Below are positions 1-64,000 of a stretch of DNA of 64,000 nucleotides, one piece after another (position 1 is the stretch's first letter; each line of letters opens with the position of its first letter). The notes beneath the pieces were generated by a model. That model searched no databases. It was not told the DNA's origin and saw only the letters and a list, made by a program, of their open reading frames with translations. This stretch comes from Thermomicrobiales bacterium (GTDB lineage Bacteria > Chloroflexota > Chloroflexia > Thermomicrobiales > UBA6265). The translations under genes and the position numbers were made by a program. The stretch lies in contig JAGQGU010000013.1 in NCBI GenBank assembly GCA_020432165.1, positions 10,613 through 74,612 of the forward strand, written 5' to 3'.

Positions 1-1162
1 GCGCTGGTCCATGCTCGCGGTTCGAGCGCTTCACATACTCGAAATAGGTAATGTCATCGTTCGGGCCAAGAACGTCATCAAGGAAGCGTCGCAACGCTCC
101 CGGCTCTTGGGGGAAGTTGACCAGAAAGTAGTGTTTGCGTCCTTCATAGATAAGGGCACGTTCAATGATATCGGCGTAACGAGAAACATCGTTGTTGCCA
201 CCTGAGAGCATAGCGATAACTGTCTGGCCCGGTTCCGGATTCCACAGTCCGAACGCGGCTGATGCCAACGCTCCTGCTGGTTCGGCGATGATGCCATCCA
301 CCTGGTAGAGCTCCAGCATCTCACTACATACACGGCCTTCCGGAACGGAAACGAGTTCCAGGTCGTAATAATTTGCGAACTGGTACGTGATCGCACCAGC
401 CTTCCGCACAGCTGCGCCATCGACAAATGTATCGATGGCGTCCAGCGCAATCGGACCACCCGCTTCCAGTGCAGCACTGAGGCATGCTGCACCTGCAGGC
501 TCAACGCCAACAACCTTGGTATCCGGACAGTGTTCCGCGAACCAGGTGAGCATACCGCTCACCATGCCACCCCCGCCCACCGGTACGAGAACAACATCCG
601 GAGCCTTACCCAACTGCTCCACGATTTCATGCGCAACCGTACCCTGACCAGCGATCGTGCGCGGGTCATCGAAGGCAGGCACCATCACCATACCCATACG
701 CTCAGCCGCTTCGCGCGCAGCAAACGAGGAATCATCGTAGGTCTCACCAGTCACCACCAACTCAACGTGGTCACCACCCAGAGCGAGCATACGCTCCCGC
801 TTTTGACGGGGGGTGGTTGATGGTACGTAGATCTTGCCCCGAACACCGAGCATGGCACAGGCCAGTGCCACGCCCTGCCCGTGATTGCCGGCGGAGGCAC
901 AGATCACTCCCCTCGCCCGCTCCTCGTCGCTCAATTGGGATATGAGATTGTAGGCTCCCCGAATCTTGTAAGAGCGAACGGGCTGCAAATCCTCTCGCTT
1001 CAGCCAAACCTGAGCACCTGTAGCATCGGAGAGTCGCTGCGAGATATGCAGAGGTGTTTGGATAGCTATGCCTCGAAGTCGCTCGGCCGCAGCATCGATA
1101 TCGGCGGCAGTAACTGGTAGCGGCGAAGTAGTAAGTTGGACGGTGCGAGTGTCAGATTCCAT
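1..1162 (-). CDS. ilvA: Threonine ammonia-lyase (biosynthetic threonine dehydratase); 3' end lies outside the window
   Basis: Absent from the ORF track because the frame runs off the left edge. My minus-strand translation from the ATG (complement of 1160-1162) reads MESDTRTVQL...LKREDLQPVRSYKIRGAYN...GVICASAGNHGQGVALAC...VVLVPVGGGGMVSGM...HYFLVNFPQEPGALRRFL...YFEYVKRSNREHGPA. It has the PLP-lysine motif, a Gly-rich loop and an ACT-like regulatory tail. Confidence 0.85.
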   Translation of the reverse strand, partial: MESDTRTVQLTTSPLPVTAADIDAAAERLRGIAIQTPLHISQRLSDATGAQVWLKREDLQPVRSYKIRGAYNLISQLSDEERARGVICASAGNHGQGVALACAMLGVRGKIYVPSTTPRQKRERMLALGGDHVELVVTGETYDDSSFAAREAAERMGMVMVPAFDDPRTIAGQGTVAHEIVEQLGKAPDVVLVPVGGGGMVSGMLTWFAEHCPDTKVVGVEPAGAACLSAALEAGGPIALDAIDTFVDGAAVRKAGAITYQFANYYDLELVSVPEGRVCSEMLELYQVDGIIAEPAGALASAAFGLWNPEPGQTVIAMLSGGNNDVSRYADIIERALIYEGRKHYFLVNFPQEPGALRRFLDDVLGPNDDITYFEYVKRSNREHGPA

Positions 1163-1270
1163 AGGTTGTGTGATCCAGATTGGTGAGATGCATGTGCAGA
1201 TTTCCTGTACTCGAAGTGTGCCACGCCAGGGAGCACGCGTCACGAACGCGAAGGAGTCGGCAACCGCGGG

Positions 1271-2239
1271 TTATTGGAGCAATGTTGCTGCCTGCTTTAG
1301 CCAGCTGTTCCACTCCCAATCCGGCGAAGGCACCAAAATAACTGCGTCTGCGCCAGCAGCGGCATAGGCCTCCACACCTGCGAGCACCTCATCTCTCGTC
1401 CCCACCAACCCCAGCTGCTGCACCCACTCACTGGGCATGTTCGCCTCGAGATTCGCAGCACCACCCTCATTGGCCATTGCCTGAAGTTCGGCTGCGAAGG
1501 ACAAACCGGATGTTTGGGCGGAGAGTCCGTGACTATTGAGACCCGCGATCACGTGCCGCATGCGTGCATGCGCATCGTTGGGGTAATCATTGTCGACCAG
1601 TGCGCAGGTGTACACACCGATGTAGCCTGGTTTCGACCGCTCGCCGTCCAGAATCGCACGGGATTGACGCACATAGTGAGGCGCCGCATTCTCGGCAAGC
1701 AACACACCATCGGCGATACGACCGGCCAGCGCGATCGATTTCGGACCGTGTACACCCAACAGGATCGGTGGCACCACCTCCGGCGGTGGTTGCAGTTGGA
1801 CATCATCCAGTCTAACGTAGCGACCATCAATCGAGATGCGCTCACCATGGAGAAGTTGTCGGATAGCAGTGGTGGTTTCCTCAATCGCGGTCAACGGGGA
1901 ACTCACAGACTCGCCAATCTGCTCCATCCAGGATTCGACACCGTGACCGATCCCACCAATAAGGCGCCCGGGAAATGCCCGTGCAAGAGTGGCGTACTCC
2001 ATTGCCAAAATGGCGGCATTGTGAGCCACTCCCGGATTGATGCCGATGCCAATCTTGAGCGTGGTTGTCGATGCAAGGGCGATGGCTGCCTGCGAGATGC
2101 CACCCATATAGAAGCAGTCCTCAACAATCCAGAGTGCCTCAAAGCCGAGCGACTCTACCCGGCGAGACTCTTCGGCAAGTCCCGCAGGATCGGATTCGCG
2201 GCGATACATGACGCTGATTGCAGGTACGTTGTCTGGCAT
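1271..2239 (-). CDS. LLM-class (luciferase-like) flavin/F420-dependent oxidoreductase
   Basis: 332-aa ORF 1271..2269 with ...VESLGFEALWIVEDCFYMGG...GIGINPGVAHNAAILAMEYATLARAFPGRLIGGIGHG..., typical of luciferase-like monooxygenases. I prefer the internal ATG at 2239 (MPDNVPAISV), which is preceded by GGGTGGGGAAA. A start at 2269 is also possible. Confidence 0.7.
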   Translation of the reverse strand: MPDNVPAISVMYRRESDPAGLAEESRRVESLGFEALWIVEDCFYMGGISQAAIALASTTTLKIGIGINPGVAHNAAILAMEYATLARAFPGRLIGGIGHGVESWMEQIGESVSSPLTAIEETTTAIRQLLHGERISIDGRYVRLDDVQLQPPPEVVPPILLGVHGPKSIALAGRIADGVLLAENAAPHYVRQSRAILDGERSKPGYIGVYTCALVDNDYPNDAHARMRHVIAGLNSHGLSAQTSGLSFAAELQAMANEGGAANLEANMPSEWVQQLGLVGTRDEVLAGVEAYAAAGADAVILVPSPDWEWNSWLKQAATLLQ

Positions 2240-2395
2240 TTTCCCCACCCTTTTGCTGAACTCTCTCATATATTCGTGGCTCCATCATAGCGCTCATTGC
2301 TGTCTCACCGGTTCGTGGAACAATGCTCTGATACTTAATTCCGACTGAATTGGTATATATTCCAGAATTGGAATATCATCGGCTTGAGGGGAGTC

Positions 2396-3853
2396 ATGAC
2401 CCCGAAACAGATTGTCAAACGTTCGTCTGGTACCGACAGGACGTCCAAGGTGAGGAAGGGTTACTTGCGCACAGGCAAACATACCTACAAACGATCGTCG
2501 CGTTCTGCGGACGCTTCGTTACATGGTTTGGCCAGAGCCGTGAAGTCCGCCCGCAAGCGCTCGGGTATGACGCAGGCCGAACTGGCAAAAGCTATCGGAG
2601 CATCACAGGGGAACATCGCCAGGCTCGAGAGCGGACAGCATGCTCCTTCTGTGCGTGTGCTTCAGAATATCGCCATCGCAACCGATTCCCGCCTCACTAT
2701 CGACCTAAAGCCGCTATCGCATAGGAGATTCGACATGCTACAGACGACACGACGACATTTTCTGGAGGGCGCTGCCGGCCTTGCGGGAACACTCGGGCTT
2801 GGCAATGTGCGCTACGCCACCGCTGAGGAAGCAACCGCCGCCGCTGCCGGGATTGAGAGTTACGTATGGACTCGTCCCGAATATGACCCGGAGCCATCAC
2901 TCTTCACAATCACCGATAGGACTGACGACACCGTAACCGTGGAGACAATCGATGGTGTAGTTGAGGTGCCGGCGGATCCGAAACGCATCGTTTCGTTGGG
3001 CTGGGAATACATCTCACTGTTCGAACTTGGTCTCGCGGATCGGGTGGTAGCCGTTACGTTCACAACCCACGGAACCATGGAAGATATGCTCTGGGGTGCG
3101 GGCGACAAAACTGCCGACCTCATCGCAGCCTATGCCGATGTTGACTTCCTGGAAGTCGGACACAATGGAGTGGATCTGGACGTCGAGCAACTCATGCTTC
3201 TGGAGCCCGATCTGATCCTCTCCAGCCCGTCATTTGACTATGACATGGAAATGCTCAACTCGATCGCTCCCGTGATCCGAGGTACAGCCCACGCACCGAT
3301 GGTGCCCCGGGCGTGCATCCGTGACTATGGTGCACTATTCGGCCTGGACGATGTGGCGACGACGCTGCTTGAGGAACACGAAGCCTACGCCGCTCGTGCT
3401 CGCGAAGCCGTTGTCCCGGTGATTGAGGGCAAAAAAGCGATCGTGATCGTCTACTACCCCGAGAGCGGAGACTGCTATGGCTACGCCTCGTATTACAAGC
3501 AGAATGGCGGGATCTTCACGACAATCGAGGGAGCATATCAGCTCCAGCGCGAGATGAATATCACTCCCTCCAGCTTCATCGAGCAGCTCTCGGATGAGAA
3601 GGATCGCGAAAGCTACGCCGTGCCGTTCTCGTTCGAGCTCATCGGCCATGTCGATGTAGATCACATCTTCCTCTACCGCATCGGTGATAGCTACGATGTG
3701 TTTGTGAACTCTCCATCGGTTCAGCAAACAGTCGCTGGTGGGGCTGGTCAGATTTACGATTACGATCCGCCGTCCTTCGGTTTTGGTCTCGGTGGTGTTC
3801 AGGCGACTCTCACATGGATGGTCGAGCAGATGACGGGTGAAGCATTCGGGTAA
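2396..3853 (+). CDS. XRE-family HTH domain fused in frame to a Tat-signal-bearing ferric-siderophore substrate-binding protein (Peripla_BP_2-like)
   Basis: GGGGAG lies before the ATG at 2396. HTH: GMTQAELAKAIGASQGNIARLESG. Internal MLQTTRRHFLEGAAGLAGTLGLGNVRYATA starts at ATG 2735, preceded by GGAGA (2724-2728). SBP motifs are PKRIVSLGWEY..LGLADRVVAV and LEPDLILSS. There is no stop codon between the two parts. Confidence 0.7.
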   Translation: MTPKQIVKRSSGTDRTSKVRKGYLRTGKHTYKRSSRSADASLHGLARAVKSARKRSGMTQAELAKAIGASQGNIARLESGQHAPSVRVLQNIAIATDSRLTIDLKPLSHRRFDMLQTTRRHFLEGAAGLAGTLGLGNVRYATAEEATAAAAGIESYVWTRPEYDPEPSLFTITDRTDDTVTVETIDGVVEVPADPKRIVSLGWEYISLFELGLADRVVAVTFTTHGTMEDMLWGAGDKTADLIAAYADVDFLEVGHNGVDLDVEQLMLLEPDLILSSPSFDYDMEMLNSIAPVIRGTAHAPMVPRACIRDYGALFGLDDVATTLLEEHEAYAARAREAVVPVIEGKKAIVIVYYPESGDCYGYASYYKQNGGIFTTIEGAYQLQREMNITPSSFIEQLSDEKDRESYAVPFSFELIGHVDVDHIFLYRIGDSYDVFVNSPSVQQTVAGGAGQIYDYDPPSFGFGLGGVQATLTWMVEQMTGEAFG

Positions 3854-3901
3854 ACTTAAGTGCGTAGAGGCACGCGTAGTTCATACAGGAGTACGTCTCA
3901 C

Positions 3902-4252
3902 ATGACGGACAAGACAACGAGTGCCGAGTTCGAGGCATATCCGCACCGTGTATCGGGCGAACTGGTGCATAATCGCGCCGCCCGCTATGCCAAACAGCTG
4001 ATCAGCCATTGGCGTAACGACTCCATGGAAGTTGACGAAGCCACAAACACCACAACGGTTTCGTTCAGCCAGCTTCCTCCGGATTGGGTGTCTGCCACCC
4101 GCTTCGAAGTAGAGGATGGACGCGCCGTCTTCACGGTTGCAGCACCAACTGCCGAGAATGCGCAGCGCGTGGCTGAGTCAGTGGAAGAGCATATTCTTGG
4201 GTTTGCTGGAGACCGGGATGTGCTGGAGTTCACCTGGAACGCACCAGAGTAG
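3902..4252 (+). CDS. DUF2218-like small protein (commonly linked to siderophore-interacting proteins)
   Basis: ORF 3860..4252. Starting from ATG 3902 it reads MTDKTTSAEFEAYPH...RAARYAKQLISHW...VFTVAAPTAENAQRVAESVEEHILGFAGDRDVLEFTW, which resembles the DUF2218 pattern (ASRYLxQLCxHF ... L.V.W) as I remember it. Confidence 0.55.
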   Translation: MTDKTTSAEFEAYPHRVSGELVHNRAARYAKQLISHWRNDSMEVDEATNTTTVSFSQLPPDWVSATRFEVEDGRAVFTVAAPTAENAQRVAESVEEHILGFAGDRDVLEFTWNAPE

Positions 4253-4276
4253 GAATCCGGGCAAGGGAGAGACAGG

Positions 4277-4312
4277 GACAAGACCGGGCAGTAGTTGCTG
4301 CCCGGTCTTGTC
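4277..4312 (+). terminator. Perfect 15-bp stem hairpin after the DUF2218 gene
   Basis: GACAAGACCGGGCAG-tagttg-CTGCCCGGTCTTGTC. There is no clear U-tract. Confidence 0.45.
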
Positions 4313-4514
4313 GTTCCTGACAGAGGGATTCCTTCACATGAAATAACTCTGACTGAATTGGTAGGTATTTGAAAGCCGGAATATACTACCTAAATAGTCG
4401 GATATCTACAGCGTCCGCACCGCGGCAAAGCTCTGTTGTGGTAATCAGACAGACACCGAATAGCTTCTACATTTCAGGTCGCCAGTGTGGCGACCTGAGT
4501 GGTGCATGTGAGGA

Positions 4515-7160
4515 ATGCAAATGCCCAAGCGAGGTTTCCAGGGTGCGGTATTGCGCAGTTTTGGGGCGCAGGATCATGAAGCAACGGTGACCGATACCGA
4601 GATGTTGGCGCCGGGATTCAGGCGTATCTGGTTTACCTCGGCCACCCTGTTCGACGAAATTGAGCCCGCGCCAACTGCATGGCTCCGATTCTGGTTTCCA
4701 GATCCCGACGGCAAGGATGTCGAGCATCAACGGGCCTACACCATCAGCGAAGCGGATGTAGAGGCAAACACCTTTGCCGTGGATGTTGTGCTGCACGAAC
4801 CTGCCGGAGCAGGCACAACGTGGGCTGCCAATGCGCAGCCAGGCATGACGATATCCCTCACCTCCATGGGATCGTCCAGGTTTGAGCTACCCGCTGAGCT
4901 ACCCGCTGAGTTACCGGCAGGCTATCTCCTCATAGGCGATTCATCGTCCGTGGCTGCGCTCAATAGCATCGTCCGCACCATTCCGGCCGAGATCCCTATC
5001 GAGCTCTACCTCGAGCAACATCGGGATGAGGACAAACTCATCCCCCTCGCTGACCATCCTCGCCTATCCATACATTGGGTGCCACGTCACGGAGAAGAGT
5101 CCTTTGCCGCAGCGATAGAAGCACGCAATTGGTCGAACTGGTATGCGTGGGCCAACCCTGAGTCGGCATCGCTGAAGCACATTCGCAATCGCTTGCGTGA
5201 TGAATTCGGATTTCCGAAATCTGAGTTCCACCAGCAGGCATACTGGGTTCACGGTCGTTCGATGGGCAAGCTGCGTTCAAACCGGGACATAGCTGATGAT
5301 GCGGCAGACTACACCGCCGAAACGGCTCCTGCAGAATCCGATCCCATCCCAACGTCAGCAACCGATCGGGTTAGCGCACCGGCTCCAACCAACTCCAAAA
5401 ATCAGGGAGCGTGGCGTGCTCAGGCCGGCAGCCGCCTCATGGCTCCATTGCGACGCTCACTGATTATCGCGGGGATCGTCCAGGGCATCGTCACGCTTAT
5501 TCAGTTGGCTCCATTCTTTCTGTTGGTCCAGCTGGCACGCTTGCTTCTCGATGACGCACCCGAATCCCAACTCTGGAGAGTGGGCTGGTGGGCTGTAGGA
5601 CTGCTGGGATTGGGGACGCTCCTCTCTTCGGCGCTGATGTTCTGGTTGCACACCGTGGACGCGCGTTTCGAACAATCAATCCGCCAGCGGCTGTTGGGCA
5701 AACTGGCCCGATTGCCATTGGGATGGTTCGATGCTCGTACCTCCGGCCAGGTGAAACAGTTGGTGCAGGATGACACACTCTCACTGCACTATCTCGTGAC
5801 ACATGCTGTGCCAGACGCGGTCGCCGCTGTGGTCGCACCGGTCGCGGTATTGGTGTACCTCTTCGTGGTGGACTGGCGGCTTGCTCTGCTGCTGTTCATT
5901 CCGATTCTGGTGTATGTGCTCACCATGTCGAAACTGGTCGTCCAGTCGGGGAGCAAAACCTCCCACGCACTGAAATGGGCCGAGCGGATGAACAGCGAAG
6001 CTGGCGGCTACCTTGAAGGTCAACCGGTCGTGCGTGTGTTCGGGGGTGCCACCGCATCCACATTCCGGGCAAGGCTGGGCGAATACATCACCTTCCTCAA
6101 CGAATGGCAGCGACCATTCATTCGACAGAAAACCATCATGGACCTGGCAACACGGCCAGCAACCTTCCTGCTGCTCATCGTTGTCTTCGGCACACTTTTG
6201 ATCACCACCGATCGCATGAACCCGGTTGATCTCCTGCCGTTCTTGCTCCTCGGCACAACGTTCGGCGCTCGTTTGCTTGGCATCGGCTATGGCCTATCCG
6301 GTCTGCGCGCCGGATTCCTTGCCGCCCGCCGTATTCAGGTAACACTGGATGAACCGGAGCTGGAAACAGCCACCGCGACTGCAACTGATACAGAGGCAGC
6401 GTCCGGGTTGGTTGAGTTCGAGAATGTCGATTTCTCATACCGACCCAATGTACCCGTATTGCAAGCTATCTCGATCCGGCTGAAACCAGGCACCGTCACC
6501 GCGCTGGTGGGCTCCTCTGGATCTGGCAAATCGACGTTGGCGGCGCTCCTGGCGCGATTCCACGATGTTGATTCCGGTCGGATTCGTATTGGTGGTCGGG
6601 ATATCAGGGAACTCACCGCTGAAGAACTCTATGCTCGGGTTGGATTCGTATTCCAGCAAACCCAGCTTGTGCACGGCACGGTCCATGACAATATCGCCCT
6701 TGCCGTGCCTGATGCGACCAGAGAGAGTGTCGAAAATGCCGCGCGTGAAGCGCAGATTCATGAGCGGATACTGCGGCTGCCCCAAGGTTACGAAACCGTT
6801 CTCGGGCCAGATGCCGCGCTTTCCGGTGGCGAACGACAACGACTAACGATCGCGCGGGCACTCCTTGCCGATACCCCCGTGCTGGTACTGGACGAGGCCA
6901 CCGCTTTCGCGGATCCGGAATCGGAATACCTCGTGCAACAAGCTCTCAACCGGCTTACCGTGGGCCGCACGGTGTTGGTCATCGCCCACCGATTGCACAC
7001 CATCACCGGAGTCGACCAGATCGTTGTGCTCGATCATGGTCGGATCGCCGAAGTCGGTATCCATGAGGAACTACTGCTCACCAACGGTCGCTACCGGCAG
7101 TTGTGGGATGCAGGTGGCACCGTAAACCCGACAGCCACGATGACGGAGGAGACCCGATGA
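4515..7160 (+). CDS. irtA: IrtA-like protein: N-terminal siderophore-interacting FAD-binding domain fused to an ABC transporter TMD plus NBD
   Basis: 881 aa. The N-terminus resembles SIP/ViuB ([43 protein letters not shown]...[16 protein letters not shown]...[10 protein letters not shown]). Six predicted TM helices follow. The NBD has Walker [10 protein letters not shown], signature LSGGERQR and Walker B VLVLDEAT. The architecture matches mycobacterial IrtA. A start at 4521 is also possible. Confidence 0.85.
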
Positions 7161-8902
7161 TCCGCACCCTGTTCGCTCTCCTGCCGCCAGACACCCGCAG
7201 CAAAACAACCACGCACCTGATACTAACGGTGCTGAGCGCGATGCTCCGCGCAGGCACTGCTGTAGCCCTCGTTCCGCTTATTGCGGCGCTCTTCGGGCAA
7301 GTACCGAAGGACGCCTGGCCGTGGGTGGCGTTGTTGGTAGCCCTTACCGTTGCAGGTTGGATTGTGGACTGGCTCGTGGCCCGGATCGGATTTGATCTGG
7401 GATTCGGGCTGCTGGATACCGGTCAACACGCTGTCGCCGATCAGATATCCCGCACCCGGCTAACCTGGTTCAACGCCCAAAATACCGCCACCGCACGCCA
7501 GGCAATCGCTTCCACCGGTCCGGAGTTGGTCGGTCTGATGATCTACCTAGTTACGCCGTTGCTGAGCGCCATCCTGCTTCCGATTGCTATTGCCATTGCA
7601 CTGGTGCCTATTGCCTGGCAGCTGGGGCTGGCGGCGCTGGCTGGTGTACCGATATTGCTCGGCGCTTATGTCGCCGCCAGCCGAATCGGTCGCGCGGCCA
7701 ACCAGGGAATGATGGACGCCAATAGCTCACTTACCGAGCGAATCGTCGAGTTCGCTCGGACCCAACATGCTCTACGTGCCGCACGCCGCGTGGCACCGGA
7801 GCACAGCCTGGTGGGAGAGGCATTGGCTCACCAACATGGTGCAACCCGGCGATTGCTGCTCATGCAGATACCGGGACAGCTCCTCTTCAGTTTGGCCAGT
7901 CAACTCGTACTCATCATCCTGGCAGGAACGACGGTTGTCCTCGCCTCCTCCGGCAAACTCTCGGTTCCCGAGGCAATCGCGCTCATCGTGGTCATCGTCC
8001 GCTATCTCGAACCATTTACGGTATTGGCCGAGCTTAGTACGGGTGTGGAGATATCCATTGGCACATTACGCCGTATGCATAGTGTCCTTAATGCACCGCA
8101 AACAAACTCCGGGACTGAGGAAGCCATCATCACCAATGCGGCAAGCATCAGACTGGAAGACGTGAGATTCGGATATGGTGGCGATGACCTAGCCGTGCTT
8201 GACGGATTTGATCTGACTCTTCAGCCCGGTACCACTACCGCTATCGTTGGTCCCTCGGGCTCGGGCAAATCGACTGTGCTCGCACTCCTCGCCGGACTCC
8301 ACGATCCAGGATCGGGGCGAATCCTGATTGACGATATCGATGCGGCGTCCCTGACTGCCGAAGCGCGAGCAAAGATGGTGAGCGTTGTCTTCCAGCACCC
8401 CTACCTCTTTGATGGCACGATTCGCGAAAACATCCTCGCTGGCAATCCAGATGCTACCGACCCGGAAATGAAGGAGGTCGCCCGACTCGCCCGGGTGGAT
8501 TCGGTGACGAATCGGTTACCGGATGGCTGGGATGCCCGGGTTGGAGAAGCCGGTACCTCGCTTTCTGGTGGTGAACGTCAACGCGTTTCGATTGCGCGAG
8601 CATTGCTTAAACCTGCGCCCTTGCTCCTGGTTGACGAGGCCACCAGTGCCCTCGATACGGAGAACGAGATCGCCATCACCGCGGCGCTCACCGACGACAG
8701 TCGCAGTCGGACCCGCGTCATCGTCGCCCACCGCCTCGGCAGCATCCGCGCGGCTGATCGGGTGATTTTCCTTGAGGATGGAAGAATCGTTGAGGATGGT
8801 TCTATCGACGAACTCCTGGCCGCTGACTGCAGATTCGCGGAATTCTGGCGCCAACAGGATGCCGCCACGGGATGGCGACTCGGTACCACGCCAGTCGCGT
8901 GA
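7157..8902 (+). CDS. irtB: IrtB-like ABC transporter half (TMD plus NBD), partner of the IrtA-like protein
   Basis: ATG 7157 overlaps the irtA stop (ATGA) and is preceded by GGAGGA. Motifs are [17 protein letters not shown] and LLLVDEAT. The longer ORF from 7103 overlaps irtA and is unlikely. Confidence 0.85.
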
Positions 8903-9104
8903 GCGATGATCACGGTATCTTGATATCTGGGAACGCAGGCCTTACCGGCCCTATGCGAACTTCCCAATCAGCTACCGCGATGACGAAAGCGTCAGCACCA
9001 GCCCCGTCGGAATACGGACGACGGTTAAATGGATTGTAGGAACACGTGCGGGCTCGTACCTCGAGTAACGAACTGATCTGCACGCTAACGAACACGGAGA
9101 AAGA

Positions 9105-10781
9105 ATGAATAGCACAACATCGCCTAATCTGAATTGGGAGATCACAACACCGCAACGGGCCGAGATCGACGCGCTCTTCGCGAATTTCACCAATGCCACA
9201 CCCGGTGCAGCGATGGCGATCTACCGTGAGGGCGAAGTCGTTTACGCAAACGGGTACGGACGAGCACACCTGGAATATCCTCTTCCGATCATCCCAGATT
9301 CCATCTTCGATATCGCGTCGATCTCCAAGCAGTTCACCGCGATGTGCGTGGCGCTGCTTCAACAGGATGGTCTGCTTGATGTCGATGATCCGGTGCAGAA
9401 GTATTTTCCCGAACTCCCCGAATGGGAGCATCCAGTAACGGTTCGGCATCTCATCCATCACGTAAGCGGTATTCGCGACTATCTGGGTGTTCTGCCCCTT
9501 GCCGGGTGGCGCGATGAGGACCAGATGACGAACGCAGACTGCCTCAAATACATCGCGCTGCAGAAGCAGCTTGAGTTTGAGCCGAATACACGCGAGGAAT
9601 ATAGCAACTCCGGTTATGTGTTACTGGCGAGCCTGGTGGAACGCGTCGCGACTGTACCGATGAGGCAACTTGCCCATGAGCGCATCTTCGCACCGCTCGG
9701 TATGACCAACTCACACTTCAACGATGAGCACGCGACAGTCATCCCCAACCGTGCACAGGCATATCGCCTGATGCCTGATGGTAGCTATCGCATCGATATC
9801 ATGCCGCTGGACGATCTTGTCGGCGATGGTGGTCTCTTTACTTCTGTCATCGATTTCGGCAAATGGATCGCCAACTTCACCACCTGTCAGGTAGGAGGCC
9901 AGGATCTGCTGGAGATGACCCAAACACCCGGCACTCTCAAGGACGGCACGCCGATGGAGTACGCCTGGGGTCTGGGTATTGACGAGTTCCACGGATTCCA
10001 TCGCGTGGGTCACAGCGGCGGCTGGGCAGGATATGGCAGCAACTATTTCCGCTTGCCCGAGCTGGGATTCGGCGTGGCCATCTTTGCCAACTTCCACAAT
10101 GTGGGACCGAGTGATCTCACAGACCGCATTGCAGAAATCGTACTGGCCGATATCTTCTCGACTCAGAAGACAGGTAGTACGCCCGACGATGACGCTGTTT
10201 CCGAGATTAATCTCCGGGATGTTCTGGTTGTAGAACCATCGTCCCTGGCTGGCGTGTATGTGCAGGACAACGGAGAATCGCATCTCTGTGTCGATGATGA
10301 CAATGGCCAGCCCTTCCTCTCGGTTTACAGTCAAAAACTCACACTCAATCAACAGGATGATGGGAGTTTCACGCAGAAGTGGAGACACTTCGTGATTCTC
10401 CCGATTGATATTGATGACGACGGCCAGGTATCCACCCTACGTGTCCAGATGCTCGTGGGAGAGGACCGCACGGAGCAGATCTTCAACCGGGTAACACCAT
10501 GGGGCTCAGTCGCCAGCGACATTGCCGGCAACTACTACAGTGACGAGCTTGATGCAGTGTGGGAGGTCGCCCTGGATGACACAGGTGCCTTGATGGTCGT
10601 TCGACCGAAACACGATGCGGACCTCTATGCTCCAGTAGCTGCGGACTACTTTGGAACAGGTGGTCTCGCGATGGGTGTGGGTATCCGCTTCCATCGCGAC
10701 GATGCTGGCGATGTGACGGGCTTGACCTATGGTGGGAGACGCTTTGGCACGTTCACCCTCACCAAAGTTGTCCAGGGATAG
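9105..10781 (+). CDS. Serine hydrolase of the beta-lactamase (class C / PBP4*-like) family with a C-terminal extra domain
   Basis: 558 aa with an SxxK motif in DIASISKQFTAMCVALLQQDGLL and YSNSGYVLLA. GGAGA lies before the ATG. It is a paralogue of 13736..15394. Confidence 0.8.
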   Translation: MNSTTSPNLNWEITTPQRAEIDALFANFTNATPGAAMAIYREGEVVYANGYGRAHLEYPLPIIPDSIFDIASISKQFTAMCVALLQQDGLLDVDDPVQKYFPELPEWEHPVTVRHLIHHVSGIRDYLGVLPLAGWRDEDQMTNADCLKYIALQKQLEFEPNTREEYSNSGYVLLASLVERVATVPMRQLAHERIFAPLGMTNSHFNDEHATVIPNRAQAYRLMPDGSYRIDIMPLDDLVGDGGLFTSVIDFGKWIANFTTCQVGGQDLLEMTQTPGTLKDGTPMEYAWGLGIDEFHGFHRVGHSGGWAGYGSNYFRLPELGFGVAIFANFHNVGPSDLTDRIAEIVLADIFSTQKTGSTPDDDAVSEINLRDVLVVEPSSLAGVYVQDNGESHLCVDDDNGQPFLSVYSQKLTLNQQDDGSFTQKWRHFVILPIDIDDDGQVSTLRVQMLVGEDRTEQIFNRVTPWGSVASDIAGNYYSDELDAVWEVALDDTGALMVVRPKHDADLYAPVAADYFGTGGLAMGVGIRFHRDDAGDVTGLTYGGRRFGTFTLTKVVQG

Positions 10782-10819
10782 CTACCCTCTCCCTGAAACT
10801 GGTATCTATCCGCAACAAC

Positions 10820-10855
10820 AATCAGGGCCTGCGGCAGTTGTCTCAGGCCCTGATT
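10820..10855 (+). terminator. Hairpin after serine hydrolase 1
   Basis: AATCAGGGCCTG-cggcagttgtct-CAGGCCCTGATT, a 12-bp perfect stem. Confidence 0.5.
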
Positions 10856-11037
10856 GATCTGGACATTCCCAGGCAGACATCCCACTGAATCCCCAATTCT
10901 TAATTCCGACCATATTTGACGGATATGCATGTAATTGCATACTATGGCTCGTGTGATCGAGTCGACGAGATCGTCATTGGAGCAGAGTTGAGAGATGCTG
11001 GCCACATCGACCGCTGCCCCTACAGAGTTAGGGAAAC

Positions 11038-12480
11038 ATGAAATCGCCACGACGGACTGAGCAGAAAATCTCCCCCTCCGATCTCCTCTCCCGAGAGGAA
11101 GCGCAGGAGATTGTGGACGCGATTGTGCGAGCCCGAAAGCGGGCGGGACTGACTCAGGCGGACATCGCGCAGGCAATGGGTATTACCCAGAGTAGCGTCG
11201 CCCGGCTGGAAAGTTCAGCCACACTCCCCCGCCTGAGCACGCTGCAACGTTTCGCCCGGGCGACATCTTCCCGTATCCATCTATCGATCGATCCCGTGAG
11301 TAATCACGATATCAGAACTGCGAGCCATACCATGACCGATATGCTTACACGACCTGGCCACTCAACTGATCGCCGCCGTTTTCTTGGCGGTGCAGTGGGT
11401 TTGGCCGGAATGCTGGGACTCAGCAAAGTGAAGCATGTCACTGCGCAGGAGGCGACGGCAGCAGCTGAAAGTGCGGACGATTACGTGTGGCAACAGCCAG
11501 ATTGGCACAATATACCCAAACTCTTCGAGGTTCTGGAGCATCACGGTGAATCTGCTCTAGTCCGCACCGGCGATGGGGAGTTCGAAATTCCCACTAATCC
11601 GCAGAGATTGGTCTGTCTCAACTCTGAGTACACAACTCTCATTCCACTTGGCCTAACCAGTGGTTACTTCGGGGTTGATGTGCATTGGGGAACCGGGGAA
11701 CCATCGGCAAGTGGTGAATTTTCAGATGACATCCAATCGATACTCGCAGACGTCCATCGTATATCTACTCCATGGGAGTTGAACGTGGAAGAGGTTATAG
11801 CACTTGAACCTGATCTTGTGCTCGGGCGAACCGGATGGCAAACCGATCAGAACTACGACGCCATCTCCCCTATCGCACCGATGGTTCGGTTCGGCCCAAG
11901 CGCCTACTACTACCCCCGCCAGGGTCTCAAGGACTATGGCGAACTGTTCACCCTATCTGATCGCGCAGACAAGTTGATCGCGGGCTTTGACGCGCTCATA
12001 GATCGCGCGAGAAAGGCTCTGGAACCGTTCGTCCAGAACGTAAAAGTTGCGGTCATGGAGTTTGATGGTGGCACAGAACTCTATGCCTTTGTCAGCTACT
12101 TCGTATCCTTTGGCGGACTCTTCGGAGAGGATGGCAGGGTTCTGCCAACAGGTGACACTCAAACATTCTTCAAAGAACTCTGTCTAACACCATCAAGCTT
12201 CATCGAGAAGCTTGGTGATGATATAGGGAGAGATCAGGCCTTCTATGTGAACTTCTCAATGGAGCAGATCGGTCTCGTTGACGCCGACTATATCTTCGTA
12301 ATCGGCAAAGCGGACATCACGGACGCTTTTATCAACGAGTCAATAGTTAAGTCCACGGTTGCTGGCAAAGCAGGTCAAGTGATTCCGCTTGATGTAGCTT
12401 CCTTTGGATTCGGATTGGGAGCACAGCGAGCCGAAGTTCGTGCGATCGTCGAGGCTATCACCGGTGAGCCATTCGCATAG
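11038..12480 (+). CDS. Second XRE-HTH / Tat-signal / siderophore substrate-binding fusion (paralogue of 2396..3853)
   Basis: HTH GLTQADIAQAMGITQSSVARLESS. Then comes MTDMLTRPGHSTDRRRFLGGAVGLAGMLGLSKVKHVTAQEA (internal ATGs at 11332 and 11341). SBP motifs are PQRLVCLNSEY and LEPDLVLG, with a C-terminal FGFGLG...ITGEPFA shared with the first copy. Confidence 0.7.
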   Translation: MKSPRRTEQKISPSDLLSREEAQEIVDAIVRARKRAGLTQADIAQAMGITQSSVARLESSATLPRLSTLQRFARATSSRIHLSIDPVSNHDIRTASHTMTDMLTRPGHSTDRRRFLGGAVGLAGMLGLSKVKHVTAQEATAAAESADDYVWQQPDWHNIPKLFEVLEHHGESALVRTGDGEFEIPTNPQRLVCLNSEYTTLIPLGLTSGYFGVDVHWGTGEPSASGEFSDDIQSILADVHRISTPWELNVEEVIALEPDLVLGRTGWQTDQNYDAISPIAPMVRFGPSAYYYPRQGLKDYGELFTLSDRADKLIAGFDALIDRARKALEPFVQNVKVAVMEFDGGTELYAFVSYFVSFGGLFGEDGRVLPTGDTQTFFKELCLTPSSFIEKLGDDIGRDQAFYVNFSMEQIGLVDADYIFVIGKADITDAFINESIVKSTVAGKAGQVIPLDVASFGFGLGAQRAEVRAIVEAITGEPFA

Positions 12481-12609
12481 TTCTGCACTGGCGAGGTGGT
12501 CGATCGGACAGCACCGCTATCGACCACCTTGCGGAAAGTCCGATATAATCAATCGGAAATAGTGGAGACGCGCGCGTCTCTGTGTATCCCGCCGTACATT
12601 GGAGAGGCA

Positions 12610-13644
12610 ATGGTCACAACCACCGATTCCGCGCCGAAAGTGCAGTTCTGTTCGGTCATTTCAACCGAGAGCGGCGAGAGTCCGTTTGCTTCGGCCTGGC
12701 ATGCCAAGCGCTTCATTCTGGCGGAGATTCCGCTGCCATGGAAGTACAGCGTGCTGGAGAGCCCAAATGTACCGGACGGTCTGCACGATCTGGTGAAGGG
12801 ATTGTGGGCTCAGGAGATCTGGCCAGCGATGATCGGCTTCGCGCCGGATGACGAGTGGTCAGTACCTGGCCACACGCGCATCATCGAGTTCCGTATTCCC
12901 GAAGCGCCATTCAACAGCTTTGAACAACGCGAGTACCTGCTCCCCACCGACAAGGTCTCCGATCTGATGGAGTCTTTTCTCCGCGACGAGCATGGCGAAT
13001 CGCTTGAGGAGTATCGCCAGCCTCATGTTCCTGACCGCCGCGACTACATGGTCTGCACACATGGCGCGATCGATGCTTGCTGCGCCAAATTTGGCTATCC
13101 CATCTACAAAATGATGCGGATGATGGCGGAGAATCCTGATAACAATATGCGTGTCTGGCGCTGCACGCACTTCGGCGGACATCGCTTCGCTCCGACCATG
13201 GCCGAGATGCCCTCCGGTCGCTATTGGGGGCATCTGGAGGCGCGCGATCTGGGTCCGATTGTGCGTCGGCAGTTACCGCGTGACTTGATTCGCGACCGCT
13301 ATCGAGGTTCGGCGCTTATCCCCAACGGCTCCGCTCAGTGGGCCGAATGCGAACTCTTCGCCCGCGCTGGTTGGGATTGGACGGACACGCTCATCACACC
13401 CGGCGAAGCACCACCGCACGACTGGGAAAATCCGGTCGAGGAACCGCAAACGATGTCGTTTGCTTTCCGACATGAGGGCCGCGGGATTGAGGGGAAAGTC
13501 GATGTGGTGGTGACGCCGAGCGGCTTTATTCCCACTACGCATTCCTCCGGCGCGGAAGTTAAATACCACGACGAACAGCAGTTCGAGTGCACGATATCAG
13601 GGATCAATTACGACGACTTCTTCGACGAACCCACTCTTCCATAG
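12610..13644 (+). CDS. Sucrase/ferredoxin-like (thioredoxin-like [2Fe-2S]) family protein
   Basis: Motifs VCTHGAIDACCAKFG and CTHFGGHRFAPTM match the Suc_Fer-like Cys/His ligand pattern. ATG 12610 is preceded by GGAGAGG. The ORF-track start at 12496 is a GTG further upstream. Confidence 0.65.
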   Translation: MVTTTDSAPKVQFCSVISTESGESPFASAWHAKRFILAEIPLPWKYSVLESPNVPDGLHDLVKGLWAQEIWPAMIGFAPDDEWSVPGHTRIIEFRIPEAPFNSFEQREYLLPTDKVSDLMESFLRDEHGESLEEYRQPHVPDRRDYMVCTHGAIDACCAKFGYPIYKMMRMMAENPDNNMRVWRCTHFGGHRFAPTMAEMPSGRYWGHLEARDLGPIVRRQLPRDLIRDRYRGSALIPNGSAQWAECELFARAGWDWTDTLITPGEAPPHDWENPVEEPQTMSFAFRHEGRGIEGKVDVVVTPSGFIPTTHSSGAEVKYHDEQQFECTISGINYDDFFDEPTLP

Positions 13645-13735
13645 AGTAACTGCGTCCTCCGGCACCATCATCGGAATTCCTCGGATACACTCACTGTGAC
13701 TTGGGAGCCTCGATCATCGTGCAGACAGGACCATC

Positions 13736-15394
13736 ATGACCATCACACCACCGACTTCTCCACGCTGGACGGTCTCCGACAGCACCCGCGCGTCCATAGA
13801 TGCGGTCTTCGCAGGGTTCACCAACACCACACCTGGTGTGGCGATGGCCATATATCGCGGTGGCGAGATCGCGTATGCCAACGGCTACGGGATGTCCAAC
13901 CTCGAGCACAATGTGCCGATCACGCCGTCGTCGATCTTCCACGTCGCTTCTATCTCGAAGCAGTTCACGGCCATGTGCATCGCGCTGCTGCAAGATGATG
14001 GACTGCTGGATGTCGACGACCCCGTGCAGAAGTACATACCGGAACTGCCGACATACGAATATCCAATCACCATTCGCCATCTGATCCACCACGCCAGCGG
14101 TATCCGCGATCATTGGATGCTGCTGGACCTGTCGGGTTGGCGCGAGGATGATCTGGTCACCATGGCAGATTGCTATGACCTGGTTAGGCGACAACAGGAA
14201 CTGAACTTCACACCAAACGATAGATTCATGTATAGCAATGCTGGCTACATGCTGTTGGCCATGATCGTGGAAAAGGTCTCAGGCAAGTCGTTGCGGGAGT
14301 TCGCGCACGAGCGCATCTTTGCTCCACTGGGTATGACCAGAACACACTTCCACGATGATCACTCCGAGATTGTTCCGGGTCGAACCCAGGCGTATAAGCC
14401 GCGCACTGGTGGTGGCTACCGTGTCTCGATTCCGCAATTTGATGTGGTGGGCACAACCAGCCTGCAAACAACAGTCGAGGATTTCGCGAAGTGGAACGCC
14501 ATCTTCGAGTCACCAACCATCTGTTCAGCAGAGATGCTCGCACAAGCGCAAACACCCGGAACATTCAACAGTGGTGAACCCATGGCGTATGGCTGGGGTC
14601 TGTTTCTGGAGGAATGGTGCGGACAGAGACGTGTCTGGCATAGCGGCTCCAATCACGGTTATCGAGCGTACTACTTCCGGTTGCCCAATCTCGATTTCGG
14701 TATCACCGTGTTCGCCAATCTCTCCACTGTCGCGCCAGATCAACTTGCGGCCAGAGTCGCCCGGATAGTGCTGGGTGATCTCCTGCAAGAGGACTCTGAT
14801 GCGGAGATATCCACCACCGAGCATTCCGATATCGTTATGGTTGATCCCGCTGCGATGGTTGGCGTCTATCTGGCAGACAACCCAACTGACAACGAGCCAC
14901 CGCTGCACGTCCAGTTGGACGAGGAAGACAGTGAACTCATCATGCCATTCGGACGCGAGTCTGTGTCTCTACCGCTGGCCGACGATGGTCGCTTCCAGTT
15001 GTGGAGCGGATTCGGTTCGTGCTGGGCGATGGAGATTGATGACTCTGGAATCGTCCAGAAAATCTGCGTGCAGCTCCCGGCTACGAGGGAGACGTATTCC
15101 CGGTTGGACACCAGTTCTGCCAGGCGGAACATCACCAGCTTCGCCGGAACATACTATGCGCCCGAGCTGGATATCTCGATTCAGTTGGTTGAGGATGCGA
15201 CTTCAGGCAGACTCTCCTGGCGACAGCGCAAACAGGAAGATCGCTCAGTAGTTCTGCTGGATACCAACACGCTTGGTATGGGCAGTCTGGATGCAAGCAT
15301 ACGTTTGGAGTTCAGTTTCGACGAGAACGATATGCCCACCGAATTTAGGTTCTCGGCTGATCGAGTGAAGAATCTGCTGTTCGTGAGGCAGTAA
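13736..15394 (+). CDS. Serine hydrolase of the beta-lactamase family (paralogue of 9105..10781)
   Basis: 552 aa with HVASISKQFTAMCIALLQDDGLL and YSNAGYMLLA. It is collinear with the first copy over its whole length. Confidence 0.8.
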   Translation: MTITPPTSPRWTVSDSTRASIDAVFAGFTNTTPGVAMAIYRGGEIAYANGYGMSNLEHNVPITPSSIFHVASISKQFTAMCIALLQDDGLLDVDDPVQKYIPELPTYEYPITIRHLIHHASGIRDHWMLLDLSGWREDDLVTMADCYDLVRRQQELNFTPNDRFMYSNAGYMLLAMIVEKVSGKSLREFAHERIFAPLGMTRTHFHDDHSEIVPGRTQAYKPRTGGGYRVSIPQFDVVGTTSLQTTVEDFAKWNAIFESPTICSAEMLAQAQTPGTFNSGEPMAYGWGLFLEEWCGQRRVWHSGSNHGYRAYYFRLPNLDFGITVFANLSTVAPDQLAARVARIVLGDLLQEDSDAEISTTEHSDIVMVDPAAMVGVYLADNPTDNEPPLHVQLDEEDSELIMPFGRESVSLPLADDGRFQLWSGFGSCWAMEIDDSGIVQKICVQLPATRETYSRLDTSSARRNITSFAGTYYAPELDISIQLVEDATSGRLSWRQRKQEDRSVVLLDTNTLGMGSLDASIRLEFSFDENDMPTEFRFSADRVKNLLFVRQ

Positions 15395-15404
15395 TCCATG
15401 TGTA

Positions 15405-15436
15405 AAAAGACCGGTGACTTTACATTCACCGGTCTT
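15405..15436. terminator. Bidirectional hairpin between convergent genes
   Basis: AAGACCGGTGA-ctttacat-TCACCGGTCTT, flanked by A- and T-rich runs. Confidence 0.5.
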
Positions 15437-15482
15437 CTTGATGCCATTCAGACTCAATCGGACACAGGATCCGACAATATCG

Positions 15483-16562
15483 TTACAGAGCAGCGATGAT
15501 CGCGTCGGCCATTTCGCTGGTGCCTGCGGCCTTGCTCTGGTCGCGATCGGCACGGAGGTCGTAGGTGACCTGCTCACCCTTGGCGATCACTTCGGCGACG
15601 GCGCCCTCTACGCGTTCCGCGGCATCCTGCTCGTTCAGGTGTCGCAGCATCAGCGCGCCGCTAAGCAGCATCGCCACCGGATTGGCGACGTTCTTACCCG
15701 CGTGGGTCGGTGCGGAGCCGTGGATCGGTTCGAACACGGCGGCGTTGGCCCCGATGTTGCCGCCCGGCGCCACTCCGAGTCCACCGACCATACCGGCGAC
15801 AAGATCGCTGACGATATCGCCATAGAGATTCGGCATCACCAGCACATCGTAGAGTTCCGGCTTTTGCATGAGTTGCATGCACATGTTATCGACAATGCGA
15901 TCGTCGAACTCGATATCCGGATAGTCCTTGGCCACTTCCTGCGCGATGTGAAGGAAGAGTCCATCAGTGAACTTCATGATGTTCGCCTTGTGCACAGCGG
16001 TGACCTTCTTGCGGCCATTGGCGCGGGCGTATTCAAACGCATATTTGACGATGCGGCGGCTACCCTCCGGTGTGATCATCTTGATCGTGATCGCGGCATC
16101 GAGCGGCACCTGCTTCTTGCCATTCGCGTTGATGGCAGCGAGAACAGCTGCAACCTCCGGTGTACCGGTATCGAACTCAACGCCCGCATAGGTGTCCTCG
16201 GTGTTCTCCCGCACGATGACGAGATCGATATCCTCGAACGTACTCTGCACACCCGTAATCGTCTTGCCCGGGCGCAAATTGGCATAGAGATCCAGCTCCT
16301 GCCGCAGCGCCACATTCACCGAGCGGAAGCCCGTGCCGATTGGCGTGGTGATGGGTCCCTTCAGGCCGATACCGTTGCGACGGATGCTATCGAGCGTCGC
16401 CTCCGGCAGAAGTTCACCGGTTGCCTCGAAGGCGTCCAGGCCAGCGGCGCAGACCTCCCAGTCGAAGCCGACACCGGTCGCATCGAGCACACGTCGGGTC
16501 GCTTCGGCCACCTCAGGGCCAATGCCATCGCCAGGCAGCAGGGAAATCTGGTAGTTCGCCAT
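15483..16562 (-). CDS. Isocitrate/homoisocitrate dehydrogenase (NAD-type member of the isocitrate/isopropylmalate dehydrogenase family)
   Basis: Motifs LLPGDGIGPEV, LYANLRP, IVRENTEDTYAG and PNLYGDIVSD. I prefer the start MANYQISLL at 16562, which has GGAG upstream. Confidence 0.8.
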   Translation of the reverse strand: MANYQISLLPGDGIGPEVAEATRRVLDATGVGFDWEVCAAGLDAFEATGELLPEATLDSIRRNGIGLKGPITTPIGTGFRSVNVALRQELDLYANLRPGKTITGVQSTFEDIDLVIVRENTEDTYAGVEFDTGTPEVAAVLAAINANGKKQVPLDAAITIKMITPEGSRRIVKYAFEYARANGRKKVTAVHKANIMKFTDGLFLHIAQEVAKDYPDIEFDDRIVDNMCMQLMQKPELYDVLVMPNLYGDIVSDLVAGMVGGLGVAPGGNIGANAAVFEPIHGSAPTHAGKNVANPVAMLLSGALMLRHLNEQDAAERVEGAVAEVIAKGEQVTYDLRADRDQSKAAGTSEMADAIIAAL

Positions 16563-16689
16563 CTCTTCACTCCAAACGCACACGCAATTCTGCGCGCAAA
16601 CTGGTACCGTTTGAGTGACATTTTCGCATGATTCGGGAGAAAGGTCACCTGATATCGTGCCGGGTTACACAGAGAAGGCGGATTCATCC

Positions 16690-18252
16690 ATGTCCGAGAC
16701 AAAAACCCCCGTGCTACTGGCGATCCTCGATGGTTGGGGTATTGGTAAGGAGAACGATCCTGGCAACGCTGTGGCGTTGGCAAATACACCGAACATGGAC
16801 GTGTTGATGACCGAGTATCCCCACGCGACATTGCTCACCAGTGGTGAGAATGTGGGGTTGCCGCACGGTCAGATGGGAAATAGCGAGGTTGGTCACCTGA
16901 ATATTGGTGCCGGATTCATCGTCTATCAATGGATCACGCGCATCGACAAAGCGATTGAGGACGGCAGCTTCCAGACGAATCCTGTGCTGCAGAGAGTCTT
17001 TCAGCGCGCGTTGGCGAACGATGCCCAACTTCATCTCCTGGGCCTCATCGGTGAAGGAGGCGTTCACGCCCACACCCGCCACCTGGTGGCCACAATTCAG
17101 GCCGCATTCGCGGCAGGTCTCCACAAGGTTCTTGTCCACGGATTTACAGATGGTCGCGATACCTCGCCCACATCGGCGATAGAGTTCGTCAAGCCGATTG
17201 AGGAGGCACTCTCCGCACAAGAAGGTGCGCGTATCGCCACGCTGATTGGTCGCTACTTCTCGATGGATCGCGATCATCGTTGGGAACGCGAGGCCAAGGC
17301 CTTCAACCTGATCGTCCATGCCGAGGGTACTCCTGCAGCATCGGCGGATGCCGCCATCCATGCAAGCTACGATGCCGGTGTGACCGATGAGTTTATGGAA
17401 CCGGCAGTAATTCTGGATGCAGATGGCAATCGCCACACGATCGGTCCCAACGACGAGTTCCTCTTCTTCAACTTCCGCTCGGATCGTGGACGCGAACTTT
17501 CGGAAGCACTGACAAGCCCCACCTTCACCGGTTTCGATCGTGGCAACTGGGATATCCATCATCACCTGACGACGATGACGACTTACGAGGAGAGTCTGAC
17601 CGCCGATGTGATCTTTCCGCCGCAGGATGTGGAGTATCCGCTCGCGCGGGTGATCAGCGAGGCTGGCAAGACGCAGTTCCATTCCGCCGAGACGGAGAAG
17701 TATCCGCATGTGACCTTCTTCATTAATGGTGGGCGCGAGGAGCCTTTCCCGGGTGAGACACGCCGTCTGGTAGCCTCACCGAAAGTGGCAACCTATGATC
17801 TGCAGCCAGAGATGAGCGCACCAGATGTTTGCCAGGGGGTGGTCGATGCCATCCTCAGTCGCGAGTACGATGTGATCATCGTGAACTTCGCGAACGGTGA
17901 TATGGTGGGGCATACCGGTGTGATTCCGGCCGTTGTCAGCGCCGTCGAAACGGTAGATGGGTGCGTTGGCAGAATCACCGCCGCGCTGGCGGAGGTCGGT
18001 GGAGTTGGCATCTTCACCGCCGATCACGGCAATGCTGAAGAAGAGATCAATCCCGAAACCGGTGGTCCGATGACAGCTCACACCACCAATCCAGTGCCGC
18101 TGGTGCTCTTCGCACCCGAGGATTCACCATTGAGATACGCCCACTTACGCGCGGGTGGAATCCTGAGTGCGCTCGCACCGACGGTGCTCGATCTGGCCGG
18201 GATTCCGATTCCGGACTCGATGACGCAAGCAAGTTTGATTGTTCGTGACTAG
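16690..18252 (+). CDS. gpmI: 2,3-bisphosphoglycerate-independent phosphoglycerate mutase
   Basis: MSETKTPVLLAILDGWG...GNSEVGHLNIGAG...HGFTDGRDT...VNFANGDMVGHTG...TADHGNAE, the canonical iPGM motifs. Confidence 0.9.
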   Translation: MSETKTPVLLAILDGWGIGKENDPGNAVALANTPNMDVLMTEYPHATLLTSGENVGLPHGQMGNSEVGHLNIGAGFIVYQWITRIDKAIEDGSFQTNPVLQRVFQRALANDAQLHLLGLIGEGGVHAHTRHLVATIQAAFAAGLHKVLVHGFTDGRDTSPTSAIEFVKPIEEALSAQEGARIATLIGRYFSMDRDHRWEREAKAFNLIVHAEGTPAASADAAIHASYDAGVTDEFMEPAVILDADGNRHTIGPNDEFLFFNFRSDRGRELSEALTSPTFTGFDRGNWDIHHHLTTMTTYEESLTADVIFPPQDVEYPLARVISEAGKTQFHSAETEKYPHVTFFINGGREEPFPGETRRLVASPKVATYDLQPEMSAPDVCQGVVDAILSREYDVIIVNFANGDMVGHTGVIPAVVSAVETVDGCVGRITAALAEVGGVGIFTADHGNAEEEINPETGGPMTAHTTNPVPLVLFAPEDSPLRYAHLRAGGILSALAPTVLDLAGIPIPDSMTQASLIVRD

Positions 18253-18258
18253 AGGTTC

Positions 18259-19578
18259 GTGGTGTTTGTAGCGATTGTTGCCTCGCTCGCTTGCTGTCTT
18301 CTCTTGAGTATTGTGGTACTTGGGATTAGGCATGCTGACAACTCTATTTCTGGCGCTTCCGAGCAGAGCGATGTGTCCACCGCCGCGTCTGCGGAGTCCT
18401 ACTCATCCTCTCAATTGAGCGAGGTGGTCGCCGAGCGAAGTAATGAGTCGAAGGATTATCTAGACCTGACTAGCGATCAACACGCAAGCCGGATCGGCGT
18501 CATGTCGGAACTTGCAAGGCAGCTGAATCATCTGGGCACTCCACAGGGCGAATATGACGACACTGGCCTATTTCAATCCACAGTTCCACGGATTAGGCGG
18601 AACTTTCCGTTGGGAACCGGCCAAGGGAATCAGTACCCTACTGGGCAGATGAAGCCAGAACCTAAGAAACGCAAAGTAGGCCCATCGCCCACCTCTCAGG
18701 CGATTCCTCGAATAAGCAATTACCGAATCGACCCTCATACTGGATGGCTGATACCAATAGAGAACCAGGTGATTCTCAAAGCACCACCATCCGCCCCATC
18801 TGATTCTCCGCCAGACCGAAAGGTGGGGCTTCCTAAACCGCGTCTGCAGAGTCAAAGGGTTCAAGCTGAAAGACGTGATACACGCGTAGAGGACAGCGAT
18901 ATCGAGGCGCTGATAGCGGCAGCTCATGAGCGTTCGTCGAGAATGAGTGTTCAGGATATTGAGGGACTATATGGGTATCTTGACCTCATGAAACTATCGG
19001 GCCTTCACGCGGGCGATATACCCATTGACAGCATGCTACACAGAAGTCCACCCGAGACAAACTACACCCCGTTAGTAAACCGTTTTCTCAATCTGGGCAT
19101 CAAGCTATTTCACTTCACAGCCAGGCAGAATTCCGACAGCATTAGTTTGACGGGGCTGTTTTGCTCGGACACGTTGAGACAACGAAAAATGCATCCAACT
19201 ATGGTGAGTTCCTTAGTTTCGCAGGAGCAAGACAGAGTATTGGGTCTTGATCAATACGTGCACCTCTGCTTCACTTTGAATGCGAAAATGGCATGGGCTC
19301 ACCACTTCCGATCCACTCAACCCATAGTATGGTTCGAGGTATCTCCAATAGTCCTCGAAGAACCTAAAGTGTTGTTCTGCCGAGACTACGCCAACAAAAG
19401 AGGAGCTGAGTTGCTACCAATTGCCAGCCTCACTGATCTCGACTTGTATGCTCTCGCAACTCAATGCGAGCGAGTTGGATACTGGCAGCTACTAGTACCG
19501 AAAACCATCCGCCAAAATCGAATGCGCAAGGTTTCAGCGTCTCTATACCCACAAGAAGGTCGTTCAATATGGCAGTAA
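18259..19578 (+). CDS. Membrane-anchored protein with a long disordered linker and a C-terminal DarT/Tpt1-like (ADP-ribosyltransferase-fold) domain. The function is hypothetical.
   Basis: A GTG start lies 6 nt after the gpmI stop, with AGAGG as RBS. The N-terminal TM helix is VFVAIVASLACCLLLSIVVLGI. About 250 low-complexity residues follow. The C-terminal domain has LFHFT (19105-19119), QYVHLCF (19252-19272), VLFCRDYANKRG and YWQLLVP (19480-19500). These line up by eye with DarT motifs (L/I)YH(F/I)TH, DYVPFYF, VFTD and AEFLV. GC is lower than in the flanks. Confidence 0.5.
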   Translation: MVFVAIVASLACCLLLSIVVLGIRHADNSISGASEQSDVSTAASAESYSSSQLSEVVAERSNESKDYLDLTSDQHASRIGVMSELARQLNHLGTPQGEYDDTGLFQSTVPRIRRNFPLGTGQGNQYPTGQMKPEPKKRKVGPSPTSQAIPRISNYRIDPHTGWLIPIENQVILKAPPSAPSDSPPDRKVGLPKPRLQSQRVQAERRDTRVEDSDIEALIAAAHERSSRMSVQDIEGLYGYLDLMKLSGLHAGDIPIDSMLHRSPPETNYTPLVNRFLNLGIKLFHFTARQNSDSISLTGLFCSDTLRQRKMHPTMVSSLVSQEQDRVLGLDQYVHLCFTLNAKMAWAHHFRSTQPIVWFEVSPIVLEEPKVLFCRDYANKRGAELLPIASLTDLDLYALATQCERVGYWQLLVPKTIRQNRMRKVSASLYPQEGRSIWQ

Positions 19579-20243
19579 GGCAGATTTTCATTCCCGCTTC
19601 CAAACCGCCTTACTGGTCCGAGACTAGTGTTAGTTTTGAGTGGCACCCTGGACTATCGACATCTCAGAAAATGAAGTCCGTCCAGTCACTCCATGAAAGT
19701 GCCAAGATTCGATTTCCCAATATCTCCCTACTAGAAGTTTCTACAAAATCTGATATCCAGATGGGAGTCCAGCTCAGTGCGTTCAATCTATATCTGGAGC
19801 AGTCCACTCTCGGCATAGTCCCTTTCGAGGCGGCGTTTCAAAGCTCGAAGGTGTATCGGATGCATGGTCAAATCACCGAAGCGCTTCGTCTTGGCCCCCG
19901 AGAGGCCAAATCCTACGCCAGAACCATCGACCGAGATGATCAGCTCCTAGGCTTTCAGTGGAATGAACGAGTGTGGCCGCTTGAGCCCAAAAGCTGGTTC
20001 TACGATTGGCTCTACATACAAGCACTACTGACCTCAGCACAACATCTGATCGGAAACATTCGCGAATTTGGAGGATTCACTGATATCGAGTTTAACCCGC
20101 TGAAGTCTTTCAACTGTCAAGCGAGAACATGCGCGATAGTTGCATCCTCGCATGACGACAGTCAGCTGTCACAATGGATTCAACATCCTGAGTTGTTACT
20201 AGGTGACCCTCAGGGGCTGACAACACAAGTTCGGCTCTTTTAG
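19569..20243 (+). CDS. Hypothetical protein translationally coupled to the DarT-like gene. I recognise no family.
   Basis: ATG 19569 overlaps the last 10 nt of the upstream gene. The sequence is MAVRQIFIPASKPPYWSETSVSFEWHPGLS...WFYDWLYIQALL...FTDIEFNPLKSFNCQARTCAI. The ORF-track start at 19464 would overlap the upstream gene by 115 nt. Confidence 0.55.
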   Translation: MAVRQIFIPASKPPYWSETSVSFEWHPGLSTSQKMKSVQSLHESAKIRFPNISLLEVSTKSDIQMGVQLSAFNLYLEQSTLGIVPFEAAFQSSKVYRMHGQITEALRLGPREAKSYARTIDRDDQLLGFQWNERVWPLEPKSWFYDWLYIQALLTSAQHLIGNIREFGGFTDIEFNPLKSFNCQARTCAIVASSHDDSQLSQWIQHPELLLGDPQGLTTQVRLF

Positions 20244-20246
20244 GCA

Positions 20247-21911
20247 ATGAACAGACGTGCGCTGTTATCGATATTTCCGGCGATGGCGCTGGGGACAGTG
20301 CGCGCGCAAGAGGAGACCAGCACCGTGATCAATATCATTCCCGCACCGCAGCAAGTGTTGCCGGGCGAAGGTACGCTCAAGCTTGATGAGACGACGCAGA
20401 TTGTGGCCAGTGTCGGAGCCGAAAACGCTGCAACCTGGCTGCGCGATGGACTTGCTCGCTTTGCCAAACTGGAGATCGGTGCGGGCGCGGGATCGGTGAT
20501 TCATCTCACGATCAAATCGTTTGAAGCAACTCTGCCCGAATCCTTGGGCGTACGAGCGGATGGCGATCTGATTGGTCGCGAGTTGCACACGATTGAGGTC
20601 ACGGCCAAGGGTGTGACGATAGAGGGTGTTTCGGCGGAAGCAGTCTTTCGCGGTGCGACATCGCTGATTCAAATGGCAGCGTTGAATGGCGGCAATATAC
20701 CCGTCGGCACCATTATCGATGCTCCGCGCTTCGCCTGGCGCGGACTCAGTTTCGATGTCGTGCGCTGCTTCCATCCCGCCAGCACGGTGCGTGATGTGAT
20801 CGATTTGCTGGCGCTGTACAAGATGAATGTGCTGCACTGGCATCTCACCGATACTGAAGGCTGGCGCGTAGAGGTACCAGGTTGGCCGAAGCTGACCGAG
20901 GTAAGCGGCAAGACCGCCCGCAACGATCGCGAAGGCGGCTATTACACCGCTGAAGAGTTCTCCGAGTTGGTGCAGTATGCGGCGGATCGCTATATCACCG
21001 TCGTGCCGGAGTTCGATTCGCCAGGTCATACGGCGAGCGTGCTCGCGGCCTATCCCGAACTTGCAGCCGCGGGCATTCTTGATACCGATCCGGCCATGCA
21101 TTACCTCCATCCGAATCAGCCGGGCGTCCCGGATCTGCTGAAGGATGTCTACTCCTCGCTCGCGGCCACCACAAATGGCGCGCGCATCCATATCGGTGGT
21201 GATGAAGCCATCGCCATGACCCATGAGGATTTCCAGAGTTATATCCAGATGGCGTTGCCGATCGCACGCGGAACGGGTAAGGGCGTGGTTGCCTGGCAGG
21301 AAGCTGCCCGTGGCGGTCTCTCCGAAGGAGATGTGGTGCAATGGTGGATCCCGAATGCGATGGTAGAAAAGATGCGAGCCATCCGGGATTCTGGTGACTA
21401 CAGCCAGTTCGGAGGATTAGGCGGAAACATTGAAGTGGCCAAGGCCTTCATCGAGCTATTCTCATCGGCCGATGAGGATGTGCCGTTGGCTCTGGAGCAA
21501 GGTGCGATGGTGCTCCTTTCACCCGCGACAGATCTCTATCTGGACACCAAATATCCTGAACTCAGCATAGACCCACTTCAGGGTGAGCAGCATGAACGTC
21601 TCGGAATGCCGCAACGTGTTTATGAACAAGGCACTGTCGCCGACTCTTATGACTGGGATCCCGTCACTATTCATGAAAATGTGCCAGCCGATCGTATCGC
21701 TGGCATTGAAGCGGCTATTTGGTGCGAGTTCATTGAGGATCGCAGCGACCTCTTCTTCCAGCTCCTGCCACGCCTGGCAGGCTCGGCCGAGAAGGCCTGG
21801 AGTCAGAATCTGACATGGGCGGATCACAAGGCACGATTGATGATTCAGCCGACCTTGTGGGATGCGATGGAGTTGCCGTACTTCAAGTCATCCGTCGTGT
21901 GGGATTCATAA
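20247..21911 (+). CDS. Secreted beta-N-acetylhexosaminidase (GH20)
   Basis: Signal-like N-terminus MNRRALLSIFPAMALGTVRAQ. Motifs are FAWRGLSFDVVRCF, MNVLHWHLTDTEGWR, PEFDSPGH and HIGGDEA. Confidence 0.85.
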   Translation: MNRRALLSIFPAMALGTVRAQEETSTVINIIPAPQQVLPGEGTLKLDETTQIVASVGAENAATWLRDGLARFAKLEIGAGAGSVIHLTIKSFEATLPESLGVRADGDLIGRELHTIEVTAKGVTIEGVSAEAVFRGATSLIQMAALNGGNIPVGTIIDAPRFAWRGLSFDVVRCFHPASTVRDVIDLLALYKMNVLHWHLTDTEGWRVEVPGWPKLTEVSGKTARNDREGGYYTAEEFSELVQYAADRYITVVPEFDSPGHTASVLAAYPELAAAGILDTDPAMHYLHPNQPGVPDLLKDVYSSLAATTNGARIHIGGDEAIAMTHEDFQSYIQMALPIARGTGKGVVAWQEAARGGLSEGDVVQWWIPNAMVEKMRAIRDSGDYSQFGGLGGNIEVAKAFIELFSSADEDVPLALEQGAMVLLSPATDLYLDTKYPELSIDPLQGEQHERLGMPQRVYEQGTVADSYDWDPVTIHENVPADRIAGIEAAIWCEFIEDRSDLFFQLLPRLAGSAEKAWSQNLTWADHKARLMIQPTLWDAMELPYFKSSVVWDS

Positions 21912-22022
21912 TTCCTGTTCAGACGTTGCCCTGGGGTTGACCTCCCGTCCATTCCCAGAAAATGGATAGAGATGGGGCAGCAACAGCGTAGACTCGGACC
22001 TCGCTGGCGCAAGCGCCTGGTA

Positions 22023-22045
22023 GCACCGCATTTCATATGCGGTGC
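22023..22045. repeat. Short palindromic hairpin, CCGCATTTCATATGCGG type
   Basis: GCACCGCA-tttcatat-GCGGTGC. A near-identical core recurs at 40871..40893. Confidence 0.5.
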
Positions 22046-22106
22046 CCGGGTTCCAGTACTCGACATGCACCAACTCCGCCACCTGTTCCAGAATTTCGCG
22101 CTGGAC

Positions 22107-22190
22107 GGCTCCTAGAACCCGCCCCGGGGATGCGGCGAGTATCTGGCCACCAATCGTTTGTCTCCTTCGCTACGCTCAGGGTTCGGAATA
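22107..22190. repeat. Degenerate, inverted and shortened copy of the nested-inverted-repeat element at 43098..43210
   Basis: CTTCGCTACGCTCAGGGTTCGGAAT (22165-22189) matches the reverse complement of 43100-43124 with 1 mismatch. GAACCCGC and CCAATCGT blocks are also shared. Confidence 0.4.
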
Positions 22191-22219
22191 GAGCGCATAG
22201 TGAACATAGGGAGCTCCAT

Positions 22220-23092
22220 ATGATGCATCCAAATCAGATCCCCACCTCCCCTGCCCTCGTAGGCGATCTACTACAACGCCAGTACCCAATGCTGGCAAAC
22301 GAGCCGATTTCCGAGACACCCTTCCATGGCACCGATAGCGACACCTACCGCGTTGGCAAGCATCACAGTGTGCGTCTTCCGATCATCGATTGGGCGGTAA
22401 ACAACGAGACCCATATGCGTCCCTGGCTGCCATGGCTCCAGGACCGACTTGCGGTTCAGGTTTCCGGTCCGATCTTCTACGGCGAGCCAGACTGTGGCTA
22501 TCCTCACGGTTGGACAGTCTATCCCTGGCTGCCCGGTGAACCGATCGCATTCGGATGCGATGATCCCCAGGTTGCTATCGATATCGCAGCATTCCTCCAC
22601 GAACTCAGGGCGCTGCCAACCGAGGGAGCACCCTCGGCAGGGCGTTCACCGCACGCCCTTGATACCGATGTGCGCAAATGTCTCGCACAGTTAGCGGCAG
22701 AGGATCATCGCGACGATCTCATCGCCGTCTGGGAAGCAATGATGACCACACCCGCCTGGGATGGCAGCGGCGTAGTCTGGATGCACGGCGATGTCGCACC
22801 GGGAAATTTGCTCTTCATAAACGGTCGCCTCAAGGCAGCAATCGATTGGAGTGCATTGGGAATCGGCGATCCGGCAAGCGATTTGCAAGTAGCCTGGAAC
22901 ATGCTCGCTGCAAATGCCCGAGCAATTTTCCGCGAAGCGATGGGTGCAGACGATGCTACCTGGGAGCGAGCCCGGGCACGAGCATTCGCACAGGCAAGCT
23001 TCCAACTGCCCTACTATCGAGAGTCGTTGCCAGCGCTAGCACAACAGGCGCAATGGGTGTTTGGAGAGATTCTGGAGGAGTTCGGTCGGTAG
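22220..23092 (+). CDS. Aminoglycoside/choline-kinase-type phosphotransferase (APH family)
   Basis: VWMHGDVAPGNLLFINGRLKAAIDWSALGIGDPASDL carries the Brenner HxDxxxxN and DWS motifs. ATG 22220 is preceded by AGGGAG. The upstream extension to 22037 runs through repeat elements. Confidence 0.75.
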   Translation: MMHPNQIPTSPALVGDLLQRQYPMLANEPISETPFHGTDSDTYRVGKHHSVRLPIIDWAVNNETHMRPWLPWLQDRLAVQVSGPIFYGEPDCGYPHGWTVYPWLPGEPIAFGCDDPQVAIDIAAFLHELRALPTEGAPSAGRSPHALDTDVRKCLAQLAAEDHRDDLIAVWEAMMTTPAWDGSGVVWMHGDVAPGNLLFINGRLKAAIDWSALGIGDPASDLQVAWNMLAANARAIFREAMGADDATWERARARAFAQASFQLPYYRESLPALAQQAQWVFGEILEEFGR

Positions 23093-23184
23093 GTGGTGGA
23101 ACAGCAAAGACCCAGAGAGAGTATCTCTGGGCCTCTGCTCTCTTCACATTCACCGCACATACAATGCGGTGCTACCGCCCAGAA

Positions 23185-24489
<1,305 letters not shown>

Positions 24490-24574
24490 TCAACCAAACG
24501 GTTCGTTAACCAACTGAAGTCAGTATACCGGCTGCGATGCCCGGATTCTGTGGGGATTTGTTACAATCCTATGC

Positions 24575-24860
24575 GATAACGCGATGACGGAGACAGACCC
24601 ATCGGCTCTCCGGCAGAGAGGCGATCCATGTGCTGAAAGATCGCCCGGCACTCCGATGGCAATTCACTCCCGAGCAGCATGGTGAGGAGCGGTAAGCCGC
24701 TCGTGTAGTCGTGCGGGTTGCTCTTCCGTATCGGAGCATTAAGCGCGCTGAATCGCAACCCGAACCCGCACGTAAAGTGCGGGCGTACATTAGGGTTTGC
24801 TGAACAGCGAAGCAGGGTGGTACCGCGTGGATGCCCCTCGTCCCTGCCGAGGGGTTTTTC
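24575..24860 (+). promoter_or_regulatory. T-box leader (Phe specifier UUC) with intrinsic terminator, controlling pheST
   Basis: AGAGA and distal-loop-like GTGCTGAAAG sit in Stem I. The specifier context is GGCAA-UUC-A (TTC at 24663-24665). The T-box sequence AGGGTGGTACCGCG is at 24814-24827. The terminator is CCCCTCG-tccctgc-CGAGGGG-TTTTT (24834-24859). A possible extended -10, TGTTACAAT, lies at 24559-24567. The 5' boundary is approximate. Confidence 0.75.
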
Positions 24861-24887
24861 TGTGCCCATACCAGGCACCACACAATC

Positions 24888-24935
24888 GTAGGCCCGCACT
24901 TTGCATGCGGGCACCCGCGCAAAGCGCGGGCCTAC
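24888..24935. repeat. REP-like palindromic element (family A), between the T-box terminator and the pheS start
   Basis: GTAGGCCCGCACTTTGCATGCGGGCACCCGCGCAAAGCGCGGGCCTAC. The ends GTAGGCCCGC and GCGGGCCTAC pair with each other, and there are internal hairpins. Confidence 0.6.
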
Positions 24936-24959
24936 GTTGAGTTGGAGTGACGCGAAACG

Positions 24960-26000
24960 ATGTCCGATATCCAGTCAATCCGCACGCAGGCGCTGGAGCG
25001 CCTGGAACATCTCTCCACATTGGAGGACGCCCAAACCTGGGAAGCCGATTACCTCGGTCCCAAGGGAGCAGTGAAGCTTTTCCAGCGCAGTCTGGGAAGC
25101 CTCTCCGCCGAGGAGCGCCCGGCAGCGGGCCGCGCCGCGAATGATCTCAGTCGCGAGCTGACCGAGGCGTTCGCGCCCATCCTGGAGCGCCTGCAAGCGG
25201 AATCGCTGACCGCCGGTATGGCGAGCGATAGCATCGATGTCACGCTACCCGGACGGACTCCCACGGTCGGTGCAGCCCACCCGATCAACGCGATGATCGA
25301 TGAGCTCATCGAGATCTTCGCCCATATGGGTTTCCAGAGCGTCTTTGGTCCCGAAGTGGAAACAGGACGTTACAACTTCGATCTACTCAATATTCCGGCC
25401 GATCATCCGGCACGCGATGTTTGGGACACCATGATCGTGCAGGCACCAAATGCGGAAATCATCATGCGCACCCACACGAGCCCGATGCAGGCCCGCACGA
25501 TGGAACGCATGGAGCCACCGGTGCGCGTAATTGTGCCCGGCAAGGCGTATCGATTTGAAGCCCAGGATGCCAGCCACGAATGGCAGTTCACCCAACTCGA
25601 GGGGTTGATGGTGGACAAGGATGTCCGCCTCAGCGATCTCAAGGGAGTGCTGCAGGAGATGGCCCGGCAGCTCTTTGGACCAGAGCGGAAGGTGCGCTTC
25701 CGCTGCGACTTCTTTCCCTTCGTGGAACCAGGTGTCGATTTCTCTGTCGACTGCGCGGTCTGCGATGGCAAGGGATGCCGCGTCTGCAAATACACCGGCT
25801 GGCTGGAGATGGGCGGTGCCGGTATGGTTCACCCGAATGTGCTCCGTGGCGTTGGTTATGATCCGAAAGTCTATAGCGGCTTCGCGTTCGGACTCGGGAT
25901 TGAGCGCATCATCATGATGAAGTACGGCGTGAACGATATTCGCGCCTTCCAGGCTAACGATCTGCGCTTCCTGGAGCGGTTCGCCGCGGCTGGAGCGTAA
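24960..26000 (+). CDS. pheS: Phenylalanine--tRNA ligase alpha subunit
   Basis: HPARDVWDT, RTHTSPMQ, FRCDFFPFVEPG and GGAGMVHPNVL. Confidence 0.95.
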   Translation: MSDIQSIRTQALERLEHLSTLEDAQTWEADYLGPKGAVKLFQRSLGSLSAEERPAAGRAANDLSRELTEAFAPILERLQAESLTAGMASDSIDVTLPGRTPTVGAAHPINAMIDELIEIFAHMGFQSVFGPEVETGRYNFDLLNIPADHPARDVWDTMIVQAPNAEIIMRTHTSPMQARTMERMEPPVRVIVPGKAYRFEAQDASHEWQFTQLEGLMVDKDVRLSDLKGVLQEMARQLFGPERKVRFRCDFFPFVEPGVDFSVDCAVCDGKGCRVCKYTGWLEMGGAGMVHPNVLRGVGYDPKVYSGFAFGLGIERIIMMKYGVNDIRAFQANDLRFLERFAAAGA

Positions 26001-26046
26001 CGACCGGTTCCAGACGTAACCCCGGGGTTGATCCCGAAGCCTGCGC

Positions 26047-26098
26047 GGGCTGCCCGTGCGTAAAGCACGGGCAGCCCGCACATAAAGTGCGGGCCTAC
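26047..26098. repeat. REP-like double-hairpin element (family A)
   Basis: GGGCTGCCCGTGC-gtaaa-GCACGGGCAGCCC overlaps CCCGCAC-ataaa-GTGCGGG and ends in CCTAC. Confidence 0.6.
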
Positions 26099-26182
26099 GC
26101 GGAGCTTCACCAACAAGAGATTTTGGACCGGCTTCGCCGGGAGGCCCTGCGAGCGCTCCGCGCCGCAGGGTGAGGACATGAT

Positions 26183-28639
26183 ATGAAAGCACCACTTAGC
26201 TGGCTGAAAGATATGGTCAGCATCGAGATAACTGCCGAAGAGCTCGCGGCCAGGATGACGATGGCCGGTCTCGAAGCCGAGAAGATCGAGCACCTCGGAG
26301 CCGAATGGGGCGATAAGGTCTACGTCGCGGAGGTGCTGAATGTGACCCAGCATCCGGACGCCGATCGTCTTGTACTCGCTGATATCCAGGCCGGCGAGCA
26401 TCGCCTCACGGTCGTTACCGGCGCCCCCAATATCGCGACCGGGCAGAAGGTTGTGCTGGCACTGGCCGGTGCTCGTCTGGTTGATGCCTACGCCGATGAG
26501 CCAGGCAAGATGAAGACCCTCAAGCCCGGCAAGATTCGCGGCATCATGAGCGAAGGCATGGTCTGTTCCGAGAAAGAGCTGGGTATGTCTGATGAACATG
26601 AGGGCATTCTGGTGCTGCCGGACGATGCTCCGGTCGGTACGCTTCTACAACACTATCTCGGCGACACGGTAATCGAGTTCGAGATTACCCCGAACCTCGT
26701 GCATGCCTTCAGCGTTCGCGGCCTGGCTGGAGAAGCCGGCGCGATCCTGAATGAACCGGTGCGTGAACTCGCGGTCGCCAGTATGGATGGCGTACCGGTG
26801 CAGGAAAATCTGGTTCGTATTGATGCGCCGCAGCTGTGCAGTCGCTATATCGGCGTCATCATCGATGGTGTCCAGGTGGAGCCGAGTCCAGCGTGGCTGG
26901 CCGGGAGACTGGCAGCCGCCGGTGTACGTCCGATCAACAATTTGGTTGATATCACAAACTACGTGATGTTGGAGATCGGCCAACCACTTCATGCCTTCGA
27001 TCTCCGCAATGTCGCGGGCGAGCGCATCATCGTGCGCACAGCCACCGATGGCGAGCAGATGGAAACGCTCGATCACACGATGCGCACCTTCACCGCTGCC
27101 GATCTTCTCATTACCGATGCCGAAAAGCCGGTGGCTGTAGCGGGTGTGATGGGTGGTGTAAACAGCGAGGTATTGGACGACACCACCAGCATCCTGTTGG
27201 AGAGCGCGAACTTCGATATGGTCAGCGTGCGACAAACTGGCCGTCGACTTAAGCTCCGCACCGATGCGCTGGCGCGATTCGAGCGTGGTCTCGATCCCAA
27301 TCTCTCCTGGAACGCGGCCATGCGCGCCGTCCAGTTGGTTTTGGATGTCTGTCCGGATGCGACGGTGCGCTGCTATGCGGATGAGTATCCAGTCAAGAAA
27401 GCGCCGATCAACATCAGTCTCCCCTTCGTCAAAATCGAGAAGGTGCTGGGAATGGCAATCGATGCCGCTACGGTCGTCAACGTTCTCTCACGCCTCGGAT
27501 TCCAGCCAGTCATCAGCGGTGAGACGTTGAGCGTCACCGTGCCGACAAATCGTAGCGATGTCACTCTCAGCGAGGATGTGATCGAGGAAGTCGCACGCAT
27601 CGTTGGCTACGACAACCTTCCGGCAACCATGCCGATTGGCGAAACACCGATCGTCGAGCGCGATGCAATGTTCCTGCTGGAGCGAGCGGTGCGGGAAAGC
27701 CTGGTCGCTGCGGGAGCATTCGAGGGTCGTAGCTATGTGACCGTGAGCGAGTCCGCGCAGCAGACCTTCGCAGGTGTCACACGTGAGTCCACAGAGAATC
27801 ACCTTGTCCGACTCATCAATCCGCTGAATGATGCCCAACCTGTTCTGCGTACCAGCTTGCTACCGCGGCTGATTGATGCCGTGGCCGAGAACCTGAAGCA
27901 CGAGAAGACGGTGCGATTGTTCGAGATCGGCCATGCCTTCTTCGGCACCACACCCGACGAATTGCCGGACGAGCCGAGCCACCTGGCCTTCGCATATGCT
28001 GGTTATCGTGAGCCATTCAATCGCTTCGCACCGCAGGTACGCAAGCTGAACACCGAGCAAGCCGCCGCACAGGAGCTTGACTACTTCGATGTGAAGGGTG
28101 CTCTGGAAGTTGCGCTCGAACGTGTGGGCGCGACCGATCTGACCTATGCGCGGAGCGAACACCCGGCACTCCATCCCGGACGCACCGCCTCGGTAAAGGT
28201 GAAGGGCGAGCATATCGGCACTATCGGCGAGGTCCGACCTGATCTGGCAAAAGAGCTCGGAGTCGGCGAAAACCGTTTGGTGGTGGCTGAAATCGATTTG
28301 GCACGCGTGCATCAGCTACTTGGCGGCCAGGCAAAGATGCAGATCAGTGTCGATCATTTCTTGCCTGTAGAGCAGGATTTCGCTTTCCTGGTCGACAAGT
28401 CCGTGCCAGCTGCCGATGTGGAGCAGGCTCTGCGACGAAATGCCGGCCCATTGTTGACCGACATCGTGCTCTTCGATGTCTTCGAAGGTAAGCAGATTGG
28501 TGCAGACAAGAAGAGCCTGGCCTATCGTCTCACCTTCACTGCACCTGATCGCGCGCTGACCGATGCGGAGCTGGAGAAGCAACGGGTTAAGATTCAGAAG
28601 GGTGTGAAGGCGTTAGTCGGTGGCGAGCTACGCGCGTAG
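26183..28639 (+). CDS. pheT: Phenylalanine--tRNA ligase beta subunit
   Basis: 818 aa starting MKAPLSWLKD. It has a tRNA-binding domain (HPDADRL), B3/4 and B5 regions and a C-terminal FDVFEG...KSLAYRLTF. Confidence 0.95.
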   Translation: MKAPLSWLKDMVSIEITAEELAARMTMAGLEAEKIEHLGAEWGDKVYVAEVLNVTQHPDADRLVLADIQAGEHRLTVVTGAPNIATGQKVVLALAGARLVDAYADEPGKMKTLKPGKIRGIMSEGMVCSEKELGMSDEHEGILVLPDDAPVGTLLQHYLGDTVIEFEITPNLVHAFSVRGLAGEAGAILNEPVRELAVASMDGVPVQENLVRIDAPQLCSRYIGVIIDGVQVEPSPAWLAGRLAAAGVRPINNLVDITNYVMLEIGQPLHAFDLRNVAGERIIVRTATDGEQMETLDHTMRTFTAADLLITDAEKPVAVAGVMGGVNSEVLDDTTSILLESANFDMVSVRQTGRRLKLRTDALARFERGLDPNLSWNAAMRAVQLVLDVCPDATVRCYADEYPVKKAPINISLPFVKIEKVLGMAIDAATVVNVLSRLGFQPVISGETLSVTVPTNRSDVTLSEDVIEEVARIVGYDNLPATMPIGETPIVERDAMFLLERAVRESLVAAGAFEGRSYVTVSESAQQTFAGVTRESTENHLVRLINPLNDAQPVLRTSLLPRLIDAVAENLKHEKTVRLFEIGHAFFGTTPDELPDEPSHLAFAYAGYREPFNRFAPQVRKLNTEQAAAQELDYFDVKGALEVALERVGATDLTYARSEHPALHPGRTASVKVKGEHIGTIGEVRPDLAKELGVGENRLVVAEIDLARVHQLLGGQAKMQISVDHFLPVEQDFAFLVDKSVPAADVEQALRRNAGPLLTDIVLFDVFEGKQIGADKKSLAYRLTFTAPDRALTDAELEKQRVKIQKGVKALVGGELRA

Positions 28640-28682
28640 CATCACCGTAAGCCCGAATAACCGCCTCACAGCCTAGTCACAC

Positions 28683-28733
28683 GTAGGCCCGTGCTTTAGG
28701 CACGGGCTGCCCGCACATAAAGTGCGAGCCTAC
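28683..28733. repeat. REP-like double-hairpin element (family A)
   Basis: GTAGGCCCGTGCTTTAGGCACGGGCTGCCCGCACATAAAGTGCGAGCCTAC. It shares CCCGCACATAAAGTGCG with 26075-26091. Confidence 0.6.
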
Positions 28734-28752
28734 GGCAGATGGAAGAACGAAT

Positions 28753-30099
28753 ATGACCATCAATATCAAACGTACCAACGGTCTCGCGGAGTCTCTGGCG
28801 GCGCTGACACGCAAGGGTGCCCCGAAAGAGGCAGCCCTGCCGCCGCACGTGGTTGCCAGGAACACCGAGATTTTCGGCGAGGTACTGACTGCACATCAGG
28901 TCGTTGAGCGAATCGTCGAAGACGTTCGTGCTAACGGCGATGTAGCGGTGCGCAAGTATACGAAAGCCTACGATGGTCGCGATGTTGCCGAGTTCGAGAT
29001 CCCTCGCTCCGAGTGGGATGCCGCACTCCAGCGCATCGATCCGAATCTGCGTGCGGCTCTGGAACTCACGGCAGCGCGCGTGCGTAGCTTCCATGAAAAG
29101 CAGAAGCGGGAGAGCTGGTTCAATGCCGATGAGAATGGCATCTTCGGGCAAGTGATTCGACCGCTGGAACGCGTTGGCATTTACACGCCCGGCGGCTCCG
29201 CTGCACTCCCCTCTTCCCTGCTCATGACCGCAGTACCTGCCCGCGTCGCCGGGGTCGAGGAAATCATCATCGCTGCACCACCGCGAGGCGACGAATCGGT
29301 ACCGGATATCATTCTGGCTGCTGCCGCCATCGCCAATGTCGATCGCGTTTTCGCTATTGGTGGTGCCCAGGCAATCGCCGCGCTGGCCTATGGCACAGAA
29401 TCCGTGCCTCAGGTCGACAAGATTTGCGGGCCCGGCAACCTTTTCGTAGCGCTGGCGAAGCAGCGCGTCAATGGCGTGGTGGCAATCGATGCGGTGGCTG
29501 GCCCAACCGAGACCCTCGTCATTGCCGATGACTCTGCCAACATCGAACTGGTCGCCGCCGATCTGATCGCGCAGGCAGAGCACGATGCGGTCGCCAGCGC
29601 GATTCTGATCACCACGAGCCCTAGCATCGCCGATGGCGTTGTCGCCGAGATCGAGGCACAGGCCACGCTACTGCCACGTCTGGAGGTGATAACGGCTTCG
29701 TTGGACGCGAACGGCGTGATCGCGCTTGTCGATTCACTCGACGATGCCATCACGTGCGGCAATGCATACGCGCCCGAGCACATGTGCCTGGAGGTTGCGG
29801 ATGCCTGGAGCCTTGTGCCCCAAATTCGCAATGCCGGAGGCATCTTTGTAGGCGAGAACTCGCCGGAGGCGATGGGAGACTATTCGGCCGGACCAAGCCA
29901 TGTCATGCCCACGATGGGGACGGCGCGGTTCAGTAGTCCGGCGAATGTGAATGACTATCAGAAGATCATCTCGCTCTTCGCAGCCAGCGACACCGCCGTG
30001 CAGAATCTGGGACCATCGACGGTCACCTTCGCCCAGGCGGAGGGCTTAGATGGTCACGCCGCCTCGATTCAACGACGCCTCAAGGCGAAGAAGGACTAG
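28753..30099 (+). CDS. hisD: Histidinol dehydrogenase
   Basis: GIYTPGG.AALPSSLLM, IFAIGGAQAIAALAYGT, QAEHD, YAPEH and GDYSAGPSHVMPT. Confidence 0.95.
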   Translation: MTINIKRTNGLAESLAALTRKGAPKEAALPPHVVARNTEIFGEVLTAHQVVERIVEDVRANGDVAVRKYTKAYDGRDVAEFEIPRSEWDAALQRIDPNLRAALELTAARVRSFHEKQKRESWFNADENGIFGQVIRPLERVGIYTPGGSAALPSSLLMTAVPARVAGVEEIIIAAPPRGDESVPDIILAAAAIANVDRVFAIGGAQAIAALAYGTESVPQVDKICGPGNLFVALAKQRVNGVVAIDAVAGPTETLVIADDSANIELVAADLIAQAEHDAVASAILITTSPSIADGVVAEIEAQATLLPRLEVITASLDANGVIALVDSLDDAITCGNAYAPEHMCLEVADAWSLVPQIRNAGGIFVGENSPEAMGDYSAGPSHVMPTMGTARFSSPANVNDYQKIISLFAASDTAVQNLGPSTVTFAQAEGLDGHAASIQRRLKAKKD

Positions 30100-30179
30100 A
30101 GGTGACCGCGAGTGTCACTTCTAGCGGCGGGGCCGAGGTCAGATCGAGATCCTCCAAATGTGAAGCCAATAGCCGGAAA

Positions 30180-30210
30180 GGTAGAAGGGGAGACAAGCTC
30201 CCCTTCTACC
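30180..30210. terminator. Bidirectional hairpin between hisD and mgtE
   Basis: GGTAGAAGGGGAG-acaag-CTCCCCTTCTACC. Confidence 0.5.
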
Positions 30211-30254
30211 TACTCCTCGTATGGCAACTGACGCGGATCGGTGGTCCAGTTCTG

Positions 30255-31601
30255 CTAAAGATGCAGCAGGAACTTGGCAATAGAGAAGTAGATAATCAAA
30301 CCGGTGCCATCGACGAGTGTCGAAATCACGGGAGCGGAAACGACCGCCGGATCGACTCGTAGCTTGCCCAATGCCAGTGGCAGTAGCGACGCTACGGCTG
30401 CTGACCAGATTGAGATGCTCAGCACTGTAACCGCAATCACCACACCGATATCGACTCCCACATGCAACAACTGCGCACGCAGAAATGCCACGACACCCAT
30501 CGTCGCACCAAGTAGCAATCCTACCCGTACTTCCTTGAGGAAAACCCAACGCATATCGCGGAGTGAGACTTCGTGAAGTCCCATCGCGCGAACAAGCGTG
30601 GTGGTCACCTGCGTACCCACATTGCCACCTGTGCCGATGAGCAGGGGGATAAAGAAGCTGAGCGCCACCACCTGTTCAATCTCGCCCTCGTAGTGGCGCA
30701 GAACAGTGCCGGTGTATGCCTCAGCCAAAAAGAGTGCCAGCAACCACCAGACCCGGCGGCTATAGAGCACCCCTACACCAGCGCGACGATAGGGCAAATC
30801 GAGTGGTTGCGAACCACCAAGCTGCTCGATATCGCGGGTGGCTTCCTGCTCAAGCACATCCAGCATATCGTCGTGAGCAATGACGCCGAGAAGCACATCG
30901 TTATCGTCCACCACTGGCATAGTGACGACATCATAGTCCTGCATGACCCGAGCAGCAGACTCCTGATCCTCGCTCACGCGCACGCTCACAGGGTTCCCGC
31001 TCATCAAACGAGAGACCCGCTCTGTCCCTGGCGCCCGCACCAGAGCATCCAGGGCCAACACGCCAATCAAGCGTGCTTCCTTATCCACAACGAAGACATC
31101 GTGGACACTCTCAAATTCCTCGGCAACCTCGCGTATGCCGGCAATCGCCTCATCGGCCGTGAGTCTCGGACTGACAGCAACAAACGCCGGTGTCATCAGC
31201 GCCGCTGCCGTATCCGGCTGCCATGTGAGGAGGCCGGCGAGTTCCTGTGCTTCATCCTCCGGCATGGAATCGATGATGCGCACACGATCCGGTTCCGACA
31301 TGGACGCGATGATATCTGCCGCATCGTCCGGCTGCATGGCGTCAATCACAGCTACCTGCGTAGCGTGATCGAGTTCAATCAGGATGCGGGCCGCATCCTC
31401 GTGGTCGAGCTGAGAGAGGACCTCCGTCATTCTCTCCGAGGGGAGTAACGCGGCGATAATGGGCAGACTCTCGGCCGGCAGATGAGTAACTATGCGGGCG
31501 ATGGTCGCTTCATCCAGCACGGGGTCTGCAAACGCATCGCGAATCTGGGGGTCGTCTGGTGTGCTGGTTACAAGACGAACCAGGGTCTCAAAATCAAGCA
31601 T
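30255..31601 (-). CDS. mgtE: Magnesium transporter MgtE
   Basis: An N-domain and tandem CBS domains are followed by a C-terminal TM domain (GTGGNVGTQ...). ATG 31601 (MLDFETLV) is preceded by GGAGAAG. Confidence 0.9.
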   Translation of the reverse strand: MLDFETLVRLVTSTPDDPQIRDAFADPVLDEATIARIVTHLPAESLPIIAALLPSERMTEVLSQLDHEDAARILIELDHATQVAVIDAMQPDDAADIIASMSEPDRVRIIDSMPEDEAQELAGLLTWQPDTAAALMTPAFVAVSPRLTADEAIAGIREVAEEFESVHDVFVVDKEARLIGVLALDALVRAPGTERVSRLMSGNPVSVRVSEDQESAARVMQDYDVVTMPVVDDNDVLLGVIAHDDMLDVLEQEATRDIEQLGGSQPLDLPYRRAGVGVLYSRRVWWLLALFLAEAYTGTVLRHYEGEIEQVVALSFFIPLLIGTGGNVGTQVTTTLVRAMGLHEVSLRDMRWVFLKEVRVGLLLGATMGVVAFLRAQLLHVGVDIGVVIAVTVLSISIWSAAVASLLPLALGKLRVDPAVVSAPVISTLVDGTGLIIYFSIAKFLLHL

Positions 31602-31858
31602 GATCGCTTCTCCTTGCGGGCATGACACGCATGCCACCTAACCTCTTGCATCAGAGGCGCGGAAGGAAGTCGACATTACCTTGTGATTTTTGAATCAGGA
31701 AAGATGGGATTCTTGCTGGTTCGGGCACAAGGCAGGGTCGTCAGTGTTCAACTCGTCCTCCTTGGTACTCCAAACGTGACGCAAACGCGTTCACAGACAG
31801 CAACTTGTGTCCGCGCGAATGGTACACCCGTTATGGCGAAATGTGTAGGCCGGAGAGT

Positions 31859-32440
31859 TCAGGCAGTAGCCATCTCGCGCAGGGCAGCAACGATCTGATC
31901 CTCTACCGTAGCGGTTTCAGGGAGATCCAGTCTGCTGACAGCGGCTTTCGCCTCGGCAGCAGAGTAGCCGAGCGCCATCAGCGCTTCCAGCGTGTCACTA
32001 TTGGTAGCGCTGACATTGGCCAGCGGTGTATCGAGATTCTCCGGCAGCTTGCCGCGCAGATCGAGGATGATGCGCTGGGCAGTCTTCTTGCCAACGCCCG
32101 AGACGGTGGTGAGGAGATCGACCTGTTCGCCGCCAATGACCGTGAGCAATTCGTCCGCAGCGAAGCGCGTGAGAATGGCCAGCGCCATCCGCGGACCAAT
32201 ACCGTTGACAGCGATAAGTGTCTGGAACCACTGCAGGTCGGCGAGTGTGAGAAATCCGAAAAGAAGCTGGGCATCCTCACGCACCACCATGTGCGTGTGG
32301 AACTCTTGCGCACCAGACAGGCCGGGAGCCAAACTAACCACACGTCCTGTAGTAAGCACACGATAGAGCACACCATTGACGTTGATGATGACGGCATCCG
32401 GTTCGGTGCGGTGAATAGTTCCCAGTAATCCTGCGATCAT
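31859..32440 (-). CDS. ruvA: Holliday junction DNA helicase subunit RuvA
   Basis: MIAGLLGTIHRTEPDAVIINVNGVLYRV...LIAVNGIGPRMALAIL...VSGVGKKTAQRIILDL...LMALGYSAAEAKAAV. GAGGAGG lies upstream of ATG 32440. The ORF-track start at 32605 adds 55 implausible residues. Confidence 0.9.
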   Translation of the reverse strand: MIAGLLGTIHRTEPDAVIINVNGVLYRVLTTGRVVSLAPGLSGAQEFHTHMVVREDAQLLFGFLTLADLQWFQTLIAVNGIGPRMALAILTRFAADELLTVIGGEQVDLLTTVSGVGKKTAQRIILDLRGKLPENLDTPLANVSATNSDTLEALMALGYSAAEAKAAVSRLDLPETATVEDQIVAALREMATA

Positions 32441-32485
32441 ACGATCCTCCTCTGTCGGGAATCGTAGCAGTTCTGCGGCTACACT

Positions 32486-33349
32486 GTGGCTATGAAGAAC
32501 ACGCCAGTGATTGACGCCCATGTTCATATCTTCCCGCCCGAAATGATCGCGCAGCGCGAGGAACTGCTGCGAGCCGATAGCTGGTTCGGCGAAGCTTTTG
32601 GTCACCCCAAAGCCAGGATGCGCACCGCGGAGGAATTGATTGCCAGCATGGATAAGGCGGGCGTGGATATGTCAGTGGTCGTCGGGTGGCCGTGGCAGAG
32701 CAACACCGACTGCGCGGTGCACAACACGTATCTTGCCGATGTTGCCGCCAGATATCCCGAGCGGATCGCCTGGCTGGGTATCATCAATCCAGTGGCCGAT
32801 GGGGCGATTTCCGAGATTGATCGCTGCATCGCGTTAGGAGCATCAGGATTAGGCGAGATCAACGCCGATGGGCAGGGATTCCTGTGGAGCGAGCCGACGA
32901 AATGGATCGGGGCGCTACGACACATCGCGGCCTGCCAGCTGCCGATAATGATCCACACCTCGGAACCGCTCGGACATCTCTATCCCGGCAAAGGGACGGC
33001 AACTCCGGCGGAAGTCTTGACGGCCATCGCTGCGGTACCAGAGATCCATTGGGTACTGGCGCATTGGGGCGGAGGACTCCCCTTCTACGAGTTGATGCCA
33101 GAAGTCAGGCAAGCCTGCGAGCATGTGGCATACGACTCCGCCGCTACCAGCTATCTCTACGATCCTGAGGTCTTCCGACGGGTGATTGATCTGGTCGGTT
33201 TGGAGAAAGTGCTTTTCGGCAGCGACTGGCCTGTATTGGGCCAAGGCAAGCTGCTGGAACGAGTACGATCACTCGAATTGACCGAAGCCGAGATGGCGGC
33301 AGTGTTGGGCGGGAATGCGGCGAGGGTATATGGGATTGGATCAACCTAG
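32486..33349 (+). CDS. Amidohydrolase-2 family metal-dependent hydrolase (TIM barrel)
   Basis: VIDAHVHIFPPEM...IHTSEPLG...LAHWGGG...FGSDWP. The start is GTG 32486 or ATG 32492. Confidence 0.7.
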   Translation: MAMKNTPVIDAHVHIFPPEMIAQREELLRADSWFGEAFGHPKARMRTAEELIASMDKAGVDMSVVVGWPWQSNTDCAVHNTYLADVAARYPERIAWLGIINPVADGAISEIDRCIALGASGLGEINADGQGFLWSEPTKWIGALRHIAACQLPIMIHTSEPLGHLYPGKGTATPAEVLTAIAAVPEIHWVLAHWGGGLPFYELMPEVRQACEHVAYDSAATSYLYDPEVFRRVIDLVGLEKVLFGSDWPVLGQGKLLERVRSLELTEAEMAAVLGGNAARVYGIGST

Positions 33350-33358
33350 CCCACGCGA

Positions 33359-33380
33359 GCGAATACCCTGCGGGATTCGC
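33359..33380. terminator. Small hairpin between convergent genes
   Basis: GCGAAT-accctgcggg-ATTCGC. The loop shares CCCTGCGGG with the element at 43098..43210. Confidence 0.4.
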
Positions 33381-33382
33381 CC

Positions 33383-34051
33383 CTACCTCAATCCAGGTGT
33401 CAACGTGGATTGGGTACCCAGCCAGGCATCGCGGGCATTGGTGACAAAGGCCTTCATCTTCTCCAGACTCTTGGTGCCATCAAACTCGGTGCCGCTGGCT
33501 GTGTCCACCCCAACGGGATTGAATTGCCGAATCGCATCAGCAACATTATCCGGGTTTAGTCCGCCGGCCAACACAATCGGGTAGCGCACCGAAATCTCGC
33601 CCACAAGGCGAGCATCCGCGCGATGTCCTGTACCGCCATATTGCCCGGCAGGAGCACCATCCACCATCACGATCTCGGGCGCATGGGCATGATTCAACCA
33701 GGCATCAACCTCCGCACAGGCAGCATCGACCGTGGTGCCTTCGGGGAATCGCAGTGACTTGATCAGTGGCATATCAAGCTCGTAGAGGATCTCGGTGCCT
33801 TCATCGCCGCTCAACTGCAGCATGTCGAGCCGGGCCTGCTTGAAGATCTGGGTGTTCTCATACGGAGAAAGATTGACCGTCACGCCGACAATCGTGGGTG
33901 GATTGGGAATCTCCTCGCGCACTCTGGCGACGAACTCGGGTGTCACTTGCCGCTTGCTTTCGGCCAAGATGAAGCCAAGCGCGCTGGCCTCGGCAGCGAT
34001 GGCTCCGCGTGCATCTTCAATAGTCCGCAGCCCACAGAGCTTCACAAACAT
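33383..34051 (-). CDS. trpF: Phosphoribosylanthranilate isomerase
   Basis: MFVKLCGLRTIEDA...GGTGHRADARL...LAGGLNPDNV...GVDTASG. Confidence 0.9.
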   Translation of the reverse strand: MFVKLCGLRTIEDARGAIAAEASALGFILAESKRQVTPEFVARVREEIPNPPTIVGVTVNLSPYENTQIFKQARLDMLQLSGDEGTEILYELDMPLIKSLRFPEGTTVDAACAEVDAWLNHAHAPEIVMVDGAPAGQYGGTGHRADARLVGEISVRYPIVLAGGLNPDNVADAIRQFNPVGVDTASGTEFDGTKSLEKMKAFVTNARDAWLGTQSTLTPGLR

Positions 34052-34854
34052 TAGCGCTTCTCCACCCCTGCCAACGCCCGTACCGCTGCGGCACGATCCT
34101 GCTGGAGGATAAGCGACTCACCGACCAGAACGGCATCAACACCGACAGCCGCCATCCGCGTGACATCCTCCACGGTAAAAATACCGCTCTCGCCAACGAT
34201 TGTGGTATTCGCTGGCAGCATCGGTGCAATTAGTTCGGTGGTGGCGAGGTCGGTTACGAAGCTACGTAAATCACGATTATTGATGCCGATGAGCGATGCT
34301 CCACTGGCGACCGCACGTTCCGCTTCGGCCTCATCGTGGACTTCCACCAGTGCCGCCATGCCCAGTTCCTCGGCCTGCAGTCGATACTCTCGCAGTTGTG
34401 CGTCGTCCAGCGCTGCCACGATCAGCAAAATAAGGCTGGCTCCATGCGCGCGCGCTTCATCGATCTGGTAGGTGTCGATAGTGAAATCCTTGCGCAGGAC
34501 CGGTACCCGACTCGCTGATGTCGCCACAACCGCATCCAGATCATCCAGCGATCCCTGGAAGAACGGGGCATCGGTAAGACAGCTGATGGCAGCGACTCCG
34601 CCCTCGATATAGGCATTCGCGACGCTTTCCGGATCAATCTGCACCGGAAAGACGCCCTTGCTGGGCGATGCCCGCTTGAACTCGGCGATAACCGTCACCT
34701 GCTCTCGCGAAAGTTCGGTTGGGACCGCGGGCGTTGTTGCCCGGGCCATGCGAGCCATCTCGGCGGGAGAAATCGCCGCCTTGCTTGTGGCGACGGTCTC
34801 GGCGGTGCGTACGAGGATGCGATCGAGATAAGTTCCGGTTTCGCGCACGGTCAT
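34051..34854 (-). CDS. trpC: Indole-3-glycerol phosphate synthase
   Basis: VIAEFKRASPSKG...LRKDFTIDTYQIDEARAHGASLILLIV...GINNRDL...VGESG. Its stop overlaps the trpF start. Confidence 0.9.
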   Translation of the reverse strand: MTVRETGTYLDRILVRTAETVATSKAAISPAEMARMARATTPAVPTELSREQVTVIAEFKRASPSKGVFPVQIDPESVANAYIEGGVAAISCLTDAPFFQGSLDDLDAVVATSASRVPVLRKDFTIDTYQIDEARAHGASLILLIVAALDDAQLREYRLQAEELGMAALVEVHDEAEAERAVASGASLIGINNRDLRSFVTDLATTELIAPMLPANTTIVGESGIFTVEDVTRMAAVGVDAVLVGESLILQQDRAAAVRALAGVEKR

Positions 34855-35897
34855 GCCTGCATCTCCTGCGTGAAAGCGATCAACTCCTCGAGTTTAGCAA
34901 GTGCCTTCCCGGAATCGATCATATCGGCAGCCAACAGGACACCTTCAGCAAAAGATGGAGCAGCATCGGCGGCATAGAGTCCGGCACCCGCATTGAGCAA
35001 TGTCACGGTTCGGCGTGGACCAGTCTCACCATCCAATACCGACAATGTAATCCGCTTGTTCTCCGCGGCATCGCCACCAACGATGTCCGCCAGTGTTGCC
35101 TTCTCCAAACCGAAGAGTTCCGGATTCACCTCATAGGTGCGAATCTCGCCATCGTTGGCGGTGAAGTCCGTCACACGTGTGGTGCCAACAACACCAACCT
35201 CATCGAGACCTTCCTCGCCATGCACCAGCACAGCATGTTGGCTTCCCAGCACCTGCAGCACCTCCGCGAGCTGTCTGGCGATATGTGGAATACCAACACC
35301 GATCAGCTGGTGCTTCGCACCAGCCGGATTGGTGAGTGGACCAAGCATATTGAAGATGGTACGCACGCCCATCTGTTTGCGGGCGGGGCCGACAAAGCGC
35401 ATGGCAGGATGATAGGCAGGAGCGTACATAAAGCCAACCCCAACGTTCTCAACACAGGCCTCAACCTCGGCCGGGGTAAGTTCGATGCGAACACCGAGCG
35501 CTTCCAGCACATCGGCCGAGCCACAACGACTGCTGGCGGCGCGATTGCCGTGCTTGGCAATACGCACGCCGGCGGCAGCGATGACAAAGGTTGCGGTGGT
35601 GCTGATATTGAAGGTGTTGGAGTGATCGCCACCGGTACCGCAGGTATCCAGCAGCGGCGTGTTATCGGCGTCAATATCAACGTGTACCGCATGGTCGCGC
35701 ATGGCACGGGCAAAGCCGGCGATCTCGTTGGTCGTCTCGCCCTTCATACGGAGACCAATCGCCAGCGCACCGATCTGCGCCTCGGTGGCCTCGCCCTTCA
35801 TGATGTGATCCATGGCGGCGCGCGCCTGATCCTGGCTCAGTTCCTGCCCTTCCACAACCGTGCGGAGGACTTCCTGAATGTCGATTTGTGATGTCAT
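34851..35897 (-). CDS. trpD: Anthranilate phosphoribosyltransferase
   Basis: DTCGTGGD..NTFNISTTA...KHGNRAASS..GSADVLEALG. It overlaps trpC by 4 nt. Confidence 0.95.
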   Translation of the reverse strand: MTSQIDIQEVLRTVVEGQELSQDQARAAMDHIMKGEATEAQIGALAIGLRMKGETTNEIAGFARAMRDHAVHVDIDADNTPLLDTCGTGGDHSNTFNISTTATFVIAAAGVRIAKHGNRAASSRCGSADVLEALGVRIELTPAEVEACVENVGVGFMYAPAYHPAMRFVGPARKQMGVRTIFNMLGPLTNPAGAKHQLIGVGIPHIARQLAEVLQVLGSQHAVLVHGEEGLDEVGVVGTTRVTDFTANDGEIRTYEVNPELFGLEKATLADIVGGDAAENKRITLSVLDGETGPRRTVTLLNAGAGLYAADAAPSFAEGVLLAADMIDSGKALAKLEELIAFTQEMQA

Positions 35898-36077
35898 ACC
35901 AAATCCGTTTCTACGTTTGTATCGTGATCATAATCAGGAGTTGCTGGCCCGTTTGGTAGTAGCGACCTTTATGATCTCTTCGCGTCGCCACGATACCCTT
36001 CAATGGAGTCCTGGTCTGCGGAGGTGCCCACAAGGGGCACCACTACCGTCGTGTCCATCCTCCCTACGTGAGATCAC

Positions 36078-36692
36078 CTAATACCCGATCAGTTCCGGAG
36101 TGGTACTGGCGGCCTCGATGCCACATTGCCGCAAGAAATTGGCGAGCAAGTCATTACCGACGACCGTGAGAATGCTTTCCGGGTGATACTGCACGCCCTC
36201 TACCGGCAGGGTGCGGTGGCGAATGCCCTGGATGATGCCATCGTCCGAGCGGGCCGTAACCACGAATTCCGCTGGCACCGTACGGGGATCGATCGTGAGC
36301 GAGTGATAGCGGGTGGCCGTGAAAGGATTGGGCACACCGGCATAGATACCCTTGCCATCGTGATAGATATCGCTCACCTTGCCATGCTTAAGCTCGGGGG
36401 CCAGCACCACATCGGCACCGAACGCTTCACCCATCGCCTGATGTCCCAAGCAAACACCGAGAATCGGTGTTTTGCCCGCGAGCCGCTTGATCAACTCAAC
36501 ACTAATACCAGCCTCCGCTGGTGTGCATGGACCAGGCGAAACAACGATGCCATCGATCTCATCGAGTCGCGCCTCGATTTCATCCACCGTGATCTTGTCG
36601 TTACGCACGACCTCAAGCTCGGCACCGAGTTCAGCGAGCGCCTGATAGAGGTTGTAAGTAAAGCTATCGTAGTTATCGATAAGGAGAATCAT
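36078..36692 (-). CDS. trpG: Anthranilate synthase component II (glutamine amidotransferase)
   Basis: MILLIDNYDSFTYNLYQ...PILGVCLGHQ...VQYHPES. It overlaps trpE by 4 nt. Confidence 0.9.
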   Translation of the reverse strand: MILLIDNYDSFTYNLYQALAELGAELEVVRNDKITVDEIEARLDEIDGIVVSPGPCTPAEAGISVELIKRLAGKTPILGVCLGHQAMGEAFGADVVLAPELKHGKVSDIYHDGKGIYAGVPNPFTATRYHSLTIDPRTVPAEFVVTARSDDGIIQGIRHRTLPVEGVQYHPESILTVVGNDLLANFLRQCGIEAASTTPELIGY

Positions 36693-38236
36693 GATCGCCC
36701 TCCGGTGCTGACTTCGAGCTGCTCGGCGCGTTCGATCGCGCGCACCAGGGCGGCCATCTTGTTGATACTTTCCTGATATTCACCTTCAGCAGTGGAATCG
36801 GCGACGATACCGCCACCCGCCTGCAAGCTGGCCACGCCATCCTTATAGACAAGCGTTCTTAGCGCGATGCAGGTATCCATCTCGCCGCTGAAATCGATAT
36901 AACCAACTGCGCCGCTATAGACGCCGCGAGCATCTTCTTCCAGCTCGGCGATGATCTCCATCGCCCGCACCTTGGGTGCACCGGAGACCGTCCCGGCCGG
37001 GAAGCATGCCCGCAGGGCATCCTCGGCGGAGAATTCATCGCGGATATCACCATCGACATTGGAGACAATGTGCATGACGTGGCTGAAGCGCTCGATCTCC
37101 ATCATCTTGGGCAAGCGCACCGTACCCGGTTTGCTCACGCGGCCGATATCGTTGCGACCGAGATCAACAAGCATCACATGCTCCGCGCGCTCCTTTTCAT
37201 CGGAGATGAGTTCGGCGGCGAGGGCGTTGTCCTGCTCCACGGTTGCGCCTCGCGGGCGCGTACCGGCAATCGGGTGATTGCTTACGACTCCACCTTCGAG
37301 TCGCACCAGGAGCTCAGGCGAGGCACCGACGATCTGATGGGCGCCAAAATCGAGATAGAACATATATGGCGACGGATTAACGGTACGAAGCGCTCTATAT
37401 ATGGAGAATGGGTGCGCCGGCGTATCGATATCAACGCGCTGGCTGAGCACGACCTGGAAGATATCGCCCTGACGAATGTACTTCTTGCCGGATTCAATCA
37501 TCTGGCGATAGGTATCCGCGGTCATGTTTGGGCGACGACGCTCTTGCACGGTTGTTGATGGCAGAGACTCACTCACCGCGTATCCCGGCAACGGTGCATT
37601 GAGGCGATCGATCACCTCATTGATGCGCTCGACAGCAGCATTGTAGGCAGCATCGATACCAGCGGGGTCGTGTACCTGTACATGGCTAACGACCTTGAGC
37701 ACACGCTCTAAATGGTCGAAAACCACGAGTGTATCGGCGATGAAGAATTGCGCCTCCGGCAAACCGATGCCCGGCTGACGATGTCGCGGAACCCGTGATT
37801 CAAACCGGCGGATAGCATCGTAGCTAAGGAAACCGACCGCACCGCCCGTGAAACGTGGGAGATGATCGTTCGTACCAGTGTGATAGGGGGCAAGAATCTC
37901 GGTGATGGCATCGAGGGGGTCGTCGTATGCAGCAACGGGCACCGGCAGTGTGCCATCGATCTCGATCTCGCCTTCACGTAGAGTCACTGTGGCGGCGGCA
38001 CTCGCACCGATAAAGGAATAGCGTGCGATCTGGGTGCCGCCTTCGATCGACTCGAGGACAAATCCAGGATTACTGGCACCATCGGTGAGCTTGAGATAGA
38101 CGGAGACGGGTGTCTCCATATCGGCGAAAACTTCGCGATAGATCGGCACCGTCTTGATCTCACCACTGATATCGATGGCTTTTACCTCATCCAGTGATGG
38201 TTGAACGAACTGCGTGCCCCGAACTGTTGTTGTCAT
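36689..38236 (-). CDS. trpE: Anthranilate synthase component I
   Basis: 515 aa with SPYMFYL, HPIAGTRPRG, ERAEHVMLVDLGRND, PAGTVSGAPK and GGGIVADS. Confidence 0.95.
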   Translation of the reverse strand: MTTTVRGTQFVQPSLDEVKAIDISGEIKTVPIYREVFADMETPVSVYLKLTDGASNPGFVLESIEGGTQIARYSFIGASAAATVTLREGEIEIDGTLPVPVAAYDDPLDAITEILAPYHTGTNDHLPRFTGGAVGFLSYDAIRRFESRVPRHRQPGIGLPEAQFFIADTLVVFDHLERVLKVVSHVQVHDPAGIDAAYNAAVERINEVIDRLNAPLPGYAVSESLPSTTVQERRRPNMTADTYRQMIESGKKYIRQGDIFQVVLSQRVDIDTPAHPFSIYRALRTVNPSPYMFYLDFGAHQIVGASPELLVRLEGGVVSNHPIAGTRPRGATVEQDNALAAELISDEKERAEHVMLVDLGRNDIGRVSKPGTVRLPKMMEIERFSHVMHIVSNVDGDIRDEFSAEDALRACFPAGTVSGAPKVRAMEIIAELEEDARGVYSGAVGYIDFSGEMDTCIALRTLVYKDGVASLQAGGGIVADSTAEGEYQESINKMAALVRAIERAEQLEVSTGGRS

Positions 38237-38271
38237 TCCCTACCCTTTCTGCACTACGGGGGCGAAAACGG

Positions 38272-38510
38272 AAAAACCCCCATCCCGATAAAGGGACGGA
38301 GGCCAATTGCCACCGCGGTGCCACCCTCGTTGCCTGCACACATGCACAGACCACTCTGTCGTACGGAATGGCGACCTGCCACTCGATACGAGGCTCCTGA
38401 TAACGGTGGAGACACCGGCGCCGCCTACTCTGCGAGCATTTCGGAGCGCGACTCCCGGATCCATTCGGCATCTGCTTCAGCTCGGGCTTTCACCACCCCC
38501 GATTCGCTGA
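38272..38510 (-). promoter_or_regulatory. T-box leader (Trp specifier UGG) with intrinsic terminator, controlling trpEGDCF
   Basis: The minus strand reads ...GGTGAAAG...GCCGAA-UGG-A (UGG is the complement of 38461-38463)...GAGGGTGGCACCGCGGTGG (T-box sequence, complement of 38310-38328). The terminator is CCTCCGTCCC-tttatc-GGGATGGGGG-TTTTT (38272-38302). The 5' boundary is approximate. Confidence 0.7.
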
Positions 38511-38656
38511 CATCCACATGATGATGCGTACTCGTTCCGATCTATGCCTTTTGGCATATTCACTTGTGCGCAAGGTACGTCAGGTTGCGCACCGGTGTCA
38601 AGGTGGTACTATCACGCCCAGTGCCACTGGCAACATCGACAAAGGAGTTTCTTTGC

Positions 38657-39712
38657 ATGGATAAGGCATTTCTGCGCAATTTGATCACCGCACCAGGTCC
38701 CTCCGGTTATGAGCAGGCGCCCAGCAGGATATGGCGCGAAGCCGCCAAAGCGTGGGCCGATAGCCTGGACTGGGACAACCTCGGTAACAGCTACGCGCTC
38801 GTCATGGGCACATCAGGGAGTGACTACACGGTTGTGATCGAGGGTCACATTGATGAGATCGGATTCATTGTCACGCATATCGATGACAACGGCTTCATCT
38901 GGTTCGACAAGATCGGCGGGTGGGACGACCAGGTCGTCGTCGGTCAGCGCATTGTCATTCGCGGCTCCGAGGGTGATGTGACCGGTGTGATTGGCAAGAA
39001 AGCCGCTCACCTGCTCACACCAGCGGACCGCGAGAAACCGACCAAGATCAGCGAGATGTGGATCGATATTGGCGCGAAGACCAAGGACGAAGCACGAGCC
39101 CGTGTCAGCATCGGCGATCCTGCTGTGATCGCTGGCGACCCGATAGAGTTAACAGATGACCTATGGGCGAGTCGCAGCATGGATAACCGCACCGGTGCCT
39201 ATGTCGCCTACCGGGCGACGCAGATGCTGGCGGAGGATCGACCGGCAGTCAATGTTATTGGCGTGGCCGCTACGCAAGAAGAGATCGGACTGGTCGGGGC
39301 CACCACGCTCAGTTGGCATGTGAAGCCACAGGTCGCCATCGCGCTTGATGTGACACATGCGACCGATTACCCGGGTGCAGACAAGAAGAGCGATGGCGAA
39401 ATCGCCGTCGGTGGTGGTCCGGTGCTGGGTCGAGGATCGTCGGTAACACCGACTGTCTTCGAGGGTCTGCGCGATACCGCCAAACGTCTGGAAATGCACG
39501 CTCCGGTACAGGCGAGCGGCCTTCGCACCGGTACCGACGCGGATAACATCATCCGCTCTGGCGCGAATATCGCGGTGGGGTTGGTATCGATCCCGAATCG
39601 CTATATGCACAGCCCGAGCGAGGTCATCAGCCTCACCGATCTGGAGAACGCCGCCAAATTGATCGCGGAGTTCGTGCGGACGATCACGCCGGAGAGCGAC
39701 TTCCGACCGTAG
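38657..39712 (+). CDS. M42 family aminopeptidase (FrvX/PepA-like)
   Basis: MDKAFLRNLITAPGPSGYE...EGHIDEIGFIV...SRSMDNRTG...ATQEEIGLVGA...IPNRYMHSP. AAAGGAG lies upstream of ATG 38657. Confidence 0.8.
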   Translation: MDKAFLRNLITAPGPSGYEQAPSRIWREAAKAWADSLDWDNLGNSYALVMGTSGSDYTVVIEGHIDEIGFIVTHIDDNGFIWFDKIGGWDDQVVVGQRIVIRGSEGDVTGVIGKKAAHLLTPADREKPTKISEMWIDIGAKTKDEARARVSIGDPAVIAGDPIELTDDLWASRSMDNRTGAYVAYRATQMLAEDRPAVNVIGVAATQEEIGLVGATTLSWHVKPQVAIALDVTHATDYPGADKKSDGEIAVGGGPVLGRGSSVTPTVFEGLRDTAKRLEMHAPVQASGLRTGTDADNIIRSGANIAVGLVSIPNRYMHSPSEVISLTDLENAAKLIAEFVRTITPESDFRP

Positions 39713-39727
39713 CTTAGGACTGAAAAA

Positions 39728-39770
39728 GGAGAGGGTCGCGAGAATTTTTCGCGACCCTCTCCCCTTTTCC
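39728..39770 (+). terminator. Intrinsic terminator after the M42 peptidase
   Basis: GGAGAGGGTCGCG-agaattttt-CGCGACCCTCTCC followed by CCTTTTCC. Confidence 0.6.
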
Positions 39771-39823
39771 ATTCTCGACAGCGTGGACAAGATGATTTGG
39801 AATCTGACAGGCCCTGACAATCG

Positions 39824-40438
39824 TTAGTACTTCTCCAGAGTTATGACCGTGGGTGCGCGATCAATCATCCAGATCGAAAGCGGTAGTGGAACTATAAACA
39901 GACTCAGCAGGTAGGCAGTCCCGAGCCACAAGAGTCCAGCCACCAGGCCCACTGGAAAATAAAGCGCGCGCAGATACCACGGATACTGCTCGGCGGTGGA
40001 CTCACTCACATACGTAATGCCATCTTTGGATGTAACAGTGAGATCCGAATTCTTCTCTCGTAGAGTCTGTGCCTGAGGAACCCGATTGAGGAACCAGAAC
40101 CCCAACGGCGCTCCGATAATGGTGGCGAGGAAGAAGTATCCAGCCAGAATGAACAACCCAGATAACCAGAACCCTATAAAGCAAAACCAAATGGCGCGAA
40201 CGATGAATGACCGCTTCTTTCGATTTGTGGCAAACACGATCGTTGGGCCACCCACATTTACCGTGGTGGCGACGTTCGTAATCTGTTGAGTCGGAGTTGC
40301 TGGCGGTATATACGGAGAGGGTGTCGCCTCAAGGGATTGCGGATGACTCGGCGAGACAGTCGATAGCGACGAAGACTGCGGTTGAAGTGGTTGGCTCACC
40401 CCACTAACACTTGCTTCGCCAACCTGTGTTTCGTTCAT
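39824..40438 (-). CDS. YccF-domain inner-membrane protein with a Ser/Pro-rich N-terminus
   Basis: Two YccF-like repeats: RAIWFCFIGFWLSGLFILAGYFFLATIIGAPLGFWFLNRVP and YFPVGLVAGLLWLGTAYLLSLFIVPLPLSIWMIDR. Confidence 0.55.
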   Translation of the reverse strand: MNETQVGEASVSGVSQPLQPQSSSLSTVSPSHPQSLEATPSPYIPPATPTQQITNVATTVNVGGPTIVFATNRKKRSFIVRAIWFCFIGFWLSGLFILAGYFFLATIIGAPLGFWFLNRVPQAQTLREKNSDLTVTSKDGITYVSESTAEQYPWYLRALYFPVGLVAGLLWLGTAYLLSLFIVPLPLSIWMIDRAPTVITLEKY

Positions 40439-40538
40439 CTCTCACCTCTCCATAATCCGGATCACCCGTTCTGATCGGATATACCAATTAGAAATAGTTC
40501 TATTTCGACTATATCATGTCGCCGTACACCATTCCAGC

Positions 40539-40859
40539 ATGAAGAAACGTGATTCTGCTGGCGATCTACGTGAACGGGATGGTGCTTTCAACCACGTGGT
40601 GGATCGTCGGTTGAGAGGTGCGGTTGGCGAGCTCTTGCGGCAAATACGGGTTGAATCCGACCTGACGCAAATGCAGTTCGCCGAGGCGATCGGCGTGCCA
40701 CAGACCACAATAAGCAAGATCGAAAGGGCACATCGAGATGTTACGCTGCTCGAGTTCCTGGCGATTTGTGAGGTTCTGGGAATTCAGCCAAACGCATTTA
40801 TCCAGAGACTGCTCGCAAATGCAGATGCCGAGGATATACAGAGACCTGGAAGGAAATAA
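40539..40859 (+). CDS. XRE-family HTH transcriptional regulator
   Basis: LRQIRVESDLTQMQFAEAIGVPQTTISKIERAHRDVTLLEFLAICEVLG. Confidence 0.8.
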   Translation: MKKRDSAGDLRERDGAFNHVVDRRLRGAVGELLRQIRVESDLTQMQFAEAIGVPQTTISKIERAHRDVTLLEFLAICEVLGIQPNAFIQRLLANADAEDIQRPGRK

Positions 40860-40870
40860 GACGAGGATGG

Positions 40871-40893
40871 GCGCCGCATTTCATATGCGGCGC
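40871..40893. repeat. Palindromic hairpin, CCGCATTTCATATGCGG type. It is likely a bidirectional terminator.
   Basis: GCGCCGCA-tttcatat-GCGGCGC sits between convergent genes and has the same core as 22023..22045. Confidence 0.5.
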
Positions 40894-40900
40894 TACAGGG

Positions 40901-42037
40901 TCAGACCCCAATCGCATCCTTGACACGGTCGAAGAAGCCCTTGCCCTTGGGTTGTGGGGTGACTTCCTTGCCGAGACTACTGCTGAGCTTCTCGAAGAGC
41001 TCTTCCTGATCACGGCTGAGCTTCTTGGGGATAACCACTTCCACGGTCACCAGTTGATCGCCGCGTTCGCCGCCACGCAGATCGGGTACACCCTTATTGC
41101 GTAAGCGGAACTGCTGTCCGCTCTGGGTGCCAGCGGGGACAGTAAAGACAGCTGGACCATCGAGCGTATCGATCTCGATATCGTCACCCAATGCGGCCTG
41201 AGCAACATTGATACCGACCGTGCTGAGAATCTGCTTGCCTCTGCGCTCGAAGTACTTGTGACTCTGCACGCGTACCTTCACGAAAAGGTCGCCATTGCTA
41301 CCCTTGTTCGGTGCTGCTTCGCCCTGACCGGTCATACGAATGGTCTGTCCATCGTCGATACCGGCTGGCACCGTCACCATCAGCTTGGTGTATTTCCGCA
41401 CGCGTCCCCTACCCTTGCACTCGGTGCAGGGATCGGTAATCATCACGCCTTCACCGTTACAGGTGGGGCATGGACCGCTGGTCATAAACTGACCGAGAAT
41501 GGTCTGCTGTACACGGCGGACTTCGCCAGTGCCGCTGCAAGCGGTACAGGTCGGAGGAGTCTGCCCATCCTTCATCCTCGTGCCATGGCAGGTTTCGCAG
41601 GTCTCCAGGCGATCGATCTCAATCTCGCGCTCGACACCGAAAACGGCTTCCTCGAAGCTGAGATTGAGCGACACCTGGATATCAGCACCGCGTTGAGGTG
41701 CGCGGGTGCGGGTTGATCCGCCCATACCGCCACCAAAGAAGGTTTCGAAGATATCGCCGAACGGACTCTGTCCGCCGAAACCACCGAAGGGATCACCGAA
41801 GCCACCATTTCCGTTCACACCGGCGTGACCGAAGCGATCGTAAGCAGCGCGGCTCTCATCATTGCTCAGCACTTCGTAGGCTTCGTTCACTTCTTTGAAG
41901 CGAATTTCAGCATCTTCTTCCTTGCTGATATCGGGGTGGTATTGCTTGGCCTTGGCGCGGTAGCCCTTCTTGATCTCAACCTGCGTTGCAGTACGGGATA
42001 CACCAAGGACTTCGTAGTAATCGCGTTTCTCTGTCAT
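40901..42037 (-). CDS. dnaJ: Molecular chaperone DnaJ
   Basis: KRDYYEVLGV...HPD, a Gly-rich linker, and four CxxCxGxG zinc-finger repeats (CETCHGTR, CTACSGTG, CPTCNGEG, CTECKGRG). The start is M at 42037 (MTEKRDYY) or at 42058. Confidence 0.9.
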   Translation of the reverse strand: MTEKRDYYEVLGVSRTATQVEIKKGYRAKAKQYHPDISKEEDAEIRFKEVNEAYEVLSNDESRAAYDRFGHAGVNGNGGFGDPFGGFGGQSPFGDIFETFFGGGMGGSTRTRAPQRGADIQVSLNLSFEEAVFGVEREIEIDRLETCETCHGTRMKDGQTPPTCTACSGTGEVRRVQQTILGQFMTSGPCPTCNGEGVMITDPCTECKGRGRVRKYTKLMVTVPAGIDDGQTIRMTGQGEAAPNKGSNGDLFVKVRVQSHKYFERRGKQILSTVGINVAQAALGDDIEIDTLDGPAVFTVPAGTQSGQQFRLRNKGVPDLRGGERGDQLVTVEVVIPKKLSRDQEELFEKLSSSLGKEVTPQPKGKGFFDRVKDAIGV

Positions 42038-42221
42038 GTGCTCACTTTGGGTTGGCATACATCTTCACACATAAAAACCGCGGAGAGGCATTTACCGCGG
42101 TATTCAGGTTCTGTCCTGTAGATTATACCAAGAGTCCTCAAGTACCATGAGTCCAGGTAACCAACTTCTCAACCCAGGCGTTACAGAGACAGGAACCCGT
42201 CCTCTACCAGGAGAAATCTTC

Positions 42222-43088
42222 ATGAAGCTACGACATCTTCTACTTGCCGCGACCTTCACTCTTTCCACGCTCCTGGCTCCGACCGGATCGTCGGCTGCCA
42301 TTCCGTGCTCGCCGCCACCGGTGCTGCCGACGCCCGAGAACCAGATCATGCCGTTGATCTACCGCGAACTGCCGATCAACTTCGAGGATCTGATGCGTGG
42401 CTCGCAGCCGGTTGAACGTCCAACATCCTCGACCGGGGCCACAGCCGTCGTCGATGACACATCCGGCGCGACGAACGCTGCCGAGAATCTGCTGCGCTGC
42501 GCCGGATATGGTGATTCCTATGGCGTGATGCAGAGCACAACACCTCATTTCCGCGCCTTCCGTGTAGGCATCGGTGATCCGCAATCAGATATTCAGTATC
42601 TGGACTTCGGCGATGGCGTTTACACCGTGCAGGTCAGCAATGCAACCAGGCTGGACGATGGTCGCTATGTCGTCGATTTCGCCATGATTGTCGATGAGGA
42701 TGATTACCTCGCTGGCGAAATGGTCTTTGTGGAGTCCGACGGATTCTATTATCTCGACGAGAGCTTTGTGAGCATCGAGGGTGAGCTTGATGGTGAGACG
42801 ACAACGATCGAGTTGAGCGAAATCACCACCATGGATATCAAGATGTACGAGGTGACCACCGGCGATCGTATCGTCTGGACGAACACCTCGGAGTCATCCG
42901 TGAATATCAGTGTCACCGATGCCGATGGCGAGGTTATTTTCAGCGGACATGTGAATGGCGTCGGATTGGTCGGTGGCGAGGATCAGAATGTACTGCCGAT
43001 CATGGGACTGGAGCCAGGCGAATACACGATTCACACCGAGTTCATCCAGTCCGGTATCAGATACATCGCGACGATCATCGTCGAGTAA
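42222..43088 (+). CDS. Secreted hypothetical protein (signal peptide; beta-rich C-terminal domain)
   Basis: GGAGAA lies before ATG 42222. The N-terminus is MKLRHLLLAATFTLSTLLAPTGSSAA. I recognise no catalytic motif. Confidence 0.5.
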   Translation: MKLRHLLLAATFTLSTLLAPTGSSAAIPCSPPPVLPTPENQIMPLIYRELPINFEDLMRGSQPVERPTSSTGATAVVDDTSGATNAAENLLRCAGYGDSYGVMQSTTPHFRAFRVGIGDPQSDIQYLDFGDGVYTVQVSNATRLDDGRYVVDFAMIVDEDDYLAGEMVFVESDGFYYLDESFVSIEGELDGETTTIELSEITTMDIKMYEVTTGDRIVWTNTSESSVNISVTDADGEVIFSGHVNGVGLVGGEDQNVLPIMGLEPGEYTIHTEFIQSGIRYIATIIVE

Positions 43089-43097
43089 GGGCTGCGT

Positions 43098-43210
43098 CAT
43101 TCCGAACACTGAGCGTAGCGAAGTGGAGGAATCAACCGCACGATTGGTGCTCTGGCCAATGGCGAGATACCAAAAGGCATCCTGATTCCTCCCCTGCGGG
43201 TTCGGAATGA
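43098..43210. repeat. 113-nt intergenic element with nested inverted repeats (family B)
   Basis: The outer arms TCATTCCGAAC (43098-43108) and GTTCGGAATGA (43200-43210) pair. The inner arms GGAGGAATC (43125-43133) and GATTCCTCC (43184-43192) pair. Confidence 0.55.
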
Positions 43211-43219
43211 ACACCCGAA

Positions 43220-44122
43220 TTAGTTCATCTCCGGGAATTCGTTCTGGATCAGGCGGAGGTCGATGGCGAAGCCGGCGCGTTGCATGGCGGTGCGATAGAA
43301 CCACGGTGCCGCCATGCTGAGATAGATCCGCGCATCCAGATCATCAATCAGGTTTTGCGGTAGTCCGGCGGCACCGAAGCGCGCACCCGCGATACCGCCC
43401 GCGATGGCTCCATAGCTGGCGGTATCACCACCGGCTCGCACGACCGTAAGCACCGCATCCTCAAAGGAATCTGCGTTCTTCACGATCTCGCCGATCTCGA
43501 CAACGCGCGCGCTGATGGCCGATGTCCCCGCGTTCGATGGCAGGGACCACGCCGGATCGCGATCAACATTGCGCGCCGCCTGATCGGTGAGCGCAGCGAC
43601 CGCGGCCACAATATCAGCGGATTCGGTATCGGTGTGGGTCAAGCGGGCGGCGATCGTAGCATCGCTATACATATCAGCGAGATTCTGTGTCCGTACGGAG
43701 TGCAGTAACCCAATAACGATGCCACGCACACCTAGCGATGGTTCCGCCTCGGTGATCTTGTCAGTCGGAGCCAAACCATCGTGTTCGAATGCTTCGTCGA
43801 TGCTGCTGATCACCGTCTCACTCATCCAGCGCCGACTTCCGCTCTCGCTGAGGTAGCTGAGGCGAGCATTGATATTCTCGGGATCGAGCCTGCCCTCATT
43901 CGTGGTCAGACTCTCGACCAGGCAGAGGGCAAACTCAGTGCGGTCGCTAATCACACCCTTCACCGGTTCGCCTTCACCGACATCAGGTAGCTCCAGGTAT
44001 CCCTGCAGATCGCCGATCTCGTTGCCACTCTGCCCGAGCACTGGCAGGCCAAGCGCATCGCCGATGGCCATGCCTACCAGTGCACCCAAAAACGCATTCT
44101 CATTACCCGCCGGTGTTGCCAC
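43220..44122 (-). CDS. ADP-ribosylglycohydrolase family protein
   Basis: FLGALVGMAIGDALGLP near the N-terminus and GGDTASYGAIAGGIAGARFG near the C-terminus (the di-metal ARH signature). Confidence 0.8.
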   Translation of the reverse strand: MATPAGNENAFLGALVGMAIGDALGLPVLGQSGNEIGDLQGYLELPDVGEGEPVKGVISDRTEFALCLVESLTTNEGRLDPENINARLSYLSESGSRRWMSETVISSIDEAFEHDGLAPTDKITEAEPSLGVRGIVIGLLHSVRTQNLADMYSDATIAARLTHTDTESADIVAAVAALTDQAARNVDRDPAWSLPSNAGTSAISARVVEIGEIVKNADSFEDAVLTVVRAGGDTASYGAIAGGIAGARFGAAGLPQNLIDDLDARIYLSMAAPWFYRTAMQRAGFAIDLRLIQNEFPEMN

Positions 44123-44130
44123 GTTCTACC

Positions 44131-45834
44131 CTATTCGACTGTCACCGTAGCGGAGGCGATTCCTGCCTTACTGGAGCGCCCGGTGATAGTGATCTGGTCG
44201 CCGGCCTTCGCCTTGACGACCCACTCAGCATATCCACGTGCAAGGTTACCCGATCGTGGCGGTGTATCGAGCGGATGATAGAGTGCAGCCCGGCCCTCGA
44301 GATGATCGATCTCCACTTCGTCTTTACCTATGGCAATCTCGGCACCGGTCAGCACCAGCTTCGGCGGCTTGATCTTGGCTGTCTTCTTGCCAACCTGACT
44401 GACGTAGGTTGCGAGGAAACCATCGTTCTTGACGACAGCACCGACCGTGTAGACATCGCCTCCCAAGTGCTCGATCTTGACGGATTCGATCTCAAGCTGC
44501 GGGAGGACGCCCATCATGCGCTGCACAAAGAGCGCATTGCCAGCGGTGACTTCCTCCAACAACGATCCTGGCGGATTCTGGAAGGCAAACTTGTAGTCCC
44601 AGCCACCGATCTCAATCTCACCCAGCTGCGGATGAGTGAAGGGCTTCCAGGCGAAGATCCCCTCTCCCTCAGCGTGTTCATCAAGCACCTTCGCCATCGC
44701 GAGTTCTTCGTCTGGCGAGTGCTCCTTGCTCCAGTTAATGAAGTCGGTGATCTTGGCACCAGCCTGGCGCGGCAGACTCCACAGCTCGGTGCTGAACGCG
44801 TAAGCGCCGAAGGTCTCATAGACCCAATCGAGCACTGTGCCCGTAATCGCCTTCTTCTTGTCATAGGCGAAGCCATCGTGAATGGAGACACACGGGTAAC
44901 CAGTCTCGTCCTCACCCATCTTGCCGATCGCCTTGTAGATCGCCAGATCAGCCTGGTTCATATCGGCATCGGTCTGGTTCACACTTGGTCGCAGGATAAC
45001 GGCGCTCCAGGTGTGCAGATGCTGGGCGGTACCAATATTCGGATGGGCGAAAAGGAATTCGGCGAGTGCTTTGGTCTCCGGGTCGCTGAAAGGATACTCA
45101 CCTGCACCGTTTTGTTCCCACTCGGGTCCCCAGATACGGGGGAAATTGCGATTCAAATCGAGTCCGAATTTCTCCTTGGCAACGGCAATCTTGCCACCAT
45201 CCCAATTCTGAATCTGACCTTCTTCGAATACCGAGTAGTATTCACCGCCGCGCTCATCTGGCCCACGCGGGATCATGATGCGGCTATCCTCCGGATGCTT
45301 CTTCCACGCGCCAGCGCTATCGCGAACACGCATCTGCAAGATGCGACCGTCACCATCCATATCTTCGCGCTGCAGACCATCCTGCAGATCGGTTTCCGGA
45401 TAGTAACGGACGGAGCTGCGGGTCCGCTCAGCGGTCGTGAGATAGAGCTCGATACCATCCAGCATGATGCCAGGAACGGCGTAGAGCGTGACCCGATTCA
45501 GCAGACTGGTGACCGTCTCATCATTGCCATAGCCATTCAGCAGATGATTGAGGAGCCAGAGTACCGTCGCCTGACCAGTGACCTCGCCAGCGTGGATATT
45601 GGAGTCCAAAAAAGTCGCTGGCTTGTCTGCGTGGTGGCCAGTAGCGGTATTGGTGACAATCGCTGCCCAAATATCACGCCCCTGATAGGTCTTGCCGATG
45701 CTTTCGATACTGATCAGTTGTGGATATTGAGACTGCCAATTGTTCAGCATCTCGGTGAGATGTGCGTAGGTGTAGTACCGATCAGGTCGATACTCTGCCG
45801 AATCGGCGACCCAACGTGAGATTCCCGTTGCCAT
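44131..45834 (-). CDS. M14 family zinc carboxypeptidase with no evident signal peptide
   Basis: YYTYAHLTEMLNNWQSQYPQLISIESIGKTYQGRDIW...LDSNIHAGEVTG (HxxE zinc motif)...TAQHLHTWS. ATG 45834 is preceded by GAAAGGATAG. Confidence 0.8.
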   Translation of the reverse strand: MATGISRWVADSAEYRPDRYYTYAHLTEMLNNWQSQYPQLISIESIGKTYQGRDIWAAIVTNTATGHHADKPATFLDSNIHAGEVTGQATVLWLLNHLLNGYGNDETVTSLLNRVTLYAVPGIMLDGIELYLTTAERTRSSVRYYPETDLQDGLQREDMDGDGRILQMRVRDSAGAWKKHPEDSRIMIPRGPDERGGEYYSVFEEGQIQNWDGGKIAVAKEKFGLDLNRNFPRIWGPEWEQNGAGEYPFSDPETKALAEFLFAHPNIGTAQHLHTWSAVILRPSVNQTDADMNQADLAIYKAIGKMGEDETGYPCVSIHDGFAYDKKKAITGTVLDWVYETFGAYAFSTELWSLPRQAGAKITDFINWSKEHSPDEELAMAKVLDEHAEGEGIFAWKPFTHPQLGEIEIGGWDYKFAFQNPPGSLLEEVTAGNALFVQRMMGVLPQLEIESVKIEHLGGDVYTVGAVVKNDGFLATYVSQVGKKTAKIKPPKLVLTGAEIAIGKDEVEIDHLEGRAALYHPLDTPPRSGNLARGYAEWVVKAKAGDQITITGRSSKAGIASATVTVE

Positions 45835-45995
45835 ATCTATCCTTTCGTAGTTGCCATTACTGGCCGGTTGCATACCTGTTGTCGCATGAAATCGCGTGCT
45901 TGTACACACGGTTTGCGCATTGACTGACCTACACTAGCACCATAGACTCGGGTGCAAGGCATGCTGCCGATCACCAATATCCATGGAGACACGCT

Positions 45996-47180
45996 GTGGG
46001 CGCTCAGAAACTCGCGACGATTGCCGTTCATGCCGCCGATTACGGCTCGATAGCTCCGGCGATACCCACCGTACCCCCACTACATGTGGCTACTGCCTTC
46101 ACCTTCGAAGACTACGCCGACCTGGACAAGGTCTTCGACGATCCGCGCGAGGGCTATGCCTATGCCCGTTTCGGCAATCCGACGGTACGCAGTCTCGAAG
46201 CAATGATGGCGGCACTGGAGGGCGCAGAAGCCTCGATCGCCTATCCGAGCGGGATGGCAGCTGTCGATGGCGTCTTCGCGCTTTACGGCACACCAGGCTC
46301 ACATGTGTTGATTTCCCGCGATGTTTATGGTGCGACGCTTTCGCTCATGCGACAGCAATACGCACAAATCGGTGTGACGCTACACACCGTCGATGCCACC
46401 GATCTCGATGATGTCCGTGCTCAGGCAGAAGCCTACAAACCAACATTGATCCATGCCGAGGTCATCTCCAATCCCTTGATGAAAGTCAGCGATATCGCTG
46501 CTCTCGCCGAGATCGCCCACGCCAATGGCGCGGCGCTAAGTGTGGACAACACCTTCGGCACCCCCATACTCACGCAACCACTGGCACATGGTGCCGATGT
46601 GGTGCTACATAGCACCACCAAGTTCATTGGCGGCCATGGCGATGTCCTCGGCGGTGTCGTCTCCGGCTCGCTTGATGTGATCACCAAAATGCGGGATCGC
46701 GCCCGCACAAATGGCTCGGTGCCTGGCCCCTTCGATGCCTGGTTGACGGTACGCGGTATTCACACTCTCCATCTGCGCATGAAGGCGCATAGTGCCAATG
46801 CCCTCGCGGTAGCGAAGTGGCTGCAGGCCGATGATCGTATCGATGCCGTGCATTATCCGGGTCTGGAGCCAGAACACCTCGCCAGCCAGTTCCTCAGCGA
46901 TGATCGCGGTGGTCTCCTCAGTTTCGAGATCAGGGGCGCAACACTGGAAAGCTGTGGTCGATATCTGGAAGCAGTGAGCCTGTTGAAGCCCGCAACAACA
47001 TTGGGCGATGTCAGCAGCGTCACGCTGCATCCCGCGCGCTCCAGTCACCGCGGATTCACCGTTGCGGAACGAGCCGACTGGGGTATTCGCGACAATCTGG
47101 TACGCATCAGCGTCGGTATCGAAGACGTGGACGATATCATCGCCGATCTCGATCAGGCGATCTCGGCAGCGATCGTATAG
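45996..47180 (+). CDS. Cys/Met-metabolism PLP-dependent enzyme (cystathionine gamma-synthase/lyase or methionine gamma-lyase type)
   Basis: YARFGNPT...VDNTFGTP...HSTTKFIGGHGDVLGG (PLP lysine)...RISVGIED. It has a GTG start. Confidence 0.85.
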   Translation: MGAQKLATIAVHAADYGSIAPAIPTVPPLHVATAFTFEDYADLDKVFDDPREGYAYARFGNPTVRSLEAMMAALEGAEASIAYPSGMAAVDGVFALYGTPGSHVLISRDVYGATLSLMRQQYAQIGVTLHTVDATDLDDVRAQAEAYKPTLIHAEVISNPLMKVSDIAALAEIAHANGAALSVDNTFGTPILTQPLAHGADVVLHSTTKFIGGHGDVLGGVVSGSLDVITKMRDRARTNGSVPGPFDAWLTVRGIHTLHLRMKAHSANALAVAKWLQADDRIDAVHYPGLEPEHLASQFLSDDRGGLLSFEIRGATLESCGRYLEAVSLLKPATTLGDVSSVTLHPARSSHRGFTVAERADWGIRDNLVRISVGIEDVDDIIADLDQAISAAIV

Positions 47181-47189
47181 GGAGTATTC

Positions 47190-47972
47190 ATGAGCGAATT
47201 TACGCAAGCATTTGCATGGCCGGGCGGGCATCGCAGCGCTGTTTCTATCCTGATTCACGTTCCCGGGTATGGTTTCAGCGAAGGCGGTACTGACCAGGAG
47301 GATTTACTCGGGCTGGACTATGCCCCACAGGGCGTCCGTCATCTGCTCAAGATGTTGGCCGATGTGGATGTGCAGGCAACCTTCGCCTTCACCGCCGAGG
47401 CGCTGGTGGATACACCTGGTCTGGTGGAAGAAGTTCACGAAGCCGGTCACGAGGTGGCAGCCAGCTTCTGCAGCGCCAGTGCCAGCATCGGCGATCTGAT
47501 CGGCACGATTGCAGATGACATCGGTGAACCAGTCCATGGACTCGTCTCGCGTCTGCCCGGCTTCCCCACAAGCGATTTCGATGGCGATTGGGGCAACGAT
47601 AGTGGCCTGGCGTGGCAGATTGACGGTCGCTCCGGCGACTTGCCTGTGCTCCAGCGTGATCCCGATGCCGCGCTCATCCCGATTTCGCCCTATCTCATGG
47701 ACACGCAGTGGCTGAGTCCGGTGCGGCCACTGCCACCCAGCTCACTGCTGGAAGCGTGGATGCTGGCGTTGGATGCGCATCGGGAAGATGGCAGCTTCAT
47801 GCCAGTGATTGTGCATCCCCACATCATCGGCCGCCCGGGATTGCTGGGAACTCTGACGCGATTTCTGGACGACACCATCGCTCGCGGCGATATCTGGATT
47901 GCGCCGTTACGTCATATCGCCGCCACCTGGCATGCATACGCATCTGATACCGAGGAGTCCGAGACGTGGTAG
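47190..47972 (+). CDS. Polysaccharide-deacetylase-like (divergent NodB/PuuE-type) protein
   Basis: WPGGHRSAVSILIHV...ATFAFTAEALVDTPGLVEEVHEAGHEVAA...VHPHIIGRPG. The assignment is tentative. Confidence 0.45.
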   Translation: MSEFTQAFAWPGGHRSAVSILIHVPGYGFSEGGTDQEDLLGLDYAPQGVRHLLKMLADVDVQATFAFTAEALVDTPGLVEEVHEAGHEVAASFCSASASIGDLIGTIADDIGEPVHGLVSRLPGFPTSDFDGDWGNDSGLAWQIDGRSGDLPVLQRDPDAALIPISPYLMDTQWLSPVRPLPPSSLLEAWMLALDAHREDGSFMPVIVHPHIIGRPGLLGTLTRFLDDTIARGDIWIAPLRHIAATWHAYASDTEESETW

Positions 47973-49570
47973 GCAATCTGCTCATTCATGGTGGTCCGAT
48001 TCTGACAATGAATCCTGCGCAGCCGGATGCGGAAGCTATCGGTATTGTTCAGGGCAAGATCGTGGCAGTTGGAGCGCTGGCCGATGTCAAAGCCGAACTC
48101 GGCACTCGCTACGAGACAATTGATCTCCAGGGTCGGATGGCGACGCCCGGCCTCTACGATGCCCACGCACACATTTTCGGTACGGGTGTGGCTGCGGGCG
48201 AAATCGAGGTCAATGCAGACCGCGTTAGCTCCATTGCCGAGATTGCGGCGTTGGTGAAAGAACGCGCGGCAAATACTCCTACTGGTGCCTGGATTGTGGC
48301 TCAGGGCTACGATCAGGAGAATCTGGCGGAGAAGCGCCATCCGAATCGGCACGATCTGGATGCAGTGGCCCCGGATCATCCGGTGATCGTGATGCGCACA
48401 TGCCATCACATCATGGCGGTGAACAGTCTGGCGCTGAAGCTTGCCGGAATCGACGCCAATACACCCGATCCGGATGACGGCACCATCGATCGCGATGAGC
48501 ACGGTGAACCAACCGGTGTTCTCCGCGAGAAGGTGATGAACTGGGTGCGTGATGCCCAGCCGAAGATGACCGACGACGAGGTCCTGGACGCAATCATCAC
48601 CGGTGGCAATATCTGGCGTAGTTACGGCGTGACATCGGTGGCCGATGCCGGACCAGGTGTGCCCTTCGGACAGGCGTTTGCTGCTTTCCAGCGCGCGCAT
48701 GATGGCGGCACACTCCCTGTGCGCGTCTACGCCATGATGCTGATCAACGATACGCTCGATGAGCTGATTGAATTGGGGATGTCTACCGGATTCGGTGATG
48801 CCTGGTTACGGATGGGCAACGCCAAGCTCTATACCGATGGCTCCATTGGTGGCCGTACGGCGCGGATGGGGTATCCCTATCAGGACGAAGAAAGCAATAT
48901 CGGACTCTGGATGGAAGAGCCAGAGGTGATGAAGGCCAAGATGATCCGCGCCCATCGAGCGGGATTCCAGCAGGGCCATCACGCGATCGGTGACGCCGCG
49001 ATCTGGTTGTTACTGGATGCCTATGAGGAGATGCAGCGCGATTATCCAGTCAAGGATTTCCGCCCGCGTATCGAGCATAGTTCGATTCTGACTGAGGAAA
49101 TGCTTGATCGCATTCAGAAGATCGGCGCCGTGCCGATTCCAGGCACGACCTTCCTCTACGATATGCGTCCGGTCTACCTGGCCAATCTCGGGGCCGAGCG
49201 GGTGCGCTATGCCTACGCCATGAACACCTTCCGCCAGCGCGGTATTGTGGCAGCGGCGAGTACAGATTCCCCGGTATCGCTGGTGAATCCGATGATCGGT
49301 ATCCAGATGATGATGACACGGCGCGATCGCAACGGCGATGAGATCTTCCCGGAAGAATGCATCTCTTTGGAGGATGCGATTCGGGCATATACCTGGAACG
49401 GTGCTTACGCCAGCCACAGCGAGCACGAGAAAGGCTCGCTGGAAGTGGGTAAACTGGGTGATGTGACAGTCTTTGAAACGGATCTGCGTAGTGTCGATCC
49501 GCTCTCGCTCAAGGATGTGCGCGCTGACCATACGATTGCCGATGGCAAGGTGGTCTACAGCCGCACCTAA
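47966..49570 (+). CDS. Amidohydrolase-3 (YtcJ-like) metal-dependent hydrolase
   Basis: GLYDAHAHIFG...KLYTDGSIGGRTA...HAIGDAA...RIEHSS...STDSPV. It overlaps the upstream gene by 7 nt. Confidence 0.8.
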   Translation: MVGNLLIHGGPILTMNPAQPDAEAIGIVQGKIVAVGALADVKAELGTRYETIDLQGRMATPGLYDAHAHIFGTGVAAGEIEVNADRVSSIAEIAALVKERAANTPTGAWIVAQGYDQENLAEKRHPNRHDLDAVAPDHPVIVMRTCHHIMAVNSLALKLAGIDANTPDPDDGTIDRDEHGEPTGVLREKVMNWVRDAQPKMTDDEVLDAIITGGNIWRSYGVTSVADAGPGVPFGQAFAAFQRAHDGGTLPVRVYAMMLINDTLDELIELGMSTGFGDAWLRMGNAKLYTDGSIGGRTARMGYPYQDEESNIGLWMEEPEVMKAKMIRAHRAGFQQGHHAIGDAAIWLLLDAYEEMQRDYPVKDFRPRIEHSSILTEEMLDRIQKIGAVPIPGTTFLYDMRPVYLANLGAERVRYAYAMNTFRQRGIVAAASTDSPVSLVNPMIGIQMMMTRRDRNGDEIFPEECISLEDAIRAYTWNGAYASHSEHEKGSLEVGKLGDVTVFETDLRSVDPLSLKDVRADHTIADGKVVYSRT

Positions 49571-49588
49571 CGGCACAGGAGGTATCTC

Positions 49589-50287
49589 ATGACACTCACC
49601 ATCACCTGGCACGGACACGCCACTTTCGCCCTGGAAGCCGATGGCAAGCAGGTGCTGATTGACCCCTGGTTCACTGGCAATCCGGCGTGCAAGTCCACAG
49701 CTGACGAGCAGAATCCGGTAGCGATCCTGATTACGCATGCCCACAACGATCACGTGGGTGATACTCCGGAAATTGCCAAACGCACCGGCGCCAAGGTGGT
49801 CACCATCAACGAACTTGCGAACTATCTCCGCCATCAGGGTGTGGAGAATGTGGCTGGTGGCAACCATGGTGGCACGATCGCCTTCGATGGTGGCACTTCC
49901 AAATTCGTACCCGCCTGGCATTCCAGCGCGATCTCCCTGGACGATGGCACGGTGGTCGCACCAGGTGTGCCTGCTGGCCTGATCGTGCGCTTTGGCGGCA
50001 AAACGGTCTACTTTGCGGGTGATACATGTCTTTTCGGCGATATGGCGCTGATCGGTGAAGAAGGCCTCGATCTTGCCGTGCTTCCGATTGGCGATAACTT
50101 CACCATGGGACCGACGGATGCCGTGCGCGCCGCCAAACTGCTCAACGCCAAAGCCGTTCTTCCCTGCCACTTCAATACGTTTCCGCTGATCGCACAGGAT
50201 GCCGAACAGTTCAAACGGGATATCGAAGCATCCACGTCCTCCAAAGGCATCGTGCTACAGCCGGGCGAATCGATCGAGGTCGCATAA
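49589..50287 (+). CDS. UPF0173-type metal-dependent hydrolase (metallo-beta-lactamase fold)
   Basis: ITWHGHATFALE...IDPWFTGNP...ILITHAHNDHVGD...LPIGDNFTMG. Confidence 0.8.
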   Translation: MTLTITWHGHATFALEADGKQVLIDPWFTGNPACKSTADEQNPVAILITHAHNDHVGDTPEIAKRTGAKVVTINELANYLRHQGVENVAGGNHGGTIAFDGGTSKFVPAWHSSAISLDDGTVVAPGVPAGLIVRFGGKTVYFAGDTCLFGDMALIGEEGLDLAVLPIGDNFTMGPTDAVRAAKLLNAKAVLPCHFNTFPLIAQDAEQFKRDIEASTSSKGIVLQPGESIEVA

Positions 50288-50300
50288 CGTGACAGACACG

Positions 50301-50645
50301 ATGGACGCGATCCGCGAGGAGATGCGTCGCACCGCCTACCAAAAGAAGGCCGTCTCGAAACTCTCCGGAAAGGAGACGTTGGACTATGCCATCGCGTTCT
50401 TCAAGGAACACGGCTATCGTGCTGGCCTGACCGGTCGACCAGGCCAGATGTTCGTCATGGGTGGCAAAGAAGGACTTCTGCCCCGCGTGACCGGTGAGAT
50501 TAAGGTGCAGAGCAATGTCGGCAAGGGGCACGTCACCATGGTGACGATGGACTCAACCGGCGAGCAGTTGCACGAGGTGATGGCGGCATTCCACAAATCG
50601 TTGCGAACCCTGGGCAAGGAATCCAAATCCACTAATCAAACGTAA
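50301..50645 (+). CDS. Hypothetical protein
   Basis: Open frame MDAIREEMRRTAYQKK... with no recognisable motif. GTG 50289 is an alternative start. Confidence 0.4.
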   Translation: MDAIREEMRRTAYQKKAVSKLSGKETLDYAIAFFKEHGYRAGLTGRPGQMFVMGGKEGLLPRVTGEIKVQSNVGKGHVTMVTMDSTGEQLHEVMAAFHKSLRTLGKESKSTNQT

Positions 50646-50680
50646 GTATAAGTGAGGATATCCGCTCTGGAGACAAATAC

Positions 50681-51619
50681 GTGAACGAAACGCAACACAC
50701 AATGGAACATCTCGCACCGCACGCTGCACCGCAGGTATTACCAGCGACCGCCGAACTCGGAGCGGTGCATTTAGACGTCACCGGTGCCCAAAATAGTCGC
50801 CTTTTCTGGACGCACTATGTCGGGCTCACCCTCCTCTCTGAAACTGAGGAGCGAATAGAACTCGGCGTTGGCAAACAAACCTTGATCGTGCTGCATCCGG
50901 GTGCAAGTGGGCCGGTGGTACCAAAGCACACCGGGCTCTATCACGTCGCGCTGCACGTACCGACCAGGAAGGATCTGGCTCGAGTTGTGGCTCGACTCTT
51001 CGCAGTAGGCTGGCAAAATTCTCCAACAGATCACACCGAAACGATGGCGACCTATCTCTCAGATCCGGATGGAAACGGTATCGAGATCACCTTCGAGACA
51101 CCTGAGCGTGGGCATCTGGTGCGCGATACCAGTCGCTTCGCCGCCATGCTCGCCGATGGCACGCTACGGGGTGCAACTGAGGCTCTGGATGTTGAGGATC
51201 TCCTTTCAGCGCTGACAGAAGACGACGATCTCACTTTGCCGATGTCTGAGGGGACGCGTATCGGACACGTGCATCTGCACGTGCGGGATATCGATGAAGC
51301 GCGCCGATTCTACCGCGAGGTCATTGGATTCGGAGATATGCGCGCGTTTGATCGGTATGGCATGAGCGACTTTTCGCTGGACACCAGCTTCGTGCCTCAT
51401 GCCCTGGCGGTGAATGTCTGGAATGGCAGGCAAGCAGAACCACGCCCGGAAGGAACCGCCGGACTACGCAGTTGGAGCGTGATGCTACCGGATGTGGCAT
51501 CTTTGGATGCCCTGCAGCAGCGACTTGCCAATGCCGACTACACGTTCGAGCGCGATGGTAACGTGCTGCATACTCGTGATCCATTCGGCAATCCGCTGAT
51601 TGCATACGTAGAGGACTAA
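50681..51619 (+). CDS. Two-domain VOC (glyoxalase / extradiol dioxygenase) family protein
   Basis: LGAVHLDV...GLYHVALHV...YLSDPDGNGIEI in the first half, and IGHVHLHVRDIDEARRFY...DPFGNPL in the second. Confidence 0.7.
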   Translation: MNETQHTMEHLAPHAAPQVLPATAELGAVHLDVTGAQNSRLFWTHYVGLTLLSETEERIELGVGKQTLIVLHPGASGPVVPKHTGLYHVALHVPTRKDLARVVARLFAVGWQNSPTDHTETMATYLSDPDGNGIEITFETPERGHLVRDTSRFAAMLADGTLRGATEALDVEDLLSALTEDDDLTLPMSEGTRIGHVHLHVRDIDEARRFYREVIGFGDMRAFDRYGMSDFSLDTSFVPHALAVNVWNGRQAEPRPEGTAGLRSWSVMLPDVASLDALQQRLANADYTFERDGNVLHTRDPFGNPLIAYVED

Positions 51620-51622
51620 ACC

Positions 51623-52444
51623 ATGTCGGTAATCGCCTTCATCCAGAACCCAAATGCGTTGGCCTCGGTGGCAGAGTATGCTGCCTGGGCAGCCAGGCAG
51701 ATGGATGAGGCGATTCGCTTTGTCGCGCTCTCGCCGAATGCGGAGCAGGAACCGGTGCTCGATACCGATGCGTATCAGATCATGGATACGCAGGAGGATA
51801 TGTTTCGCGAACTCGTCTCCAGCGAGCGTCGACAGGTGACCCGAGAAGAACCTTGGGGAGTCGAGCAGGTCCAGACAGCAGCGCGTTTTGCGCGGGAGCT
51901 GGGTGTTGAGCGTGTCAGCACAGATATCTCCGATGAGAGCTTCGCAAGCTATGTAGAGCATCACACCGATAGCACCGATCTGCTGGTTATCGGTGGTCGG
52001 GGATCGAGGCGCGATCTCACTGCCGCCATGCAAGTCCGTAAGCGCGTTTTCCTGGTCGTCCCGGGGAGATTCGCCTCCATCGATTCATGGATGATGGCCT
52101 ATAGCAACGATGCGGGCAGTGGCAGAGCTGTCGAGTTTTTGACCAGTCATACGCTCTTGCGAGACAAGGCTGGGATCGCGGCCATTGGTGGTGGCGACGA
52201 ACCGGCTCGTATGCATTTCCGCGATGCGATGGAGCATTTGACCAGTGCCGGGCATACGATCAGGCAATACGAACTGCAGGGCAATGCCGATGATGTGCTG
52301 GCAGCGGTGCTAACCGTACTACCCATTGATCTGTTGGTTGTTGGTGTCAGCTCTGCAGAGCGATTCCGGACACTATGGGATCGATCGAAGGCATTGCGGC
52401 TGGCATCGGCATACCACGGACCGATTCTGCTCGCGCGGAGCTAG
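51623..52444 (+). CDS. Hypothetical protein, possibly a tandem universal-stress-protein-like fold
   Basis: There are two halves. Only the second (DLLVVGVSS...ASAYHGPILLAR) shows a USP-like DLLV.G...PILL pattern; the first has only TDLLVIGGRGSR. No clear ATP motif is present. Confidence 0.35.
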   Translation: MSVIAFIQNPNALASVAEYAAWAARQMDEAIRFVALSPNAEQEPVLDTDAYQIMDTQEDMFRELVSSERRQVTREEPWGVEQVQTAARFARELGVERVSTDISDESFASYVEHHTDSTDLLVIGGRGSRRDLTAAMQVRKRVFLVVPGRFASIDSWMMAYSNDAGSGRAVEFLTSHTLLRDKAGIAAIGGGDEPARMHFRDAMEHLTSAGHTIRQYELQGNADDVLAAVLTVLPIDLLVVGVSSAERFRTLWDRSKALRLASAYHGPILLARS

Positions 52445-52540
52445 GCTATACTGCGTATGGCCTCGGCGGGGACGCTACCGATGAAAAGAGTTCTCCTTTC
52501 TCTCAACCCTTATAAAGATTGCTCTAAAGTGCGATGTCCT

Positions 52541-52616
52541 TGGTACCCCAGGTAGGAATCGAACCTACGGCCTACCGCTTAGAAGGCGGTTGCTCTATCC
52601 GCTGAGCTACTGGGGC
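52541..52616 (-). tRNA. tRNA-Arg (anticodon UCU) with encoded CCA
   Basis: The reverse complement is GCCCCAG-TA-GCTC-AGCGGATA-GAGC-A-ACCGC-CTTCTAA-GCGGT-AGGCC-GTAGG-TTCGATT-CCTAC-CTGGGGT-A-CCA. It folds as a canonical cloverleaf with TCT at positions 34-36. Confidence 0.9.
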
Positions 52617-53000
52617 GAGAATCTATCGCCCGCAGGGGACGACGTGATCGGAACCACCCTCTCTGCTGGTAGTAGTGACCCTTGCACCACCTCGTTCGAC
52701 CACACGCAGTATATCCTAGAGCATTCCTCACGGGTACTGAGCAAGTGGCCCACCTACTCCATCAGCAGCGCTCCGTGACCACTCAATGGCGGATGATCAA
52801 CACCTGCCGCGCGTGCATGCCGCTATGAGCATAGACCCACCGAAAGCCTTGATCAAAGGAAACGATCAGGAGCGCTTATCAGCCCCCAGCAGCCGTCACC
52901 TTGCGGGAGGCGGAGGCTTTCCATCCCGCCATCCACAGCCAGACAAACACCTGTAATCGATGTCGCGGTGGGCTGTTAATCAAGCAAAGATGGTGAATCG

Positions 53001-55727
53001 CTATCCTGGTCCGGGCTGGGCAATCCCCTGGGCGATTGCGTTCGCCAGCGCGCCCGTGCGCGTGGTAGCGCCCAGCTTCTGTATCAGCCGTGCTACGTGC
53101 CCCTCAACGGTACGGACACTGATGAACAGTTCATCAGCTATTTCACGATCCCGTCGCCCCAGCATCAGCAAGTCGAGTACCTCGCGTTCACGTGGAGAGA
53201 GTGCAGTCGGCATGGCTATGCCATCTTGATCTGATGCCTGACCCTCGCTGGCTGCAACTGCATCGAGCGGTGGCATGGCATATCCACGGATGTAGAACGT
53301 GCCAAACGCGTCCTTCCCCAAAGCACGAGAAAGTGTCTGAGTGTAGAGCTCTCTTTGCGAGGCGGTGCCAAGCATGAGTGGCACACCAAGTGTCGCCGAC
53401 ATGCCTTCGGAGGCACCGAGGAGCAGCGCTGCCTGCTCCAGGTCATTGCGCTCGAAGGAGACGGCCGACGCGACGCCGAGCCATTCGGCAAGCACATCCT
53501 GGCTCAGTCCCCGGCTCCGTTCCCACCGCGCCAGACTCTCACGCTTCGCCCAATCGGCTTGATCCACGTCTCCCACCCGTAAACTGGCCAATACATAGGC
53601 GTTAAGAATCACGCTCTCATTGAACATCACGTCTGGCTTTTGATGCGCCTCGAGTGCCCGGTCCAACACTGCCTTCGATTCTGACGGGCGGTCTGTGTGG
53701 AGGTAGAGCACGCCCAGGAAATAGAGCGCACCGCACACCCCCGTATCGTCACGGAGTTCGGTGTATCGTTCCAGGGCGTCGAGCAGAAGTACCTGCGAAT
53801 CTTCGTATCGTCCAAGATCAGTGGCCGTTCCTCCGAGGCCATAGATTACATGCGCTTCGGCGAGCCGGTCTCCCGCCTGACGCGCGAGTGTGAGCGCGGC
53901 AGAATAGTGCTCCCAGGCAATAGCGAACTGCCCCTGGCGCCGCCGCTTGCGTCCAATCGTCATATGGGCTCTGAGTGCCACAGCAATCGGGACACTGTTG
54001 TCGATCGCCAGGCCGCGTTCCAGCCACGACACTGCCTCGTCATGGCTGCCACGGTGTTCCCAATACGAGTGCATGGCCACCGCGAGCAGCAGCATGCGGT
54101 GACTGTCTCTGACGGATTCGAGCCACCCCAGCGCGGTACGAACGTTGTCTTGCTCTGCTTCCACTGCCAGGAATCGCCAAAGGTTTTCGGACGTTACCTC
54201 CGGGGTATACCCCCATCCGTCGAAAGATCGTCGGACGAAACCGATAGTCCAATTTGCATGACGCTCATGGGCAATCTGGTCGTCGCCGATCGCTACCGCT
54301 CGCTCCTTACCGTATGCCCGAATGGTCTCCGGCATCTCAAATCGATACAGCTGGTCGTCTCGATCTACCCGACGCACAAGGCTCTTGTCGATCAGGGATG
54401 CAATGATATCGAGGAACAGATCCAGACGGCTGTCTGCGCTGGCGGTATCCGGCTCATCGTCCACCGAGCCGCCGAACGCGACGAACGCCGCGGCATCTTC
54501 GGTGAATCCTCCGGTAAAAACAGCCAGTCGGCGCGCAACATCCTGTTCCTGAGGACTCAGCAGGTCGTAGCTCCAGGCGATGGCGTTGCGCATGGTGCGG
54601 TGGCGGAGAGGTGCATCACGTGGACCGGTCGTCAAGACGTTGAGCTGATGGTCAAGCCGATCTCTCAATACCGTAAGCGGCATGGAAGGGACGCGTGCGG
54701 CCGCAAGCTCAAGAGCCAGAGGCAACCCGTCAACCAGGCGGCAGATATCCACCACCACCGGGGCCGTACTCTCGCTGAGCTTGAAGTCGGGCAGGATCGC
54801 TTCAGCGCGATCAACGAATAGACGCACAGCCGGCGATTGCGCGGCCAATGCCAGTGTCGTCGCTTGTCCGGATTCAGGGAGTTCCAGGCGAGGTACCGGC
54901 AGGGCATGTTCGGCTGCCAGCCGGAGCCGCGTGCGACTGGTGATCAGCATCGAGATGTCTGGGCAGGTCTCCAGAAGGCGGGCTAACTCCGGCCCGGCTT
55001 CGACCACCTGCTCGAAATTGTCGAGGACCAGTAATCCACGCCGATCCGACCAGAACGCCTGTATGGCATCGTGCGAGGACTGACCGTCGATGACCTCGAC
55101 CCCCAGACTGGTAGCAATGGCATTGGAGACCAACCTTGGGTCGGTTACGCCTGCAAGCGGAACGAACCAGACGCCATCATCGAACTCGTCGCTCATGGCG
55201 TCTGCAATGCTAATGGCAAGGCGTGTCTTGCCAACCCCACCAGGGCCTGTCAACGTCACCAGCCGCACACCCGCTCGTCGCAGCAACGCCACTCCGGTGG
55301 CAACCTCATTTTCGCGGCTGATGAGCGAGGTGGATGGGCGCGGCAGATGGCGCTTGCTCGCCTTCGTCTTCCCGCCTGGAGTCTGACTTCCTTCCGCGGG
55401 GGTTGTCTCAACGCCCAATCGTTCTTCAGGAGTGTGAGAAGGCATTCTCCCAGCCCGCTGCTCGTACCAGATTTCGAGTTGTGACTGTGCTATGGCGAAA
55501 ACGCCATGTTGCTTTTCAGCGATGAGTGCACCACTTGAGATGGCACGACGAATAGTTCGCTCGTTCACCCCTACGTGTGCAGCCGCTTCCTGCGCGGTCA
55601 TGGTGATGGGCAAGGTCTCCTGCCCGGTGTCCGGTGTCCACTGAGGGCCGGAAGACGTCATGCCATGACCTCGATCATCTGTTTGCAACCTAAGGTGCTC
55701 ATACCCGATTACTACAACCTCTCTCAT
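53001..55727 (-). CDS. STAND-type regulator: N-terminal excisionase/MerR-like HTH, P-loop NTPase, TPR-like repeats and a C-terminal LuxR HTH
   Basis: MTAQEAAAHVGVNERTIRRAISSG (HTH), LTGPGGVGKTRLAISIA (Walker A), LLVLDNFE (Walker B), a long helical repeat region, and LSPREREVLDLLMLGRRDREIADELFISVRTVEGHV (LuxR). The true start may be downstream of 55727. Confidence 0.8.
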   Translation of the reverse strand: MREVVVIGYEHLRLQTDDRGHGMTSSGPQWTPDTGQETLPITMTAQEAAAHVGVNERTIRRAISSGALIAEKQHGVFAIAQSQLEIWYEQRAGRMPSHTPEERLGVETTPAEGSQTPGGKTKASKRHLPRPSTSLISRENEVATGVALLRRAGVRLVTLTGPGGVGKTRLAISIADAMSDEFDDGVWFVPLAGVTDPRLVSNAIATSLGVEVIDGQSSHDAIQAFWSDRRGLLVLDNFEQVVEAGPELARLLETCPDISMLITSRTRLRLAAEHALPVPRLELPESGQATTLALAAQSPAVRLFVDRAEAILPDFKLSESTAPVVVDICRLVDGLPLALELAAARVPSMPLTVLRDRLDHQLNVLTTGPRDAPLRHRTMRNAIAWSYDLLSPQEQDVARRLAVFTGGFTEDAAAFVAFGGSVDDEPDTASADSRLDLFLDIIASLIDKSLVRRVDRDDQLYRFEMPETIRAYGKERAVAIGDDQIAHERHANWTIGFVRRSFDGWGYTPEVTSENLWRFLAVEAEQDNVRTALGWLESVRDSHRMLLLAVAMHSYWEHRGSHDEAVSWLERGLAIDNSVPIAVALRAHMTIGRKRRRQGQFAIAWEHYSAALTLARQAGDRLAEAHVIYGLGGTATDLGRYEDSQVLLLDALERYTELRDDTGVCGALYFLGVLYLHTDRPSESKAVLDRALEAHQKPDVMFNESVILNAYVLASLRVGDVDQADWAKRESLARWERSRGLSQDVLAEWLGVASAVSFERNDLEQAALLLGASEGMSATLGVPLMLGTASQRELYTQTLSRALGKDAFGTFYIRGYAMPPLDAVAASEGQASDQDGIAMPTALSPREREVLDLLMLGRRDREIADELFISVRTVEGHVARLIQKLGATTRTGALANAIAQGIAQPGPG

Positions 55728-55966
55728 TTCGAGCGCGCGACTGGATAAACCTGGGAGCGCGGATGCCGAAGCCAGGGTTGGTCACGTGGCGGACAAACCT
55801 GGCCGAATCTGTATTTTCGATTGTACGGTGTCCGGCGCGTTTTCGGGACACACAACAGGTAGTTTCCCGCTCTGGTTTCCGGGATCGGCCCTCCTATTCT
55901 GATCACAGGTCCCACGCCATTCTGGCACGGATGTATCGAGCGGATGCAGATCAAGGAGATGTGAAC

Positions 55967-56314
55967 ATGTCGGCCTTGCTCATCTGTTTTCGCCACGAGG
56001 ACGTAGTGAGGTGGCATGGCGCGTTTCTCGAGAACAGAGAGATACGGCGAGCCTACGGAGGAATGTCCGAGCGCATGTTCGTAAATGCAGCGCACCCCGA
56101 CGAAGTGTGGGTGCTGATTGATTGGGACGACGCCGCCCGTGCGCATCTCTACGCACGTTCAGACGATCTGATCGACCTGTTCGACCAGGAAGGGGTGACC
56201 ACCGAAACGAGAATCTGGCTCCTCAAGGAGTTGGCTGATAGCCCGGGCGACTACACGATCCCGTGTGCTACTGAAGGAGGTGACCCACCAGACGACATTA
56301 CGGAGGACCGCTGA
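55967..56314 (+). CDS. Small hypothetical protein (possibly a ferredoxin-like alpha+beta fold)
   Basis: AAGGAG lies before ATG 55967. The sequence is MSALLICFRHEDVVRWHGAFLEN...VWVLIDWDDAARAHLY. The ORF-track start at 55763 is unlikely. Confidence 0.4.
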   Translation: MSALLICFRHEDVVRWHGAFLENREIRRAYGGMSERMFVNAAHPDEVWVLIDWDDAARAHLYARSDDLIDLFDQEGVTTETRIWLLKELADSPGDYTIPCATEGGDPPDDITEDR

Positions 56315-56410
56315 TATCCAGCGGTTCAGAGCGGACCGATCCGCTCGTATCTCTACTCCCCGGTTTCTATGCAAACCGAAGTATTACCTGTCACGCAGGA
56401 GGCATTTCGT

Positions 56411-57280
56411 ATGAACACGTTACGTTTCGACGCCGTCTCGCGCTACCTTACCCAGACAATGAATCGACGGCAGGTCATGGCCCAGGGTGGGGCCGTTGCC
56501 GGAGTGGCCGCCATTGCCGGCGTCGGCCTGACCTCAGCCAGCGCCATGGCCGCGCAATCGACGCCTGAGACCGACCAGGCGAGCGCGAACCTCACATCAT
56601 CCACCCTCTTTGTGCAGTCGTTCCTGTCCGGGAATGTGGCACCAGGAGCTGAAGCGCACAACTTCACCGTCAACCTCGAACACGGGCTTGGACAGACGAT
56701 CTACTTCTCCGATCGACCGCAGCGTCTGGTCGGAACCTTGCAGACGGCTGATTTCCTGGCAAAGCTGGGATTCTTGCCGGACAACCCGCCGAATGCCGCG
56801 ATCATCGCTGAGCAGAGTGATGGGTCGACCGTTTTCGCTGTCGTTGAGTTGTTCAACCCAACCTATGACGCAGACGAGGCGAATCTTACCTATGAGGCGA
56901 CGGTCCTCGATGACTGGCAACGAATGGATATGGAGTTCGAGCACGATCCGATGGATCTGCAGGGTGAGGCCGCCACATTCGGAGCGGCACATATCCTGAT
57001 CGACGGCATCCTTGACTGCCCGGACGCCGAGCTCCAATGCCGGAAGGAAGATAAGGTTGTCGGCACGCTGAATGACCACGATGGATATTGCTACAGCTGG
57101 GCGAACATCGCCTGCGTGCCGTGCCAGCCGTGGGGCGTTGAGCCCTCTTACTTCACCGACCTCTGCAACCAGAGCTTCGAAGCCTGCGAAGGCGACTGCG
57201 GTGTCTGGAACTACTGCAGCCGGGATGCGCCGCTGGGTAACACGCTGTGCAAGAACTCGGACGCCCGCAGCAACTTCTAG
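56411..57280 (+). CDS. Tat-exported protein, family member 1: conserved N-domain plus a Cys/Trp-rich C-terminal module
   Basis: AGGAGG lies before ATG 56411. The Tat signal is NRRQVMAQGGAVAGVAAIAGVGLTSASAMAAQ. Shared blocks are LFVQSF.SG, LEHGLGQTIYFSDRP.R.VG, DNPPNAAI, AVVELFNP.YD and LTYE. The Cys module is DC..C...GYCYSWANIACVPCQPW...C..F.AC.GDC. Confidence 0.65.
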   Translation: MNTLRFDAVSRYLTQTMNRRQVMAQGGAVAGVAAIAGVGLTSASAMAAQSTPETDQASANLTSSTLFVQSFLSGNVAPGAEAHNFTVNLEHGLGQTIYFSDRPQRLVGTLQTADFLAKLGFLPDNPPNAAIIAEQSDGSTVFAVVELFNPTYDADEANLTYEATVLDDWQRMDMEFEHDPMDLQGEAATFGAAHILIDGILDCPDAELQCRKEDKVVGTLNDHDGYCYSWANIACVPCQPWGVEPSYFTDLCNQSFEACEGDCGVWNYCSRDAPLGNTLCKNSDARSNF

Positions 57281-57285
57281 AAATC

Positions 57286-58395
57286 GTGGAAGGATCGAGT
57301 AGCGTGTTCACGTTCATTGGCGCCGCTGGCGTCACGATTGCCCTAACGATGTGTGTTTGGATGATCGTTCAATCTCGCGACCGCCAGCGCCGTATGAACG
57401 AGCGGCTCGACGATCTCACACTCCAGTTCGCACCTGGGCTGACGAACATGGTTCCGTCGGCCCAGGCCGAATCCCGGCAAGATCGGGATTCGGTGCTCGA
57501 CGCGCTCAAGGGTGATCGCGCGCCCGGGTTCTCTTTGCCCGACTCAGACGGCACGCCCGTAACGCTTGATGACCTGCGCGCCCGAGGAAAGCCGGTTGTG
57601 CTCTTCTTCACCGATCCGCGCTGCGGTCCCTGCTTCGAATTGCTGCCAGATATTGGCGGTTGGCAGCGAACCTACAGCGATCACCTTACCCTGGCGCTCG
57701 TGAGCTCCGGCGATGCCGACACGAACGCGGCGATGGTGCAGGGGTATGGCATTTCTACGGTCTTGCGGCAACAGGATATAGAGGTGGTCCTTGGCTACAA
57801 CCTCGCCCAGGCTCCCGCTGCTGTCCTGATTTCTCCCGAGGGATTCGTGATGGCAGGGCCACGCTATGGCGTGCACGCTGCCCGCGCCTTAATGGCCGAG
57901 GCCCTGGGTCTGACGGTGCCGCCCACCCCGATTCGCCAGGTTCAGGAAGTGCATCGAGGCGATATGGCCCCATCGGTTCGTTTGCCAGACCTGTACGGCG
58001 CGATTGTCGATCTCGACTCTTATCGCGGGTGGCCGACGATGCTGCTCTTCTGGAATCCAGGATGCAGCTTTTGCGCGGCGTTACTCGCGGATGTCCAGGC
58101 GTATGAACGTCTGGAACAGCGTCCAAATATCCTCGTGATCTCCCGAGGCCCAATTGGTCTCAATAGCGCATTGGGCTTTGTCTCCCCCGTTGTGATCGAT
58201 GAGGGGAAGGTACTCGGCAAGACGTTTGGCGCCACCGGCACACCAGCCGCTCTTGTCCTGGATGTAGATGGACGCGTAGCCACACCAGTTGCGCGGGGCC
58301 TTGATCAGGTCCGTATGTTGCTTGGATCTACGGCGATCGCCATGTCGGCGACGTCCCCCTCTCTCGAGAAGGATGAGACATCAGTAAGTGCCTGA
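57286..58395 (+). CDS. Membrane-anchored protein with two TlpA/ResA-like thioredoxin-fold domains
   Basis: TM helix FTFIGAAGVTIALTMCVWMIV. Domain 1 is APGFSLPDSDGTPVTLDDLRARGKPVVLFFTDPRCGPC. Domain 2 is APSVRLPDLYGAIVDLDSYRGWPTMLLFWNPGCSFC. The start is uncertain: GTG 57286, or 57247 overlapping the upstream gene. Confidence 0.7.
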   Translation: MEGSSSVFTFIGAAGVTIALTMCVWMIVQSRDRQRRMNERLDDLTLQFAPGLTNMVPSAQAESRQDRDSVLDALKGDRAPGFSLPDSDGTPVTLDDLRARGKPVVLFFTDPRCGPCFELLPDIGGWQRTYSDHLTLALVSSGDADTNAAMVQGYGISTVLRQQDIEVVLGYNLAQAPAAVLISPEGFVMAGPRYGVHAARALMAEALGLTVPPTPIRQVQEVHRGDMAPSVRLPDLYGAIVDLDSYRGWPTMLLFWNPGCSFCAALLADVQAYERLEQRPNILVISRGPIGLNSALGFVSPVVIDEGKVLGKTFGATGTPAALVLDVDGRVATPVARGLDQVRMLLGSTAIAMSATSPSLEKDETSVSA

Positions 58396-58417
58396 CCTCA
58401 GGCCAAGGAGAATTCCT

Positions 58418-59473
58418 GTGACACCATTGAACCGTTCGATCAGTCGCCGAGGTTTGGTCGGAGGTAGTGCGGCGGTTGCGGCAGCGTTAGCTGTCCAGTC
58501 ACCAGCGGCGTTCGCCCAGACACCGGCTACCAGTGCGGCCGACTCGACTGTTCCCGACTGGGATGCGATCGACCAGCAACTACAGGCAGTTTCACCGATG
58601 GTTGCGCTCACCGCCGCCGAACTCGTCGGCGATGAGATTGTGCCTGTGCACGAGTTGAACCCCGATCTCGTGCTGCCGATCGGATCCAGCTTCAAGCTAT
58701 GGATCCTTGGCGCCCTGGCGATGTCGGTCGCATCCGGTGAAAGTGCCTGGAATGAGCCGATGCAGATTGAGGAGGCGCACAGAAGCGTGCCGGGCGGCGA
58801 TTTCCGCTACCTCCCGGAGGGCACAACCTTCACCACCCGTTACTTCGCCGAGCGCATGATCCAGAAGAGCGATAACACGGCCACCGATCACACGTTGTTC
58901 CACGTCGGGCGTGAGAACGTCGAAGCGGCCATGACGGCCATGGGTCACCACGATCCGTCGCTGAATATTCCGATACTTTCGACACGGGAACTCTCGATGC
59001 TCAAGTTCGCGTCACCGACGGAACAGGTGGACGCCTATGTGGCTGCCGATGTGCCGGAACGACGCCGGATCCTGGAGGAAGAGATCGACACCCTCCCCTT
59101 CTCCGCACTCTCCGACCTGGACCAGACCAAGCCGATAGAGATCGATCGCATCGAGTGGTTCGCCAAGCGCGGTGATCTCGTCAAGACGATGGCCTGGCTT
59201 CATGGCACCGCCGGGAATGAAGAGCTGCTGCCGGTGCGAGAAATCCTCACACTTGAAACACCGATTCCCTTCGACGGGGAGACCTGGAACTACGTCGGGT
59301 ACAAGGGTGGTTCGGAGATGGGTCTGCTGAGCACCACCTGGCTGCTCGATCGCGCCGACGGCCGCACATTCGTGTACACCATCGGCTTTGTCGATCCCGG
59401 CGCAGCGATCGATATGGACGCCGCGGTTGCAGTGATGATGAACGGGCGTGATCGCCTCGCCCTCGTGCCCTGA
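58418..59473 (+). CDS. Tat-exported class-A beta-lactamase-like serine hydrolase
   Basis: AAGGAG lies before GTG 58418. The Tat signal is SRRGLVGGSAAVAAALAVQSPAAFAQ. Motifs are GSSFKL (SxxK), SDNTATD (SDN) and YKGGS (KTG-like). Confidence 0.7.
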   Translation: MTPLNRSISRRGLVGGSAAVAAALAVQSPAAFAQTPATSAADSTVPDWDAIDQQLQAVSPMVALTAAELVGDEIVPVHELNPDLVLPIGSSFKLWILGALAMSVASGESAWNEPMQIEEAHRSVPGGDFRYLPEGTTFTTRYFAERMIQKSDNTATDHTLFHVGRENVEAAMTAMGHHDPSLNIPILSTRELSMLKFASPTEQVDAYVAADVPERRRILEEEIDTLPFSALSDLDQTKPIEIDRIEWFAKRGDLVKTMAWLHGTAGNEELLPVREILTLETPIPFDGETWNYVGYKGGSEMGLLSTTWLLDRADGRTFVYTIGFVDPGAAIDMDAAVAVMMNGRDRLALVP

Positions 59474-59574
59474 TCCAGACAACCGCTCTCTCCTACAGCC
59501 GGTGCCGCATGTCTTGACAGGTAGCAGGGCAGTGCGAAGCGGCGAATGCCCTTATCTGCCCTCGAGATGCGGCT

Positions 59575-59646
59575 CAGAGGGGAGACAATGGCTCGCTTCG
59601 CTGCTCGTCCTGTGGACTCGGCCACCTTCGGTGCTCCCCTGCTACC
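59575..59646 (+). repeat. 72-nt conserved intergenic element, copy 1 (upstream of the alpha/beta hydrolase)
   Basis: CAGAGGGGAGACAATGGCTCGCTTCGCTGCTCGTCCTGTGGACTCGGCCACCTTCGGTGCTCCCCTGCTACC. It differs at only 4 positions from 62287..62358. GGGGAG and CTCCCC can pair. Confidence 0.55.
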
Positions 59647-59706
59647 GAAAATACATCGGGAACCCGCTTTAGTCGCCGCTCGCCACCAGTGAAGGACTAC
59701 TCCAAC

Positions 59707-61113
59707 ATGTCTCACGCAGAATCCCAACCTATGCCCTGTCCCGGACACGCGCCCGGATCACTCACCCGCCGCTCCGCCCTTCGACAGGGCGCGGCAGGCG
59801 TCGCGGCCGCAGCGATTGCTGCGGCCGGGAGCGCCACCATGTGGTCGGGTGATGCGCGAGCGCAGAGCAGTACACCATCCGCAACACCAGCTTCGGCCGT
59901 TGATCCGACGCTCGACCAAATAGCATTCGCCTCCAGCATGGATGGTCAATTCATCCGGGCGCTGGACACCATTCCCTACCGTGGAGCAGATGTCGGGGAA
60001 TCGTTCATTACGGCCCGCCGGATTCCCGATGGTGACACGGAGGCGTGGTATCGGGAATGGTGGGCGCTGGCGGAGCGCACCGAAGGATATGCGAACGAGG
60101 CGCTCGCCGCAGGGAATATCGTGAGTGCGCGCGATGCCTTCTTGCGGGCCTGTACGTACTATCGTCAGGCGAGTTTGTATCTGTTCAAACCACCCCTGCG
60201 GCAAGGCCTCGTCGATTCCTTCGCCAATCAGCGTCGCGTCTTTGTGCAGGCAATGGCCCTGTTTGACCGACCAGGCGAGGCCATCGAGATTCCGTACGAA
60301 ACCACGACGCTGCCGGGGTATCTGTTTCTGCCCGCCAATCGAGAGGAACCGCTCCCCTTGCTCATCATCACCGGTGGCTACGATGGCACCCGCGAGGAGT
60401 CCTGGTTCGCGGGAGGAGCAGCGGCAATCGAACGTGGCTGGGCCTGCCTTGTATTCGATGGACCTGGCCAGGGTGAGGCTCTCGTTGAGCAGAATCTCTT
60501 CTTCCGCCACGACTGGGAGGCCGTCGTCACCCCGGTGGTTGACGTGGCCTTGCAGCGGTCAGAAATCGACCCTAACCGCATCGCGCTGATGGGACGCAGC
60601 TGGGGCGGATATCTGGCCCCTCGCGCCGCGACTGCCGAACACCGGATTGGAGCCGTAATTGCCGATGCTGCCCAATACTCTCCCGGTGAACGAGCGGTCA
60701 TGATGCTGCCCGAGGAGTTGCGTCCACTGCTCGCATCCGGAGAGGACGACGCGGCGCTCAGTGCCTGGCTCGAGAGTGCGGTGGCGGCCTCACCCGAAGT
60801 TGCCTTCTCCATGAACCGGGGCATGCTGACCCACGGTGTGGCAACGCCGCTGGAGTACTTGCGGGGCTATGAGCCCTACACCCTAAGCGGTATCGCTGAT
60901 CAGATTCAGTGCCCGGCACTCATCATCGAAGGAGAGGCAGATTTTCGTGGAGGCGATGCGAAGCCACTCTATGACGCCATCACGTCACCCGGCTCAGCAT
61001 ATCTGCTGTTCTCCAATACCGACGGAGCGGGATTGCACGACGAATCGGGCGCCGCCAGCCTCTTCGCGCTTCGTGTTTTCAACTGGCTGAATGGGGTTTT
61101 CGACCTCGGCTAA
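59707..61113 (+). CDS. Tat-exported alpha/beta hydrolase (DUF1100 / dihydropseudooxynicotine-hydrolase-like)
   Basis: The Tat signal is TRRSALRQGAAGVAAAAIAAAGSATMWSGDARAQ. The nucleophile elbow is GRSWGG. LIITGGYDGTRE is also present. Confidence 0.75.
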   Translation: MSHAESQPMPCPGHAPGSLTRRSALRQGAAGVAAAAIAAAGSATMWSGDARAQSSTPSATPASAVDPTLDQIAFASSMDGQFIRALDTIPYRGADVGESFITARRIPDGDTEAWYREWWALAERTEGYANEALAAGNIVSARDAFLRACTYYRQASLYLFKPPLRQGLVDSFANQRRVFVQAMALFDRPGEAIEIPYETTTLPGYLFLPANREEPLPLLIITGGYDGTREESWFAGGAAAIERGWACLVFDGPGQGEALVEQNLFFRHDWEAVVTPVVDVALQRSEIDPNRIALMGRSWGGYLAPRAATAEHRIGAVIADAAQYSPGERAVMMLPEELRPLLASGEDDAALSAWLESAVAASPEVAFSMNRGMLTHGVATPLEYLRGYEPYTLSGIADQIQCPALIIEGEADFRGGDAKPLYDAITSPGSAYLLFSNTDGAGLHDESGAASLFALRVFNWLNGVFDLG

Positions 61114-61206
61114 CCATCAGGTGAGGTTGGGCTTCCGCCTCGTCGGCGATCGTCGCAATGGGGTTCGCAAACTCGTGAAGTGGCTCAGATCTCGGGAGGG
61201 AAAGGT

Positions 61207-62259
61207 ATGGACATCATAATCCTCGCTGCGAGGGTGATCGTTGCTGGTGTGTTTCTGCTGTCAGGCGCAGGAAAGCTGGCGGATCGTGCTGGTTCACAGC
61301 AGGCCGTGCGCGATTTCGGTGTGCCGAATGTCCTCGTTCCGGCGATCGCGATGCTGCTGCCAGTGGTGGAGCTAGGCATTGCTATCGCCCTCATTCCCAA
61401 TCGCACCATGATGTGGGGCGCATGGGCAGCGCTGTTGCTGCTAGGGCTCTTCATCGTTGGCATTGTCCTGAATATGGCGCAGGGACGGCGACCGGATTGC
61501 CATTGCTTTGGCCAGTTGCACTCTGAACCGATCGGGTGGCCAACCATCGCCCGCAATCTCCTCCTCATGTTGCTGACTCTGGTGATCCTGGGTGGTTCGT
61601 CCGGCCTCGAGAACCTACGCGATATTGATGCGGGTGTGCAGCCGACACCTGCGTTGGTATGGCTCGTCACGCTCCTGATGGCCGGGTTGATCGCGATGGC
61701 GACTACGCAACTGATGCTGGTGATGCAGGAGGAGCGCACGCTCTATGGACGATTGGATCGGTTGGTAGCTTCCGGTGCCGAGCTGTCTCCTGCAGGGCGT
61801 AGTGATCGGGGACAGCGAGAAACGGACACGATGCCGGTGGCACTTGAAGTAGGCGTCCGGGCTCCGGACTTCTACCTGCCATCCCTGGCTGGATCCGACG
61901 TGTCGTTGACAGAGATTCGCTCTTCCGGCAAACCGGTCGCCCTCGTCTTCATTGATCCGACATGTGGCCCCTGCGGGCAGCTCGTGCGCGAACTCCCCAC
62001 ATGGGTGGATACCCATCCGGGTGGACCCGATCTGCTGGTCGTAAGCCGGGGTGATGAGGCCGCCAACCGAGTCAAGACCATGGGGATAGCGACTGATCGC
62101 GTCGTCCTTCAACACGATCGCGAGTTGGCCTTTGCCTACGGGATTTTGGGCACGCCATCGGCGGTACTGGTAGCGCCGGATGGCACCATCGGCTCACCGG
62201 TGGCTGGAGGTATTGGTGCGGTTCGAGATCTTCTGGCCGGGGAGCTGCCGCCCAACTGA
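61207..62259 (+). CDS. MauE/DoxX-family membrane domain fused to a TlpA-like thioredoxin domain
   Basis: GGGAGGG lies before ATG 61207. About 5 TM helices carry the MauE-type CHCFG motif (61498-61512). The C-terminal domain is APDFYLPSLAGSDVSLTEIRSSGKPVALVFIDPTCGPC (CGPC at 61963-61974). Confidence 0.75.
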   Translation: MDIIILAARVIVAGVFLLSGAGKLADRAGSQQAVRDFGVPNVLVPAIAMLLPVVELGIAIALIPNRTMMWGAWAALLLLGLFIVGIVLNMAQGRRPDCHCFGQLHSEPIGWPTIARNLLLMLLTLVILGGSSGLENLRDIDAGVQPTPALVWLVTLLMAGLIAMATTQLMLVMQEERTLYGRLDRLVASGAELSPAGRSDRGQRETDTMPVALEVGVRAPDFYLPSLAGSDVSLTEIRSSGKPVALVFIDPTCGPCGQLVRELPTWVDTHPGGPDLLVVSRGDEAANRVKTMGIATDRVVLQHDRELAFAYGILGTPSAVLVAPDGTIGSPVAGGIGAVRDLLAGELPPN

Positions 62260-62286
62260 CATCCAACAGAAACGCTAATCTGCCCC

Positions 62287-62358
62287 AGAGGGGAGACAAG
62301 GGCTCACTCCGCTGCTCGTCCTGTGGACTCGGCCACCTCCGGTGCTCCCCTGCTACCA
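62287..62358 (+). repeat. 72-nt conserved intergenic element, copy 2 (upstream of Cys-rich family member 2)
   Basis: CAGAGGGGAGACAAGGGCTCACTCCGCTGCTCGTCCTGTGGACTCGGCCACCTCCGGTGCTCCCCTGCTACC. Confidence 0.55.
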
Positions 62359-62441
62359 GTCTCATGAACGACAACTCATGGCTAGTCCGCGCAATCACGC
62401 CGCAGCATGCGACGACCATAGAGAACGCAAAGGAGTGAATG

Positions 62442-63284
62442 ATGAACCCCACTATGATTGATACGATCACCCGGCTCTTCTCCGACCGCAAGCTCTCCCG
62501 ACGCCAATCCCTCGCCGCTGGTGCCGGGATCGCCGCCGGGGCACTTGCCACCCCAGCCCTCTCCGCTGTCGCCCAGGACGCCACGCCGGTCGCATCGGAT
62601 GCCACCCTGGTCGCGCCGGATGCGGAGCACGGACCGGAGATGCTCTTCGTCCAGTCCTTCCAGTCCGGCAGTATCGTGGCCACGCCCGACGTGGAGGGGC
62701 GCTACACACTCACTCTGGAGCACGGTCTGGGGGAGACCATCTATTTCTCCGATCGTCCGGATCGTATTGTCGGCTCGAGCCCAACTGCTGCCTTCCTTGA
62801 TGGCCTCGGCTTTTCCGACGACAACCCGCCCAACGCCGCCATTCTCACGCACAACCAGGAAGGGGATTCAACACTGGCCGTGGTGGAACTCTTCAATCCG
62901 ATCTATGACGAGGAGACAGCCACCCTCACGTATGACGTCTCCCTTCTCGAACACTGGCGGGACGGCACCGACCTGGGGTTCTCCGAAACACCAGTGGACG
63001 TTGATGCCATCGGCGACACGTTTGGTACGGCCCACCTCTTCATCGATGACTGCAACGGCTGGGATACCTACTGCTTCTCCCCCGACCCCACCCTGGGCAT
63101 CAGCGGCCATGTTGGAACCATCTCGACTCTTGAATACGATGGCTTCTGCTATGGCTGGAGTACCATGATGTGCCTCCCCTGCCAGCCGTGGATTGCAGAC
63201 CATGAGGATGCCGAGCGCAACTGGATCCAACAGTGCAATGTGCGTTTCCCCGATTGCCTGGACGATTGTAGGATCAATTGGTAG
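62442..63284 (+). CDS. Tat-exported protein, family member 2 (Cys/Trp-rich C-terminal module)
   Basis: AAAGGAG lies upstream. The Tat signal is SRRQSLAAGAGIAAGALATPALSAVAQ, and the conserved blocks are as in member 1. The Cys module is DC..W..YC...GFCYGWSTMMCLPCQPW...C..F.DC..DC..NW. ATG 62439 is an alternative start. Confidence 0.65.
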   Translation: MNPTMIDTITRLFSDRKLSRRQSLAAGAGIAAGALATPALSAVAQDATPVASDATLVAPDAEHGPEMLFVQSFQSGSIVATPDVEGRYTLTLEHGLGETIYFSDRPDRIVGSSPTAAFLDGLGFSDDNPPNAAILTHNQEGDSTLAVVELFNPIYDEETATLTYDVSLLEHWRDGTDLGFSETPVDVDAIGDTFGTAHLFIDDCNGWDTYCFSPDPTLGISGHVGTISTLEYDGFCYGWSTMMCLPCQPWIADHEDAERNWIQQCNVRFPDCLDDCRINW

Positions 63285-63310
63285 TGCTGATCTGTCCAAA
63301 GGAGTGAATC

Positions 63311-64000
63311 ATGAACCCGACTATGATCGATACGATCACCCGTCTCTTCGCCGACCGCAAGCTCTCCCGACGCCAATCCCTCGCCGCCGGTGCCGGGATC
63401 GCCGCCGGGGCACTTGCCACCCCAGCCCTCTCCGCTGTCGCCCAGGACGCCACGCCGGTCGCACCGGATGCGGAGCACGGACCGGAGATGCTCTTCGTCC
63501 AGTCCTTCCAGTCCGGCAGTATCGTCCCCAGCAACGATGTGGCAGGACGCTATACCATCACCCTCGATCACGGTCTGGGTGAGACCATCTACTTCTCCGA
63601 TCGTCCGGATCGCATTGTCGGCTCGACCCCAACCGCTGCCTTCCTCGATGGCCTCGGATTTTCCGACGACAACCCGCCCAACGCCGCCATTCTCACGCAC
63701 AACCAGGATGGGGATTCAACACTGGCGGTGGTGGAACTCTTCGATCCAGTCTTTGACGAGGAGACAGCAACCCTCACGTATGACGTTTCTCTTCTCGAGC
63801 ACTGGCGGGATGGCACCGATCTTGCCTTCACCGAAACACCGGTAGATGTTGATGCCATCGGCGACACCTTCGGTACGGCCCACCTCTTCATTGATGACTG
63901 TGGCGGCACGGATATCTACTGCATCTCCCCCGACCGCACCCTGGGCATCAGCGGCCATGTTGGAACCATCCTGAATGGCGAACACGATGGATTCTGCTAT
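63311..64000 (+). CDS. Tat-exported protein, family member 3 (tandem duplicate of member 2); 3' end lies outside the window
   Basis: Absent from the ORF track because it is open at the right edge. My translation from ATG 63311 (AAAGGAG upstream) gives MNPTMIDTITRLFADRKLSRRQSLAAGAGIAAG...LFVQSFQSGSIV...GETIYFSDRPDRIVGS...DDCGGTDIYC...HDGFCY. It is nearly identical to member 2. Confidence 0.65.
   Translation, partial: MNPTMIDTITRLFADRKLSRRQSLAAGAGIAAGALATPALSAVAQDATPVAPDAEHGPEMLFVQSFQSGSIVPSNDVAGRYTITLDHGLGETIYFSDRPDRIVGSTPTAAFLDGLGFSDDNPPNAAILTHNQDGDSTLAVVELFDPVFDEETATLTYDVSLLEHWRDGTDLAFTETPVDVDAIGDTFGTAHLFIDDCGGTDIYCISPDRTLGISGHVGTILNGEHDGFCY

Follow-up and report, generated by a model that had tools for sequence, protein, structure and literature searches.

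One Thermomicrobiales reading frame joins an XRE DNA-binding domain to a twin-arginine signal and a siderophore-binding protein, and may encode both an exported binding protein and its regulator

The window, a 64,000-nucleotide stretch of DNA from a Thermomicrobiales bacterium (contig JAGQGU010000013.1), was found to hold a long ORF (2384..3853, + strand) in which the reading frame and Pfam matches placed an XRE helix-turn-helix (HTH), a linker, a twin-arginine (Tat) signal and a siderophore substrate-binding protein (SBP) one behind the other. As this fused ORF carries a conserved internal ribosome-binding site, the gene probably yields an exported SBP together with its regulator. To the full reading, in which two nested products are made, one the exported SBP and the other a long-form repressor of its own promoter that answers to siderophore, we assign a probability of about 0.45.

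The frame was open from TTG2384 or ATG2396 to the TAA at 3851-3853, and the domains proposed for it in a preliminary description of this DNA, an XRE HTH followed in the same frame by a class III SBP, were recovered by Pfam and AlphaFold2 (AF2), the SBP by Foldseek also. The XRE/Cro-C1 HTH domain (2540..2689, +) matched HTH_3 over residues 53-102 of the 489-residue ORF (2e-11, 44.2 bits against a cut-off of 23) and also scored above threshold with HTH_31 (37 against 27), while Peripla_BP_2 was matched over residues 202-462 (1.4e-10, 41.4 bits against a cut-off of 27.5), so that all three models stood above their curated cut-offs. The N-terminal part was confidently predicted to fold as an HTH (pLDDT 76-91), with helices at residues 35-59 (a long one), 64-71, 75-83 and 90-99 and with profile matches in the PDB to HipB, PlcR and MBF1. 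In the 2384/2396-3853 ORF a 34-residue linker separates the HTH from the Tat signal, and linker and signal together (residues 106-141) were disordered in the AF2 model (pLDDT < 50). The mature class III (FhuD/CeuE-type) siderophore-binding domain (2825..3853, +, stop codon included; Peripla_BP_2) was again modelled with confidence (pLDDT > 90), a long helix at 322-347 joining its two lobes. In the PDB profile search it matched B. subtilis FhuD (3hxp, 7.6e-19), and Foldseek matched it to YfiY (3tny, TM 0.80) and FhuD2 (4b8y, TM 0.81), with target-normalised TM-scores of 0.71-0.81 across YfiY, FhuD2, CeuE and SirA. The closest fold matches point to a siderophore of hydroxamate or carboxylate type. 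No fixed HTH-SBP geometry or inter-domain contact was predicted in the AF2 model. A search of NCBIfam found no model spanning the whole fused protein, every match lying below its cut-off, and the fused genes are at present annotated merely as 'ABC transporter substrate-binding protein'.

The Tat signal peptide, MLQTTRRHFLEGAAGLAGTLGLGNVRYATA (2735..2824, +), was recognised by its RR pair, weak h-region, basic c-region and AxA site. Published consensus elements for such signals (PMC7317946) start with an S/T-R-R-x-F-L motif, continue with a Gly-rich, weakly hydrophobic h-region at least 12 residues long and end with a basic c-region and an AxA site, and all of these are present in MLQTTRRHFLEGAAGLAGTLGLGNVRYATA, in keeping with its earlier description as a textbook twin-arginine signal. 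The motif here reads T-R-R-H-F-L, with RR invariant in the family, and the h-region GAAGLAGTLGLG consists of 12 uncharged, Gly/Ala-rich residues (mean Kyte-Doolittle 1.18) followed by NVR and then by the predicted cleavage site ATA|EE, after nucleotide 2824. The best 19-residue segment of this gene gave a rough Hessa dGapp of +8.6 kcal/mol on a position-independent and approximate scale, which bears out the earlier judgement that so weak an h-region would not make a stable transmembrane helix. Across the fused ORFs the uncharged run was 12-22 residues long, with rough dGapp values of +4 to +10 kcal/mol, and the RR pair, weak h-region, basic c-region and AxA|Q site were found in 21/21; no lipobox Cys is present. 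This hydrophobic segment thus has, by its sequence, the character of a cleavable signal and not of a stable anchor, and export is predicted. In the long ORF, the signal begins only at residue 114-118; it is N-terminal only in the proposed product of ATG2735.

That the fused ORF is genuine and under selection we hold to be close to certain. All 21 distinct fused ORFs examined, which came exclusively from Thermomicrobiales or unclassified metagenomes, were open through the junction of HTH and signal, which bears on the question, raised in the preliminary description, of whether HTH and SBP are always one ORF in orthologues. Their linkers between HTH and RR ranged from 34 to 61 residues. The window itself carries a paralogue (11038..12480, +) of the same build, which shares 38% identity with the gene through HTH, Tat signal and SBP together and has the same Pfam domains, and one related contig (L016) carries five fused genes in tandem. 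An assembly or sequencing error at the junction was ruled out, because the fused frame recurs in independent NCBI MAG, Logan, ENA and JGI assemblies and because two copies lie in the window. A programmed frameshift, or a stop in another frame, at CATAGG (TAG) was also considered and was dropped for want of conservation in L008 or L010. The protein P0007 was ruled out as an unfused orthologue: its contig (L002) holds a full 492-residue fused ORF, and its unfused look came from the gene caller's choice of start alone. No split pair, with an XRE gene ending just before an SBP start, was seen, the sole candidates for stand-alone HTH genes being P0070 (107 residues) and P0146 (128 residues), which stop inside the signal region and are probably contig-end fragments. 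A query with the N-terminal module yielded, out of 42 candidates, generic small XRE proteins only, and was uninformative about other cargo since it missed its own family; a metagenome scan added one further locus only (L014). In a distant clade most SBPs are unfused, and the unfused relatives bear the same type of signal as the fused ORFs.

Between the window gene and its orthologues P0003 and P0004, the HTH was nearly identical at a whole-protein identity of 49-52%. P0005 and P0009 shared an identical HTH-plus-signal module on SBP domains only about 44% identical, with a recombination breakpoint inside the signal-coding region. An identical head on such different SBPs argues against allosteric co-adaptation of HTH and SBP.

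Evidence for a second start came from the region just ahead of the signal, where codon usage, conservation and duplex energy picked out an internal Shine-Dalgarno (SD) sequence, AGGAGA (2723..2728, +), written in the rare Arg codons AGG and AGA (3.9% and 5.7% of Arg codons). The GGAGA at 2724-2728, its 6-nt spacing and the ATG at 2735-2737 (codon 114 counted from ATG2396) all lay where the preliminary description had placed them. Within 46 proxy genes of the window, only 2/319 in-frame internal ATGs were preceded by AGGAG at 5-10 nt, one of them being ATG2735, and the 9110 codons of 19 genes from the window contained a single in-frame AGG-AGN pair, at this very site; both rates place the internal ribosome-binding site beyond chance. 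The anti-SD duplex energy at 2735 was -7.3 kcal/mol, internal ATGs having a median of -2.9 and true starts one of -6.6, and across the family the internal starts had stronger SD energies than internal ATGs at large (Mann-Whitney p = 0.0016, n = 20 vs 482), a comparison that overstates independence because the sequences are related. RNA around 2735 was less structured than shuffled controls (z = +1.5).

The arrangement AGGAG, 7 nt, ATG was kept in the window gene and in its orthologues on L008 and L010, which are about 50% identical, and in one of these three the encoded residues had changed from R-R to R-S with AGGAG still kept. Members of the distant clade carry GGAGG, AAGGAG and similar motifs 5-10 nt before the internal Met codon. 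Every fused member has a Met 5-25 residues ahead of RR. On the strength of this conservation and of the unfused relative P0175, whose start codon is the equivalent internal Met, the ATG at 2735..2737 (+) is proposed as the codon at which the short, exported product begins, and NCBI's gene caller started P0007 at the same Met. In MTDTL, the largest clade and the one to which the window paralogue belongs, anti-SD pairing was at background (-2.2 to -3.5 kcal/mol; -2.2 kcal/mol at the paralogue's internal ATG, 11332), so that internal initiation is possibly clade-specific or the Met is a relic there. The earlier proposal of two products from one ORF thus gained from an internal Met present in all members and equal to the P0175 start, and from the kept AGGAG, and found no such support in the SD sequences of the MTDTL clade. 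On balance the internal start is probably used in the window gene, and both starts may be in use.

Candidate starts for the long form were TTG2384, ATG2396 and TTG2465. The gene caller's version (P0001) runs for 462 residues from TTG2465, with GGTGAGGAAGG just upstream. The codon equivalent to ATG2396 begins a uORF of 7 codons in L008 and lies in another frame in L010, and ATG2396 is therefore an uncertain choice.

Promoter and operator calls were consensus-based. A sigma-70-like promoter, TTGGTA, 18 nt, TATCAT (2350..2379, +), was found upstream of the gene by consensus scan, and homologues had a similar upstream layout (TTGnnn, 17-18 nt, then TAnnnT or ATAnCA). Four nucleotides upstream of its -35 hexamer lies the box AATTCCGAC (2337..2345, +), whose position is kept in most family promoters; it has a second copy in the window at 10902-10910, in the paralogue promoter, and its frequency within the window is no higher than chance, its significance coming from the conserved position only. 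A repeat search located a putative operator, ATATTCCA-gaat-TGGAATAT (2357..2376, no strand assigned), a perfect 8-4-8 inverted repeat inside the promoter spacer that overlaps the -10, and a search allowing up to 3 mismatches turned up no second full site in the window. With the direct repeat GAATTGG[T/A]ATAT at 2347 and 2365, this accounts for the upstream repeats that the preliminary description had reported between 2334 and 2376. The paralogue promoter (10902..10945, +) has the same box, TTGACG (10916), 18 nt and TACTAT (10940), with a palindrome of its own, TATGCA-n6-TGCATA, at 10924-10941.

A palindrome in the spacer was found in at least 12 family genes, and its letters followed the recognition helix. 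The helix ASQGN (ASQGNIARLE) went with the half-site TATTCCA (TATTCCA..TGGAATA) in three genes, I[TS]QS with TATGCA in two, T[DE]Q.. with ATGTCA or ATGACA in three and TTQSV.AK with ATATCG in two; TKQAF went with a TAAGGA half-site, and paralogue groups with other helices had different palindromes at the same promoter position. This co-variation suggests that the HTH is probably an autorepressor. From these pairings we consider it very probable that the HTH binds the promoter palindrome, at which it would repress.

Downstream of the fused gene and in the same orientation lies a DUF2218 gene (3902..4252, +; Pfam 4.2e-13), by which the L013 homologue is likewise trailed, and then an IrtA-like and an IrtB-like gene (4515..8902, +; Pfam FAD_binding_9, SIP, ABC_membrane and ABC_tran), the former joining a SIP/FAD domain to an ABC half-transporter of the exporter fold. 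The promoter of the IrtA-like gene (4351..4387, +) has GACTGAATTGGTA and the half-site GGAATAT in common with the 2343-2376 promoter; it has one good half-site only, matching at 12/16 operator positions, a likeness spotted by eye. Such an IrtA/IrtB-like pair was present in the window only and was absent from the related loci examined. Over the window and these loci together, the neighbours of the fused genes are Suc_Fer-like, DUF2218, beta-lactamase-fold, MFS or IrtAB-like genes. Class III SBPs are typically encoded with a FecCD-type permease and an ATPase; no FecCD permease gene was found by Pfam among most of the large ORFs at 1-45 and 50-63 kb of the window, nor in loci L005-L013 or L016, and we count this in favour of a sensing role.

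These features can be joined in a mechanism in which initiation at ATG2735 behind AGGAGA would give an ordinary Tat precursor, to be exported and cut at ATA|EE into a siderophore-binding protein, and initiation at TTG2465 or ATG2396 would give a longer product with the XRE HTH ahead of the same signal and SBP. A dimer of the long form would bind ATATTCCA-n4-TGGAATAT through its HTH, between its own -35 and -10, and so repress, possibly with the related irtA promoter as a further target. The SBP domain, linked in cis, would make the repressor siderophore-responsive, and each module would have its own substrate as inducer; such substrate-specific induction agrees with the tandem arrays, in which the operators differ from one another. 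The long form would carry a Tat signal in mid-protein chiefly because the short product needs those codons, and in it the signal may act as a flexible linker or may target part of the pool for export. TatBC should still recognise a Tat signal placed in a linker, and retention of the long form in the cytoplasm is for that reason not assured. That the long form senses ligand at all is a tentative proposal, to which we give somewhat less than even odds, and ligand binding would in that case relieve repression. Sensing could take place in the cytoplasm, as in Btr (below), or after translocation of the SBP domain, each of these sites being conceivable at slightly unfavourable odds. More tentative again is the view that the same binding domain serves as exported SBP and as the repressor's sensor, with the Tat signal as linker and with head and body as exchangeable cassettes.

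A single long product could also be made to fit the complete signal and the AxA site conserved in 21/21 fused ORFs if export and repression were coupled, the SBP being translocated by Tat while the HTH stayed inside, and cut at ATA|EE, and the remaining stub of HTH plus signal peptide acting as repressor, either on leaving the membrane or once freed by signal-peptide peptidase or a site-2 protease. One repressor would then arise per exported SBP, a stoichiometric negative feedback in which the internal Met and SD are relics or a minor supplement. Dual Sec-Tat membrane proteins show that a Tat signal can function behind other protein segments (PMC5449189), the operator lies where a repressor would be expected to bind, and an HTH-plus-signal part that can be swapped between SBPs suits a mechanism needing no domain contact. 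We nevertheless regard coupling to export as unlikely, since it leaves unexplained both the universal Met and the conservation of AGGAG as nucleotides where the amino acids changed, and since, having no substrate specificity, it does not explain paralogue arrays with distinct operators and SBPs; nor was a conserved protease gene found near the related loci. The preliminary description had offered, as its alternative, a ToxR-like bitopic protein, which would remain uncleaved as in ToxR, CadC or BcrR, with the HTH inside and the SBP outside, and would sense external siderophore and relay the signal across the membrane. Such an N-in/C-out topology agrees with the order of the domains and with the positively charged residues ahead of the hydrophobic segment, and the segment would be an alternative tether for an SBP that has no lipobox Cys. 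Sensing siderophores from outside is, moreover, a common logic. This alternative is disfavoured by the weak, Gly/Ala-rich h-region of 12-17 uncharged residues, with dGapp roughly +8.6 kcal/mol here and +4 to +10 in the family, and by the conserved signal-peptidase site, the basic residue and AxA|Q of every member being marks of a cleavable Tat signal (PMC7317946). As the unfused relatives have the same signal type, and as nothing in this model explains why an internal ATG and SD should be conserved, we judge a bitopic sensor to be quite improbable.

The covalent link might, lastly, be functionless, the gene for an XRE repressor having lost its stop ahead of a downstream Tat-SBP gene. Both parts would then work just as they had before the fusion, the SBP being made from the internal start. 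The identity of the internal start with the P0175 start, the excess of unfused over fused SBPs in the distant clade and the lack of inter-domain contact in AF2 can all be read that way. A neutral link should often break by stop or frameshift, yet it is in frame in 21/21 ORFs, even between paralogues only 38% identical and in spite of numerous indels in the linker, and a split version was not seen, P0070 and P0146 looking like contig-end fragments; a neutral fusion we accordingly consider very improbable.

The nearest known system is Btr (YbbB) of Bacillus subtilis, a one-component bacillibactin sensor in which an AraC domain is joined to a FeuA-like siderophore SBP domain (PMC3333878), and which runs against the statement in the preliminary description that no HTH fusion to this SBP class had been described. 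In both proteins a DNA-binding domain is covalently joined to a class III SBP-type domain, and siderophore uptake is controlled with the substrate as the presumed signal. Btr is an AraC-type activator that acts at a direct repeat upstream of the -35, whereas here the domain is XRE and a palindrome lies in the promoter spacer, a repressor position. The SBP domain of Btr has no export signal, the transported FeuA being encoded by a separate gene, unlike the present case, in which a complete Tat signal stands between the domains and the exported SBP apparently comes from the same ORF. ToxR, CadC and BcrR resemble the long form in that a cytoplasmic DNA-binding domain comes first, followed by a hydrophobic segment and then by a domain outside the cytoplasm. 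They have stable transmembrane helices and no signal-peptidase site, and the DNA-binding domain of BcrR is an XRE HTH. The segment described here differs from theirs in bearing the marks of a cleavable Tat signal and in failing a rough transmembrane test.

In-frame internal starts that give differently localised isoforms are also known, as in E. coli speA (bioRxiv 10.1101/520783), and the likeness lies in one ORF with two starts whose isoforms differ in exposure of an N-terminal signal. In the speA type, however, the internal start removes the signal and the short form is cytoplasmic, whereas here it would expose the signal and the short form would be exported, with the long form gaining a DNA-binding domain. 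Actinobacterial Rieske proteins, which belong to the dual Sec-Tat membrane proteins and have their Tat signal in an internal position (PMC5449189), illustrate that a twin-arginine signal away from the N-terminus is able to send a folded C-terminal domain across the membrane; theirs follows Sec-inserted transmembrane helices and stays as an anchor, whereas ours is preceded by a soluble DNA-binding domain and carries a cleavage site. No description of a protein combining XRE, Tat signal and SBP was found in the limited literature searched.

One consequence holds for annotation, as the plain substrate-binding label of the fused genes is corrected. If the proposed reading is right, these genes would be a reverse case for the few bacterial alternative-start genes that send isoforms to different compartments, and would offer a natural test of how Tat handles a signal that has a folded cytoplasmic domain in front of it. 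The co-varying recognition helices and operators would be orthogonal repressor-operator parts linked to siderophore-binding domains, of possible use in biosensors. Uptake would be substrate-inducible in a very compact form, and the specificities of uptake and induction would be coupled by construction, for with one domain and one gene serving both, sensor and binding protein could not drift apart. Arrays of insulated, substrate-specific modules for using the siderophores of other organisms would thereby become possible.

The gene at 2384/2396-3853 (forward strand) was found to be a single open frame running from TTG2384 or ATG2396 to TAA3853, both in our reading of the window and in the ORF listing, and it encodes an XRE HTH (residues 53-102; Pfam HTH_3, 2e-11) and a substrate-binding protein (SBP) domain (residues 202-462; Pfam Peripla_BP_2, 1.4e-10). 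This upheld the preliminary description of one ORF joining an HTH to a siderophore SBP, and its positions for GGAGA (2724-2728) and the internal ATG (2735) were exact on re-reading. The stretch between the two domains reads ...HRRFD-M-LQTTRRHFLEGAAGLAGTLGLGNVRYATA/EEATAAA. In an AlphaFold model of the long ORF, built on an alignment of 11 sequences, the HTH was confident, residues 106-141 (linker and signal) were disordered and the SBP domain was very confident. Foldseek and PDB profile searches identified the latter as a class III siderophore binder, with matches to B. subtilis FhuD, YfiY, FhuD2, CeuE, SirA and FtsB. Beside the predicted transcription start lies GAGTCATGACC (2386-2400), conserved in the three orthologues (window, L008, L010); only in the window does the ATG within it share the reading frame of the gene, whereas in L008 it opens a 7-codon uORF and in L010 it lies out of frame, so that the long form may truly start at TTG2465.

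When the segment following the linker was compared with the features listed in a review of Tat targeting (PMC7317946), an RR motif, an uncharged stretch of 12-22 residues rich in Gly/Ala, a basic c-region residue and an AxA cleavage site before Q/E were present in 21/21 proteins, as expected of the twin-arginine signal proposed earlier. The best 19-residue window scored +4 to +10 kcal/mol across these proteins and +8.6 kcal/mol in this gene by a rough, position-independent Hessa calculation, agreeing with the earlier impression that the h-region is too weak for a TM helix. The unfavourable values and the conserved cleavage site argue for a predicted cleavable Tat signal and against a stable ToxR-like bitopic protein, though not conclusively, the Hessa scale being crude. 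Directly after the predicted cleavage site (2825-2848, and in homologues), every close family member has A-x-(Q/E)-E-A-T-A-A-A without variation, and this motif forms a short helix in the AF2 model (residues 147-155); unfused relatives carry QQATP or QEATPAA at this position. Mature N-termini are usually far less conserved.

The fused architecture is a conserved family and no accident. The window encodes a paralogue at 11038-12480 (+) with the same three parts and 38% identity across HTH, signal and SBP. Database searches returned relatives only from Thermomicrobiales MAGs and unclassified metagenome assemblies. At 50% identity no more than 32 clusters reached a score of at least 1e-30, and close fused relatives make up about seven of these; a clade of more distant fused proteins (P0048, P0112, P0116, P0118, P0149) has its own signal n-region, MSxDPRxP..F..W..SRR. 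On the question of whether HTH and SBP are always one ORF, the junction was open in 21/21 distinct fused ORFs, with an HTH-to-RR linker of 34-61 residues. Genuinely unfused SBP relatives also occur, and in the distant clade they outnumber the fused ones. This makes it probable that the family descends from an ordinary Tat-exported SBP gene to whose 5' end an XRE gene was joined. One candidate unfused relative, P0007, was ruled out, as its contig encodes a full 492-aa fused ORF and the difference was one of start-codon choice. The three orthologues of this gene hardly differ in the HTH, while their whole proteins share 49-52% identity. A metagenomic contig (L016, 1603-9293; L017 is part of it) carries five tandem HTH/Tat-signal/SBP genes (450, 494, 437, 470 and 430 aa). 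An MFS_3 transporter comes next, while an MFS_1 transporter, an alpha/beta hydrolase and a luciferase-like oxidoreductase lie on the flanks; no ABC permease was found in this array.

A Met lies 5-25 residues ahead of the RR in every fused member, within a linker whose surrounding residues vary, and the unfused relative P0175 begins at the equivalent Met (MTFDPRSPHAHQISRRKLLG). The codons ahead of it are CAT AGG AGA TTC GAC in the window, CGC AGG AGA TTC GAG in L008 and GAA AGG AGT TTC GAC in L010, so that AGGAG at 7-nt spacing is retained despite a change from R-R to R-S. AGG (3.9%) and AGA (5.7%) are the two rarest Arg codons here, the single in-frame AGG-AGN pair in 9110 codons of 19 window genes is this site, and of 319 internal in-frame ATGs in the window only 2 are preceded by AGGAG at 5-10 nt. 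In the distant clade GGAGG, AAGGAG, GAAAGG, AGGAAAGGG, AAGGA or GAGAAGG stands 5-10 nt upstream of the Met. Median anti-SD duplex energy was -3.65 kcal/mol for the conserved internal Met of the fused family (n=20), -2.9 kcal/mol for other internal in-frame ATGs (n=482; Mann-Whitney p = 0.0016) and -6.6 kcal/mol for called gene starts (n=65). This signal is uneven between clades: it reached -7.3 to -8.5 in the clade of this gene, whereas in the MTDTL clade, to which the paralogue belongs, pairing was no stronger than background (-2.2 to -3.5), although G[CT]GAG is retained there and its Ser is always AGY-encoded. RNA around 2735 was less structured than shuffled controls. Internal initiation is accordingly likely for this gene, a prediction from sequence to which we give a probability of roughly two in three, and uncertain for the paralogue.

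The promoter scan placed TTGGTA-18-TATCAT at 2350-2379, and a perfect inverted repeat, ATATTCCA-gaat-TGGAATAT (2357-2376), with no second copy in the window, occupies its spacer and overlaps the -10. Upstream regions of homologues share this layout, while the palindrome varies by group and tracks the recognition helix: ASQGNIARLE (window, L008, L010) is paired with TATTCCA..TGGAATA, I[TS]QS.. (the paralogue, L013) with TATGCA..TGCATA, T[DE]Q.. (L001, L004/5, L011) with ATGTCA or ATGACA, TTQSV.AKLE (L015, L016 gene 5) with ATATCG..CGATAT, and TKQAF with ATAAGGA..TCCTTAT. Equal helices have equal sites and unequal helices unequal sites across the family promoters, a pattern to be expected if operators are recognised specifically and paralogues are insulated from one another, and the HTH looks like a working, if putative, autorepressor. 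Independently of the palindrome, a box, AATTCCGAC (core CCGAC), lies ~5 nt 5' of the -35 in most family promoters (2337-2345 and 10902-10910 in the window; upstream of L001, L008, L010, L011, L012, L013 and L016), forming an inverted repeat with the -35 region, TCCGAC-n7-GWCGGA, in some (L013, L012, the paralogue).

Conserved neighbours are a divergent F420/luciferase-like oxidoreductase, Suc_Fer-like and/or DUF2218 genes, and a D-aminopeptidase-like beta-lactamase-fold hydrolase. The ~555-aa paralogous beta-lactamase-fold proteins of the window (9105-10781 and 13736-15394; top match D-aminopeptidase, well below its cut-off), one after each HTH-SBP module as also in L006 and L008, may be peptide-siderophore hydrolases, and the Suc_Fer-like protein (PF06999; 12496-13644), immediately 3' of an HTH-SBP gene here as in L005, L008 and L012, may act in iron release as a ferredoxin-like partner. 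An IrtA-like/IrtB-like pair is present in the window only, compared with related loci: FAD_binding_9 and SIP domains joined to an exporter-fold ABC half-transporter (4515-7160), and a plain half-transporter (7103/7157-8902) that overlaps it by 4 nt if ATG7157 is the start. The IrtA-like gene has a promoter-like site (4351-4387, TTGGTA-18-TATACT) that has 13 nt (GACTGAATTGGTA) and a half-site, GGAATAT, in common with the HTH-SBP promoter (2343-2376), which suggests co-regulation or a duplicated promoter, and the two genes may belong to one regulon. A 15-bp perfect hairpin (GACAAGACCGGGCAG-tagtt-CTGCCCGGTCTTGTC, 4277-4312), 25 nt past the DUF2218 stop and without a clear T-tract, probably terminates the first transcription unit ahead of the irtA promoter. 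No FecCD permease was adjacent to family genes at any locus examined, nor was one present among the window ORFs scanned against Pfam (most large ORFs in 1-45 kb and 50-63 kb), which makes the family members orphan SBPs or sensors, with a membrane partner that would lie at some other locus. Elsewhere in the window, 18259-20243 is a likely DarT-NADAR toxin-antitoxin pair (a 439-aa ORF whose C-terminal end weakly matches a DarT-like ADP-ribosyltransferase domain, 7e-8, then a strong NADAR-DarT1 antitoxin match, 2e-64), inserted between iPGM and GH20 relative to syntenic loci, and 53001-55727 (-) encodes a 908-aa STAND-type regulator with AAA/NACHT, TPR and a C-terminal LuxR/GerE HTH.

The best-supported reading is that this gene has two nested products, in which the short form would be an exported SBP and the long form an autorepressor bearing the same SBP domain, giving substrate-specific induction. 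This would explain why a Tat signal lies in the middle of the long form, as its codons must serve the short product, and also the persistence of the Met and SD, the retention of the in-frame link and the distinct operators in paralogue arrays. Its rivals are a neutral fusion, an export-coupled regulator and a bitopic sensor. Were the gene to encode an export-coupled regulator, signal peptidase cleavage of one polypeptide would leave an HTH stub, and the conserved cleavage site would be used in the long form; in a bitopic sensor the segment would stay in the membrane, against which stand the rough Hessa values and the site conserved in 21 proteins. Syntenic loci of related MAGs at L005 8001-9425 and L006/L007 8001-9443 encode P0005 and P0009, which show 100% identity over residues 1-129 (HTH, linker, internal Met, RR and half the h-region) and only ~44% beyond, with a recombination breakpoint inside the signal-coding region, so that promoter and HTH head were kept and the SBP body behind them was exchanged. 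An HTH-plus-signal head is thus able to take a different SBP body, a modest argument against an allosteric interface that is finely co-adapted.

We found no description of the XRE HTH/Tat-signal/SBP architecture in the literature searched, and no NCBIfam model covers the fused protein. The statement that no HTH fusion to this SBP class had been described is contradicted by Btr (PMC3333878); Btr, however, is an AraC-type activator without a signal, unlike the XRE HTH, Tat signal and putative autorepressor here. Internal Tat signals are known only downstream of Sec-inserted helices (PMC5449189). In known internal-start isoforms of differing localisation the short form loses the signal (bioRxiv 10.1101/520783), whereas here the proposed short form would gain an exposed one. 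The family is best regarded as a new variation on one-component regulators with an SBP domain, joined here to a putative nested-isoform gene.

Follow-up and report, generated by a model that had tools for sequence, protein, structure and literature searches.

DarT-type DNA ADP-ribosyltransferases have been studied as toxins that control growth, as effectors against phages, and as models for the reversible modification of DNA bases. The closest described relatives of the locus examined here are the DarT1-NADAR (DarTG1) toxin-antitoxin systems, which Schuller et al. 2023 (PMC11543638) described for E. coli C7 and Geobacter lovleyi, an architecture that has also been placed in the context of phage defence (PMC11825919). 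There, a bacteriostatic toxin adds ADP-ribose to guanine bases of single-stranded DNA, and the NADAR undoes the modification and rescues growth. DarTG2 systems, known from Thermus and M. tuberculosis, combine DarT2 with the macrodomain protein DarG. Our locus is a two-gene cassette in the genome of a Thermomicrobiales bacterium, of which we analysed a stretch of 64,000 nucleotides ("the window"). As in DarTG1, the toxin gene precedes the antitoxin gene and the two overlap, the first product has a DarT-fold ADP-ribosyltransferase (ART) domain nearest to the DarT1 structure 8BAQ, and the partner is a NADAR of the family PF22397. The DarT fold (PF14487) and the logic of reversible DNA-base ADP-ribosylation are common to DarTG2 as well, but the antitoxin of the cassette is a NADAR and not a macrodomain (a Pfam search of the cassette gave no match to the latter), and the base-coordinating residue of the toxin is an Asn, of the guanine type, rather than the His of DarT2, which is of the thymine type. 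We lean towards the view that the cassette represents a divergent subtype of the DarT1-NADAR module, in which the toxin is anchored to the membrane and its activity is attenuated or altered.

All features of the locus lie on the forward (+) strand. Gene 1 (18259..19578) runs from a GTG start at 18259 to a TAA stop at 19576-19578 and encodes a protein of 439 aa that Pfam, phmmer and Foldseek identify as a DarT1-like ADP-ribosyltransferase homologue, the toxin component. Gene 2 (19569..20243) encodes a DarT1-associated NADAR of 224 aa, the antitoxin component, and ends with TAG at 20241-20243. The upstream neighbour is the open reading frame of gpmI (16687..18252), for 2,3-bisphosphoglycerate-independent phosphoglycerate mutase, which is 78-80% identical to its counterparts in syntenic relatives; two of these homologues (L001 and L003) match the Pfam families Metalloenzyme and iPGM_N. 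The downstream neighbour is a gene of the GH20 beta-N-acetylhexosaminidase family (20247..21911), with a signal-peptide-like N-terminus and 60-75% identity among syntenic relatives, and an APH-family phosphotransferase gene follows at 22220..23092 (families assigned by Pfam Glyco_hydro_20b and Glyco_hydro_20, and by Pfam APH, on the identical genes of L005). The cassette and the GH20 gene belong to a lineage-specific four-gene block that separates gpmI from eno, and the APH gene is its final member. The spacing is tight throughout and is as the original prediction gave it: 6 nt lie between the gpmI stop (TAG, 18250-18252) and gene 1, holding a GAGG Shine-Dalgarno-like motif, and 3 nt between gene 2 and the GH20 ATG at 20247. 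The stop of gene 1 and the start of gene 2 overlap by 10 nt (19569..19578), an arrangement of translational coupling in which the ATG at 19569 falls within the last codons of gene 1 and a GAAGG Shine-Dalgarno-like motif precedes it at about 19555-19559. A candidate regulatory hairpin at this junction (19573-19615) was rejected, as its folding energy is the same as that of shuffled sequences (z = -0.01).

The second protein was initially described as having no nameable family, and the cassette as lacking the NADAR with which known DarT systems are paired. Neither claim holds: gene 2 gives a full-length match to PF22397 (E 1.3e-64; positions 1-206 of the 212 in the profile) and matches the G. 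lovleyi NADAR structure (PDB 8BAT) at E 1.2e-37. It has 2766 homologues, several of which are named by NCBI as "DarT1-associated NADAR antitoxin family protein". In the characterized NADARs, E88, K95 and D171 are experimentally essential for the hydrolysis of guanine-linked ADP-ribose, K115 is conserved, and an Asp equivalent to D172 of gene 2 is specific to the DarT1-associated members (PMC11543638). The equivalents E87, K94, K114 and D172 are all present in gene 2, together with E174, in the motifs EAAFQSSK, REAK and FTDIEF, and the same set (equivalent to E88, K95, K115 and D171) is kept in all eight NADARs that either occupy the cassette position or adjoin a gene 1 relative. Judged by this residue set, gene 2 is predicted to be a catalytically intact ADP-ribosyl-guanine glycohydrolase.

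The C-terminal part of gene 1 is a DarT (ART) catalytic domain at aa 271-430 (19069..19548), and the earlier proposal of an ART-like domain at residues ~270-439 is borne out by Pfam, by the AF2 model and by Foldseek. PF14487 matches aa 284-385 with E 7.1e-8 and 32.8 bits, against a Pfam gathering cut-off of 22.5, and the model has pLDDT above 90 over 271-430. The best Foldseek match to the modelled domain is E. coli C7 DarT1 (8BAQ; probability 1.00), with a TM score of 0.53 normalised to the target and an identity of just 20% in the structural alignment; DarT2 structures (7OMU, 7YK3 and 7OMV-7OMY) and then Tpt1 come below it. Single-sequence searches of PDB did not make this connection: with gene 1 as query, phmmer matched nothing but NqrC, by chance and through the transmembrane helix, and single short DarT relatives used as queries gave no matches there. 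Only family profiles reached the DarT1 and DarTG structures (8BAQ at E 6e-15, and 7OMU), and Tpt1/KptA followed next after the DarTs. Among the defence-system models of PADLOC, which the original prediction had named as a check, none matches both components significantly; there is a weak DarT match for gene 1 (E 0.0028, 15.5 bits) and no model matching gene 2. NCBIfam matched neither gene.

Several residues of the DarT1 active site are present in gene 1 and invariant among its aligned relatives, namely H285-F286-T287, which form the NAD+ motif (H17/F18/T19 of DarT1), M344 (M71), and N379, whose equivalent N104 is the guanine-coordinating Asn that tells DarT1 from DarT2. R326 aligns with R52 of DarT1, in a stretch where the alignment of the NAD+ loop is uncertain, the column of DarT1 D54 is occupied by Leu328, and gene 1 does not have the Arg that is near-invariant in its clade at column 322. 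The catalytic glutamate required by DarT1-type toxins is missing. The column of this ART residue (E152 in DarT1, E160 in DarT2) was mapped through the family profile onto 8BAQ, which is an E152A chain, and 7OMU, as well as through three MAFFT alignments, and in gene 1 it is filled by Gln410 in the local motif GYWQLLVP (the W409-Q410 codons, TGG CAG, lie at 19483..19488). The CAG codon is one nucleotide from GAG. Unlike in DarT1, the residue ahead of Gln410 is a Trp that does not vary, and the substrate (ARTT) loop just before is about 10-17 residues shorter, a change specific to this clade. Among the 133 relatives of gene 1 (see below), the column holds Glu in 89 and Gln in 11, while 32 could not be aligned by hmmalign, and 4 of those 32 show WQ in a MAFFT alignment. 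The W409-Q410 pair is found in every one of the 10 clade members that were aligned, which are 23-35% identical to gene 1 in the full-length alignment and 30-50% identical over the DarT domain, and we also read the motif in L096 and L098.

The short soluble toxins of the same DarT subfamily make a useful comparison. They include those of plasmid-borne DarT1-NADAR pairs, for example of Sulfitobacter (pDFL14-10) and Allorhizobium, and the toxins at two chromosomal loci discussed below (L003 and L093). Identity within this set is about 30%, and each toxin gene has a PF22397 NADAR gene directly behind it, as in the cassette. In contrast to gene 1, the short toxins are only 170-191 aa long, have no membrane anchor, have a longer ARTT loop, and keep the catalytic Glu in motifs such as 'K.EILVP', 'RYAEVLIP' and 'RSSEILIP'. 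Our literature search for natural or engineered Glu-to-Gln variants of DarT (E160Q) found nothing. The E152A form of DarT1 is inactive and non-toxic (PMC11543638), and E164Q in ScARP, the equivalent Glu-to-Gln change in a related DNA-ART, removes most of the activity (PMC12945103). Because both changes are inactivating, the gene 1 protein may be inactive. In that case the cassette would be an ordinary DarTG1 module in decay or domesticated.

One version of this idea is that gene 1 has become a pseudo-toxin or has been domesticated: it would have lost its transferase activity through the Glu-to-Gln change and the shorter substrate loop, and it now serves as a binder of NAD+/ADP-ribose or DNA (a sensor, scaffold, or regulator), while the NADAR is kept for housekeeping or protective removal of ADP-ribose, for example against foreign toxins that ADP-ribosylate guanine. 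The Gln at the catalytic column fits this, as do the inactivating effects of E152A and E164Q, the fixation of the cassette beside housekeeping genes in at least five lineages and its want of a promoter of its own. However, H285, F286, M344, N379 and W409-Q410 are invariant at 23-35% identity, a pattern that points to a maintained active site and not to drift, the NADAR catalytic residues and the tight coupling are kept in every Gln-type pair seen, and sister lineages hold a canonical Glu toxin at this position, which therefore tolerates an active toxin. An intact NADAR follows every Gln-type toxin for which we recovered downstream DNA (the window, L001, L091, L092, L096 and L098). Since WQ is invariant despite such low identity and is followed by an intact NADAR, there is evidence in these comparisons for selection on the Gln form rather than decay. 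A pseudo-toxin is the likeliest of the rival readings, but one that we consider unlikely.

Considerably less probable is that gene 1 is active with a changed chemistry or target, its Trp-Gln active site and short ARTT loop having adapted the DarT fold to something other than guanines within single-stranded DNA, such as nucleic-acid phosphate ends in the manner of Tpt1/KptA, or a target close to the membrane such as incoming DNA. Tpt1/KptA enzymes, which are RNA 2'-phosphotransferases, are not known to depend on the ART catalytic glutamate, and in both the fold and the profile comparison they rank next behind the DarTs; the WQ motif is also invariant, the loop change is specific to the clade, and the membrane anchor is conserved in it. 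Tpt1/KptA enzymes are distant relatives of the DarT domain, with a match far weaker than that of DarT (TM about 0.35) and no NADAR partner. The guanine-coordinating N379 is invariant in the clade, and gene 2 is a NADAR of the DarT1 type that has the residue set for guanine-linked ADP-ribose, including D172, which speaks for an unchanged substrate bond between guanine and ADP-ribose.

Where gene 1 departs most visibly from described DarT1 proteins is at its N-terminus. The latter (~170-210 aa) have no N-terminal extension, whereas gene 1 has one of ~270 aa. It begins with a transmembrane helix at aa 2-28 (18262..18342), which is recognized by an AF2 helix with pLDDT 94 and by its charge pattern: aa 1-23 are uncharged, with no K/R before the hydrophobic stretch and K/R after it, and eight other clade members show the same arrangement. 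In all nine anchored members examined there are 0-1 K/R before the stretch and 1-5 after, the stretch begins at residue 1-10 and is 17-33 aa long, and the positively charged n-region of a signal sequence is absent. Because K/R residues follow the hydrophobic stretch rather than precede it, we infer an N-out/C-in anchor, with the DarT domain predicted to be cytoplasmic. The anchor is kept across the Trp-Gln clade. It is followed by a disordered, Ser/Pro-rich linker of about 160 residues (aa ~32-190, 18352..18828), identified by pLDDT and composition, with AF2 pLDDT below 50 over most of 32-190 and 14% S and 10% P. No similarity between the linkers of different lineages was detectable, and a tblastn search of L001 with the N-terminal 270 aa of gene 1 gave no match. 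Ahead of the DarT domain AF2 predicts a helical segment at aa 196-251 (18844..19011; helices 196-228, 231-238 and 243-251), for which block-mean pLDDT is ~56 in the first block and climbs to 85-94 within aa 211-250. This segment is common to the closest relatives only: phmmer matches of three of them (P0122-P0124) start at query aa 180-215, and the alignment of the L098 toxin begins at aa 214. A literature search for membrane-anchored DarT proteins returned nothing specific, and we found no description of a DarT with a membrane anchor and a disordered tether.

A hydrophobic N-terminus could also be a secretion signal, as in the pierisin-like DNA ARTs ScARP and Scabin, which are marked by a cleavable signal sequence with a positively charged n-region and by the R-S-E/Q-x-E ART motif. 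In that case gene 1 would be an exported toxin whose DarT domain acts outside the producing cell, and the NADAR would protect the producer or its kin. Secreted nucleotide-modifying ARTs do bear an N-terminal transmembrane or signal sequence (PMC12945103), and the long linker of gene 1 could be processed. We regard this as very improbable, since the absence of a charged n-region and the K/R residues after the stretch predict an N-out/C-in anchor, in contrast to ScARP and Scabin; neither a translocation or receptor-binding domain nor a secretion-system gene adjoins it, and both NAD+ and single-stranded DNA are intracellular substrates. ScARP and Scabin structures are not among the Foldseek matches of gene 1, which include a marginal match to pertussis toxin (E 0.37). 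The original proposal, in which an ART-like toxin and a partner of no known family make up a novel type of toxin-antitoxin or conflict system, agrees with the outcome that NCBIfam and PADLOC leave gene 2 unnamed and that a word-indexed search returned gene 1 alone, but it is refuted for practical purposes by the textbook PF22397 assignment of gene 2, with its solved homologue 8BAT and 2766 relatives, in a known DarT1-NADAR architecture.

Under the divergent DarTG1 reading, the transmembrane helix and the disordered linker would hold the catalytic domain of gene 1 at the cytoplasmic face of the membrane. There it may use NAD+ to ADP-ribosylate guanine in single-stranded DNA, by analogy with DarT1, with an activity that is probably attenuated or altered because Gln410 replaces the catalytic glutamate and the ARTT loop is shorter. 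The translationally coupled NADAR would strip ADP-ribose from guanine and so neutralise gene 1, and both genes would be co-transcribed by read-through from gpmI into the GH20 gene. The cassette may serve in phage defence or in growth control. We also put forward, tentatively and as a rather unlikely extension, that anchored Trp-Gln DarTs and their dedicated NADARs form a functionally distinct subtype of DarTG1, which is independent of the glutamate or strongly attenuated at the inner face of the membrane. If this is true, only nucleic acid close to the membrane, for instance incoming DNA, would be ADP-ribosylated; alternatively, the toxin would be mild enough to be kept over the long term inside a housekeeping operon, and one position would carry alternative alleles (anchored with Gln, soluble with Glu) through conflict-driven diversification. 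The anchor and the disordered tether suggest regulation through spatial confinement. The clade is a natural and conserved case in which a supposedly indispensable catalytic glutamate has been replaced by glutamine while the hydrolase that reverses the reaction is still intact, and it offers a test of whether DarT chemistry works without the glutamate or whether toxin-antitoxin pairs outlast a disarmed toxin.

The composition of the cassette sets it apart from its surroundings. The spot counts of the original prediction (29/60 and 27/60 G+C in the cassette and 39/60 in gpmI) are exact, and the cassette is the lowest-GC 2-kb stretch of the window: no other 1985-bp tile of the 64 kb has a GC as low as its 0.502, and with a tile mean of 0.577 and an sd of 0.021 the shortfall is about 3.6 sd, a dip that exceeds chance. 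The GC3 of the cassette genes is 0.51-0.52, against 0.60-0.75 in neighbouring genes, and the description of a toxin-antitoxin or conflict-type pair that is compositionally foreign to its housekeeping neighbours therefore stands. A signal scan found no promoter-like or terminator-like sites above shuffle expectation in or beside the cassette, with promoter-like sites fewer than in shuffles and terminator-like sites at chance level; as had been supposed, neither a promoter nor a terminator belonging to the cassette itself can be recognised, and it is probably transcribed by read-through from gpmI into GH20. A search for insertion scars or flanking repeats around it gave only short two-copy matches of chance quality.

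An exhaustive phmmer search with gene 1 recovered 133 relatives, all through the C-terminal domain, while word-indexed searches, whether the query was gene 1 or the clade alignment, brought back little beyond the query itself and a metagenome scan with the clade alignment added one locus (L091). No homologue of gene 1 was found in phage genomes, and a phage origin for the cassette was rejected on that ground. At least five related lineages, all Thermomicrobiales-like, have the pair between gpmI and GH20, and it is present at exactly that position in every close relative recovered. The two genes overlap by 7 nt in L091, 1 nt in L001, and 58 nt in L003 and L093. The last two loci hold the alternative toxin alleles mentioned above, short, soluble and Glu-retaining, at the identical gpmI-GH20 position. 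The relatives that lack the pair, in which the original prediction had asked whether gpmI and GH20 are adjacent, are more distant Thermomicrobiales (L013 and L014), and there the whole block is absent and gpmI is followed directly by eno.

The claim of horizontal acquisition stands in part, as GC3 is foreign and the pair is absent from distant Thermomicrobiales, but the acquisition was not recent, as the pair is kept in close relatives. Conservation of position with host-like codons had been named as an argument against acquisition; the position is conserved in close relatives, while GC3 is low and non-host-like in all of those recovered. A recent insertion is rejected because the same position and low GC3 are found where flanking genes have diverged to 78-91% identity. 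Taken on these comparative grounds, conservation in close relatives, non-host-like GC3, and absence from distant Thermomicrobiales indicate that the cassette was acquired long ago and is an old, fast-evolving resident of its position. Across the lineages that share this position, identity is 78-91% for flanking genes, 49-62% for the NADAR, and 27-50% for the DarT domain. The locus presents a toxin-antitoxin pair that is vertically inherited among housekeeping genes, evolves several times faster than its neighbours, and switches toxin architecture. Unlike a DarTG1 module on a plasmid, in a prophage, or in a defence island, it sits promoterless at a conserved chromosomal position, and mobile defence modules are not usually fixed in this way among housekeeping genes.

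The best-supported reading of the cassette between gpmI and the GH20 gene is that it is a toxin-antitoxin module of the DarT1-NADAR (DarTG1) type. The gene 1 toxin would move ADP-ribose from NAD+ onto guanine in single-stranded DNA and the gene 2 NADAR would take it off again. In this subtype the toxin would be anchored on the cytoplasmic side of the membrane, with a modified and probably attenuated active site. The arrangement is compact: gpmI stops at 18250-18252 (TAG), gene 1 runs from a GTG at 18259, with GAGG 4-7 nt upstream, to a TAA at 19576-19578 (439 aa), gene 2 runs from an ATG at 19569, within the final codons of gene 1 (10-nt overlap), to a TAG at 20241-20243, and the GH20 gene opens with an ATG at 20247, all on the forward strand. 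This geometry agrees throughout with the original prediction, whose three spot GC counts (29, 27 and 39 out of 60) were also exact on recount. The GC content of the cassette (0.502) is the minimum among all ~2-kb tiles of the window (mean 0.577, sd 0.021), and the GC3 of its genes is 0.51-0.52 versus 0.60-0.75 in adjacent genes; a sampling effect is ruled out as the source of the drop. No promoter-like or terminator-like sites in or beside the cassette exceeded shuffle expectation. The two genes would be translationally coupled, and transcription would probably be by read-through from gpmI. The mechanical gpmI ORF opens with GTG at 16615, but both homologues and the calls made in related contigs favor the ATG at 16687 (MSETKTPVLL...).

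Gene 2 matches Pfam PF22397, “DarT1-associated NADAR antitoxin”, over nearly the entire profile (E 1.3e-64) as well as 8BAT, the solved structure of the NADAR from Geobacter lovleyi (E 1.2e-37), and several of its 2766 detectable homologues carry the NCBI name “DarT1-associated NADAR antitoxin family protein”. Guanine de-ADP-ribosylation by the E. coli C7 NADAR needs E88, K95, and D171, and K115 is conserved (Schuller et al. 2023, PMC11543638). The gene 2 counterparts of E88, K95, K115, and D171 are E87 and K94 (EAAFQSSK), K114 (REAK), and D172 (FTDIEF). Because of these matches and catalytic equivalents, the earlier statements that no NADAR partner is present and that gene 2 cannot be placed in a named family were wrong; by sequence, it is an ordinary member of the DarT1-NADAR antitoxin family.

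For gene 1, a word-indexed homologue search returned only the query itself, while exhaustive phmmer recovered 133 relatives, with every match in the C-terminal ~150-240 residues. The Pfam DarT domain (PF14487) is found above the gathering score at aa 284-385, although the match spans no more than positions 1-117 of the 201-position profile. An AlphaFold2 model built from the 10-sequence alignment of the gene 1 protein and its nine closest relatives predicts a confident helix at the N-terminus (aa 2-28, pLDDT 94). It is followed by a region rich in Ser and Pro that is disordered (~aa 32-190), then by helices at aa 196-251, and finally by a confident alpha/beta domain (aa 271-430, pLDDT >90). 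Comparison of the model with solved structures bore out the proposed ART-like domain, with E. coli C7 DarT1 (8BAQ) as the top match, followed by DarT2/DarTG and then Tpt1/KptA. For the active site, a profile made from the window domain and 55 short DarT relatives was searched against the PDB, and it aligns to 7OMU and to residues 3-166 of 8BAQ (an E152A mutant chain, whose index runs one higher than the numbering in the paper). The ART catalytic Glu column (E152 in DarT1, E160 in DarT2; consensus “K.EILVP”) is Gln410 in gene 1 (“GYWQLLVP”; codon CAG, 19486-19488). The NAD+ motif H-F-T (H285-T287), Met344 (= M71), and Asn379 are present and invariant; the last corresponds to the guanine-coordinating N104 that sets DarT1 apart from DarT2, which has His there. 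The NAD+-loop Arg is ambiguous, as R326 aligns to R52 yet the near-invariant Arg of the clade at column 322 is absent from gene 1. The D54 column is Leu, and the ARTT substrate-binding loop just before the Glu column is ~10-17 residues shorter than in canonical relatives. A lesser rival is that gene 1 has a changed substrate, which the shortened loop would favor and the retained Asn379 would speak against.

The substitution at Gln410 is functionally serious, because DarT1 E152A has no activity and no toxicity (PMC11543638) and ScARP E164Q loses most activity (PMC12945103). In the main rival reading, the toxin has lost its catalytic activity and the pair has been domesticated. W409 and Q410 are invariant in the clade alignment, in which the nine relatives are 23-35% identical to gene 1 over full length, as are 17 further positions that include NAD+-binding and base-coordinating residues; Gln410 is thus a clade-wide trait and no private lesion. 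Wherever downstream DNA was recovered (the window and the related loci L001, L091, L092, L096, and L098), the gene after the Gln-type toxin encodes a NADAR whose catalytic residues are all in place. Since the modified active site has itself been conserved over the long term, as have the NADAR catalytic residues in every Gln-type pair, we presume, by this indirect argument, that gene 1 still performs something that NADAR must undo.

Nine of the ten clade proteins, P0126 (168 aa) being the exception, have a hydrophobic N-terminal stretch that is uncharged, starts at residue 1-10 and spans 17-33 residues. As Lys/Arg number 0-1 before it and 1-5 after it, the positive-inside rule points to an anchor of N-out/C-in orientation that leaves the catalytic domain in the cytoplasm, and not to a cleavable signal peptide. 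The other lesser rival, an exported toxin, would take the hydrophobic segment for a secretion signal and sits poorly with that topology. Of the 133 relatives, 89 have Glu at the catalytic column and 11 have Gln; 32 were unaligned by hmmalign (WQ in 4 of these by MAFFT). Anchor and Gln are correlated without being strictly linked, because a few short soluble relatives have Gln ('AQ', 'YQ') and some anchored ones have Glu; these two kinds of case comprise P0144, P0154, P0197 and P0166, P0221. Within this family, Glu loss and membrane anchoring have each evolved, or been retained, repeatedly.

The host looks to be an uncultured Chloroflexota bacterium of Thermomicrobiales/Sphaerobacteraceae-like affinity: the best genome-collection matches of gpmI are 50-64% identical, the top ones all from Thermomicrobiales. 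Further metagenomic contigs have NADARs just 49-54% identical to gene 2 at the corresponding position, in the order icd(-), gpmI, DarT-like, NADAR, GH20, APH, eno(-), pheS. Identity between lineages is 88-91% for icd, 85% for eno and pheS, 78-84% for gpmI, 60-75% for GH20, 61-66% for APH, 49-62% for NADAR, and 27-50% for the DarT domain, with no detectable similarity in the gene 1 linker. The pairs of L001 and L003 have low GC and GC3, as does the pair in the window. Because eno(-) and then pheS come straight after gpmI in two more distant Thermomicrobiales (L013 and L014; gpmI 55-60% identical), the four-gene block DarT-like/NADAR/GH20/APH (18259-23092) is a lineage-specific yet old acquisition. 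The gap after gpmI in L015 is instead taken up by unrelated ORFs, one of 430 and one of 508 aa. Two toxin architectures alternate at this one conserved position: the anchored Trp-Gln form (window, L001/L002, L096/L097, and L098/L099) and a short soluble Glu-keeping form of 182-191 aa (“RYAEVLIP” in L003/L004, “RSSEILIP” in L093-L095), the latter lying at 5561-6136 in L003 and 3510-4058 in L093 with a 58-nt overlap with its NADAR. The NADARs (49-62% identical) do not group by toxin form, and in-place remodelling and allele replacement would fit the data equally well as the source of the two forms.

On two plasmids, Sulfitobacter pDFL14-10 and one from Allorhizobium, short canonical relatives carry a DarT family annotation, and each is directly followed by a clear PF22397 NADAR annotated merely as “hypothetical protein” (2979-3623 in locus L100, from plasmid NC_019329.1, and 2979-3686 in locus L101, from plasmid NZ_CP049243.1; E 1e-83 to 1e-86); the family is therefore the known, mobile DarT1-NADAR system. 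The Allorhizobium pair adjoins SIR2, HNH, and AAA-ATPase genes, a neighborhood resembling a defence island. The proposal of a new type falls, because gene 2 is a plain family member and gene 1 a homologue that departs in one defining feature, the catalytic Glu; its anchor-linker architecture is an addition. A literature search, with most subscription-journal papers outside its reach, found no description of a Glu-replaced or membrane-anchored DarT. Although the system is known, the conserved Glu-to-Gln site beside an intact antitoxin, the membrane tether of the toxin, and a position that is kept by vertical descent, evolves fast and hosts two toxin forms are each testable and somewhat unexpected.

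The GH20 protein begins with MNRRALLSIFPAMALGTVRAQ (20247-20315), and because this N-terminus resembles a signal peptide and contains two adjacent Arg (RR; perhaps a Tat signal), it suggests an exported hexosaminidase. The APH ORF opens at 22037, yet it is called from 22220 in identical contigs. APH lies between a pair of related elements of ~26 nt that can form hairpins (core CACCGCA...TGCGGTG; mutual complementarity 88%), one in the GH20-APH gap (22019-22045) and one in the APH-eno gap (23151-23176). They could represent terminator hairpins or a REP-like repeat. L003 carries a small TfoX_N-domain gene between GH20 and APH (8740-9054, reverse strand) that has no counterpart in the window. A tRNA-Arg(TCT) at 52541-52616 on the reverse strand is the sole tRNA and sole Rfam gathering-level match in the 64 kb.
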